Positions 1 through 64,000 of a stretch of DNA of 64,000 nucleotides are shown here, piece after piece. The position numbers were made by a program, and so were the translations under genes. Origin of the DNA: Styela clava. Taxonomy: Eukaryota. How positions within the stretch are numbered: position 1 is the first letter of the stretch; each line of letters begins with the position of its first letter. The DNA is taken from assembly GCF_964204865.1 (NCBI RefSeq), contig NC_135250.1, positions 21,390,001-21,454,000 of the forward strand, read 5' to 3'. Under the pieces are notes generated by a model that was not told the DNA's origin, ran no database searches, and saw only the letters and a list, made by a program, of their open reading frames with translations.

Positions 1-1530
1 AATACGCATCCGTATTAGTTCAAAAGATATAAAGCAAACAATGTCGATAATTAGCGAAGAACGTAAAAAAGGGCGATTAGACGATATTCAATTGCGATTC
101 TCTTTAATATCCCACATTAGGAGTAAATATATTCTTATTCTACATTAAAGTAAATTGAATTTACTTGTTTTTAAAATGTAGAAAATAATGCGCAACCATA
201 TTATTTCAAATGATATAAAGCAAACAATGTCGATAATCCGCGAAAAACGTAAAAAAAGGCGTTTCGACGATATTTAATTGCGATTTTCTGAAATATCCCA
301 CTTTGGGAGTAGAAATATTTTTATTGTACATAGAAGTATAATAAATTTACTTGTTTTGAATCGCAATTGAATATCGTCGAAACGCCCTTTTTTACGTTCT
401 TCGCTAATTATCGACATTGTTTGCTTTATATCTTTTGAACTAATACGGATGCGTATTATTTTCTACATTCTAAAAAGAAGTAAAAAAATATACTTTGATG
501 TACAATAGGAATATTTTTACTCATAATGTGGAATATTTCGAAAAATCGCAATTGAATATCGTCGAAACGCCCTTTTTTTACGTTTTTCGCTAATTATCGC
601 CATTGTTTGCTTTATATCTTTCTAACTAATATGGATGCGCATAATTTTGTACATTTTAAAGACAAGTAAATTTAATGTACTTCAGTGTACAATAAAAATA
701 CATCTACTCCTAATGTGAGATATTTTAGCGAATCGCAATTGAATAACGTCGAAACGCCCTTATTTACGTTTTTCGCTAATTATCCACATTGTTTACTTTA
801 TATCTCTTGAACTAATATTCACGCGCATTATTTTCAACGTTCTAAAAACAAGTAAATTTAATATACTTCAATGTACAATAAAAATATTTCTACTCCTAAT
901 GTGGGATATTTTAGAGGATTGCAATTGAATAGCTTAGAAACGACCTTTTTTTTCGTTTTTCGCTAATTATCACCATTGTTTGCTTTATATCTTTTGAACT
1001 AATATGAATGCACATTATTTTCTACATTTTAAAATCAAATACATTTAATGGACTTTTATGTACAATAAAAATATTTCTACTCCTAATGTGGAATATTTTA
1101 GAAAATCGCAATTAAACAGCTTTGAAACGCTTTTTTTTCTTTTTTCGCTAATTATCGACGTAGTTTCCTTAATATCTTTTGAACTAATATGGATGCGCAT
1201 TATTTTCTACATTTTATAAACAAGTAAATTCAATGTACTTTAATGTACAACAAAAATATTCCTACTCCCGAAGTGGGATATTTTAGAGAATCGCAATTGA
1301 ATATCGTCGAAACACCCTTATTTCCGTTTTTTGCTAATTATCGCCATTGTTTGCTTTATATCTTTTGAACTAAAATGGATGCGCATTATGTTATACATTT
1401 TTAAAACAAGTAAATTTAATTGACTTTAATGTACAAAAAAATATTTCTACTTCTAAAGTGGGATATTTTAGAAAATCGCAATTGAATAGCTTGAAACGCC
1501 TTTTAATTGTTTTTCGCTAATTATCGACAT
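1..1530. repeat. ~186-bp tandem satellite with an internal orientation switch at ~360
   Basis: The motif tcgcaattgaatatcgtcgaaacgccc (or close variants) recurs at 361, 546, 733, 919, 1106, 1291 and 1476, a period of 185-187 bp. Positions 1-358 carry the same unit in reverse complement (aattgcga at ~90 and ~276). The array runs off the left edge of the window. Confidence 0.95.
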
Positions 1531-1914
1531 TATATAATCCAGAATGTTTCAAAAATTAGGTTAGAATACTGATCTTGAAATTATTTTTCTTCTTGGATAG
1601 ATCGTGAACTATGAGCCATGCATGTCCTGACCCTGCTAGCAGACACGGGAATCGTATTCTGGCCTGTTTTTAGTCCTTTATCAGCCAAAGTGGCTCAGTA
1701 AATTTGAGTATTTTCGCTGTCATATTTTTATCCTAAAATAGTAGTAGGACATGGTATTTGTAAAAATTATAATAATGGTTAAACCTCGTAACAAATACAT
1801 GTTAAAATTAGAATACTGCATAATAAATAGAAATGGTGCACACGGAAAGAAGAAAGAACGGAGAAATAACGAACTACGAATGGTATGTTTGTTACTTATT
1901 GATCTCGTTCTGTA

Positions 1915-2185
1915 AGTATGTTGATAGGTATTTGTCTGTTTGTTTGTTTGTTTCACTTTCGTAATTTTCGCGGTATCTCACGAAAGCGAGGTTGAATCTA
2001 CTCCATTGCATGTACATTCATCATATCTCGGACCAGAATCCTATTGATATTGGATGAATTATGTCGTATAATTAGCAAGTAAATATTTGATTAGTGGTGG
2101 GACACGCGCTGTCGCTATTGAGCCAGAGCGAAAGAATCGAAACCGCAAGATCGATAAGTCGGCGTTCTCCGATCGCTATCTAGTT
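1915..2185 (-). mobile_element. Helentron/DINE-1-like non-autonomous element (HINE-like), diverged copy
   Basis: Reverse complement of the family at 6198, 31465 and 31864. It shares gttgataggtatttgtctgtttgtttg (microsatellite), ggatgaattatgtcgtataattagc and gatcgataagtc. Confidence 0.7.
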
Positions 2186-2259
2186 TACATTTTGCGTCGG
2201 CCGCCTAGGCTAGGCTAAGCAAAGGCCGTGGCGAGTGTGAGAACGGCGGTCGAAGGAGG

Positions 2260-2505
2260 CGGCATAATGTAACAGCTGAGAGAGAACGTAATGTACGAAA
2301 ATGAGCACACACACACATGAAAATCAAAATTAGAAATAATCTTTTTTATTTATCTGTTGTTTATTTATTTTTGTTTTACTTTACCGTTTTTTTTTTATTT
2401 TTTGTTTTGCTTCTGGTTTTATTTTTTTCATTTCATTACCTTTTTTGTCTGTCACGCGCGTATCACAGTCTTTTCACTAAATTTCGCTAGCAACTGAAAC
2501 TAAAT
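2260..2505. repeat. Interspersed repeat; inverted copy of ~37765-37990
   Basis: gagagaacgtaatgtacgaaaatgagcaca ... T-rich tract ... aaatttcgctagcaactgaaac is the reverse complement of gtttcagttttgctagtgaaatt ... tgtgctcattttcgtacattacatctctctc in a CSRNP intron. Confidence 0.75.
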
Positions 2506-4034
2506 AAGACACATTGTGCGTACACGCGGATAAACAAACTGGCCAACAGAGTGGCAAATAGTTGCTAGGCGCCTGGCAGGGCAGCTACCACGGGCTTCAA
2601 TTTTTATTTTGCTCACGAAACCATTCGTTGATTCAGCAAAACGCAATTAGTATTACTCGATCATCGTCATATTCAAATGAGTGCACCCGATTTCAAATTT
2701 CCATCCGCCAATGATGGAGAATTACGATCGGAAATCGTGTTTAATATATTGAGTCGGCGTTGATTTAAATATATTCATGTCGTTTGGTATGATTTTATTT
2801 TTGCCTATAAATTAATATCGCCAACTTAAAATGAATGATATTTTCAACGACGCCGGGATATCAATAAATATCCCGCGCTAAATACTGTAGCTATTTTATA
2901 CGTTCTAAATTGCAAGAAAATAAAAAATGTATATATTGTCATGTTCGGTCACAATCGAAACTAAGGATGAAAACATTTAATTACGACACAATTTGCTTTT
3001 AGATTTATTGTCGGAGCCGCAAACTATCTCGACTAAATTGAAATATACGATGATAATTTATTAAAATTATCAATCAAAAACATCCGTGTTTTAAGTACTT
3101 CAAGTCGGCGCTAATTGAAATCCCTTCATGTCTACTGTAATTTATTGCCGTGCCGCACACGGCTGCCTTCGATTACGATAAAACTTGAAATACGTAATTG
3201 TGAAATGTTTTAAATCAAAACCTGGACGGCGACGTTAGTATATGTGCGTCATATTCGCTATTCTTATGGAGATCGTATTTTTATGAACACGAAATACGGT
3301 ATTCGAATTAGACATTCCTGCTTCAAGCATTGTATTAAATTTCTCCAAAATAAACAAATATCACCACACGCGTTTTTGGAGTTTTCGGTTTTCGGCTTTC
3401 CGTATGTAGAAAATATTACGTTAGTCGGCGCAAAAATTTTAAAGAAAGAATTTTCGTAAGTTGGATTTTTCATATCCAGAGCCTTTCGTAGGTAGAGTTT
3501 CTACTGTATTGTGGATACAACATAGACATCATAAATCATGGCGCAACAGTGACATAAATTAAGCGCATTAATAATAAGTTCAAAAAAATCGTCTTACAGT
3601 GTTGTTACTAGAAGGCTATTTCTTTTATTTATTCCAAAAATTTTGGGGTTTGAATGGATTCATTTTTCACTTCTGAGATAAATGGTAATGAACTACAAAT
3701 TAAGGGTTGCCATATTGACTTTTTTAAAGCCAAATTTAACAATTTTGGCTTTTTTAGAACACGTTTGGTGTCAGAATTTCCGTTTGGCGTTTTGACTTTT
3801 GTGAAGTTGAACATTAAAATTATATGAAATATTTGGTGAGCAACAATAGCTTATTGCTTAGCTGTTTAACATATGGATTTCCCCGAGCATCGATCTTCAT
3901 GTTTATTTCCCCAGTTACTCCCATAGTAAGTATGTGTACCAGGTTAGGGTTGGGGCATAATTTTATTCCGATTTTCCTTATTTTAGTTCAATTACGAATT
4001 CGGGGACTGTCTGTGTTAGCCAAATGAATAAACC

Positions 4035-4214
4035 CAGTGGTGGGATTCCGATATATTGTCAGCCGGTTCCATCACAAAAGTCTTACTTTTCAGCCAGTTA
4101 TGTTACAAACAGAACATTGACAGTAACCAGTAATGCTAACCGGTTCGCTGATCTTATGAAAATTCACGAGACGGTTCTATAGAACCGATGCGAACCTGCT
4201 GAATCCCACCACTG
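4035..4214. mobile_element. hAT-like MITE
   Basis: Perfect 14-bp TIRs cagtggtgggattc / gaatcccaccactg, with internal ccggtt/aaccgg subterminal motifs. It is nested at the end of another repeat (~3870-4030). Confidence 0.8.
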
Positions 4215-6029
4215 ATATATACCCCCTGCCCATGGATTTCAGTCCCTTTACAGAACTTGATGTGAAGTAGGCAAACAAAATTAGTTATCTCCATGTTAGT
4301 AACAATGTCAACAATGACGTAGCAATTGTAATTTCTGCAGCCGCTCAAGCAGGCTCGTGAACATTGCCCCGTTTTCAAAGTTTTGCTGTTATTTGTAAGT
4401 TTTTAGTTTTAGTCAAATAATAGTTGTTAATAAATAACTTAATGTCATTATGTCTTCCTTTAGTTAAGTTGCAGTGATCAAAATTTAATCTCACGAACGC
4501 TGTGATAAACCTAAGCAAAAATTAGATATTAATACGGTACCAGCAGTACGTGGTTGTATAATTTTAATAAAAACATTGGTTTTAAACCAGTTTATAATTG
4601 CCAACACATCAAAAACCCTCGAAAAAGCATATTTTTTGTTTTAATAGTGGAGTATAAAGAGAAATTTTTGAGGTATATCGTAAGTTTAAGTAGAAACATG
4701 TAGGTATATCACATACTACGGCGGCACCTTATATATATTGTATATATTTAATTGTGAAGTATTGCTGTCGGCCTAATAATTTTTGTTATTAGGTTTTTGA
4801 TTTTTCAAACTTTTTTTATATATATGAATGTCAGCTTGACTGTAATGCGTGACCCACTAAATCAACTGATGGCTCTAAATCAGCATATTGTCAACTGTGC
4901 AAATCCACTTTTGTGTGAAGATTATAAATCTGACAAATTATGGGGCTTTTGTACTCAGTAAAACTGATGACTTTTTGTGTATTGACCTGGCTTTTTTATT
5001 ACTGGAATATTACAACCCTGCTACGTATGGTTTTTCTATATCTTAATAATCATATGATAGTAGCTTCGGTCTTGTATTTCCGTATTTTGGTGTAGTTTTG
5101 AAGGATTTTATAAGCACAAAAACTAGAAAGATAACCTGAGCACTCATATCGTTATTCAAGCAATTCGGACCGAACTCACGAATTCTGCTCCAAGTACGAT
5201 TTATTTACCTCGCTCTGGCAAGTTCAACTAAACCCGCATTTCTCGTGTCAAACGCCAGTTAGTTGATGTGAATGGAATGCTGGAGCTGGTGGGATACTGG
5301 TAGGTACAGCAAAGACCTTTCTTATAGAAGAAATTGAACTTTATACGCCACATTTGCAGAGTTAGTAAAAATCCGGTACCTCAATCTGTTACTGGTACTC
5401 GCACAATTTTTGAATTTTCACTATAAAATCGTTTGAACGGGCACCAACTGAAACTTTAATTCAGGTACGATAATACTAGGATGGTAATGACATAAGCAAA
5501 GTTGTGTTTCAAGTAAAAACGTGAGCTCACTTACCAAGATTTGATCGACAAATTTTAAATACACTCACTCACTGTATGTTAAAAAGTTAACATATTGTCA
5601 GCCTAACTACCGGTAGTGCCGTAACTTTTATATTGATCTGTGCGGCGTGCAACATGTTGCTGATTTCATAGTTTGTTACAATACCATGTGGGCAGAAGTG
5701 TGATTTCACTATTTCCGACGAAATGGTAATTTTATTATCGTATCTTTTATGACGTTACTGAACTTGGTATTTCGTTCACAGATTATGGTTAGAAGTCGAA
5801 CGAGTTCATCAGAAAGAGCAACAGTGTCTACAATTATATATAACACAAAATGGAAATCGCATCTGATTTGGATTCTACTGTTTAATCCGCTTCATCAATT
5901 AATATACGCATAGTTTCAGCACCATTGATTAATTGTTCTACCGAAGCAGCGTTGGAGCGATGCTCATCATGGTGCTCGTGAACATGTGAAACATCTAAGG
6001 CACCAAAATTTTTAACTTTTTAGAACGCT

Positions 6030-6609
6030 ATGCGTAAAAAAACACATGGTCATTCTTTGTGTGGCAAACTTTTGTTCCTTTGCGCGAAGATCGTAAAAAG
6101 GAATCTTTCACAGATTAGAATTTAGATTCAATTTAATTTCTTTTGTTTTTTTTAAGATTTACGTGTTCGAGTCGCCACCGATCCTAATAACCAGTATAAC
6201 GAGAATTTCGGTCGGAGACCGAAGACTTATCGATCGTTAGGGGATCCCCCAAAAAAGAAACTGCGGTTTCGATTCATGCGCTCTCTAATTTCATAGCGAC
6301 ATCGCGTGTCCCATCACTAATTAATCAATAAGACGCTAATTATACGACATAATTCATCCAAAATCAATAGGCTTCTGATCCGAGATATGATGAATGCACA
6401 TGCAAAATTTGGAGCGGATTCAATCTAGGTTTCGTGAGATATCGCGTGTATCTAACAGACAAACACACAAAAAGACAAATACCTATCAACACACTTACCG
6501 GTCAAGATCGATAAGTATTTAATCAAAGCTTTCTACATCTTTTCACGACCCACTAAGTTTCCTTTTGCGACCCACCAGTGGGTTGCGACCCATAGTTTGG
6601 GAACCGCTG
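6030..6609. mobile_element. hAT (Charlie-like) MITE right part carrying a nested HINE-like element (6198-6517)
   Basis: Ends in gcgacccatagtttgggaaccgctg. A highly similar copy with the same nested insert lies at ~31385-31858. Confidence 0.75.
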
Positions 6610-7739
6610 ATCTAAGGCGTATGGTTGCCTCAAATACCACTACGTTATTGCCAGATCGAACCCGTTGGATCGGTTTCTAGGAATATAATCAGGCCTATCG
6701 ATGCCGTAGATTCTGACTCATGGCTTCATTCGGAATTACACTCGGACCATGAATTTGATTGACGAGCTGATGCTACCTGACGTGACAACTCGAAACGGTG
6801 ATAGTGGTAAAAAGTAATTCAATCGAAGCACCCAATTTATCATGCGCGGGACCTGGGGGTGAAATTACTCCTTTTAATTCGTAACACCTTTATTTAATCT
6901 ACTGTTAGATTTTGTATTTTATTGGTCGAAACACTGCTACCGGTTGCAGCAATGCAGCTGTGGTTGTTTTAGCTAGATTTCTCTTGTGTTTGGGTCTTTT
7001 ATGTCTGTAAAATTGTTGCAAGTTTCTAAGTAGGGTACCAAGTTATGTTTATTTTTTAGTTTATGGTCATTGGTTTATGATAGTCCTGAATATGTTAGTC
7101 AGTAAAATGACATTGCTGTTTGAGTATAGTGCAATTACAGTGCTTGATTTTAGGAATTGTCTTCAGATTTCAAGTCGTTAGTGTTTATATAACGTTATAT
7201 ATTGTTTTTCTTACATTTTGATACCCAGTATTTGTTATTTTTATTGTATTCTTTCTTTTCTGATGATTCATTGTAGTATTTGATTGTATTAAGATTCTTA
7301 GTTAATAAATAAGATTGAAATAGCATTAATTGGAGTGATTTCTGGGAAAAAGATTGACATCAGACCATATTAAACGATATTTCGAACTGGGAAATTCGTA
7401 CATAGACTGACAGTACGCTACAGATTTAAAGTAAAAGCATCACATTTTGGAAAGTCAAGCCGACTCAAGTACGGCGCAGGATACAAATAAAATAAAAATT
7501 GGAGCAAAAAAAAAGTACGGTCGGTGTTGATGATAGAAGATTTATATGTATCATCCCCTGGAATATATATCAAAATCATAGTACAACATTCTTTAAATCA
7601 CAAAATATGTATATATATTTGAATCGACATAATTATTTGGTTAACAGAGTATGGAGTGTAAAAGTATATAAACGGCACCCAAAAAAAACACAATCATATA
7701 AAGTTATACACAATCCATAAAATAAAACGGTTTATTATT

Positions 7740-10700
7740 TCATTGGTAATGATGGAACACTTGCCCCTCTTCAACAGTCTGTTGTCGACGATTCAACGAG
7801 AGCTCAACGCATTCGCGGGGCAGAATATTGCTTTTAACGGTTTCTAAAAACGTCCATTTCATCGTTGCTAACTCTAATCGATGTATGTGACTTTTTCTGT
7901 TGAATAAAGGATAAACTTCGTTGAATTATATAACTATGTTTACTCAAACGCTTTGTTGCCATGTGGAAGTGCATATCCAAAGCTTCTGTAATTACAACTG
8001 AGGAAAATTAGCCAATGAGCAGCAAGACTTGTTATCTAAACCTTATATATTGGGAAGGATAACAAAGACTATTAAGGAGTAAAAATTTCAAACCACTGAC
8101 ACATGTCAGATTTACAATTTTTCAACCTTACCTTTGATTTCAACCTATTTATCTCATAACAATTAATACATAGTGATTCGTCAACAATCTTATGACCAAT
8201 ATTCATGTATCGCTGAGTTATATATGTGACAAGATTATCGATTGGAATTAACAGAACCGACTATCTTCGTTTATTGTACAGTATTAGCAAAATTGTAACA
8301 CACGCAGAGAACCAAACAGTGAAACAAACGTATCAATATCACATGATTAGACATTGATGTGGTCAAAACTAGATGAAACGCACAATAACCAACGATGTCT
8401 GTCAGTTTGATTGGAATTGGAACGTATTTCATGTTATGCTCGGTTTACTTGTGAGTGGTTTGTCGTTGCCTAATCAGAGTGGCATTAGCAAACCATTAAA
8501 TTCTAAAAATTATCCTCATGGTTTACCAGACATAACGCTCTTTAGCTTGTATATATGAAATTCATGTCTACTAAATCATTAGAATCTTAATCCACGGAAA
8601 AATGAAACTGATTTTGCAGGATACATATTGAACTAAGTGATTCAAGAGTTCAAAGACTCTTGAATCACTTAGGATAGTTATCTTTAATCTTGCTACAGCT
8701 TCCTTGCACTATATGCATACGGATCCGCCGACACAAAAGCATAGAAGAAGGATAAGTAGTTAGTCTCGCAGAAACCAAATCATACATATTGAAGCTACCC
8801 ATTTAAACAATTTAAACTGCGGGATTGTAATGTTCCTGCTGTGTGAAAGTATAATATATAAAAACAAAGTGTGAACCATTTTGGTATATTATTTGCAACA
8901 TAGGTTAAATCAGGGTGGTCCAAACCCGGGCCCGCGGGCCACATCTGGCCCGCCGCTTCATTTTTTGTGACCCGCGTCGCATTGGCGCAAGGGTAAACAA
9001 AAATTGAATTTGGTGTTGTTTCGTCATAAGAATAATCAGAAAAATTTTCTGACATCTTGTTACATTACTAAAGTCATTGAATTGACTGGTGTTATGGATA
9101 GCTGAGGCAACTAGCAAAATTGAATAAAGTGGTTGGCTAGTCTTAATCGTTACTTGGTTTCTATATTTTTTGTCGGGTCGGGAATATATGCTAACAAAAT
9201 CGGCTTCATAGAAAACTAAAAATCTAATGAGGAATCTATTAGCCTAGGTTGACTATGCCTGATAAATAAATATTAATGTAATGGCCGACCAATATAATTC
9301 CTGCCGGTGTTTTTTTTTTTTCAAACAGCCTGAACCGTAATACAAAAAATGCTGCCTATATGTCAGAAAATATAGTAATTACCCTCCTGTATCTCAAATT
9401 TGGTAAAAATCGGTAATCAATCAATCTGCAGTTATTTGTAAGTTATTTTGTAAACTGAAAAAAGCTGACCAATTCAAACATGTTCTTGACTATTTAGCTA
9501 ATTGAATCGTACCCTTTTTTGTAGCCGACTCCGATTATGTTGTTGTCTACTGCAAATGCCGCGAAACTGACAGCTTGATCGTATGGAAATGGTCCGCCAG
9601 GAGTAACGATTGTCCAAGTGTCATTCACGGTATCATACAATTGTATGTCACTGTGGTCTGTTTTTTTTTTCATAAAATAGCATATTATGATATATGTATA
9701 TCGCGAAATATATAGTTAACTTGGATATATATCCTTAACGGAAATGCACAAATTCATTTATTTATTTAAAAAATTATAAAAGTATCATACTCATTACGTA
9801 TATGACGTCATTAAACGTAACGGGTCTCATCGGGGGGAACTCCATGGGGCGTGGCATTGGAGAGACATTTTGCCAAACGTCGGAAGCAGCGTGGTATCTC
9901 TCGACTTCTACTGTCGAATTCCAGTGTTCATCTCTGCCCGCAAAGCAATAAATAAAACCTGGAATAGTAGAGCTCCATTGTACGTGCTAAATGTAGACTT
10001 GTTAAGCATTTAAATGCGTCATATTATTTTATTTTATTTCCTTTGTTTCCAATATAGATCTTGTGAGTCCGGTTTGATAACCTATGCGATATGGTGGTAA
10101 ACGAAACCATTTAGAAATGCCAGGGCCCTATGTATGAGAGTGGTGTGATGTAACTCACCGTTACAGACGGCGATATAGTGATTTTCCCTTTTACCGTTCA
10201 TATCTCGAACTCTTGTCCATTTATCAATCTTCGGATCATATTTTTCAACAAATTTTCTTGACGATGTGGGATACGGTGCATATCCTCTTCCAACAACATA
10301 GATGCATCCTGATTAAAATATTTATTAATTAATTAAGTGTGGTATTGCAGTTAACAGTTTTCTGGGACAATAATGACGAATATAGCATTTTAAAGACGAT
10401 TCCATCTTAGAGATTATAGGAAATTCTTACACCTTATTCCAAGTTGCTCACCGTCGAGTGCTTCAGCAGGAGCAAACCATCCATGATTTTCAATCATATC
10501 TGCTACTCTTTCCCATTCTTCTTCCGTTTTTCGATAGTCAAGCCTATAGACTGCCTTTGTCTCCATCAACACGTAAATTGAATTGTTTATCCGCGTGGAT
10601 TGAAAATTGTTGTCGATGATGTCATCAGGAATTTTTTGACACTGTGATTGAAAACTCCGTGGTATTTCTCAACCCATTATTAGAATATAATACGTGTATG

Positions 10701-13700
10701 GTCAATTCCAATTGAATAAAACAAAATCTATTTCAAGGCATTAGCTGTGCTGTGCTTATAGATATTTCAAATAACTCAATAGAGCAGCTCACCTTCATTG
10801 GGATCCACCTCATAGCAGATGGCGAGAAGGCGGATATATGTCCCGAATCGCGATCAAAAATTGCGACTGCATTTGCTGAACCTTGAAATTAATAACATAT
10901 GTGTATATAAATCAATTAAAAACTTATATTTTCTCCAGTATTGGGGTCGATCCCAACCAAGTAAAATTACTCCCCAGAGAGTAATCTTGTTGTTTTCGGG
11001 AAGGAAATATTACTCTCTTTTCGGATTAGTTTCGCTATTATTATTTATAATTATTGCAATATTAAGTTTCAAACCAGGCAAAGGGAAGAATGTATCGAAG
11101 AAGATTGGGAACCACTGGCTATCCAAGTACATATGCATAATTTCACCCACCCTCTGCGCAGACGTCAGAAACTTTCGCTGACGAGGAAAAACTCGATGTT
11201 CTGCTGACATTAATACTATCGGTGAAGGATACAAAATAATCTTCATCTGTGGACAAACCTGGAAATTATACAAAAAGAATCTTCATATTAGAGCGTGTAT
11301 ATAAGATACGATGGCGTGTGAAATTTATCTAACTTCGGAATTTCTCATTTTCATAGCTTTGAGCACATTTGCAGATTGATACTTTGACTTTAACTTGCCA
11401 TCTATAAAATAATCATGACCTGAAAAATCTAAACTCTTTCAAGCTGTTTGTAAAAAAAAAGCAAGATAATAGTTTCAAATAACAATAGTGTCAAAATAGA
11501 ATGCTAAGAAAATACCCCCCAATCCAAAATAATTAACTTACTCTTGGGCTTTGTAGCAGTTTCGCGTAGTAAGAACTCGTGCTCTAAAATGTTCTTGCAC
11601 GACGGACGTCTTGCCGGTTCAAATTGCAATGTCCATTCTATCAACTCTTTTGCTGTTTCGGATCTAGGTATCGTAGGAAGCTCAATATTTAGATTCTTGT
11701 TTTTTTTTATGTTGTAATTCCATAAATCGGGTTCGTCGCCAAAAGCATGACGTCCATCACTCAATATGAAATAAACAACCAAACCATAGGAAAAAATATC
11801 CGCTTGTTTCGATATGACATCAGAATTGTAAGTTTCCGGAGCTCGATACCCGTCTGTACCGGGACGAATCATGCTTTGTGCAGTAACCGACCGTCCATGG
11901 CTCAATTCTTTACTCAAACCAAAGTCGGAAATTTTTAAAGATTTCCCATCTAAGGCAAACAAAATGTTTTCGGGCTTGAGATCTCTATGTAATACGTTGT
12001 TTAGATGAATAAATGCGAGTCCTTCGGTTAATTGCCGAACCATTGATTGCTTTTCTGCAAAGAATATTAAGTTTCCAGTGGTCCTCTGCTCAAGAATGTA
12101 ATCATACAGTGTTTTGGTGAGACAAAGTTCCATGGCTATATACATTGTCGGAAACGGCCCTTCTTCGTAAACATCAGAATGAATAATAGACACAACATGA
12201 TGGTGTTGCAATTTCAGAAGTATATTTGCCTCTTTTATATTTGCTTCGTCGTACGGAGTAAGGAATTTGATAGCTATGGGGATATTCCCTGTTATTTTAC
12301 TTAAATGAAGTCCTTGGTAAATGTGTGCTCTCTTGCACAAAGCTCGAGTTTTGAATAATCCAATTTTGTCACTCAATTGTATCCAACCTTTAATGTAAAG
12401 ATTTAAATGACACCAAAAGGCAACGCAGCGGGGCTTTGGTGTTAAAGTACAAAGAATATTACAGTTCTTTAAACGTTAGTTTAAATGACATTAGTTTATA
12501 TAGCTGATAACGAGGGACGTTTAATGCAATTTATGTTAGGACAGAAAATAAAAGAAAAACTTCTTGGCTTGTTCAAATGACTTATCACCATTACAATTCT
12601 TTTTTTGTTTTGATATCGTGTTATGATATTAAATAGATAATCATGAATTAATATTTTATCAGTTTTTGAATAAATACAGAAAATAGGTGCTATACCTTCC
12701 CCAAAATCTTCAACGGGATCTTGTGTGTCTCTTTGTGGGCGTTTTTCGTTCACGCTAGGTGCTGGTGCAGAAGATGCTAGAGCAGAAACATAAATGCATC
12801 ATATTACTTTCACGTGATTGTCCAAAGTACGAAAATATATCCATAATACACTTACTCTGTTCAGTTATGTAAGTGTTGTACGTGTTGTGATATATTTGCT
12901 TTCTGAAATCACCATCAATTACTCCATCTGAAAGAATATAAAAATTTTGAATGAAAATTGAGAAGAAAACACCCTGTAACAAATTAATTTGAATCCTAAA
13001 ACAGATACATGCAATGATCAGGATATGCAATGTAATGCAAAAAGATAACAAATACTGAATGAAAATAAATCTGTAATTATAACCATTCTCTTTAATTATT
13101 CTTCTGAAGGTGCGGAAAATTCTCCCAAGTGTACTGTTTTATCAAATAGAATATAATGAACATTCGCAGCAGGGGTGTACAACAATTTTACCGGTGGACC
13201 ATATAACCAACTTCGGACGTCTCGCTGCGCCACACAAAAAATTTAGATTTTTCCTGTACACGACGAATAAAAAAATTCTCATAATGAAAATTTTATTTAT
13301 TAACGTTTGAGTGGGATACTTAAAATTTTGATTTCTTGCATAGTTTGTTAACATCAGCTTTGACAGAAGATGTAGAACCTCCAACTGACTGGTCAAATGT
13401 TCATCAGTCAGTTGATTTCTGCAGCTGCTTTTGGTGAGATTCATTTTGGAGAAAGAGACACCGGGCAAAATGGCAAAAGATTTAAATCAGGGATACTAGC
13501 AAAAAAACATTATATATTTTTATCAATGTGAGAGTCTTTTTGAACATAAACTGTCGGATTGAGATTTTATGCTTAATGAGAAAAAATCTGAGTGGTAAGA
13601 AGGGCCACGCTAAATGGTTTGGCGGGCCTGGTTGTGGCACGCGGGTCGCCTGTTGCACACCTACTTATCTACAGCGTGCGGAATTTTTGAGTGATTTCTT

Positions 13701-14768
13701 CCCAATAGTTTTGCATCATACCTTTCTTAGTCAAATTATACTGCGGTGAACCAAATGTTGCGTTTTTGAAATCTCCTCCACTCACGCCATCTGAATTAAC
13801 CCATCATTTCACATAAAAAAAATTAAAAGATCTTATGCTTAATGAGGAAAAATCTGAGTGGTAAGAAGGGCCACGCTAAATGGTTTGGCGGGCCTGGTTG
13901 TGGCACGCGGGTCGCCTGTTGCACACCTACTTATCTACAGCGTGCGGAATTTTTGAGTGATTTCTTCCCAATAGTTTTGCATCATACCTTTCTTAGTCAA
14001 ATTATACTGCGGTGAACCAAATGTTGCGTTTTTGAAATCTCCTCCACTCACGCCATCTGAATTAACCCATCATTTCACATAAAAAAATTAAAAAATAAAT
14101 TAGTGGTTTTAGGTGAGTAATTTATTTTTAAATTTGCCTCAGCGATTCCTCATATATCCCGAATCAATTCTTGGAGATCCCAGTGCGAAGTGATATGATA
14201 AACAATAGGTTTCTGGAACGCGTTTACATCTTAAACCAATGGACATTTGATAACGTTTACTGAAATCGAATTTGCACAACTTCACACTACATATAATTAT
14301 CGTGGGTTATTTAGAACTGACCTATTATTTTGACAACAAGAATGCGAAAGTTGGGTATTGTTGTCTCCTTGGCTTGCGACATAATTTACAAAGACTGAAA
14401 ATATAGTTTTACTTTATATAATATTGGTGTTATATAACAAAAAACAATAGAATCTTCAAAATAGTCGAATATCGCATATCTATATACAAGTGCTTCCTTG
14501 ATTAGCTGTCTTTTGCGTGGCTATATAAAATTTAAAGTCATACATGATCTCTCTTGTGGCATTGCTAATTCATTTGAGTTTGATGATATATTTGCTATTT
14601 GCCCTCTGTTTTGAAGCTCTATATGTTGACCATGTTCATTTTCTGATCCTATGTCAGAGATATGGCCCTCGTCCTCATCTGAAATAGGAAAATTGTAAAG
14701 ATAATGCAAATTTGGTTTATATTTACTCCAAGTGATGTTTACTAACCGGTGAAATGCGATTCCGACAT
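7740..14768 (-). CDS. Multi-exon gene: IRE1/RNase L-like Ser/Thr kinase domain fused to C-terminal Kelch repeats
   Basis: The kinase exon 12387-11542 contains IAIKFL, YIAMELC, HRDLKPENIL, KISDFGLSK, GTDGYRAPE and ADIFSYG..GRHAFG. Frame-consistent GT-AG exons follow: 11419-11334, 11258-11151, (one unresolved link), 10881-10793, 10641-10452, 10308-10159, 9958-9791, 9657-9513, 7985-7950 and 7896-7740 (stop, AATAAA just after). They encode Kelch motifs such as GCIYVVG..VEKYDPKIDKWTRVRDM, GFIYCFAG..VERYHAASDVWQNVSPM and IQLYDTVNDTW. The short upstream exons (putative ATG 14768; ~14677-14545; ~12927-12874; ~12776-12696) are less certain. Confidence 0.85.
8633..8781. mobile_element. Short insertion with 12-bp direct repeats and a terminal hairpin
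   Basis: Flanked by atacatattgaa at 8621-8632 and 8782-8793. It starts with a perfect 17-bp stem (8633-8672). The body is homologous to 31051-31171. Confidence 0.75.
8911..9000 (+). mobile_element. hAT/Charlie-like MITE end
   Basis: cagggtggtccaaacccgggcccgcgggccacatctggcccg is a typical Charlie-type terminus with GGCCCG subterminal repeats. The other end was not identified. Confidence 0.6.
13170..13665 (-). mobile_element. Deleted hAT (Charlie/SPIN-like) transposon with a transposase C-terminal remnant
   Basis: TIR-like ends caggggtgtacaac / gttgcacacctac. The minus-strand peptide FSKMNLTKSSCRNQLTDEHLTSQL matches the hAT dimerisation-domain pattern FSxMxxxKSxxRxxLTDxHL. Confidence 0.8.
13568..14093 (+). 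repeat. Near-perfect tandem duplication, ~266-bp period
   Basis: tatgcttaatgag.aaaaatctgagtggtaagaaggg ... catcatttcacataaaaaa occurs at 13568-13828 and again at 13834-14093. Confidence 0.95.
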
Positions 14769-16397
14769 ATCTTCTGTAGATTCAATTTTCTTCTTGCAAA
14801 ATTATATTAACAATCTGATCTTGAACAAAATAAAACCCTCAACTAAATTTCATCTTTTTGTTTTTCAAGTCGAAATCCACGCGCAAATGTTTACTGCACG
14901 ATACAATTAGCTACATGCCTTTAGGCAATTAAATCTTGTTAATCTCGTGCAAAAATCATCGCAACGTCGAAAAGTCGTCACTTCACTAAAGTGACTTCTT
15001 TTTCAATTTGTTTATCTATGATTCGTCCTTAATTTCTTGTAAAAATGCGCACTGTTGGAGTTTCAATATATAAAAAGTGAAGTGAAAAAAATTCTTTCAC
15101 AAACGACTCTAATACCATTCCTTGTATACATGTATTTCCTCATAATTGTATGTTATCTTAGCGCAATTACCTTGTTCGGTCACAATTAATCTTCACATGA
15201 CACTTTAGAATAGGTTGTCATAAGAATAAAGACAGAATTATTTGGCCCACAAAACGAGCGTGGGCCGGACAAAACCAACGTTGTTGGCCTTTTTTGTCAG
15301 AATATGCTGCTGGTCTATTTTTTTGGAAATCATTTTCGCAAAATGTAGTTCTGCTGAAACAAAATTTGACAAAATTGTAATGAGAATGTGAGAATAAGAT
15401 TCCAGGTTTCACGGTCAAAGACCGGATTTTGAGCATTAAGCTTGGTATCCAATAGAAATACGAAAAAAAGATAAAATGTCTTGAATTTCCGGGTCACTAT
15501 TGATATACAAAATACGCAGCTGTCTCAATTAGGAGATTCAACCATTTAAAACAAGAGAGCAATGGTTAAATGTAAAGACACGAAAGCCATGGACATTTCC
15601 CCGAGCATCGACTTCCTTGTTTACTACATGACATTGGCTAATCAGCAAGATGCAAAAAGTGACGTAACAATGCTCCCTTTTCGCATCCGCTCAGACACTT
15701 TTCTCACTCAGACAGATTTTCCAGCGTGGTCGTAAACATTACCTCGTTTTCCCGTTTTTGAACTCTATTCGTTAGTTTTCAGTTGTGTTTAGGAAACTTA
15801 AATATAAATCAGATAATTCAATGATCACTCTGTCTTTCTAGGATTTTTAATTTATTTGCAGTAATAAAAAATTTGTGTAGAAATAACTGTGATAGACTAG
15901 GCTGAAATTCTCTACCGTTGCTTTCAAAAAACAGATTGTTGTATGCGATGAATCATAATGATCGTTTGAAACACATACCCCATTTTACAGGCGCAAAATC
16001 GCAAAAGCACTCCTAAAATAGCCCCGAAAATTTTGCAATGGTAAAGTATAGGAAGAATTTTTCGAGGTCAAAGGTCGGGGAAAAGTCCATAACCAAGTTG
16101 TTTATCTTACTTAGTGTACAGTGCGTTTCTGGTATCAACTAAACTTTGACTTTCGCGTAGCACGAGTTCGCAAAATAAAAGCGGAAGACAGCCGTCACGC
16201 TTGGCGGATTAAAAACCGTGTTCCCACAGTAAAAAAATAAGCAAAATTGTGAATGAAATATTAGATTCATCAAATATTTAGGACTGAATAAAAGTAATAG
16301 CCTTTTATCGACTTCAAGAATCTTTAATCACTGAAAAATTCAAAAAACAAAATAAACAATCTTAACATCTGCGAGCTTGGGTTTTTGAGTTTTTTTT

Positions 16398-19200
16398 TCA
16401 TTCTATTAAATAATCCAAAAAAAAAAACGTACTGCACGGATCATATGCTCTGGCTGCGAGGGTGTTCCATGCCTGACCATAGTACGCTATAGGGTAAACG
16501 TTTTTGAATGGTGGTTCTTCCCCCTCTTTTGTTTGAAACATGACAGCGCCAAACCCATTCTCTGAAGCATTCGTTTCGACATACAAAGGAAGCCTTTGGT
16601 CTACGACTCTATACATAATATAATATTTTCGTATTATTCAGTTGGCGTCGTGCGATCTTGTAGTCTTCAAGTAATTCTCTAGTCTATATTACTGGCGTGA
16701 CTCAGGCTCTTGTGGCAGGTACGTTTCCTGTTAGGGCGTCAAACTTTGCTTGTTTCAGGCTTAGTTTCCGAATATGATCTGCTATATAACTCAGAGCACC
16801 GATCCATCCTCTAAGTTGGTATATATTTCGTGGCGGCGTGAGTTCTTGTAACGCCCTCAGTCCTTCCAGTTGAATCTATTTTTTTTCCACTTAAGGTCGC
16901 GCCTAGAAGGTTGATTCGTGATACTCTCTTATTGATGCTTTCGATTTGCGGTCAATTTCATTTTTGCCAATTGTTCGAAGGTCATTTGGAGCAACATTAG
17001 GTGGTCCTCAACTGTTTTAGTGCTAAGGAAAATGTCGTCTATGTATGCCTCTATCGGCGACGCCTTTGCCTTTTCCAGTCGGTTATTGTTAGTCATCTGT
17101 TCCCGGTATGTCCTTGTTGTGGGTTTCACCACACACTCTTGCATGATAGCCGACCATAACGCAACGGCAGTTTTGAGTCACATCGGCATTTTGCGTCAAC
17201 GTATGTGTAATCCTTTCACTGCTATTCCAAGAAAGGTTTTAGACTCTTCGGTCACATCACAATGAAAATAAGCTTTCTTGAGGTCGAGAAACGTGAATAC
17301 TTCTATTCCCTGCGCCATTTGCTTTACATCGGGTATTAAGTGAGGCGGAATCTCGATCGTTTTCATCGCCGCATTTAAGGGTTGAAGGTTTTGCACAACC
17401 CTCCAGGATTGCTGTCAGCCCTCCTCTTGCTTTTGCCGTTAATTCATCTTTTGAGGCACCACGAATATTGCCAGTTCCCATTCCGCGAACCCCGTCTCTA
17501 ATACTCCGAGGGCCTGTGTACCTACTCCTATATTTCATCCTGAATTATGGTGCTATCGGGCGTTTTTAATCCGGGTGGGGTATATAACACTTTTGCGGGA
17601 CCTCCAGAAGTATGCGCACCAAGATAGCGCACAACCTGAACATAGGTTAGGATTCAGGTTGAGCGACATCTTGGTGCGCATACTTCTGTAGCACCCTTTT
17701 GTGAGTGCTTCTGCTTCGTCGCTAAGTCTCTGTAATTCTTCCCTTACTTCCATCGAAGTTCCTTCCTGTAACCTGTACCGAAGTACCTTCATGTATGTGA
17801 CGGATGATTTACCTGCATTCTGTGCGTCATTCCGGAATTCCAAGGTTTGGCCCTCTCTAGGGCTGGGACTCTATCCTCCGGATCTGGTCCCCCTTTTGTG
17901 TGCTTGAATGTCTAGTCTTTCGAACTCTATTCTTGACCAGAGGTATTGGGCAACTTTAAATACAACTCTGTACTTCTCCCCTCCCTGTAGGCTCCTGGCA
18001 AATGGTCGTCACCCTCTGATTCTCCCACGGCCATTACCAAATTACTTATACACGACGACGGGTCATTCATTTCTGTCCTTATCAACAGCAGCGCTTGTAC
18101 TTGTTCTAACAAGCCAAGGCCGATTATATTCAGTAGTATTCCCTTACCTATAGCGAGATAAATCTCTAGCCCATCTATTTCAATTGTCATCAACGAATTT
18201 ACCTGGCATGTGCCACCTATGCCTATTACCACCCACTCGCCATCGTCATTTTTTGCCAGTATCATACCGGTTGTTCAGAGTATCGCTTTAGCCAGGCAGT
18301 TAGTCGCGATGTGCTCAGAAGCCTTGCACAGGTAGCACACTGATAGTGATTGACCGTTACGTGGTGGGATGTACAGCCCAAGCGGTGCAAAGATGTTTGG
18401 CTGAGCCAAAAAATCATAACGCTCACCTACGCGGTTGGCTATCAAGGAGGCTTCCTGTACACTGCTTGGAGTTGTCTCCTGCTGACTCAACAATTGAGGT
18501 GGCGTTCTCAGTACTGGGTGTGGTCGTTGTTGTAGTCTGGGTGGTATCAGCGGCACCGTAGCACCTCTTTTCGCAGGTCTTCCCTTCCCTGCCTTTTGAA
18601 ATCGAGAAGAAGGCTTTTCTCATGTCTTTGGTCCTTCTTAAGCTTGTCGATGCAGACGATTTCTTGTCGGCTGAGGCGGGTCCCTTCTATTCCCGAATGC
18701 CTGCCCACTTGTGCTACGACGAGATTCCCCCATACTGTTCGCCAATCGTTCATCCTGGACGTTCCTAAGAAAGTAAGGGTACGAGTGTAACGATTCAGCT
18801 TCGAGTGTAACTATGGCAAAAGAAGGCTGCTGCGGATGCTGAGTGTACGTATGTCACCGGTGGAGGCGTGCAAGTGGGTGGGGCGGTTGGCGTCGCTGAC
18901 ATTACAGCATGGGTGGAGGAGCTCCAATATCTCCCGTTTCTGTCGGTCGCTTTGACCGATTGCTGATCTGAAAATTCCAAATTTCAGAACTCTTGCAATT
19001 CCTTTGTTACATCACCCCATGTGTCCTGCTCGTGGCCTTGCATTACCAGCCTGAGGGATTCTGGTAATCTTGATCGGAGATTACGGGAAAGTCTAATTTC
19101 ATCTGGGTCTTTCCTGATTACGTCCTCTAGTTGTATAGTTGGCGCAGTGCCCTTTGTATCCCAATCAAGGGTCTCTTTCTTCAACTGTAACTGTTTGCAA
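16398..19200 (-). mobile_element. Degenerate Ty3/Gypsy-like retroelement internal region (gag with CCHC knuckle, protease-like segment, RT, RNase H); integrase not seen
   Basis: Zinc knuckle CYLCKASEHIATNC (~18295-18336). RT motifs WRVVQNLQPLN, FTFLDLKKAYFH, KMPM and AYIDDIFL. Thumb region PPRNIYQLRGWIGALSY. RNase H LYVETNASENGFGAVMFQ..YPIAYYG. Many stops and frameshifts; GC content is higher than the flanks. Confidence 0.9.
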
Positions 19201-19209
19201 AGTTATTGA

Positions 19210-19330
19210 TAGAGATGCCACTTTTGGATTTCCAAATCGGATCGATTTGAATTGAATCTTTTCCGAATCGATTCGAATCAGATTTATGCGATTCGGAAAA
19301 AGACAGCGATTTACCGAGAAAAAAAAAACA
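19210..19330 (+). mobile_element. hAT-like MITE terminus inserted 5' of or within gag
   Basis: tagagatgcca terminus followed by clustered gattcg/cgaatc subterminal repeats. The partner TIR was not found. Confidence 0.5.
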
Positions 19331-20151
19331 TTGAACGTTTGTTAATCGTTGTTTTCGGCGGCATTAAAACTATTGAATGCGTTTATGCGGAACTCCAAAT
19401 AACACCAAATTACGGGATAAAAATGAAAATGAATTTTTCGTGATTGAATTTTTACTGATCTGCCGTCATTTGTTTCAAGTTCAGCACAACACACTCTTTT
19501 ACGTATCACTCGAGATGATGTGTGGCGTAATTTCCATCAAACTGCGAGTTCAGTTTTCCACTGAATAGCCTGACTAAAACTGAAGTTTTATTATGCGCTA
19601 ATTTAAATGGATCGTATACCTGAAAATCTGTGACAACCTTGATGAGAATTTTCCACAGCACACCTGAGTAGTATATTAGGTTGTTTACGTTTCCTAAAAT
19701 AGAGCCTCCCAGAGGCTCTTAGAGCCTCCCAGAGCCTCTTGTCCATGAACGAATTCACAGAGACTGGTCCTACATGTCCACCTTTTCGGTCAGGTATTAG
19801 AGTATTCGCGTAGAGGGTCAGGGGTGTTTCTCTCTCTCGATAAGACCTTGACATGAGGGAAGATTGGGAAAAAGAAAAATCACGGTATGGTTTAATTTTC
19901 GCCCTTTAATCGATAAGACTTGTTTAAACGGGTGCTCTCTTTATTACCAACTGAACTGAAGAGAGAGAGAAATCTAACTGATTAATCTGGCGAATATATA
20001 AAAAATATTGAACAGGTTTGTAAGTGATTATATTAAAGTATATGAACAATAGAAAACACATTATCACAGAGAGGCACAAACACACATGTAAAAGTTTACA
20101 GGCACAGTAATATATTTAAAAATAAAAGTAAATTGTAAATATTAAAAACGC

Positions 20152-20508
20152 TCATCCCGGAGATTTATATACATTCCAAACCAACATGTTGTCGATACAA
20201 TATAATCCAAATACTCCTGCTTGCAGGTCACTATGTACATGATAAATTTGTGTACGGCGTGTACCACCGGAAGCCTTTCACTTCTCCCCATATTTCTTAA
20301 ATCTGCAAAAGATATGGACAAGAAATCTTTTCAGAGTCGGGATTGTCTCGAACCCATCTGTCCACTCGTAAAACTCCAACGCCTGTAAAAAAAAAACATT
20401 ACGTAAATCATATTTATTGAAAGAACTTTTAAATTATGTTATATATATTTTATTTAAACTTACTTTCAGTATAGCTTCTGTGTAGCTAGGAATTTGTGGT
20501 TTGTTCAT
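20152..20508 (-). pseudogene. Small two-exon orphan gene (~91 aa) of the pPolB cassette, with one premature stop
   Basis: Exon 20508-20464 (MNKPQIPSYTEAILK), an 81-bp GTAAGT..TTTTACAG intron, and exon 20382-20152 (ALEFYEWTDGFETIPTLKRFLVHIFCRFKKYGEK*KASGGTRRTQIYHVHSDLQAGVFGLYCIDNMLVWNVYKSPG*). The phases are consistent. Confidence 0.6.
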
Positions 20509-20784
20509 TTTAATGGATTTATAGAATTAAAAGATTATAATATGAACTGTAAAAATAACAGAACAGAAATTAGGATAAAATAAAAGCACGTAAATGAAAT
20601 GGGAAAGATAACATAATAAAAAGTAAATATAAAGAGTAGTTTAAGAAAATATGTATGAAAAGGTCGGGTAAAGAAAACTTGGCTGTGAAGTAGAAACAAA
20701 CAAAAACCAAAAAAATAGACAAAATTATATTATCTGATATGTACTTTTAAAGAACACTTTATGAAATGTATAAACATGGTGTAA

Positions 20785-23700
20785 CTAAATTAATGAAGGG
20801 CTGGTAGAAATTCCATCACTATGAACTTTTCTCTTCGCGTAAAAGTAAGGCAACCCATTTCGGTATTGTTTATAAGTGTACATTTTATTTTTATAAAGTT
20901 TAAAGTTAACGTTAAACCCACCAGCTGGCTTTTTAGAGAAGAGAACGTTTCGCATTTTATTAAACGTTATATTCTGATGAATATTTTGTTAACCTTTTGT
21001 GGCGAATTTGAAGGTGTTATCACCTTGACAAAAATATGTTTTTGCACAAAGTCCAACAAACGTTTCGCCGGAAAATTCAACTTTGAAAAGTCCCGGTGTT
21101 CGTTTACCAAACTTAAACTGTTTTATACAACATTCACGCGTATCGTCAAATGGTAATAAGTTGGTTTTATTAAAAATGAACTCGTTACGATGAGTTTCAC
21201 ATGATTTAGAGGGGAACCATTTATGATAATTATTATAAAATTCTTCTCGCATATCTGGTTTTACTAACGTTTCTAAATTTTCATTAGAAATAGCTATGTA
21301 CGCTGAGTCCGTATCCATACGAAGGTATTGATAGTCAGAACGATCAGAGTATTTGTCAAAAAAGTCATATTTCAGTTCTAGCATGCGTAACTTCGCGTTT
21401 TGGTACACTACGAATCCAATTTGATTAGGTAATTTCCATGAAATCTGTTTACTTCTTGAATTCACTTCAAATAAGTCGTCATCGAGCTAAGTCGCGCCAA
21501 CAAATGAAGGGTCATTGATTAAGTCTCGTGCTTGTTTACCATCACAATATGTTATGGTCCTGTAGTTGGCGACATTTTCTAACGTCTTTCCATATGAGGA
21601 GTTTCCTGTGAAAAGAAAAATGAAAGTAAATAATAAAAAAAAGGTTTTATAATATGTTTAGACATAAACACCTGTGAAACATGTAAAGATTTACGTGATA
21701 TTATGAGTTGAACGGTGTTATTAAAATTGTGATGAAATAAAACTTACCAAGTAACTTGTATGTATCAGCTAATATTGCTTTTTCTGGTGATGTATCTCCT
21801 TCCCTTCTAGCCGCGGAAACTTCATCACGAAAAGGAGCCAAACATGCTTTAGGTTCATACTCGATAAATTGATATATGTGGGTAATTTGAATTCCATGGT
21901 CGATATACCATCGAACGAGATCAGTCGCTAGAAGAATTTTATTACCAACGTAACTTCCTATGAGTGAACGTCTCGGTTGAGACATTATTTTGTTATTAAC
22001 AGCGTATTGTCCCATATGTTCACCGATATCTTCTCGAGACACTAAAATATTTTTGAAAATAGGAGGCATTTCCGCATAATACTCTTTAAGAGCGTCGGGT
22101 ACTTGAATGTCACACTGGATAGGATAAGACCAAATAGTTTACCTTTCTGAATTGCGTTTATCATTTGTTGCGTTGAAAGTGTGTAACTTTTGAAAAATTC
22201 GGTTGCCTTGATTTAAGAAATGATTTTACCGGTTCTGTTTTGGTAATTTCGTTCCACTCACATTCACGTATTATCACAACTTTATATCCGAGAGTTTGAA
22301 AATGACGTGTGTTTAAGGCTGTGTTTTGCCGTAATTCTTCAGCGTTTTTACCTGGGAAAGTTTCACTTTTACCAATATGACAATTGTGACCGTGAAACAG
22401 ACAACCGTGAAATTGATATATTGTGGCATAATTTGAAGTTATTGAAAAGCCATCAACGGGTAAATTACGCATACCAATTCTTTTTTCAGAGCTATTGAGT
22501 CCGTGTTGAATTTTAATGTTTTGTGAATAACTAACCCAGTCTAACCATGAACAAGCTTTTGAAATATTAGGTGCAGTTTTGGATTTTTTTAAATGATTAT
22601 TCCCGTCAGATTTCCGTCTCACAAGAAATCCGGTTGGAAGTTTTTCACCGATAGCCATTAAGAATAAAGCGTTTGCATCTAATCCTAATACCGACTCACA
22701 TGTTTGAGCGGATTCATCATTATAATCACCACGTATTTTTGTCACACCCGCCTCGTGATACCGATAAAATATCTGTGCCGGTCCACCTACTAAATTAGAA
22801 CGTATCAGTTTATGTATATCGGAATTTTGCTCGTTTGGAACAGTGAAAACAGCGTTTAAGTTTCGAAACGTGACTTGAAGGGTTAACCCCGGTACAGATA
22901 TAGGTACTTTAAACATGTCAATTTGTGTTTTAGCTTTATAAATATCAAATTGTTTTGCAATTGCATCGAGGAAAGGTGTTACATCCTGTGTATTGTAATA
23001 AATGAGATAATCTCTTAATGATTTCATATTACGTTCCCGCCAAACAGTTTTACACTGTTCATATTCAGCCTCAGTAATATTTTTATTTTTCAAATTACTG
23101 AAAAAAGCTGAATGAGGTGGTAACTGTTTATCTTCTAATTTTTTTAAATCATCAATGTACTCATAAGGGAAAAGCCTTTTAGAGACGTTTAATGAAAACG
23201 CCTTAAGAAATTTATCATAGGTATAACCGGGTGCTAAATAATTCATAATATCTAAAAATCTGAATTTTTCAGTTTGTAAAGACATAAATTTATTTCCTTT
23301 TTTTAATGAAAAAATTTTGGAATTTTGTGATTTGAAAAATTTTATCAGATACGGTTTAATTACATTAATATCATATTTCTCGGTTATAACCGAGAATTAT
23401 AATTTGCTTCATAAATTTAATTAACATACTCTTTATTATATTTAAGCCATGTTTTCTGGGTGAAGGGCTTGAATTGATAGAGTGTTTAGAAGCGAAATCT
23501 CTCTCGCGTTGCAGTAAATCCTGTAGTTTTTCATTAATTTGTATAATATAAGGTTCAAATTCAGAAAAAAACAGTTTATATGCGTTTTTTTGAATATTAT
23601 CAATATATTTCATCATTTGAAATATTGATTGTTCTGGATCACCTTCGGTTATGAAACATTTAGCATCCGTGAATCCAGGGACATCGGAATTTATTGCAAC

Positions 23701-25513
23701 GCTAAGAGGGACATGCTCTTTGAGGTATTTGGTGCATTTAGTATCTTCAATTTTATTTGTTACGGGGAAATAACACTCAAAATCAAAAGTTACTCGAATA
23801 GGGTAATATTGTTGATTTAAGGGGATATTAATATTAAAATCTTCAAGACTTTCAAAAACGTTTTTTTGATTTTCATAAACACCACTTATAAATTTTTCTT
23901 TTTGTTGAAGAGAGCAATTACTTGAATGTCTATTTAATTTTCACAAACAATGCCATAACTTTTGACAGGTTTCGCATTGATAATTTTTTGCATAAATGAA
24001 ATAAAAAAAAAATTATTTGAAACAGAATACACGAGTTGGTACAGAAAATTGGAAAGTGTTAAAAACTTACCCTTTAATATCAGTGATGTAACTGAAATGA
24101 TTCTGGTAAAGGTTGACATTGAGAGTATCATCTGAGATTGTAAATTGACTTCTTCGAATCACAATGGCAGTATCAGAGTTTATTAATGGGAACACGTTGA
24201 CACAAACTTGAGAGCAGTCTTCTATTTTAGTCCAGTATTGAAAATCCTTCACTTGGGTCATTTCCCGTGAATTGTGCAAAACGTTGAGCGGCTACCACAG
24301 TGTCGTTCACAAAATTGTTTTTAGAGGGGTCTCGTAAAATTGCTAGGCAGCGAAACATACACAAATTATCCGTGTATGGAATAGTTTTATAACTATTAAG
24401 ACTGAAACAAATTTTGAATTTTTAATGAAGTCTGGTAAACTGACTGAGCAACCGATAAGGTTAAAATTCGTTTTGTTAACGATAAAACAAATGTTTGTTA
24501 CTGACTCAACTTTATCAGAACTTGTAGGTTTTTGGCGTCTTGCCCAGTCTAAACCCATAGTCGTATCGACAAAGTCCATGAATTTTAAAAATTCGCGTTC
24601 AGAAGTTATTATTTGAAGTTCTATGATGGCACCCTCATTTGGGGACGGATGGAAATATCTGAATTGATTTTCAGTGTCAAGGGAAGAGTTTTTCAAAATA
24701 TACCCGAATGAATAACTGATTTTAAATGAAGAGGTTTGACCATCAAATATTGCCCGGAAACTGTCTGTTGCGTTTTCAAAACCAGAGTTTAATAAACGGA
24801 AATTGTAAAAGTCTTGTGTGGTGTTGCCTGTTGAATACTGAGTTTAAATGGAAGCTCAGTGACGTCTGTACACATCTGCGACATGCCGACTCAAAGTTTC
24901 ACATACCTCATCAATATTTTCAGAATTAAAAGTGGTATACTTTTTACGTTTTTTAGTTTCACGTTTTTCAGTAGGTGAACAACGTTTTCTGGAGAACTTC
25001 TCTATTGATACGGTGACACATCGATCTTCTATTGCTGATGAGGGGTTTTTCTGATTTTCTCTCTTTTTAGCGTCAGTTTGAAGTTGGAAAGATGAAGCAT
25101 TTAAATTCTTTTCAGTACACTGATATTCTGATTGTTGGATGCGTAAATCAATAGATTCTGAGACGGGTGCAATCAATGAGTTTTTCTTTATACGTTTACT
25201 TTTTGCTTGTTCAGCTTTTCGCGACGTTTTACTCAAGCTATGAGGTTCAGTGAATGATCTTGTTAATGTCTGATTTCTTACATTGTGAGATTCATTACCT
25301 GATTTAGGCGAAGAGATTTGTGCAGTGTTCAAAGTTTTTTGTCTTTGTCTCTTCCATTTTGATATGTCTCTTGAGATTATCTTTTCTTGAAAACGTTTCC
25401 CCACATTTATGACATTCATATCGTCTCTTTATGTGTACCGTCTTCTGATGTCTTGACAAAATCGCTTTGGTTGAGAACCGTTTCGAGCATATTTCACAAG
25501 TATAACTAGTCAT
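20785..25513 (-). pseudogene. Protein-primed family-B DNA polymerase (Polinton/adintovirus-type pPolB) with N-terminal C2H2 fingers, a VSR-like nuclease insert and two introns; frameshifted
   Basis: Two C2H2 fingers (YTCEICSKRF..RHQKTVH; YECHKCGETFSRKDNLKRH). Exonuclease motifs ExoI VTFDFEC, ExoII ILGYN, FRFLD, LFPYEY and ExoIII YNTQDV. Motif A LGLDANAL; VDGF..YQFHGCLFHGH; motif B KLLG^NSSYGK; motif C MDTDS; KRTPGLFKVE..GLCAKTY; C-terminal KRKVHSDGISTSP. Introns at 21747-21606 and 24070-23996. Confidence 0.92.
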
Positions 25514-25599
25514 AATTCTAATATTAACTATAATCTAAAGCAAAAACAAAAAACACATATTACAAAACACAGTAAAAATGAATATTTATATGAATGTAA

Positions 25600-26415
25600 T
25601 CAACGATAATGGTGGGACACTTGAGCACATGTGATAAGAGTACTTTCATTTAATATGATAGCAGATTCGCCTTCAAACATTGCTTTCATTCCAAAAACGA
25701 TATCATGCTCCATATTCACGAATCTGAAAAAAAAAAAAAATATATATATATATATTATAAATATTATCTTTTTAAGTGAAATATAAGTTTTATATACGTT
25801 AATAGTAACTTACGTTAAACAAGGTATTTCCACTTGAAAACCTCTTTGAACTAAAGAGCTCATAAAACATGTAAATAAAACCTTGGCTTCACAAAAACAG
25901 AATATCTTTAACGGGAAGGTAATTAATTTAGGTTTTTGGTTTACTTTTACACGTCGTTGAATATTTACTGGTAATATTTTATTAAGTTGAAATAGTTCAT
26001 AAAAAAGTACTTTACATGAGATGTTACGTAACCCATGCAAATTCAAACTGGACAATGGTGAATAAATGAAGCGTCTTAATGCGTATTTAACCGCTAAGCG
26101 TTCAGTGTAGCAAAAACCGCTTAGTCCCATGTATGTAGAAAGATTAAATTCGGGGTGATTTGAAATAGTCATTGCAGTGAAAACGCATGATGCTAATAAT
26201 ACTTCTGTATGATACGAGAGTTTTTTGTTTTCATCATTTGAGCTGAAAGTTAACTCCTGAATATGTTTGATAATATTTTGTGTGATAGTTATTATTAACT
26301 TTTTAGGTAAAGAGAGTTTAAGAATAATGGGTTCGTGTATGTTCAGATATAAAGATTGCTGAATGTGATACACGATAACTTCGTAACACATATTCAACAA
26401 ATTAATGGGTTTCAT
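25600..26415 (-). CDS. Two-exon orphan protein (~240 aa) of the pPolB cassette
   Basis: The 201-codon ORF ends at a GTAAGT donor (25813). A 90-bp intron leads to TTTTCAG (25724), followed by an in-frame second exon FVNMEHDIVFGMKAMFEGESAIILNESTLITCAQVSHHYR*. No family recognised. Confidence 0.6.
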
Positions 26416-26527
26416 TTTAAATGTAAGACTTAAAAATAATACTTAACACATATACATGGAGAGATAATTAAAAAAAAAACGTTATGTTCAATTATTATTG
26501 ACGGCTTGATAAGCGGTGTACACTTGC

Positions 26528-26945
26528 TCTAAACAATCTCGACAAAGACGGGGCTAAGGAATAGGTGTTTCAGTAGAACTATCAGCGGTCCGTATTTTGC
26601 GTGGTCTTTTTTTACGGTGCTCTTTGTGGGTTCTTCTTTTCTTAGTGGTCTGTGATAAAATAATAATGCGATAAAAATCAACTCGTATAATTGCATACGC
26701 TATTAAGTAAAAAGTACCTTTTCTTACGCGGTGTTGGTAAAGTCTTACTACAGCATGGTACCTCTGTCTGTTTTTTCTCTTCAACAACAACTTCTGCCAC
26801 TGTTTCAATCGATTTAACTCTAAAATTTAGATTAAGTTATAAATTTAATAATTAAGTATTACCTTAACTAACCTTACTCTTGCTCAGACTCCAGTATTAC
26901 TTGACGTATGATATTATCTAACTCTTCTTCATCAGAAAACGACAT
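26528..26945 (-). CDS. Putative small spliced (probably three-exon) orphan gene
   Basis: ATG at 26945 (MSFSDEEELDNIIRQVILESEQ..). AT-rich intron-like gaps end in TTTTAG (~26820) and TCACAG (~26650), with charged or basic exons between. Exact splice sites are ambiguous. Confidence 0.4.
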
Positions 26946-27050
26946 TTTTTCAACTTGATAAAAAAAAATATATTAAACTAGTTACTTGGTAAAAAATTAA
27001 GTGTTACATAATAAAAAATTCACTCAGTAAAAATATCTCAAACGTTAAAT

Positions 27051-27365
27051 ATGCAACATTTACATATGTTCATGATCGTTTCAACTTTATTTACTGCTCA
27101 CTGTTTTATTATTAATAACAACTCGTTAGTCACTCGTATACCTTGTGATGACACTGACTGCGAGGAATTGAGTGGTGAAGTCTTCAGTACTGAAGTATTA
27201 AACGAAACCACGACTTTTTATCCTGAAAAAGTGGATCAAAATTTTCTTTATATATACGCCCCGTATTTATTTATTATTTTTTATTGTACTTCACTTATCT
27301 CATGCTTTTGGGCAATAATTTTAAGAAAAAATAAAAATAAAAACATTCATATTTGTAAAGCGTGA
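27051..27365 (+). CDS. Small putative type-I membrane protein (104 aa), divergently oriented
   Basis: Signal-like N-terminus (MFMIVSTLFTAHC), an acidic ectodomain with NxT sequon (NET), a hydrophobic segment (YIYAPYLFIIFYCTSLISCFWAIIL) and a basic tail RKNKNK. Confidence 0.55.
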   Translation: MQHLHMFMIVSTLFTAHCFIINNNSLVTRIPCDDTDCEELSGEVFSTEVLNETTTFYPEKVDQNFLYIYAPYLFIIFYCTSLISCFWAIILRKNKNKNIHICKA

Positions 27366-27368
27366 TAT

Positions 27369-27665
27369 GTTAACCTATTTTAAAATTGGGCAGTTTCAGA
27401 CTTGTGTTTGTAATGTTTTTGTATCAGTTAAAGGTCCATTTGAGTAAACATAGTATTAACCTACTATTTAAACGAGAAAAACATATTAAAATGTTTTAAT
27501 GCTAAAATAGGTTAAAAAGATATATTACACAGTCAGGTTAAAATTAATAAACCAATAAACAGAAAAAAGAATATATTTTTAAATCATGACCCATTAACCT
27601 ATTTAAGTTGAGCGTCTTCAGACTTGTTCTTTGTGATATACACATAAAAGTAATAACCTACTAAT
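27369..27665. repeat. Cluster of TTAACCT-based direct and inverted repeats at the edge of the pPolB cassette
   Basis: ttaacctattttaaaattgggcagtttcagacttgt (~27370) matches ttaacctatttaagttgagcgtcttcagacttgt (~27594). Also taacctacta at ~27457 and ~27654, and inverted aaaataggttaa at ~27505. Confidence 0.6.
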
Positions 27666-29199
27666 GATTGTTTTCCTGAAAATAAAATAAGTTTATTCAC
27701 ATAACATTAATCAAGTCAATTATTACTAGTTACTGAGTATGGCTGGGAATATATTCGAATATTCAACTATTAGAATGGCAATTCACTATTCGAAAATTTG
27801 GTAACAGGTGACGCGACAGGTCAAAACGATTGGATTTCACAACTCACTTGCGAATTTCCGACGGCGACGAAAACCCGAGCACACGCGTGGTGAGTTCGAA
27901 CAACGAGAAATAATTTTTTTTAGTAGATGTCAATGGTGGCAAACCAAATTTTCTAAATTGAAAAGTGGCAATACAAAAACTGAAAAAAAAAACGGAGAAC
28001 ACCATAACTTTTGTTTTATGATTGTACGCGACCGATTAAAAACGCTTCTTTAGACATTGCAAATCGCAAAATTTCGGGTGATACTGTAGTATTATATGTA
28101 CCAGGGCGTTTCCCCTTAGGCTTCCACATTGGTACATACAGTACTGGAGCGCCGTAAGTGTTGTAGGAACAGCTCAGTTTTGTTGAATTCACAAAAATAC
28201 GAATCAAAACAAAATATAATCGGGCACATTACCACGCATTTTTGTGACCACGGATTGTCATGATATTTTCTGATTAGTATTGCTCTTATTTCGTCAACAC
28301 AACCGCAGATTAAAATGATCACCATTAAATTAATAATGAAGTAAGGCGGTATTTTTGATTTACAAATATACTTAGATATATTTTTAATAATTACCAAATC
28401 AAGTTGTACTTTCTGGAAATTTATAGCAGATGATAGGATTTTTCTAACGACGATAACAAATTTGCAAGATCTCTAAGAATATGTATCAAAACTAAATATA
28501 TTCGAGCAATATGCTGGCAGATTGCTGTGGCATTTTAAAGAAGTAATGCTATCAGCTTGTCGTGAGTCGACTCAACCGCGAGTTACCAGGTACACAATTA
28601 AAATAGAAAGGCATTTTAAATTCTCGTCGTTGTCATGGATTGAATATAGTGCGATAGAAAAGGCCCATTATACACTAAAAAACCGACTCTGCTTACGGAC
28701 GCGTAATTGCGGCGAAATTCCGATTTTGAAATTCGTTCAAATTTCGTTGTGTTTGGTTTTATTGCTTCTTCACACGTACGGTTGCAATAAACGCACCTTG
28801 AGTCCGCACAGGATTTCGCCGGTGTGAAATTAGTCCGCGACCAAAAAAGGTTGGGAAACGCTGAATTAGACACTCGTTGACTCTTCAACCATTAAGTTAC
28901 TGCAATTTACACAGGCGATACTATCTGCCAAAACCCTATTTTATCTCAGGAACTCAATGCATTTCCGAACATCAGTACTAATTCCATTACAAGCAAGAAA
29001 GCAAACGTTCATATTAATTGTATCCGTTGCATCTGCCAATTTAAATTTTTAGGAGGCTTCAAGTAGACAGTTTCCCACGCCCAATGCTTTTTTTCCGCGT
29101 TTACCAATGTTTCTGTGTTTTACCAATGTTTCTGTGTTTCCAAAACTTGAAAATGTTTTAATTAAATAAAAACTTCCCACACATATCATTTATTCCGCG

Positions 29200-31030
29200 T
29201 GTGCCAAAATTCTTCGGTAGCTGTTATCTGTTAGTCGTCTGCGGTTTTTCTCCTGTTAATAATTTGAAAGCAAGCTCAAACAACACAAGTAAAGTCGAAT
29301 CTCAAATTTGTGAAGATTCAGAATACTCAATAAAGGTTGAACAATCTCAGATTTCTAATAAGCTTCCAACAGTTGAAGTGGATGTTTTATTGTTGACAGT
29401 GGTTCTAGTGTTAATATCCTAGACCATAGGTTCTCAAAGTGCTCCGTACGGAGCCCCAGGGCTCCGCGAGAAGAACCCACGGGCTCCGCGAACTATTCGA
29501 TTACTTTTCAAAATACGGACTTGGCTAATTTTGTAACTGTGCAAAGAAGCAATAACAGCTTTGATAAAATTTGACAATAATATAGCCCTGAAATATGGAA
29601 AAGAGGCGGAATTAAAAAATGACGTTATTTATGAGCTGGAGCGCAGGCAAGATTTTTAAAAGGATTCAAAATTGAAATCGGAAATTTCCGTGCAACATCA
29701 TTAGCAATTAAAAAAAAAAACGGATAACGAGATTTCTATTGCGTAAAATATTCAATACATGACCGATGCGAGTATTTAAAGTGTCTTGTCGTAATAATTT
29801 AATTGTGCTCATCGTTACTCACGTTTGATTCCAGATTACTATTAGGATTGCTAAAAAGAAAGAATACTATTCTGAAATAACATAAAATACGTGATAAAGT
29901 GTCAACTATAAATAATTGGAGTCGTATTTTTGCGATTTGTCAAACTTTATTTGTTCCTTCGCACTCGAGATTATTTTTAAGCAAGATAAGATCGCCGTTT
30001 GAAAAATTACAAGATCTGGGCAGAATACGAATGATGGAAATTTATTTTATTGCATGCGGCTCCGTTGGTATTTTCAGAATGGAAAAAAGGTACACGGTGC
30101 GCACAATTGACTGTGTTTCGACATCGCAGTTACTACGATGAAAAACAAAAAAAAAACTAACAAAACATCAAATTTTGTGATTTACAATGCCTATAAAAGC
30201 GTTTTTAATCTGACGTGAGTATAACATAATGCATGATTGCCACCAGGTAAAGTCATGTTGATAATAAATGAAGCACAACCGGTGTTAGCAAAACGATGTA
30301 ATTTGCCGACGTTTCGAATTTCTATACAGGAAAACTTCATCAGGCTTGATATGAAAAAAACACAAGTGGATATATATAGACCAAGAAAAAGAAAAAAAGG
30401 AAAAATATAAAAGAATTATCATGCACATTATTAGTGGCCTTTCAAGTCTTCCGAAAATGTCAAAAGGAAAAAGATTCGACTTCTAATTTATTAATATGTT
30501 TGTCAAGTGTCAAATTTACAGCGTTTTGTATATTTAAATTATTAAATTATGACTTGTGATAACCCTATTAAAAAAATTTTGCATTTAAGTTAGGTAAAGT
30601 ATTTTTAACTTACTCAGGAATATTAATCGGAAAGTACCAATTCTAACATTTATTTTGGAGCTCCGGGAATGATAGTCAACTTTTCAAGGGCTCCGCAACA
30701 CCAAAAGTTTGAGAACCCCTGTCCTAGACAACAAAGCGTATCAAGAAATACGGAGGAATACTTCCAAATGTTGTAGTTTATGTCCTGCTGATACAAAGTT
30801 ATTTGCTTATGGTAGTGAAAAACCACTTCAGTTAATTGGCGAATTTGCTGCAAATGTGACGTCAAATGATGGCTAGTAACTGAGTATTATAGTATATTTC
30901 ATGGTGTAGGAAAACTCAAAGGATATCAATTGAAGCTGAACATCGATAAATCTGTGGATCCAGTACATCAACAACACAGAAGAGTATCATTTAAAACCAA
31001 ATCGAAAGTGGAAAAAGCAATACAGAAATG
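29200..31030 (+). mobile_element. Second Ty3/Gypsy relic (protease to pre-RT linker), split by a MITE
   Basis: FIVDSGSSVNILD (aspartic protease motif, 29385-29424) continues after the MITE as LCPADTKLFAYGSEKPLQLIGEFAANV, then IFHGVGKLKGYQLKLNIDKSVDPVHQQHRRVSF. Confidence 0.8.
29425..30721. mobile_element. Non-autonomous hAT element, 1.3 kb
   Basis: TIRs cataggttctcaaa / tttgagaacccctg, a perfect 8-bp TSD tcctagac (29417-29424 and 30722-30729) and gggctccg subterminal repeats. Confidence 0.92.
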
Positions 31031-31384
31031 TATTTGTTTTAGTGTGCAGCAAGACTCTTGAATCACTTGTTATCTCTACTCTTGCTACAGCATCCTTGCA
31101 ATATATGCATACGGATTCACCGGCACAAAAGCATAGAAAAAGGAGAAGTAATTAGTCTCGCAGAAACCAAATAATCAAAAAACAATAGATGTCGGTTTTT
31201 ATATAATGTTTATTGAAAAATCTCGTGATTTTCTACAATGTAATTTTATTTTCGATAAATGAACACAAAAGACCTCTTTCAAAGAAAAGCCCATAGTGTT
31301 ATTCTTCAAAAGAAATTAAATCTAAATCCTGTCTAAATTTCGGGGAAACACGGTAAGGAGTGCTGTACAGTGTACAAAACTGCT

Positions 31385-31858
31385 ATACGTAAAAAAAACC
31401 ACATGGTCATTCTTTGTGTGGCAAATTTTTGTTCCTTTGAGAAGATCGTAAAAAAGAAACTTTCGAAGACCGAAGACTCATCAATCGTTAGGAGATCCCT
31501 CAAAACAGAAACTGCGGTTTCGATTCATGCCCTCTTACTCCATAGCGACATCGCGTGTCCCATCACTAATTAATCAATAACTCGCTAATTATACGACATA
31601 ATTCATCCAAAATTTATAGGCTTCTGATCCGAGATATGATGAATGCACATGCAATAATTGGAGCGGATTCAATCTTGCTTCCGTGAGATATCGAGTGTAT
31701 TTAACAGACAAACACACAAAGAGACAAATACCTATCAACATACTTACCGATCAAGATCGATAAGTAATTGATCAAAGCTTTCTACATCTTTTCGCGACCC
31801 ACTAAGTTTCCTTTTGCAACCCACCAGCGGGTCGCGACCCATAGTTTGGGAACCGCTG
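31385..31858. mobile_element. Second copy of the hAT MITE with nested HINE-like insert
   Basis: Colinear with 6030-6609 apart from a ~100-bp deletion. Ends in gtttgggaaccgctg. Confidence 0.8.
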
Positions 31859-31863
31859 ATAGA

Positions 31864-32119
31864 AAACGAGAATATCGGTCGGAGACCGAAGACTTATCGA
31901 TCTTAGATCGGTAATTAGTTAATAACCCGCTAATTATACGACATAATTAATAGGCTTCTGGTCCGAGGTAAGATGCATGCACATGCAAAATTTGGAGCAG
32001 ATTTAACCACGCGTTTGTGAGATATCGCGTTCATCTAACAGACAAACAGACAAACAGACAGACAGACAAACAGACAAATACCTATCAACATACTTACCGA
32101 TCTTAAGATCGATAAGTAA
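31864..32119 (+). mobile_element. Helentron/DINE-1-like non-autonomous element (HINE-like)
   Basis: The 5' end aacgagaa..ggtcggagaccgaagacttatcgatc is followed by an (ACAG/ACAA)n microsatellite. The 3' stem-loop tacttaccgatcttaagatcgataagta has an arm that is also an inverted repeat of the 5' cttatcgatc. No TSD; A/T flanks. Confidence 0.75.
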
Positions 32120-32169
32120 TTAACTGTAAAAGACCAATAATACCTCTTAGAGTTGGACCTTCCCTTGAG

Positions 32170-32890
32170 CCCCGGCCTCAAGGAATGCATGGAGAAACAA
32201 ATACAGTCCATGAAGGTAATAGAACAACATATTTCTGTAATTAAAGAGTCTTAATCCTTCCAATCAGACATGTGTGATGCGATTTCTGCCAAACAAAAAC
32301 CTATGGAAGAAAGCCTCACAAAATGCTGCAAAAGAATTCGTGAACTGAAAGACCAAGTTTAAGAGCTTGATGAAGAATTGTACTATACTATCAAAAAAGT
32401 AGAGGAACAAGAAAGGCGTTCAAGACTAGACATTGTGGACAATATTGAATGCACGGCCTAGCCCCTCTACCTCAATCGAGGATACAGACAAACTGGTATT
32501 GGAGAGGGGGAAATGATCCATGTTGCTATCAGGCCATCCCACGGTATGTTAGTCGTTGGGCCATCCGATATATCTGTCACCCATCGTTTCCCGTCTCAGA
32601 ACTCAAACAACTATAAGCCTATAATTGCCAAGTTTACAAAAGGAAAATTAGAAATAAAATCCTCAAGAATCGTCATCTCATTCGAACAGCTCGGAATATT
32701 ACATCCGTGTCAAATTTATCGAAAGCCTTCATGGTAGAAAATTGAACATACAAAAATAAAAATCTTTTTTACCAAGCGAAAGTGCTAAAAAACGGTGTGG
32801 ATATGCTTTCCTATGGACGTCCAATGGAAGGGTTTTGGTAAAAAAGAATAATGGAACGAATACTTTATCAATATTCACAGATTTTTTAGG
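32170..32890 (+). pseudogene. Degenerate LINE (CR1/L2-type) ORF1 relic
   Basis: Coiled coil (RIRELKDQV*ELDEEL..VEEQERRSRL), an RRM-like segment DISVTHRF..KPIIAKFT and C-terminal GYAFLWTSNGRVLVKK, the FP/L1-transposase-like ORF1 pattern. Contains stops and frameshifts. Confidence 0.75.
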
Positions 32891-33971
32891 GGTCAAGGGC
32901 CGAAAAACGTCAATTGCGCCACTAGTGTTCATGACGCGAAGCGTTCTTGATTTTCTGATATAATCTGGTTGGTCTTTTGTTGCTTTCTGCGCTGGCAAGC
33001 TGGGGAGATTTCTCGTTTTTTCACTAGTGCGGCTTGTTTTCATAAGTAGCGACCAAGTTGATTACAAGTAAATGTATCGTTGTTTAATTTTGTCACTAGC
33101 TTACATTGCGACCCATTAGTTCTGTGCCGGCAGTTGATTGTATCAATACATCATCTTCCGGTCTTCAGTGTTTCTCACTGCTTTACTGCCTTCACCTAAA
33201 AAAACTAACTTTAGGATAAACTATGGTTTAAGGTACTGTTGTTGAAAGGAGTTCTATCTAGATAAGTTCAACCATTTCTATTTTTTTTTAAAAAATGAAT
33301 AAGGAGGAATATCTGAATATGGTACCGTCGTACCGGTACCGTACCGGTATTCATTATGCTTAGCTGTATTGTTTTTTCAAAATACACTCCACAAAGCCAT
33401 AGATCAGTACCGGTAGGCTCTACCTTTATACTTGACTACTGGTAGAATTTTTTCACCGTAGGTGCATTGGCATTTATTCTACACGCTAAACCTCGAATTA
33501 ACTTTCTACAACCAGGGGTTAAAGCTATACAAACCACCAAAGTACGACACTCTGAAGACGTATTTGAGACCGAACGACCAGTGTGCGGCCACGGATTTCA
33601 AGCCTTGAACATCGTTCCTGCTGCGTCGAGACTAGGGCATACGCAGCCATACGTGGAAAAAATGGGTTTCTAATTGCGTTTTTGACCGTCATATACTTTA
33701 AGAACACAGTTATTTCAAACAAAATTCGTCAAAATATAAACAAAGCACCACATCACAGCAAGCGAACAGACAAAAACACGGTGGTCAAAAATTGGTCGAC
33801 AATGATATTATCGACGTATTGGAAATGCGCACCCCCCTTTTCCCCCTCCTTTAAATGTAGAAATGCGAAACTTTAAAGATGGTTAAAGGAAACACAACTC
33901 TACCCACCCGCCAAGTTTCATCTCTTTATCTCTTATATTTGTATGGATTTTCAGTTTCACGCAGCGACGTG

Positions 33972-34011
33972 ATTACGTCACTCGCATCGTAATTACGTCA
34001 CTCGCATCGTA
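33972..34011. promoter_or_regulatory. 20-bp tandem duplication containing two CRE/ATF-like TTACGTCA sites
   Basis: attacgtcactcgcatcgta occurs twice, about 450 bp upstream of the first CSRNP coding exon. Function is not demonstrated. Confidence 0.3.
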
Positions 34012-34461
34012 AGCCTCTTTCTCCCTGTGTGTCGCAGTTACACAGTGTGGAAAATGACTGTCTGAAGTTAGGGCAGTGAAGGATAACGGTCAGATGGCAA
34101 AAAAAATATTATTATTCTGGTAAAAATAGCCCAATTGACCCGAAATTTGCAGGGAATGTAAATTACCTCACACATGTTCTACCGAGCAATTTTGACGTTG
34201 TTTGGACATAAATAGTCGTGTTATCGATGAAAATATGGTGATTTTGTCTGAAGTTAGGTGCTTTTACGGTTATAAAACAGGTGGGTCTTCAAATTAGACA
34301 TTGTGATTTAATTGGTTAACTCTTCTTGATTTATGTATGCCTCAAAAGTATTTACAAAAAAATATAAACAGCATGTCCTTATTTTTTTGCAGATCTTTCG
34401 ACTCTAATATATTCTGATATAAGAGAAATTTACAGCAGTCTATGATTTTTTGATAATAATT

Positions 34462-37400
34462 ATGAGTTTAAATAATGATGGGTACTGTACCGGAAATCAG
34501 GAAACCATTGCAAAAATATCTTTGAATGAAACTCTTCAAACTGAAACTTCCAGTATTGCTATCAGTATATGTTCTGAACCAGTAGAAGAAAATAAGCAGA
34601 GCTCTTTTACAGAAATGCCTCTCAGCCTTGAGCTTCTTCCTGATGACCTCACATCATCAGATTCAATCCTTGGTAATGATATCAACTCTGATAAAACAGA
34701 AACTGAATGTACTGAGCCATCTTTTATGATATCAGAAGATTCCATCGCTCTCGGGGAAGCTCATTTTGAACCTTTTCCGGAACAAACTTCAACTTCGGTA
34801 TCATCATGTTTCAGCAGGAATCGTGAACTCGAATGTGATGATTCTCTAGATGCCTCATCGAGAGACATGAATAGTTTTCCAGCAACTTTTAAATCACTTG
34901 AGAAAGATGAGGATGAAGATGATATCTTTGTTATTGCTTCTGAAGAGTCTTCTATGGATTCGGGACTGGGATCGGTCGATTCTACTTACCCAAATAGCGA
35001 AGAAGAAAATACACTTTCGCCACCTACTATGGATAAACAGTCATCCCATGTTCATGGTAATAATGATTTTATGATATCAATTTTTTTGAATATTAGTCTT
35101 TCATTTAATAAGGTGTATGAACCCATCTGAAAATATATCATTAATACGCAGTCACAAACGATGAATGACTTTTCATGAGCTACTTGTAGACCTACTTAAG
35201 ATGAGATAGTCATAGTCAAGACTTGTTAAATTGTACCATATTGTATTAAGGGCTCCAGTCAACTATCATATTCTGATATCTGTATCAGGAATTGAGCAAG
35301 TATGACTGAACAGAATTGGCTATGCCTTACCTTGGTACAGCTGATTCTGCTATTTTATCCTCAATTTCTCTATTTGTATCAACTTTTTTTACATCGCTAA
35401 CAGGTACTCAGAATTCTAGTTCAACCAACCTCGGGGCTGACGAATTCTGTGATTGCTTGACTACAACTTCCAACACTGATTCAGCAAGACCAAAGAAGCG
35501 TAAACATGACTTGGATGGTATGATGTGTATCTCGTTCTGAAAATTTCCAAGCGATAACTGAAGGCTATAAGAATATAAACAGGCGCAATAAAATCGCCTC
35601 CAACCGTCATAAAATCACTAAGATGTTCTTTACTTGGCCTGGTATTGTTTAGATTGATGTAGAGAATTTAGTCGCTAATCCAGATTTCTTATTGCATGTA
35701 GCTAGGGATGGGCAATGTAGAATAATTTACTATTCTAGAATACTTAAATCGAATCCAGAATACCGAATCCTATTTTAATTTTATTATGGGGCTCCCGAAG
35801 TATGCGAACCAAGATGGCGGACATCGGATCGTAACATGGGTAACAGGTTAGGGTTAGGCGATAATTTTTTTCCAATTTTCCTTATTTTAGTCCTATTATC
35901 AGTTCGAAGACTAGCCAAGAGCCTCCCGTAGTATTTATACCTAAAATTATGGCCTAACCCTCCCCTAGTACACATTACATTCCGATGCCCGCCATCTTGG
36001 TTCGCATACTTCGGGAGCCCCTTTATTATTATTCAAATGTGGGAATTCTTCCACCTCATTGATGGATTACATATAAAAAAAAGCAAAATTGATTGGATTT
36101 TATTTGTTACCAAACAGGACAATGGAACATAAGAATTTTAACAAATTACTTTGTGCCTTGAATAGATCAAAGTTTATGTGATCCCTAAATACTTAATATG
36201 TTAAAATTAATAGCGCATTATCCGCCTTGATAATAAATTGTGAAATTACAATATGAAAAAACATCAAATTATTATTAATCTGAGAGCGGCGAAAACACAC
36301 AGGCCAAACCGAGGCCGCTGCAATTTATGTGGTCGCAATGGGTGCCGCCGTTCCTATGGCGCATTAATTAAAAGTGCAAAATAAATTTAACGACTATCGA
36401 TTATAATCAAGTATGTCAGCCTGTTTATTTTCTGCAAGCAAGACTTGTAAACTAACATTGATAGACAAATTATTTCTATTGCAAAATCGTAATTTTCAGT
36501 TAATATCATTATATATAGCCTGACCTGGCGATACGCTTTGCAAAATGTCTATCAATAGATAAGGCCGGATAGGAAAACTGTCTCCACCACAAGCGACAAC
36601 TTTTCCAATTTATTGTCAACTAACATACCGCCCGACATTCAACCAAACGTGTGTCCAGCTTGGGCGATAGGAACGGATTCATCGTCGACTTTAATTTTGT
36701 AAAGTATGGTATGTAATTTATTGGTAGTGCAAAATGAATGTTACAAAACGTCTTGTTTTGCGATATAACTTTGTATTTTTGGAAACGGGGTGTCGTAAAA
36801 ATAAAATTTGATCCTAATTAATCGCAAGTAATGTTTTATAGGTCTATCTAATGTCTGGTACATATCATTTTCCGAGAGAAATCAAAGGCCGCGGAAAGCC
36901 ATTTAATTTAAAATGAAAGAATGTTTCACATATTCCAAAAATTTGAGTTGGAACCATCAGGTAATCGGAAAATCTGCTCATGCCAGTAAGTCGGACTCTG
37001 CACCAATAATAATAATTATTATAAGCGAACTAGATAGTAAAATTGTAATACGCAAAAATGGTGCAATAACGTCGTCTTCGCGTTCTGAATATGCAAGCTG
37101 GCATTCAGTGTTTGATGTCTGCTGCTTTTGTGGATTCTTTGTGAGAAAACACAACGATAATCAAACGAGAGAGATTTCGTCGCGAGGGAGAACGCTTGTC
37201 GCTGATTATTAAAAAATGAGAAATCGAAACACAAAAATTTACGCACAGCGCCGAAGAGGCGGAAACCGGATCCTGTTATCGGATCCTTCTCGATTCGAAT
37301 CCTCCTCGATTTGAATCCTCCGGATTGGGTATTCTATTTTGCCCATCCCTACATTTAGCATACTTTTTGGTATCCGAGGATATCAAATAGACAGAAACAT

Positions 37401-40400
37401 TCAAATAAAAAATTATTGACTTAAAAAATATTGAAACTCAACCAAATATTGATTTGCCTGTTAGCTTCTGGGAATATTGCCAACTTTCCCCGCCTTTTTA
37501 TTAAGTTAACAAACTAATAAATTTGTTTCAGAATATCAGATTGCCGAACAGAATTCTAGGGTTAAGAAAAGAAAAATTGACAGGAAAGTTGGATTTCAAG
37601 ATGTCACTGTGTATTATTTTCCAAGGAAACAAAGTTTTATCACAGTACCAAGTCAGGGAGGTTCGACCTTGGGTGAGTGTTATTCAAAACTATATACCGG
37701 TATTTGCAATCTCACATATTTAACAACGGCCTGCATTGACGGTTTAGGTGGAAGGGCAGATCGCTCCGTTTCAGTTTTGCTAGTGAAATTCATTGAGAAG
37801 ATGATAATATGTGTGACAGTTAAAACAAAGATAATGAAATGAATAAAAATAGAACAGCAAAACAAAAAAATAAAAAATGGACAAGTTAAACAAAATAAAT
37901 AAAAGAAAAGCAGAAAAGTAAAAAAAGAGTAAATTATAATTTTGAATTTACTGTGCATGTGCTCATTTTCGTACATTACATCTCTCTCCTCAACTTTTGC
38001 CCCTCTGACCGCTGTCCTCCCACTCTCCTTTCCACGGACGGAATTTTCTACATACGAAGAGGCTTTCGGAACGAATTAATTTTGTATGTAGAGTCTCTAC
38101 TGTATTGAGACGTATTTTTATTTTCCAGGAATGGGACTGCAACATGTTCACTGTCAAACAATGACTCTTCAGGAACACAATGAAGCGATGAAAAATATTC
38201 ACAAAGAAAAAATAAGGGAACACTTCAGAGAGCAGAAAATTGAGAACAAAATTCAACAGGTAATGTTTTAATTAATATACCAGTACTATATATTCGGGGT
38301 CAGAGATTAGAAAAATTTTATTTTATCTTCCATTCCTTAACATACCGAATCGAGAGAATCATTATCTTTCCCCTCTTATAAGACTTTATATCAGAAATTT
38401 TCAGAAAGTCCAGTCGTGACGTAAATCAGTAAAATGGGTAAATTGGGTAGGCTCAAGTCATTGACTTGTTTACAGGGCCTTAGATACAAAACTCTGTAAT
38501 TTGAAGGCCGGAACGCTATTCTCAAGCGCTATTTTTGGCAGAGACGCTAGGGTGACGTGAATAATTCGAGTGGGTGAGTTTGAGGTATATGTGGCTCGTT
38601 TTGCACATTATATTAAAGTGCGGATAATACACAGGGAATTTAGCCAGCGATTTGTTATTTTCATCAGAATTTTCAACGAAAATTCATATCCGTGAAAACA
38701 CAGTGGTAAGCAAGTGGGCCCGATGAAACACTTCGATTGGAACACGGCCGGATTTGGGCCGTGTGCCGAAATTTGCACATCCCTGCTGAACTAGAGTCAC
38801 CATTTGTCGAAGACTCGAAGTCATTTAATAAATGGGATGACTCGGATTCGTCATCAACTAATCGTCAGTAAGACTTAACTCGGATGACCCGTTGCCTCGC
38901 CAGTCAGGATTTAGGGTGCAGGGGCATTTACCCAACACTGGTGTCAGTCTCAGGCCGCACTTGGCAGAGTAATATATAGTTATGGAGTTTGAATGGAATC
39001 CTAATGAATGTGTTGAAAAAATTTATTAACTTGCAAATTTTATTTTACAGCTGAAATTTTTGAATCCTGATTTGGACAATGGGACACTTTCGTCAATGGC
39101 TCAAAATGCTGTCGGAAAAAATGAATCGAGTTCAATGGCATCTGAAGATGATTCAGTTCTGGTTAACTTTGATGAATTTTTTTTTCTCCAGCCAATTTCT
39201 GCTAAGAAAAGAAGAAAAATTCTCAGGTATGAATTATTATAATTAAACACACCCAGTTATTAATTATGCTGAAGTCGTAACTGCAAGCATCAAGCATGCC
39301 AAGCATAATGCCAAAGATAATATATAACTCACACTCTGCAAAACACAATCACAAATTTCAAGAGTTGTCTTAGATATAGAGCAGCAGAAAGCCCATCGAA
39401 TGTACACTTGATATAAATGAAAATTTCCAAAAGGTATGCAGTTTTCTTTGATTTAAAATGCATTAGTGCAAAGTTCTAAACCATTCATTTCACTTTACAT
39501 AAAGCATAAGATCTGTTTTCATTTCAAGATTGATGTAAATTAGTAAAATAACCTGTGTTGTAGTTGTTGCAATAAAAGATGTATGTGACTCATTTGACAA
39601 AACCAAAAAGTATCTGCGACAATAGAAAATCTCAAACATTTACTTAAAGTGTTGTCATCAATTAAAATCACTTTGTCTTTTACCTTGGAATGAATGTTTT
39701 GAACACAAATGGTTTAATTTGCTAAATGGTTGTTGAAAATTGCTTCCCTTCACAACTTATAAACCGATGGATTTCTAGTTTACATGTAGACTACTTGAAG
39801 ATGAAAAAAGTCGCTAGAAGCCTTTTTTTTCTTTATTATTTTCCAACGTTTTCCCTATTTTTTACCCCAAATTTTGCTGGATTTTAATAAATTAACAGGC
39901 ACATCGCACATCTTCGAATGCCCGCAGTGTTCATATATTTAATTTATGCTAGACCTTGATCCCTCCTTGAAAATCTTTACAACCTACCTCACTTTGAGCA
40001 AATATTTATAATATAAATTACTTTTCCTTTTTCCAGGGCATCTGGTGTTGAAAGAATAGATGGAGAAGAAAAACTAATGAACAGAATATTGAGGGAATCT
40101 CGTGAAATGTGTGGATGCGCTTGTGAAATGGTCTGTATGCCGGAATCATGCGAATGCGTGCTATCGGGAATTCAATGCCAAGTATGTAAATTATTCTTTT
40201 TACAGTATATTAAGATCAGTGTTGCTTTTGATATTCTTCTTATCTCCAAATTTGATCTTACAATTATTATTGAAGGATTCTTTCACTTAAAAGGAGTGTA
40301 CTAGATTTCTTACATCGTATGTGAGGTTTGGGCAACACCCAAAGGAGCGTCATTTCAAAAGAGCAGCGTGATTTGAACATTTGAGCTCATTAGAAGAGTT

Positions 40401-42382
40401 TTACTAAATTTTGAATAATTTTAAAAAGAAAATGGATTTTCACATTGAAATATTTTGATATTCCAAATTTTGTCCATAATGGGTTTTCATACACAAAGCA
40501 GACTTACGGGAAAGATTAATGGACCAATAAATTTTAAATTTCAGTACTCGAAGATGGAGGAAGTCGCTAGAAGGCTATTAGTTTAATTTTTTTCAAATTT
40601 CGTCCAAGTCCTGTGGGACCCAATATTTCACAAATATTTTAGCTGTTTTATAATAATTAAAGAGGAGCATTTTCATTTCTCATTGCTTTTCTGACGATCT
40701 TTTCAGTAAATATGGTAGCGATGCACAACCGTCCTGATATTTGAGCATTGCTCTAGTCTCTTGTTTCCTGTTCATCAGTTTCAGCAATTTTTATACACAT
40801 TTTTATACATAAATCATGCTTCAGTGTGGTTTTATTAAATAGGTATAAAAGTAGTACTTTATATAGATGTCCTAACAGCGCTGGACTGATTGTTATTTTT
40901 ATGCCACACATGAAGGAAATGAATACACTGAAAAATTGTTATATTTGGTATAATATATTCCTAAATTTAACAATTATTTTGGATGTTTAACATTTTCCGC
41001 CCCGCAATGCCAAGTGAATTACTGAATTCCAACCTTTTTATATATGTATATGCTATTTGATTTGGCTAGGTTGATCGAGAAGGCTTTCCTTGTGGTTGTG
41101 CAGCGTCACAGTGCCAAAATGAGAACGGAAGAATAGAATTCGATTCGGATAGAGTGAGAACTCATTTGTTGGAAACTATGGAAAGACTTAGCACTGTACA
41201 AGATGGTAAGCTGGAGATTTATAAGATTGAATCTCTATTACTAAATTACTCAGACCGATCGTCTAAAGCAGAAATGGTATTCCAAAATATATATTTCGAA
41301 TGTATAATACTTAGTCTGTTCTATATTTGTGGGCACAGTTGCCTAGTGGTAAAGCGTTAGACTTAACTAGGGTGCTATCGTGGGTTAAAATCTCATTTTC
41401 AAGTATCATGTTCACCACCTAACCCAGGGTGTAATAAATTGGGTAGGCAATCCTGAACCAGAAAGATTCCGGCCACTCTAAAATACAGGAGCTCCTTACA
41501 TATCAGCGGCTGCTTGTGTAGAGCCTTGTCCAGAACGTATGAAAATACAGCACAGTTCATATGTTTTTATTTTTTGAAATTTGAATGTGCTAGAGACGCT
41601 AGTGCTGAAGTCTGTTGGCATGCTGGTATTCCTGCTAGTGCTCTTTGAAAAATATAATCATTAAATGCAAATTAATAATTTTTATGTGTTATTAAAAAAC
41701 AGGATCTCAAGTGGAGGTTTCTGACTGCCAAACAGGAAATGAACTGGAGTCTGTGGCGAGCAGCGAGTCTGAGTGCGATTTTCTGTCTTCAGATGAAACT
41801 GATCAATCTGATGAAGTACTAGGCATGCATCAGCGAACACACATCAAATTTGAGGATGCTGAGACGTGTGTTTGTATAAAAAGTAGTGACAGGACCGTCT
41901 CTAATAATTCCGACTACAATAATCCTACGAGTGGCCCTGAAAAGAACAAATCGCCGTCTTTCGAGTTTTTGAATGCCCTTGGTCTAAGTAAAATTGATTT
42001 GACTCACTTTTCATATGGGCCAACGACGGAAGTATCTGCAAACATAACAAGTACTACTCTCACTGATATTTTGATTGAAAATTCTGCCGAAATACCTCAC
42101 AGCACAGTCGTTCCTTATGAACAATTTTCTCCCTTTATGCACAATGATAATATACACCATCACATCACAATAGAGTCCCTAGCGCAGTCTATACCTAACC
42201 CAACCGATCTGCCACAACAAGCTACTAGGCCCATGTTTGGCACTACACTAGCCAAATCATGCTCGCAAGACAATCCAACCAGCAGAGATTGCTCGGTCTT
42301 GCTTGATCCGATTGCTACATTCATGACCTCTAGTTATAGCATATCTTCAAATTCAGAAACAATCCCATGTACTAGCAACTAG
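34462..42382 (+). CDS. CSRNP: Cysteine/serine-rich nuclear protein (CSRNP/AXUD1 family)
   Basis: Coding exons 34462-35056, 35404-35517, 37532-37672, 38129-38259, 39051-39226, 40037-40181, 41070-41205 and 41703-42382, all GT-AG and in phase. Family signatures [104 protein letters not shown]. Confidence 0.95.
35703..37351. mobile_element. Non-autonomous hAT element in a CSRNP intron
   Basis: TIRs tagggatgggcaa / ttgcccatcccta, an 8-bp TSD catgtagc / catttagc and gaatcc subterminal repeats. Confidence 0.9.
35788..36021. mobile_element. Palindromic MITE nested in the hAT element
   Basis: 33-bp perfect TIR ggggctcccgaagtatgcgaaccaagatggcgg / ccgccatcttggttcgcatacttcgggagcccc, with internal ggttagggttagg / cctaaccct. 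Related internal sequence occurs at ~3925-4025. Confidence 0.9.
41329..41460 (+). mobile_element. Degenerate tRNA-derived SINE head
   Basis: A-box-like gttgcctagtggtaaagcg and B-box-like gggttaaaatctc at tRNA spacing. No complete cloverleaf. Confidence 0.5.
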
Positions 42383-45309
42383 TCAATTCAGGCTAATTTT
42401 GTTCATTTTAAGCTGTTTTCTAGCAGTATTTTGTGAAAAGGTGGCCATGAGTGGGTGGTAATCATTGCATTATGGCATTGGATAAAATTTATGGCAATGT
42501 CATGATACTGATAGTTATAAATCGTACATATGCTGCCTCGAATTCCTGTGCCAAGTTGCAAATCTTGAGATTGATAGATATTTGTGTGTACTGTTTGAGC
42601 TTTTTGCATCGGTTGATTTTGATCGCCATGACGTATTTTTTGATTGAGATTTCATTCCTAAGTAACAAATAGTAACACTTCACTTTTTTCTTAGTGGAAG
42701 GTATGCTGAAATTTTCCAGTTATTGAAAGATGGCTGTTGTGACTTTGTAATAGTGTTAGCAAACATAAATCAGAGTGATGTGCCATGCACACCTCTGCTT
42801 GGCAATCTGGGCCACTCTTTTTAAAACTTGAATTTTTATGTAAATGAAAAATAGTGTATGCACTATTTATATTTTTTTTATGATGTTGCCATGTATTTAT
42901 ATTGAAGATAGTGTAACTACGCTCAATGTCGGTCGTAAATTATTTACATTGTGATTATGAAATAACACAGAAGTCCTAATATAGTTTATAACAATTTCAG
43001 TAAAAATATTATTATGGGTAAAAACATGTGCGCTTTAACCAAGAATACTTCTTTTTCAGCTATGCCATTCAGAGCTTGATTTCAGCTTTTAAAAAAACAT
43101 AAATTGAAACCACATTCATTTATATTTATCTTTCCAATCCCTTGTTAAAAGATGATCTTTTTCTGAATAATAATTTCCGTTTCTGAATAATTTTTAAACA
43201 TATTAAATCCTTCTGGTATATGAAATTTAAATTTGTCATATTTTTTGAGACAAAATTTCCTCTAAGGAAACTCTAAGTGAAAATAATGGGAGTGAAGGAA
43301 ATAAAACCGGAAGCGCTCTGTTTAATGTGAATTCTTTTTTTGTCAACAAACAATTGTCATCTAGTATGTTTGTTGGAACTGCCTTTAGGTGATTTCCTGT
43401 TTTATGCAATATGAATGCTCAAAAATGAATTATATATTTTCAATTCTTTACCGGTTTCAGAAATGTTAGATACATCTTGAGCATGGGTTGCCAACAACCT
43501 ATTGTATACTTTAGGGCTCAGACCTTATAATTAATTATTTCATAATTTTAAGTAATGATTAAAAGCTCTTTATTTGATTCGATTAAGTTATCGTTTAAGA
43601 TAATTTTTTGTAATTTAATTGTCTGTGAAGATAAAATAGTTTTGAACAATATTATTGTTTATATTTATTATTATTTATACTTGACTGAATAATGGATATT
43701 TTGACTCATGGCAGTTAATTTTGTTTATGTTGAAATGAAAAGTCTTTCTCCGGCAAAATGTAAATGACAAAATTTGTGTTACAATTGTTATTTGAGAGGT
43801 TGAAAAATTTGAGCAATTGGGAGTTTTAGTCAAGAGCGTAAGGTAGCCATCACAAAATTGATGATGGGGGGGGGCATTTTTTTTTTTGTATATTGACTTA
43901 ATACGACGCTTACTCGTGCCTTTTGCTCAGAACAAAGCCAGATTGAAGTGGCCATTGATATTTAACAATATCTTAAAGAATCGCTCTACAGACGTACTTC
44001 GCTGTCCAAGTTGTCCGAGGAATATAAGCGCGCATTTTGATCTATATCTCGTTTGGTTTATTTGGTGAAGGGATTATTGATAGCAAGCCAGGAAACGTCC
44101 GGTTTTCATCGTTCAAAAATAGCGCAAAAAGGCGTATGATTTAATAATGCCGCAAAATTGCATTTAAAAAATGTTGAAAATTATTGGCTGCGCGTATGGT
44201 TCTAGATATCATATATTGATTGTATTTTTTATTTATTGACAGTTGAGTCGCTTGTGCAATAATTATGTGTGAGAGATTTGCTGAACTCATCCCCTCCGTT
44301 TGCCTTAATCACCAGTAAGTTTGCCCCTTCTCAGTCATCCAATCTATGCGAATGCAATGATTTTTCTATTAACATCAGGAAACTTGGTGATCTGAGGGTG
44401 TGTTCAGAATTTTGGGTTAAATTATTGCCTTCAGGACCAAAAGTTAATTCTAAAATTAAGGTTTTTTGACAATTTTGTCCTGCACTTGAAACTATGACCC
44501 CAGGTAGTCCAAACTTTGTCTGTGACTAGTCTGCAAATATGTCTTATACATCGCTCGGTATTGATACACTCCGTTCAATGAAGGAAAATTCAGACAGCAC
44601 ACGTTTTACCACGAATATTACCAGTGATATTCAACCTTTTTTGGTAAAGAAACATTTTTTATATTATAAATTGCTTGCGGAACACCAAAAGAAAACACGT
44701 CAGATTTCTCGAAAATAGAAGATCCGATTAACTGATCACTTTTGGCATAGAAAAAGGTAGCAAAGAGACCAATAAGCTTATGACTTGAGTTTAAAAAGTC
44801 ACCAAGTTCAATGGCTGCAAAAAACGACAATAAGAATGAAAGTTTTTCAAACTCAGATACCAAGTTCAATTTCATGGCTACAAAAAAACTAACAATAAGA
44901 ATGAATGTTTTCCAAACTCAGTTCGCAAAATGCCAATGAGATTATCCTAAAGAGGCGGCAAGATAATATATACAGCAATGACATATTAATGTGATATCTG
45001 GGCATGTTTCTATGAGAACAAGCCTTCTATTCTGAAAGGGAATAAGGAAGGATAGGCGAACACTTTGACAAATGTTCTAGTGAAACTTATTGTGAAATCA
45101 AGCACGTCGCGGAAGAATTATTCCATGCCGAGAACCGATCGTATTTTTTTATGTCGCAATCTGTTTCTGAATATCAATATTTTTTTCATTGTTTGGTCAC
45201 AATTAATTGGGATTGGGAGTTAGTTTCGCGCAACTCTACTGATAACAATTTGAGGCGTAGCACTTAGATGTCGTTCACGAAACAGCGACTGAAAATCAAT
45301 TCGCTGAGC

Positions 45310-45811
45310 CAGCGGTTCCCGAAGGGCGCGCCGCCGCGAGTTGCTAAGTGCGCCGCGACAATTAACAGAATTGTGTAACTGTAGAACATAACTAAAATAT
45401 GATTGAATATTTTGGATATTGTATTCATTATAAATGTTCAATCGTTTCTTATTTTAAATGCTGTGTATATGAATCAATTACTGAATGAATCAATAGTAAT
45501 TAATCAAATTATTTAACCTTTCTATGTCGTTTACTTTCTGTCACTTAGCCTCTACCGCCACGTAACAATAGAGGTAGACAATACTTTCTGCAATTTCGTG
45601 GGCTGCAGTTTATTTTTCTTAGCATTTCAAAGCAAATTCAAGAAGAGATCATTTCCTTTGTTCCTCAGGCCTACGTGTTTAAAAACTTTAAAGGGCATAA
45701 AGTACAAATTAACGATCACAAAATCGAGTTTTATTTAAATGCAGCTTTTTTCATGTAAGAGCGCGGTGAGTTTTTGTGGCTCCGCACGAACAAAAAGTTA
45801 GGGAACCGCTG
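45310..45811. mobile_element. hAT MITE inserted at the 3' end of the GPCR-like ORF
   Basis: TIRs cagcggttccc / gggaaccgctg. 8-bp TSD cgctgagc (45302-45309) / cgctaagc (45812-45819). Confidence 0.9.
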
Positions 45812-45813
45812 CG

Positions 45814-46920
45814 CTAAGCGATGCTGTCGTCGATTGATGACGTAGCACAGTTGGTATCTTTTACGGCAGTTGCTTCGACGAGTGTCGCCATATTGCAATC
45901 TTCATGCGTCCCGTCGCCTTCGCACTTTTTCCATGGTAGTAGAATAGTTTTCCACTCTGAAAATGATAATACTGATCCAAACACTTTAATGGTTTGATTG
46001 GTCAGTGCAACAGCTGGGAAATCATACCATTCGTAAACCATCGAATAATTGAGCAACGTTACCATCACCTTTACAACAAAAAATACCACGGATACAAAGA
46101 ACGATCGCTTTATCAGAGGTACCGCATATGATAACGCACTGCTTCCGGCCCCTCCCTCTTTTCTTTCTTTTCTATAGCGTAATAATGGATAGAAAAACAA
46201 ACCAAGAAGAATGATGTTTTCGAAGATTCTCACAAAGGCTACTGTTAGTATAATTCTTCTAGCTCCCGTATGTAGATAATTGTTGAGGCATTTCTTTGAG
46301 GATCCCATTGACAGAATTAAAGGCGCTATGAAAATAGGGTATATTACTGTCAACGTTCCCCCGACGATGCTAAGACGTCTCGTTATTCTGTTTGTTAATT
46401 TACGCAAAAGCGGAGCACAGTACACCATTCTCTGTCTGCACCACAATGATGTAAGAACTGCAGTGTTTGTTGAAATTCCAAGAATAGTAACAAGGATTTT
46501 TGGAGTTGTGCAGTGCTCAAACTTCCAATAATCAAATACCAGGGTAACGTTACTACACGCACTCGCCACTATTTGCAAGATGACTGCTAGGAGTATGCAA
46601 CGCTTCGTCCATCCACACCAATCTATTGATTTGATGTAGCAAAAACGCCGCCGACTCTGGTTGTTATCGTAGAAGTGTAACATTGCAATAAGCAAATAGA
46701 GACATAAAATGAAGTTGAAAATACGTATTATCGCCATTATTGATATTTTACCAGAAGTATAGGAAGCAAAATCAGTGTTTTTCTTAATCCAGGATCCGAA
46801 GTGCGTTGCATTGGTCACATTGGAAATGACTTCATTGAAGTTGTCTTCTTGGTCCAATAACTTTTCTCGATTCCAGGAGGCCATGTTTGGCTTGTTTGCT
46901 AGTCTACTGTAACTTGCCAT
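45814..46920 (-). CDS. Intronless divergent seven-transmembrane (GPCR-like) receptor, 368 aa
   Basis: N-terminal N-glycosylation sequons (NVT, NAT) and about seven hydrophobic segments. Cys at the top of TM3 and in ECL2, an R at the DRY-equivalent position (LWCRQRMVY), FFYPL at the end of TM5, and helix-8-like FSEWKTILLPW. Confidence 0.8.
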   Translation of the reverse strand: MASYSRLANKPNMASWNREKLLDQEDNFNEVISNVTNATHFGSWIKKNTDFASYTSGKISIMAIIRIFNFILCLYLLIAMLHFYDNNQSRRRFCYIKSIDWCGWTKRCILLAVILQIVASACSNVTLVFDYWKFEHCTTPKILVTILGISTNTAVLTSLWCRQRMVYCAPLLRKLTNRITRRLSIVGGTLTVIYPIFIAPLILSMGSSKKCLNNYLHTGARRIILTVAFVRIFENIILLGLFFYPLLRYRKERKEGGAGSSALSYAVPLIKRSFFVSVVFFVVKVMVTLLNYSMVYEWYDFPAVALTNQTIKVFGSVLSFSEWKTILLPWKKCEGDGTHEDCNMATLVEATAVKDTNCATSSIDDSIA

Positions 46921-47870
46921 TGGTGTTATAACATGTGATGCAGTGTGGTATCCCGTTGTAGATTCCCTCTAACTGGTATAAAAGACTGCATTTTTTTCTA
47001 TTTATATATCCAAATTTATACCAACTTTTCATTCATTGTCGAATCTATTCAACACGCTCTCAAATCTAATATAGGCATATCACAATAATCAGGGCGTGAC
47101 TAATTGTGTGACTCATGCTTAATGCATAATCTGACTGAAACTGACTTAATCAGTCACTCTTTCCCGATTGACTTGCATCATATTTACTTTTTATTTCCTG
47201 AATTAAATTCGCTCAGCAAGTCATGATGATATCATCCAATTCATATTTTTTTTTTACATTTATTCAACGTCATCTGTTCATCAATAAATCAACACGGTGT
47301 CGTTGACACGATGACTTTTGCAGTCTTTCGCGGCTCCGCGTCAATTGCGATATATTGTATGCATGTATACTTCAGTCTTCAATTGATTTTTGTATTATCA
47401 TTATAATTGTTTAATTGCGTACAATATTTCATGCACGACGAAATAAAACTTCTGAGTTCTGAGTTCTAATCTGGTACAATTCCAACGTGAACGGACAGAC
47501 TCTAGATTTAAGACTGATAGGCCACGTGAGATTTTGACTCAGATTTTTGCATATTACATAGTAAAAGAGTGGATGATAAATTGGGAACATTTTGTAAACT
47601 TATATTTAAAAATTAATAAATGTTATTCCTCTAAATATATTTTCTAAAATGTTTTTTTAAAACAGTTTTCCATTATATTCTCTAAAAACTAGATGGATTC
47701 CGATAGGCACCAACGCACAAAGGCGTAAATGTTAATCAAATTCGAAAGAGAAGACTGTAATGAAGTGTATGCCTCAAAATAATATACAATATTTAACATC
47801 TTCATGAACTCCAGTAATAGTTTTAGACTGAAATCGAAAATTTAATATTTTAAAATGTGTTTAAGAACTT

Positions 47871-48147
47871 TGGAGCGGATATGTCGATTTATTCATCCGT
47901 AAAGAAAAAATGTTTTTTACTACCTGCAGATGTATGCGTCGATTTAATCTTTTCTGATAATACTTCATGAAGATCTCAGTTTACTCGCGCACCGATTAAC
48001 AAATTCTGTGGAGCGGATATGTCGAAATATTTATCCGTAAAGAAAGAAAAAATTTTAATACCCGCAGATACACGCGTTGATTTAATCTTTCCTGATAAAA
48101 TTTCATGAAGATTTCAGTTTTCTCGCGCACCGATTAATAAATTCTGA
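47871..48147 (+). repeat. Diverged tandem duplication, ~138-bp unit
   Basis: tggagcggatatgtcga..atccgtaaagaaa..tcgcgcaccgattaa.aaattctg occurs at 47871-48008 and 48009-48147. Confidence 0.9.
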
Positions 48148-49289
48148 TTTGTCGCGTTTCAACACTAGATATCGCCAATGGGGGTAATTTGCAGATCTTC
48201 TGTGGTATCCGCAAACTACCGAAGCGTCGGTACTTAATTGTATACCGCTTAAAGTTGCCATTAACTGCTAATTAAGTAATAAAGTTCGTTAATTTTCATC
48301 GCTATCAGTGCATTTTATTGTGCCGTTTAGAAAAAGTTAGTAGAGAAAATTAAAGCTTTCACTACCAAATCGATCAGGATTTAATTGCAGAAAATGTGCA
48401 ATGTACATACATGTTGTATTTTTCTTTGAACAACTGTCAATGGAAACTTCAAATTCTATCTTGCAATGTTTAAAGACGAAAATTTGAACCTCTAGCTTTC
48501 ACCCAGTCCTGCTATAACTCACACTTTGCTCCTCAATGTACGATTCGATTTTGAACGTTTGGATTCAGCACTCTCACTTCAACTCTTCTCATAATTTTCT
48601 TTCATTCGGGAACGTCAAATGGGGTTCAGCTCAATCATTGCTTGATCAAAATTGAGATTTCGAAATATTCCCATTCTCACTGAACTTTTGCAAAACTTGA
48701 GACCTCGAATAAGGATTCAAAATCGGACATTTATGACATGTGTTATTTACGCGTTGTTGTCTTGTGAAAGGAGTATTTGAAAACTTTTTGTCAGATAACT
48801 TGCAATTGCCTGAATTGCACAAAAATATCGGGCAAAATATGTTTTAGGTACATACGAATTGGCACAAGTCATTTATAAACTTTCAGTAATTCAAGTATGC
48901 CAGAAACTAAGTGTACGTATTGAATATTCAAATAAAGTAAATAGAAAGTAAACTCTCTAAGTAGACGAGATATAGTATATCACAAGGTTCATGCTACTTC
49001 AACAAAATGTCAATGCTCAACGTGCATGGCACCAGATATTTATTCCTGCGAGCATGATCATTCGGGGATGGACCGTTTGAACTTTTTGCAGTCATACGAG
49101 CCACTGAGACTGTAAAAGGTTGCGTTGCCCTGGCATGGTACATACAAATTCTCGTATGCTTTGTAATATAAAGTCGTGTAAACATCAATGTCTTGGGGTT
49201 ACAGCAATAACATAGCAGTAGATTTATTTAATGAATGTCCCAATTAAACATGCTTTTGTTGATACATCTATCTACAATCTACATACATG

Positions 49290-49555
49290 CAGTGTTTCTC
49301 AAGGTGCTGCGTTTTTGAAATGGGCCCGGCCTACAGTTGGTTCCAATAAAAATGTAATGCTGAAATTGAACCAAGGCTTGGAAGTTCAACTCGACAAACT
49401 GATGAATAGAAACAAGGATTAGTTTAGTCATTGGCCCCTCTACGGTATTATTTATATGATTAAAAAAACATTTTATGATACGATGGTTCTGTGGGCCCGA
49501 GATTGCGTTTGACGCCGAAAATGGGCCACAATAAAATAAAGGCTGAGAGACAGAG
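49290..49555. mobile_element. Degenerate hAT-like MITE
   Basis: Ends cagtgtttctcaa / ctgagagacagag with gggcc subterminal motifs. The TSD is unclear. Confidence 0.5.
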
Positions 49556-52500
49556 ATATATGACATAAAACACTCAAGATTAGGTTCATATCAATACAAA
49601 AGTAATGATGCATTTGCTTGTAAACTTCGTACAGAAGAGATACTCGCAGTGTTGTTGTCGATATTAAATTGCATGTTTAACGCTGCATAGGCATTTCTAT
49701 AGTTAAGCTTTATAAATGCGCGGAGAAATGTTCAGTAGCTTTCTCTTTTTGTTTACTCAACCAAAGACCGCTAAACGTGACAACAAACCGCCGGTTAAAA
49801 CTTGCAAGTGACGACTCTGGTTTCCGACTCGTGAGCCAAGTTGATTCCCCTAAGAAACACCTTTCTAGACGTGGAACGTCTTACGAGATATTTTAGTCAC
49901 TAATCTGTGGGCCATGCACAAGAAGAAAATTGTTTGAGGCCACCTTTTGCTCCCAACTCATACCAAGGATCAAGCTGTTGAGAGCTGAGATCAACAATAC
50001 AAACAATTGCAAGATACCACACTGCATGTCTGTTACTGTCTTTTTACGCTGAAGAGTGACGAAAATTAACCGACACTTCCCTAGCGGAGAAAAGGGGAAC
50101 CGTAATATCGGATAATATGATATATTTTTAAGTATTCTACCTGGGACCTTGAATTAAGCAGTTGTGAAATACTCATTTTGGGGGCGACAATGTAATACCT
50201 TAAGTCTAATTTTCGACGACTTGTGCATGAAAAAGGATTTTTATGATATCCATTTGCCCAATGACATTTATTATTATTTTGTTTGTTTTTTCATCTTGTT
50301 TTGAAGTTGAAATATAAAAGCTTTTAAATATTTTGTGTTTCACTCCTGGGTATATTATGACAGCAAAAACCGGTGACTATGCTCGTTTAAAGTCTAGTTC
50401 GGGTCCAACATCAAACTAAATATAATATAAAATTACTGAATCAATTTAATTATCATTTAAAGAACGAACAATTATATTCCGTACAACCTGCTGAATATTT
50501 ATTCTCGGTCTATCCCCCTCCTGATTTATATAATGAGAAGCCTCAACAATATGTCATCATATCAGCACAATTGTAACTACAGGTTAGATTAAAATACAAC
50601 ATTTTAAATTCAACAGCATTTGAAAATGGTCCCTAATCTGTTTTGAAGTTGTATAAAATTAACAAATAAAAGCATACGTAGCACATTAGCAGGAAATATA
50701 GGTAAAATGATCTAATAAAAGTATAAAACAAAAACATTCAGTGCCACAATTGTTAATTTGCTGAATGTATTCATAATTTCAAATGTACTGCTATATTATC
50801 CCCGGGACTCATTAATCTTACTCCAGTGGACACATGAGTTTTCTTTCTATTAAGCATCTAATTGTATGAAAGGAACTTATGACATTAACATTTGAGTTGC
50901 AATTACTAATAAAGTCCAGCAAATTTATTCACATATATTTATATTTAGGGCGACCCAAATTTTGAAAAAAACAATTTCAAACGCGCAGCATTTCTCATAT
51001 TCTATTTTAGTAACATTTGAATCACTTTGACGTGAAACAGACAAATTAGTGATGTTTTTTGCTCTTTTTTGAACTTTACTCTGGATTTGATGTTTTACCT
51101 TTGATACTATACAAATATCTTAATTGATTCCTTTGGGTGTGCCCACGACGTCATAATGGGTAGTTTAAATTACATATTGTGCTTGTTAGAAATTACGCAT
51201 ATTATCTGGATAAAATCATAACCATCCTATATTTCTATAAAATTGTAAAACCACTTATCTGTTTACCATCTGTTTGCGGCCACTTATCTCAAAAGCACGC
51301 AACGTAATACGTTTTTGGGGAGACCAGAATCTTTTCAGCTTGCCAAATTTTATTACAACTTAGTGAGTTGGTGACCGACGGCAGCACCCGAGATCGTCAA
51401 CCTGCGACGCCCACATAGTTAGTTCAAGACGTTAACCACTGTTTCACCGCGTCCACTAAGCGCTCGGGGCGTTAGCTTTAAATTGTTGGTTACGCCAACA
51501 TACAGTTGTGATGGTCTTAGTACTTATCGTTTTTACTGCAATGTGTAATAATATTTTTTGAATAATGTCCATTTCTTGAACTCGCGTGGATTTTACTTTA
51601 CAAATACTACCGATCTCATGTAGGTGCTTGTACGTCATAGTGTTTGTCGCTGCCTATACTATCCCAACCGCTAACGTTTTCTTGACTTTACTTGATAAAG
51701 GACTCTAAATGCCAAAATTCGCCACAATCCTTAGCAGTCGTCAAGTCTAATTTTTGACCTCAATTTCAGAATTCCTTCCTAAAATAGAAGTCTAAAATTC
51801 TAAATTTATTTTGTTTATGACGCCATCCCATACTCGAAATCAATAGAGTATATACGAGCCAAATAACAGAAGTTATAAATTCCAAAATATGTTTATTTTT
51901 ACCAAAACCATGGTTGATCCAGGCTAAAAATCTTTACCTGTTTTGTTTTTTAAGTTTGCTGGGGTATTTGTGCGCGTAATTATCCTTAATTAATTTATAG
52001 TGTAAATGCCAGACGATTTATTTCGGTAATTTTAAAACTTGCGAGCTAAATCCAAAAACTTTTCGCCTTGCAGATTTTTTACGGTTAAATTTTGAGGTAG
52101 ATGCTCCTTAAAGTTCCCCTTTTCACCTTTTAAGCTGGGTTCGTTTGGGCTAGCCTGGCTGATGTTTTTCAGTCGTTTTACCACACATGCAGAAATCGGA
52201 TTTCTGTATTAGTCAGTATACATTAACCAAATCTACGTGTGATTTTTGAGGGAATATTGTTTTCTAAGACCCATGCTTGATTATTTTCGAAAATTATTTT
52301 AAAAGCCACCATTTATGTGTGATTTACTACGGATTGTACATACAAATTGAGAATAAATATTTAACTGGGGAAACCAGCGTGTGAACAATCTTACTTAATC
52401 CTATCTTGGTGCGAAATCCCCATTCTCACCGCGATGCTTTGTGAACAACCAGCACTTTGCGCCCACCTGATGACAGTAAGAACTTTGGAAAGCATCGGGA

Positions 52501-55500
52501 GGTCTTTGAAGTGGTCACTTTGGTTTGGTGTGGACACCCGTCACATGGTGACGTAATCATGACGTCGATAAACCTAATATATTACTCATCGTTGAGATTT
52601 GGCAAAGAGCAAGGACCACTCAAGTTTTGATAATGTACTCGAACAAGACTAAGGAAACGATAATATATTTTCACACCCGCAGATTGTCAAAAAGATGTAT
52701 GTTTCGATGAGGTATAAGGAGTTTCAATTGACTTCCAATCGTAATTTAATTCCTCTTAAGTGTCAAGAAGATGCGAATTACGTACATCCGCACTCCAGAT
52801 ATGGCCACGTATATCGATTGAAATCATACGAAAAATATGAATACTTCTAATATACTGTAAATACAACGTAGTGTCGAATCTCGTCATTCTCATGTGATTA
52901 AAGAAAACTACCATTGATAATAACGTCATAGTTTTGTTTTATAGTCATTGTTAGGGTTAAAGGTTAAAATTTTAATAGTTTCACCGTTTTTAGAATATGC
53001 GTGAGGCCATGTAAGTCCCGATAAACGTAACTGTCTGCCTTTGAGCAATTTTTCAGAGCAGACGAACGAACTATAAATAAATATACAGATATGTAAGTAT
53101 AATTCCCCTTAACTAAAATTACAATGGGATCAACAAAATAGGCCAAGAATCTCTTCTGAAAGATGAGAACGCTCTTGATGTGATATAGTGAATAAAATTG
53201 CTGAAGTATCGCAAACATATAACAATAACAACAAATTGAGACAAGCGATGTTTTAAGGCAACAAACATACTAGCAAATACGCTGCGATGGTTTGCACAAT
53301 ATTACCCATGTACAGATGAATTCAACAATTTCTCAGAACCCTTTCTGAAATACAGACTTAAAGTAAATTTAGGAATTTAACGGATAAACGCAGTCAAAAG
53401 AAGTGTTTTTTTTTTATCACATCTAAGCGACATATTTGCTGAAGTTCAGCACGGAATGCTATTTTGCAAAGTGCTTTGTAACTCCCATGATGTTAATAAT
53501 ATTTAAAATTACATTTTAGGTAAACATCGGAGATATATGCAACGCCCTTAAAATTCTAGTATCATTTATGCCCAGTTCTCGATGGAAAATGACGAAAACA
53601 CTACAACACTACAAAAAATAGTGAACTATATTAAGTTGTTCGTGTAGTCCCATTTCCGGGACGTGGTCGGTGTTGTTCACTTTATAAGCTATTCAGATTA
53701 CCGAGAGATCATCGAGGGATATATTTAAATGGGGCTACGGGGGCGATAGCCTGGCTGTTTTTGCATTAACTTCTTAATTTAGCAACGATAATAGCGCTTA
53801 GTCATAAGTTTGGTTAACATAATGTTTGCAAAATAATATCATCGGCAACATATATATAGCTATTTACGACAAGTTTGTCATTTTAAAATTTACAGTGCGT
53901 TAAATTAGGCGAATGAAATTTTTAATCGCAATCACTAAACAACGGTCTCTATGTTTGAAATCTAATGAAGTGGAATAACTACGTAACCAACTCAAAAGTA
54001 AAAAATTGTGGTTGATTAGACATAAAACATTAAATTTATTGACATTTGACACATGTGCAATGCTGCCACCATAATTCTATATGATTACAGTAGCTTTTAG
54101 AATATCAGTGATCGACCGTAAGTTTGCTTTTTCAAGTCTCCTTCACTTCTCAAGTACACGTGATCTTGCTCTGAGTGAATTATCTTGAAAATACAATAAA
54201 AAGAACGAAAGTATCAAAGACCCAAAATTAATTTCACTGCGACCATTTTTACCTTGCAACCCCATTGTATTGGTAGCGTGGCACACAAAAAAATCGGAGA
54301 AGCAATTAAGCAAGAGCTACAATTTGTCCGTCCTATGTCATAGACATAGACCAATGTTAAACCTAAAAATCATGTACTCTGAAGTAATTTTGACACTTGT
54401 ACGTCTTACTAAAGAATATACACGTTCCACACTTGTCGTCTCTAGATAGATGTAAACTGAAACAGTTGCTTCCACAGAGCCCAAACTTTTTGATTCTGCT
54501 GTCTATTGCGTATCCCAGAGTTGTTTTTACCGTTTGCATATGCAATAGGTGACTCACTAAAATGCAATAAAACTTATTAATGAATATCCTTGATTCGTCA
54601 TCAGTATTGAATTCCGAAGCTTCTGACTGGGATAAATAATGTGATAAATGGGATTTTGTATTCCGAGAAACAACATTATTAAATTTTATTTATGATTACA
54701 AAATTCCATGTGTCAAAATATTTTGTATCAGGTCTCACGGACAAGAAAGACTTTTTAAAATTCTCTTTTAGACCTGGACTCAATGGAAGACAGGAGTGGT
54801 GTAGAAGTTGACATGGCTAAATATTGGCACGTATTAGTGTTAAAAGCTTTGGACAAAAGGGGAATAACAATTCAAACAAGCCGTGAATAAACATCTGCTC
54901 ATAATAACTTTAGAATCAGAGTTTATACAACGACGACGAAGTTTAAAAGTTCTTCGGATCCCATTGACCCGATGTCACAATTTATATAAAATACGTCATA
55001 ATGCACAATGTTTGACGCAGGAAAAGTAGTGTTTGCGTAACACAATAATACAAATTTGCAGTATGGATCATGTCCCATCGGTCATCTCATAGAGATCAGT
55101 ATTAGACCTATTTACAAGGATATTTACGTATATTGTCTGCGCTCGAATATTAAGTAATGTGGTCACGAAATTAATAAGTGAAAGCGAGGTCTGTATTCAT
55201 CCGCTAGCTGTGACATTTGCCCGGTGCAAATGAGGTTTTCCAACTTTAGTTTATTCGGTTAAATGCAATGATTCATTTGTTACTGACCACATCACAAGTG
55301 ATCTATTGGGAATTGATTCCATAAAAAGTCGATCGTCTGGTCGTCGTCGGTTGGCGCGGCATTTGGTGGTCACACGCAGGCAGAGGGCACGTACGCCCCC
55401 GATGTTTGCATCGAGTTGTGCTACGATCAGCTGAAACCGACAAGTCTGTTCTAAATTCAATAGCGAGGAGCTTACAAGCAATCAGCATTGCGAGGTCTGA

Positions 55501-57048
55501 TGCGGCCATTTACGAAAATCATATTTCAAACTCCCAAGCATGGTGTGAACACGGACAGCTTCCGATACTTACAGATTAACTTTTATTGCGTTAGCGCTTT
55601 TGCATTTTCTCGCTGTATATTATTAGCCTGGTATGGAATGCGGATATAATTAAGTTAACCAATATGTTTTTATATCATTTAAGGCAAGAGGCAGTGTGAC
55701 CATCATATGCATTTGGAACTCAGTTTGCAATTAACTCGTCTGATAGAAACGCTGTCGTGGCTATACTAGAATGATAATTCTAAAGTTAGAATGAGCAATG
55801 GGACTTCAAATAAGTGTAATCGACTAAAACGCATGCCAAGAAGACAGGCGAAAGGCTAAACTAGTTGTTGCAAGTACTTTGGCCATATGTAACTAATGTA
55901 AGCAAGCGAAGATGCATAAACACAAGTATCCTTCGCGACTGGGCGCTTATTAATTCCTTAGTAAGTTACGCTAGTGTCTCACTTAGGTCGTTTTTTCTTG
56001 ATCAGTTCTATTCGGGATACAATTTTTTGCATATTCGCGTGAGAAGTGTGCATTTTCGTGTTGTTTCCATAAAAATCACTTTTACCATTTTCGAAAAAAA
56101 AAATCTGTAAATCACGCTTGCTTTAGAGTCGGTAAAAAGGAAAAAATAACAAATTTTCATGTTTTAATAAAAATAAAAACAGCGGGCGAGACATAATCTC
56201 TGTTAGTAGATGTAACGCGATGATCAAGTACTTGTTAAATTAATATGAATACCATAGTTCGTCAAACTAAATTTATAGTTTCAGCATGCAAAATTTTAAT
56301 GTTTGTGTCAATTCTGGCCATTGAGTAATTGCTTTCACCAACCCCCAGCGAACCAGGGTGTATGTGACTTGTAAATGCCAAAAAAATATTATTAATTTGC
56401 TCAAATTTTTCAACAGTGCTCGCTTTTACCTTTTGAGGGTCTTTATAAGCGAAGTCCCTCTCTGATTCCAGGAACAATGCTTAGGACTGTCAAGTCGCCA
56501 ACAAAACCAATAAATTCATATTGAATCAGTTTTTTTATCTGTGAAATCTGACTTGAATTGAATATTACTTTTTTCGGTTGATGTTTATTTTCAGACAGTC
56601 AGACAAGGTCGCAGGGCATTGTTTTACGTAGAAAATAGTATGAGTCAGTGTGATCTCAAGAACACATAAAACAAAACAAGTCTTGTCAGTGTATTTAACG
56701 AAGTATTTGAATTTAGATTGAATATATTATGACAACAGCTAAGGGATAATATTAGTAGAAAAAACGTGGAGCTAGGAAAAGCCAAATCAGAATCACATAT
56801 TGGGGAATATTGATTGATTAAAATCAGTGCATTTTCTGATAATCACTCAAGAAATATATGAACGTTTCTAGAATGACATTTTTGGTTGAAATTGACGTAT
56901 AGGGCAAGCATTTAATTGGTCAATTTTAGTTGAAAAATATTTTTTTATTGTTGACGTTTTTTAGCATTCTCGACTTCTTTTAAAAACTAGTACATTAATG
57001 AATATATTCGAGCGGAATAATGATTGCAAGATCTCCAAATGAAACAAC

Positions 57049-60040
57049 ATGCTCCTGCCATTTTCTGTATATTGTCGAAGAATAAAAGCAACAACGTCGT
57101 CAACAATATCAGTGTGTTTTAAAACGCCAAATCGACCTCAAATCATCTTCAATTTTCTACTTCATTTACTTATTTTAATCAACAACAGTGTTATCAACTT
57201 CAAACGTGCAAACATTTTTCTTCTTTTCGTTGCCTTGAACTTGTTATTTGTACCAATCATGGGGTCGCCGTTGATCGTCAACCCCGAGGATAAATCGGGC
57301 CTGGCCAATAAAGAAAATCCGAGTATAACACACAATCAAGTATCAACAAATGATAACTTCAACCTTTATGAAAGCACCACCAAAAAACGTGATTTCGAAA
57401 GACAGACTCCTTTAGATTTTCTTCAAAAGGAGAAAAATACAAACTGTTTATTCTGTAAAATATTTTCTTATCATCGGAAGGATTCACCCAATAAAGTAAC
57501 GCATACAGGTTCATCAAATTCATTACAGCAAAAGACTGCTTTTTCATCAGAAAGTACAACAACAGGTCACCTACCAACGATTCAAACTAATACAGCCAAA
57601 TCAGAAACTACTTCTAGCGGAAAATTGCGTCTAATGGGTGCAATTTCGCACACCGCCATGGACTCGTTTCCGTTTAATAAGCCCAGGACGCGAAGAAGAT
57701 GGCGTCGAAATGTCGGCGATCGACGATTGAAAAGACTTTATTGTAGAACTGGATATATTTTACAAATTCGTTCAAATGGACGTGTAGATGGGACATACGA
57801 CCATCGAAGCAAACTCGGTTAGTATTAGCTTGGAATTCTTAGTTGAAATCATTTACATTCTCACTTATTATTATCACACATGGTCACAGGGTAGATGCAT
57901 TAGAATAATCTGATTCACGCAGTCGATATTAAATATGAACCCAGTGCACCGTCCTGTAGAATCAGATTCGTTTACTATTTTAAATTCATAAATATGTAGT
58001 GCGTGTTATTATTATCACATTTAGTGTGTTGAGGCCCTTCAATCAAGGCGAAATTTTATTTTAAATATGTATATATTTCCCATATTACATTGTGGTTCAC
58101 TATGAGATTATCACGGGAAATTATCAAAAAAAATTTTGTTACTAAGGTGTAATTTTAAGAAGAATTCGCATAACTTAATCTACATAAAGTCCCTCTACGC
58201 TCATCGTAAATGTGCTATGAATTCCAGTTGAATATATGTTTATTTTGACCTCGTGGAAAACTGTCCATTAGCGTGTCAGCAACTTGCGCGTCTCAACATA
58301 ATTGTGGACGTTAGTTTGTTTTTGCGATTTAACTGGACAAATGGACAGCGATTGTTGTTTAGTTTACCATGGAGATTAGGGGACCCCCGGTGAGAAGGAT
58401 TGAATTGGTGCGTGCGACGCCATTGCGGGTAAAATTATACCTATTTTGATATCAAAAGTATAAAATGAAGAAAGTGTGGTGAAGATGCTCCCATTAAAAC
58501 AGGACCAACAAAAAAATTACCGTTTGATGTTTCAAGAGAGTAAGATCCGAATACAAGTTGGAAAAAGCATTTGGGTTTACTTGCGTCAACACTGATATTT
58601 TCACAGATCAAATATCGAGTATTGGTATTGTCTAATGTTGTGTAACTTTCGACTTAAGGTACTAAATTTATTTGCTGACGCTGCAAGCGGTCTTCTACCC
58701 CTAAAGTTCCTTTTTAGCTGCTACTGAGAATAGTAACGCTACTCGTTTTTTGAATACAGTCAACACGTTTAATCTTGTTACCGCGCTTCTAATGAAATAG
58801 TACACCAAGTAATCGAACGAAAGCGAAGCCGAAGAAGGCCGACCCTTAAGAGTTCAAATCACGACTGAATTCAAACGAAAAAGTTGTTTTTACAAAACAG
58901 AATTTACCAGATAAACCTATTTGGTTTTTGTGGATTTTTCATGGGAAACTAATAAAACTCGAATTTAATTCGATGAGAACACAGAATAAATTTGTTTAAG
59001 GGATTCATATTTATACTAATAATACAGCACCATTAATCTTATTTAAAACCAAAATGCCACCTTTTTGAATTAATTAAAAAACACACACCTAGCGAGACTT
59101 TGTAAAATAATAAAAGTAGTTTTAAGGTCACTCACCCTGCTACCAAATGCTGCATAAACTTTTCATTGTACCCACAAATCTCGCCAAAAATGTATTTTCG
59201 CAAGACCCAAACCTTCTAATTTTAGTTAGGGTTAATTATCTTCACTTGTACGCACGGAGATTAAGTACCCATGCCCTCAAAAAACGGATAGTCTACCAAA
59301 TAAGGGTATGTACCTACCCCTGCCTGCTATTTACTTAACCGATGTACTTACTAATTTTATTACTAAGCTCGGAATTTATGTTCCTCCTCTTTATTTTTAG
59401 GTGAAATGCTTATACAAACGGTCAGCAAAGGTTTAGTTAGAATTCAAAGTCGAGCTACTGGACTTTTTCTTGCCATGACTCGATCGGGGAAATTATACGC
59501 CACGGTAAGGATTTTCTATAAAAGTTCTAAAGTTCAAAAAATGTAATTAAAAACATTTAATGAAAAAGTACCATTATTTTTAACAGAATTTGGTTTGAAC
59601 GATTAAAATATAACAGCAAAAGCTTTTTTTGTGAAGCGACACTTTTATATCGGCCCTTGCACGCAAGGTCAACCACAAATGCCTTGAAATAGAATCAATT
59701 TGTTTACCCATGTTAAGACTACTTTCTCGTAACGATACTAGATTTCATAAGTTGAACAAGTATTAGGACAAAGAAACATATGGGTTTTATTAGCAACTGT
59801 ATTGTAACAAACATCTGATAAGATTTTATTTTACAGGAGGTGTACGACCCCAACAGAAGTAATTTTGTGGAAAAGGTGGAAGAAGGGTGGTATAACACAT
59901 ATTCAAACTGGATATCGCCCAGCGACAAAAGACAACGAAAATCTTATGTCGGTATAAGCAAACACGGAAAACCCAAAAAGGGGACGAGAATTTCATACAC
60001 CAGTAAGTCGGCACATTTCCTGCCTCTGGACGTCGACTGA
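57049..60040 (+). CDS. FGF: Fibroblast growth factor (subfamily FGF3/7/10/22 or FGF9/16/20 unresolved)
   Basis: Exons 57049-57817, 59401-59504 and 59837-60040 follow the canonical FGF intron pattern, including a 104-bp middle exon. Motifs RRLKRLYCRTGYILQIRSNGRVDGT, GLVRIQSRATGLFLAMTRSGKLYAT, GWYNTYS, YVGISKHGKPKKG and SAHFLP. The start codon is uncertain. Confidence 0.93.
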
Positions 60041-63000
60041 CTGGACGTAACAATGCTGACGGTGTTGGAAAACACAAAAAGGCAGCTTGCCATATAGCAG
60101 CGTTCATAAGAAATCGGGAAGTGATGATGAAAACAAAGGATGCTTGAACTGACTTGCGCCAATGAAAGTGCATCTAAAATGGGGTTCTGGTGTGGGTGTT
60201 TATCGAACAATTATGTGGCGATGTGAGATTAAATTATGGAGAAAATTGCACACGCTATACCTTTGGAGAAAAGTTCAATATAAAAGCTTAAAATGAACTA
60301 CGCGTTATTTTAGTGCATTTCTGTGGAACGTTTTTCAAACTGATTATTAAATCTGAAATTTTCTAAAAGGTAGACAGATTTTAAATTTGCTGTGTAAGAC
60401 AAAAATGGTTATTTGTGGTATTCATGTTTTAATGGTTTCAACGAATTTATTTGTTTCGAAACTATGAAGCGAGTATTTTTGTCATGTGGCCCTCTACTAG
60501 TATCGCTGATTGGTTGATTTCATTGTTTTGTGTCGTCAACAAAGACAGATCGAGAATGAGTGTCTACGAAAATTGCACCCCAATTCGTTGTAGACGTACG
60601 CAATAGCACAGCTTTGTAATTGTTATCGTAGGCTACCAGCTATCATGCGCATAGTGTCTTTAATGCATGCTTATGTGCAGGACTAAATTTGACCGACAAT
60701 TCGCAAGGGAATATGCTGTTGTTGATACACAGATAGGCATTGCGGTGTCGCAAGCTTTAAATAATATAATACAATAAACGACGTGTTTTTCACCGACTTC
60801 ATTAAGACGTGATAAAATGTACTAAATTAACTGGCGTTTGCCTGTAAATAAATCCCTGCTGGTTCTGTGGATATACATTTGTTGGGTCTCACTTAGTATG
60901 CCATTGGTTTGAAATTACTGTTATTGTCAAGTAAAATATAATGCGTTTACAATTCATCTGGAATATTAAATTGTGTCTTCGCAATTCATAATCACGCTAT
61001 ATTAAAAACAAGATCCTATTTCTCCCTTATACCGATGAATTTCTGGCATCCATGAAATGCTTTTCTGCATACTCTTTTGCAAATTATAAGATTACCGTTC
61101 TATTTTTAAACAACATTTCACAAATTATGCATGGTCAAGCATGGTCATATGATATTAAAGACATGAAATATCATAACATATAGGATCATATTAAAACAAA
61201 CTATAATCTTTCTCGCACGAGCAAATTCCTTTTCGTATATTGAGTTGGCTACGTAGGTCGATTGGCCACATTTAATAGAAAAATATAATACAGCTCATGC
61301 TTGATTCAAGTCCGTTAATGGTGTTGAAAATATTTCGCAAGAAAAATATTTTTCGTAGTAGACATGAGACGAATATACATCATTGTCAGTATGCAATTAA
61401 GCTCAATAATACGCGACGAATGACCGAATTTGTACCACACAATTTGTTAAAAATTACATCAGAATAAACTGACATTTCATCATATATCTAACCGGACACA
61501 GGGTGAAATATTCCCACAAATCTATATAAGTGTTAGTGAGAGGTGATACAATTTTAGTAGAGCATTTTTCAACGACAGAAGTGCATGGCATATTCAGGAT
61601 CAAACTACATGCATATGCCAGTTTATTTGGTACATAATCTTAACAATTGAAAATTAATATCCATGTCTTTCTAAATGCTTAACTTTCAGTATTAGAATTT
61701 TAATTTTTCCTTATTTTTATATCACTCTTTGTTTTTCTACATTTTTATGCTATTTATTTTGCCTCATTTTTTATATTTGTTTTCATTTTTGTTCTTTATC
61801 ATTTTTGTTCGTTATTTTGACAAAAATTGCCTTTTAATTTCAATAAAGCAATCAAAACAATAGTTTATTGCCGTGGCCTATTTGAAGGAATTTATCGCGG
61901 CCAAATGTGGGCTCGTGATATAGGGCGCTAAGTTATCTTGCTATATCTATGAGCCTAAGTATGTTGAGCCCTGGCAAAGGTATAAGCTAAAGCTTAATAT
62001 TCAACATTTAATTAAATTATAATTTGACTAAAGTATTTCGAAAGAATCATGCGTGCATAACATACTTTCTACTCTAGTGAGAAATGCTATAGATAGATTA
62101 TAAAAAATTATATAAAGAAAGAAATAGCGTGCGTGCGAGCGAGTATGGGAGATAATTAGAGACATTTTCCTCGACTTGCGAAGTTTCGAAACAAAGGGAA
62201 ATCAGGTAGCATGGGAGCAGAATAAAATGATTTAAACTTGTAAACCGGGAACCCTGCACACTGCGAAACAAATTTTAGATTCTGATTTATAAGGAAAATT
62301 TTGTTCCGCATTCACAATGTATCATTGAAATGACATTGTAACTAAAGATTACTCTCACGCTATTTGTCAAAAAAAAATATATTCTTTTGAATTCCCACAC
62401 CGTCAGCGTGTAAAATAACTTGATTGATTCATGTTTAGGAGTATTTAATAGAATAGGTGGCAAAATTGGAAAAATTCTCCGAATACAGAGATACAGTTTC
62501 ATGCAAAAAGCAAAAAAAAGATAACAAATTTCGAATTCTTATTTTAGGTTCAATTTTGTGTTTACTTATATTTTTTTCAAAATCTTGACCTTTAAATGAG
62601 ACTTACTCCATTGGGTTAAGGCACTCGTCTCCTCTAAAATAAGTTAATTTAATAACTTTCGTGCCAGGTAACGTGGAACATCTTCCCAGACTCGTGCGAA
62701 ACATTCTCTCAGTCGAATCGGCATCTTGTCTACAAAGGCTTCTTCCAAATTAATTCGAAGGGAAAACAAAAATCAAGATAAGTCCTTGTAAAAACTATTT
62801 CACCACTAAGTACGCACGTACTTGCAAAATTTTCGCACGTGAGGGGCGCACGACAGCTTTACTGCTAAATTTAAATAAATAAAAATTGTAAATAATACAC
62901 CGTTTAAAAATAGCCAAATAGTAAACAAATGAGTTGAATAAAAGAAAAATAAATTTAAATATATGTTATATAATGTAACAGCTACTACTAAAATTTCTTT

Positions 63001-64000
63001 GTTGAATTGCATTTACTTTGCTACCGCTGCTGAGTAATAGTGAATATTATATACCAAAATCTGATTTGGATGAACAGTATTATCACCGACTTCATAATTT
63101 GTTGTGGAGACTTGACGTCGTGGAGCATATTCACAGCTAAAACGTAATAGCATTTAATCGTCAAGTGAAATCCAGGACCACATTCGGAAAGCAAGCAAAA
63201 TTGAAAATAATTATTCAGTTTCATACCTAACGAAAAAATAATTAAGTAGACTATGATAAAGTTGAAAATTAGACTTGATATTAAGTTTATAAAATGATGT
63301 GAGCCACTCCTCTTTTTTACATACGCCGATTTGAATCCAATGCGTTAGATCTGAACCATATTTTCATTTATTTATTCAAGATTACCTTCAATTAGACGTA
63401 AAAGTTGAAATATGTAGGATACTTATATTTTGTTCAGCATCATTGACAATATAAGCCCAGTGGTTTTAATCTGTTGATGTATTAGAATGAAGTTCAAATT
63501 AACGTTCACTCGTTCTGGGGAACAAGGGGAAAGTATTCTTATTATAGCAGTTATATCATCCTTTTCTGCCTTCAATTGGCGATTATAAACCTCAGAGTTC
63601 ATAGGCGATACTTAAAAAAATTAATACACAAAACAGGATTAATACCATTATTATCTCTCTCAAATGCAAACTAATTTTTCTCTCCAAGTACTCAAATGTT
63701 AGGCCACATGGTAATTGTAGTGGTCTGAACATGCTTGGTCGTTTTCAAAAAAAAATATTCTATTATTCAGTCTTGATGCGAAAGCACGCTTTCACTCGTT
63801 TCCTATTGTTCATACATGATATTCAATTTGGTTATAGTGCTATAAGCATCGGAGATGGCAGGTAAATAGGGTAGGGCTGCGATTCACTAACTGAGGTTTC
63901 AATTTATCGAACGCGGTATGAATTAGTGAGCTTAATAGAATTTTTTCTGGGATTAAAGGCGGAGCAACGGGTTGGGCACAAACCGTCGCACGAGATATTG

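Follow-up and report, generated by a model that had tools for sequence, protein, structure and literature searches.

Spliceosomal introns, one of them in catalytic motif B, in a Polinton-type DNA polymerase gene of the ascidian Styela clava

The canonical Mavericks or Polintons of vertebrates and nematodes encode the class of polymerase described here, and most of their copies are decayed, as is ours (PMC8097293; bioRxiv 10.1101/2022.07.12.499685). In these accounts the core genes are called intronless (PMC8097293), and in nematode Mavericks introns are given for cargo genes only (bioRxiv 10.1101/2022.07.12.499685). Likened by description, the Vsr-bearing pPolB2 Polintons of Trissonchulus and molluscs (Jeong et al., bioRxiv 10.1101/2023.08.22.554363) have a Vsr-like domain between motifs A and B in common with our gene; where that preprint speaks of introns, twice, it means group I introns, whereas the polymerase described here possesses two spliceosomal introns. 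Spliceosomal-type introns inside Polinton-like DNA are also reported for the introner-containing eupolintoviral elements of dinoflagellates (PMC12166617). In those protists the inserts stem from intron-generating transposons, of which they are copies, while here the host is an animal, the six introns are dissimilar, and polymerase RNA is observed in spliced form. A parallel of another kind is the third intron of the Drosophila P element, likewise a last intron whose retention truncates the protein before its catalytic end; regulation and repressor function are proven there (PMC7776569), whereas here there are two isoforms only and the enzyme is a polymerase.

The stretch analysed, hereafter the window, comprises 64,000 nucleotides of Styela clava (GCF_964204865.1, NC_135250.1:21,390,001-21,454,000), and all positions below are those of the window. 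Unlike canonical Polintons, the polymerase and three adjoining ORFs, designated A, B and D, are split by short introns. The features are as follows.

26529..26945, minus strand: ORF-A, about 96 aa, predicted three exons
26877-26820 (58 nt) and 26717-26650 (68 nt), minus strand: predicted ORF-A introns, both phase 2, called from the sequence by GT-AG ends and consistent phases
25600..26415, minus strand: ORF-B, about 241 aa, with an intron at 25813-25724 (90 nt, phase 2)
24071..25513, minus strand: pPolB exon 1, residues 1-482 of the RefSeq paralog P0001; two stops, three frame changes
23996..24070, minus strand: intron N, 75 nt, phase 2, GTAAGT donor, 3' end without AG
21748..23995, minus strand: pPolB exon 2; one stop, three frame changes
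21606..21747, minus strand: intron B, 142 nt, phase 1, in the Gly codon of motif B, GTAAGT..CAG
20785..21605, minus strand: pPolB exon 3, rest of motif B, motif C and KxY; two stops
20152..20508, minus strand: ORF-D, small, with an intron at 20463-20383 (81 nt, phase 0) and an in-frame stop at 20280

Exon 1 specifies two C2H2 zinc fingers, a low-complexity linker and the N-terminal region, and exon 2 Exo I-III, motif A, a Vsr/RAP-like nuclease insert and the first half of motif B. Pfam matches on exon 2 are DNA_pol_B_2 [E 6.7e-7] and RAP [E 1.4e-6]. Judged by motif positions on P0001 together with PF03175 and RAP, the gene is a pPolB2 with a Vsr insert, having Exo I-III and motifs A, B, C and KxY in order and the Vsr-like domain between A and B; the motif labels are those which we take to apply to P0001. 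Two relatives bear the name VSR endonuclease in their own source. A PDB sequence search gave zinc-finger matches only among the best 60 of 112.

Tiled on P0001, the window copy covers 1452 codons, of which 1310 match (255 of 270 residues in exon 3). It is interrupted by in-frame stops at 24858, 24846, 23943, 21489 and 20991 and by frame changes near 25300, 24400, 24240, 23380, 22190 and 22120, and is a dead gene, a pseudogene. An earlier reading made from the sequence alone had passed over these five stops and six frame changes. A retrotransposon remnant adjoins the dead copy.

The insert GTAAGT..TTTCACAG at 21747-21606 interrupts, in phase 1, the Gly codon of K-L-L-G / N-S-S-Y-G-K. The sequence-only reading had proposed that its removal restores the frame, and this was borne out: the flanking exons tile P0001 once exactly 142 nt are taken out between them. 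The insert has the GT donor, pyrimidine tract, AG acceptor and frame-restoring position of a U2-type intron; given its base composition, a GTAAGT start with a YAG end would arise by chance with a probability of about 1e-6. The GC content of introns B and N is 24%, against 33-36% in the exons. A GT-AG joint skipping exactly 142 nt, the RNA junction that the same reading had asked for, occurs in both of the two sequencing runs (X6 and X8) that we guess to be RNA, which belong to a single study and fit a paralog 6-9% different, not the window copy. For runs X1 and X10 this joint is absent among the matches listed. The intron is present in genomic reads, namely four raw reads with three starts in X10, about 6% of which was read, and one contig from X1, at a depth of 35. 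Intron B is thus a spliceosomal intron in a Polinton-type pPolB, seen removed in paralog-derived RNA.

Insert N (24070-23996) is of the same general form. Its GTAAGT start, T-rich 3' end, in-frame stops and offset of exactly 75 nt (phase 2) against P0001 agree with the second intron that had been proposed; the AG is missing from the window copy, and decay of the acceptor, also proposed, is presumed. X8 contigs cover 24071-25600, terminating precisely at the edge of exon 1, and 21747-23995, so that both exon edges at site N (23995 and 24071) are contig ends; the N joint itself is not among the matches listed. Splicing at N is less directly supported than at B, and its removal in working copies presumably occurs as in the annotated paralog described next.

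Styela clava LOC120328465, an "uncharacterized protein" in RefSeq, is 90% identical to the window copy, has an open frame and possesses the same motif-B intron. Both of its isoforms join across site N. X1 is spliced at the motif-B site; X2 is the same as X1 to residue 1231 and then has a 14-residue tail matching the read-through of window intron B, which reaches a stop after 15 codons, at 12 of 14 positions. X2 is therefore spliced at N with intron B retained. Spliced and unspliced contigs at intron B (depths 11.2 and 6.2) also occur together in run X8. The claim of spliceosomal introns in a Polinton-type pPolB is supported by the spliced motif-B joint and by a paralog annotated in spliced and retained forms; "adapted to host splicing" goes beyond this. 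The window copy is a pseudogene, and the supporting RNA is from a paralog 6-9% different. Two RefSeq versions of the open frame are 99.5% identical. In run X1, positions 24850-25210 are represented by at least three versions (0, 32 and 48 differences), and versions within one sample are found in every identity band between 99% and below 90%.

Signs of splicing extend to the neighbours. A GT-AG joint skipping the 81 nt of the ORF-D intron occurs in X6 and X8, and contigs from both runs start exactly at 25814, the edge of the ORF-B intron. ORF-B has no homologue in Pfam, a set of 5.8 billion sequences, 1.84 billion representatives or the ESM Atlas, and its single-sequence model is unusable (pLDDT 37.7); one frame across ORF-A gave no Pfam match. 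An introner origin of the cassette introns was considered and rejected, as no pair of the six beats shuffled sequences and none has a second copy in the 64 kb.

Relatives of the window gene at 30-49% identity adjoin ATPase, rve-chromo integrase and capsid-like genes, as do pPolB2 Polintons. Among the intronless relatives, L003, L022 and L001 each adjoin an A32-type ATPase gene; the first two have an rve-chromo integrase nearby as well, and L022 a weak jelly-roll match. Comparison in both directions, with 732 ORFs from related loci searched against the window and 822 segments of the window searched against those loci, found in the window no retroviral-like integrase, which may lie in other copies, and no packaging ATPase, protease or major or minor capsid protein, remnants of which could escape if intron-split or decayed. 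No long inverted pair flanks the cassette in the window, nor are there terminal inverted repeats or a target-site duplication; the copy may be truncated. Since no integrase, ATPase, capsid or protease remnant and no terminal repeat was found in the window, the family can be called no more than putatively mobile.

Clear introns occur in seven of 80 related loci, five of them in motif B, at two sites other than the window's and in separate clades. Motif B is uninterrupted in 64 of the 80, and site N in all 61 loci that cover it. The intron position, which one might have hoped to find conserved, is not, and the single lineage suggested earlier gives way to intron-bearing relatives in separate clades, with different sites, among intronless kin. 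It had also been held that the idea would fall if intact homologues lacked the inserts and the inserts matched unrelated repeats; the homologues do mostly lack them, and the six introns are not repeated in the window. When the window's own intron is counted, motif B is interrupted at three sites that span no more than 14 nt, and their carriers belong to three different parts of the tree. Read-through meets a stop within 1-15 codons in five of six cases; the L056 intron, by contrast, can be read through in frame. Of the ten distinct sites, six lie in two intervals of 7 and 14 nt, so that sites cluster in two catalytic motifs (motif B and the Vsr motif) beyond the prediction of a neutral model, by a statistic picked after the data were seen; a conservative count gives P 0.02. 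Nearly all sites lie at or beside Gly codons, and G|G is the usual insertion context of spliceosomal introns. A relaxed scan of the relatives recovered every clear call except L052 site 886 and added only noise, with one flank of about 30 or below. A conserved element within the introns designated 1229 is unsupported; only the pair L013-L053, close relatives, beat all 500 shuffles. Among database proteins (clusters) reaching the stretch before motif C, 126 of 143 end at one common point, and most ENA homologues end at residue 1315-1316; a large pPolB family appears to be cut just before motif C. Three queries of IMG/VR returned no confirmed relative.

The window locus is probably a decayed copy of a multi-version cassette carrying a Polinton-type pPolB2 (Vsr) whose introns were gained after its split from intronless kin; that the direction was gain, we infer from those kin. 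A working copy would be transcribed by Pol II in the nucleus, and the host spliceosome would then take out both introns, leaving a message for a 1503-aa polymerase. Retention of intron B would yield a 1245-aa product without motifs B and C, most likely through ordinary incomplete splicing of a last intron. Polintons are thought to replicate DNA to DNA with no RNA step, and because of this a well-splicing intron would persist in every daughter copy. Repeated gains, kept through such replication, are the most likely history. Clustering of the sites in motifs counts against this explanation, which covers it solely through the preference for Gly codons.

By analogy with the P element third intron, the motif-B intron may instead be a regulated switch, the spliced form specifying active polymerase and the retained form a polymerase-dead product. 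The latter would keep the zinc fingers, N-terminal region, exonuclease and Vsr domain and might act as repressor, primer donor or nuclease. The P element precedent itself (PMC7776569), the annotated isoform that retains B and yet is spliced at N, the two kinds of contig in X8, and the three motif-B sites with their early stops are all in keeping with such a device. Unspliced pre-mRNA is, however, common in RNA data, and the runs come without tissue, stage or strand information; the L056 intron would not truncate the protein, motif B is not the sole site (there is a similar cluster in the Vsr motif, and the large family is apparently cut before motif C), and most relatives are intronless. We consider the switch unlikely, and equally doubtful its extension, that animal Polintons have repeatedly and independently placed introns in motif B and use their retention to turn the polymerase on and off.

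Rather improbable is that this is a captured, domesticated polymerase module which gained introns after mobility ceased, the versions being local or segmental duplicates. P0001 does sit on a long isolated branch (0.85) in the tree of relatives, the open frame is nearly invariant between the RefSeq versions, the neighbouring ORFs have no homologues in the searches made, and no Polinton hallmark gene or terminal repeat lies within the 64 kb. Yet a single sample contains versions spanning 99% to under 90% identity, and the dead copy lies next to a retrotransposon remnant, a picture that resembles a repeat family; intron-bearing pPolB genes occur in amplified families elsewhere, as the 126 clusters ending at one site indicate.

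It is more doubtful still that the introns mark nuclease targets. Under this proposal, made by analogy with collaborative homing in phages, the polymerase-fused Vsr would cut the motif DNA of rivals, break repair would make introns, and the intron would shield its carrier. Homing elements favour conserved sites, as spliceosomal introns normally do not (PMC2814812), and nuclease conflict has been proposed for Polinton-like viruses (PMC11296320); six of ten sites in two short intervals would fit. Most Vsr-bearing relatives, however, are intronless, nearly all sites lie at or next to Gly codons, and the clustering, by a statistic picked afterwards, is weaker in the conservative count. Finally, that the inserts are intron-like decay insertions in a dead copy is scarcely credible: the window copy is a pseudogene and insert N has no AG end, but insert B is skipped with exact GT-AG ends in two runs and recurs as an intron in a paralog whose frame is open, which contradicts the idea for that insert.

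That polymerase RNA is spliced means that these elements are transcribed in the nucleus and are subject to the splicing control of the host. Our literature search found no regulatory mechanism of Polinton replication, and the annotated retained isoform makes control by splicing testable. A large screen used prokaryotic gene calling, the reason given being that endogenous viruses lack introns (PMC10120064). The earlier warning that plain ORF scans miss such genes was sound, as ORF callers do shorten them. Because seven of 80 loci clearly bear introns and 126 of 143 proteins stop at one point, intron-blind searches have probably counted working elements as broken and missed some lineages.

The two inserts that the sequence-only reading had described in the polymerase gene (pPolB, 20785..25513) were both found at their positions:

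21747-21606 (-): insert B, 142 nt; GTAAGT donor, pyrimidine tract ending in CAG; phase 1, in the Gly codon of motif B
24070-23996 (-): insert N, 75 nt; GTAAGT donor, T-rich end; no AG in the window copy

The top database match to the window polymerase is P0001 (Styela clava RefSeq LOC120328465, 1503 aa; a single sequence under several accessions), and tiling against it matched 1310 of 1452 codons, the alignment stepping by exactly 75 nt at insert N and 142 nt at insert B. From this one named match, Styela clava or a close relative is the likely host. The same tiling revealed five in-frame stops and six frame changes, and the window copy is dead. Both inserts have a GC content of 24% as against 33–36% in the exons, and the two terminal splice words of insert B would be expected together by chance at about 1e-6. 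The ends were as previously read (GTAAGT at both, CAG at B, AG absent at N in this copy), and the observation of inserts in pPolB is confirmed, with evidence of splicing now added.

Four of the 14 listed sequencing runs (X1, X6, X8 and X10) were aligned to 19900–27300 at 82% likeness. X6 and X8 are guessed to be RNA and belong to one study, the X1 contigs are probably genomic, and X10 consists of shallow raw genomic reads. Contig alignments that skip the 142 nt of insert B, with GT-AG ends, occur in X6 (depth 9.6, short side 86 letters) and X8 (depth 11.2, short side 28 letters); among the joints listed there was none for insert B in X1 or the shallow X10, and none for insert N in the four runs across this region. 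An X1 contig of depth 35 is continuous across intron B, and four X10 reads carry small indels within it. Intron B is removed in the RNA-like contigs and kept in the genomic reads; X8 also has a contig in which it is unspliced (depth 6.2). Contigs of X8 end at 21606, 21747, 23995, 24071 and 25814, which are predicted exon edges, and splicing of insert N is supported indirectly. The RNA-like contigs are 6–9% divergent from the window and therefore derive from another copy; the spliced junction looked for at insert B is thus seen in paralog-derived contigs of probable RNA.

Evidence independent of the run contigs, and resting on RefSeq gene models, comes from LOC120328465, whose isoform X1 is annotated as spliced at both insert sites. 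Isoform X2 (XP_077976561.1, 1245 aa) is the same through residue 1231 and then bears a tail of 14 residues, 12 of which match read-through of intron B, so this open-frame paralog has the same intron, annotated spliced and unspliced. If intron B stayed in the transcript, the product would keep the zinc fingers, the N-terminal region, the exonuclease, motif A and the Vsr domain and would lack motifs B and C. By analogy, such an intron might be a regulated switch like the P element third intron (PMC7776569); we rate ordinary incomplete splicing above this.

Introns also split three small ORFs of the pPolB strand, which together with pPolB make up the cassette:

26529..26945 (-): ORF-A, two introns, predicted from sequence
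25600..26415 (-): ORF-B, one intron; X6 and X8 contigs both start at the exon edge
20152..20508 (-): ORF-D, one intron; joint present in X6 and X8

ORF-B has no detectable homologue in Pfam, the 5.8-billion set, the 1.84-billion representatives or the ESM Atlas. A pyrimidine tract with AG lies at 25535 (-), 22 nt ahead of the pPolB start codon, and another at 20547 (-), 39 nt ahead of that of ORF-D; they might be acceptors of a 5' UTR intron or of trans-splicing. The cassette's six introns are mutually unrelated and each is without a second copy in the window, so on window content they are not an introner family. The stretch 24850–25210 has at least three versions in X1, and the 396 X1 contigs fall in every identity band (95, 116, 94 and 91 at 99+, 95–99, 90–95 and <90%), so the cassette is present at more than one locus.

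Relatives were obtained by a profile search of metagenome contigs, and the best 80 of 189 confirmed loci (30–48% identical to P0001) were scanned for introns by scoring both flanks of every GT-AG pair. Seven of these 80 had clear introns, with residue sites counted on P0001:

After residue 1229, phase 0: motif-B GT-AG introns L002:8843-8928, L013:9226-9307, L053:1978-2063 and the weaker L056:1855-1956 (in frame, AAG end)
Residues 886, 1012 and 1233: L052, including motif-B GT-AG intron L052:3487-3581 and Vsr-insert intron L052:2667-2773
Residues 670, 755 and 1012: L037, including Vsr-insert intron L037:2365-2489
Residue 1010: L050, Vsr-insert intron L050:2233-2398

L037 and L052 have three introns apiece. 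In L002 a zinc-finger part occupies its own frame (L002:4667-5041) and is followed 300 nt downstream by the main polymerase ORF. In both L002 and L013, long ORFs are nearly absent from the 5 kb that precede pPolB, possibly owing to further intron-split genes.

As to conservation of intron position, to which the sequence-only reading had looked, motif B is interrupted in relatives as well, at other places: these introns belong to two other clades and are displaced from the window's site by 4 nt in the upstream and 10 nt in the downstream direction, and 64 of the best 80 loci are uninterrupted there. Site N is uninterrupted in all 61 covering loci. A quick tree of 96 rows left P0001 unplaced on a long branch, united the 1229 group in one clade (SH-aLRT 98) and put L052 in another with five intronless loci (SH-aLRT 99). 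The idea of a single intron-adapted lineage is not supported by this comparison, the intron-bearing relatives being in separate clades, with different sites, beside intronless loci. We infer several separate intron gains across pPolB2 lineages, most of them at a Gly codon or next to one; a single ancestral intron, with sliding and many losses, is an alternative that may still account for these sites.

Three intron sites fall within 14 nt in motif B, and three within 7 nt in the Vsr insert, at its conserved His-Gly-Cys motif. Ten distinct sites, the residue 1315–1316 site being left out, include six pairs at most five codons apart (P 1.5e-4, detectability-weighted null, for a statistic picked after data inspection); P is 0.005 when sites have to be near a Gly, and a conservative count of nine sites gives 0.02. 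This concentration in catalytic motifs stands unexplained; a site preference of this kind is unusual for spliceosomal introns (PMC2814812).

Database proteins P0012 and P0016 (40% identical to P0001), which group with a different clade, terminate directly behind K-L-V-G-K, which is the end expected from a donor at the Styela site. Among proteins reaching the stretch before motif C, 126 of 143, all of one closely related family, end at residue 1315–1316, in two forms each compatible with a phase-2 donor; 15, including an 82%-identical relative, go on to motif C. The 126 belong to the ENA family (P0004-P0192, e.g. P0053 and P0004), whose sister clusters P0104 and P0119 read through. Judged from these protein ends, there are putative introns at both places, and intron gain within the one amplified family of 126 is possible.

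The intronless L001, L003 and L022 adjoin genes for an A32-type ATPase, L003 and L022 also for an rve-chromo integrase, and L022 a weak jelly-roll match, as in Polintons, and the Vsr insert matches the pPolB2 group described by Jeong et al. (bioRxiv 10.1101/2023.08.22.554363). In the window, no remnants of integrase, ATPase, capsid or protease were found (732 ORFs of related loci against the window; 822 window segments against the loci), nor terminal inverted repeats flanking the cassette. The gene behaves like a Polinton polymerase, but what the window contains does not suffice to class this copy as a Polinton. The cassette would be transcribed in the nucleus and its introns removed by the host spliceosome. 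Under a model in which a Polinton-type element copies DNA to DNA, with no cDNA route of loss, introns would spread with the family.

In the accessible parts of the literature, intact vertebrate Mavericks are without introns (PMC8097293), nematode Polintons have intronless core genes and intron-bearing cargo genes (bioRxiv 10.1101/2022.07.12.499685), and protist endogenous viruses are treated as intron-free in gene calling (PMC10120064). The closest precedent there is introner sequence within dinoflagellate eupolintoviral elements (PMC12166617). In such parts, including PMC8502044, PMC12220804, PMC11131425, PMC12721341, PMC6431247 and bioRxiv 10.64898/2026.07.28.741278, splicing of a Polinton polymerase from an animal was not found to be described.

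Other features of the window are as follows:

45814-46968 (-), 34423-35130 (+) and 41696-42382 (+): open frames of 384, 235 and 228 codons, without Pfam match
~16400-19300 (-): decayed GC-richer retrotransposon just downstream of the cassette, retaining traces of a zinc knuckle and a reverse transcriptase (RVT_1 E 5e-5 near 17000), and with a 44-nt inverted repeat inside it at 17597-17696
11504-12475 (-): host protein kinase exon (Pkinase E 3e-42)
57043-57822 (+): long exon that closes with the first part of an FGF domain (E 8e-5)
1-1530: array of a 186-bp satellite, whose orientation flips near 350
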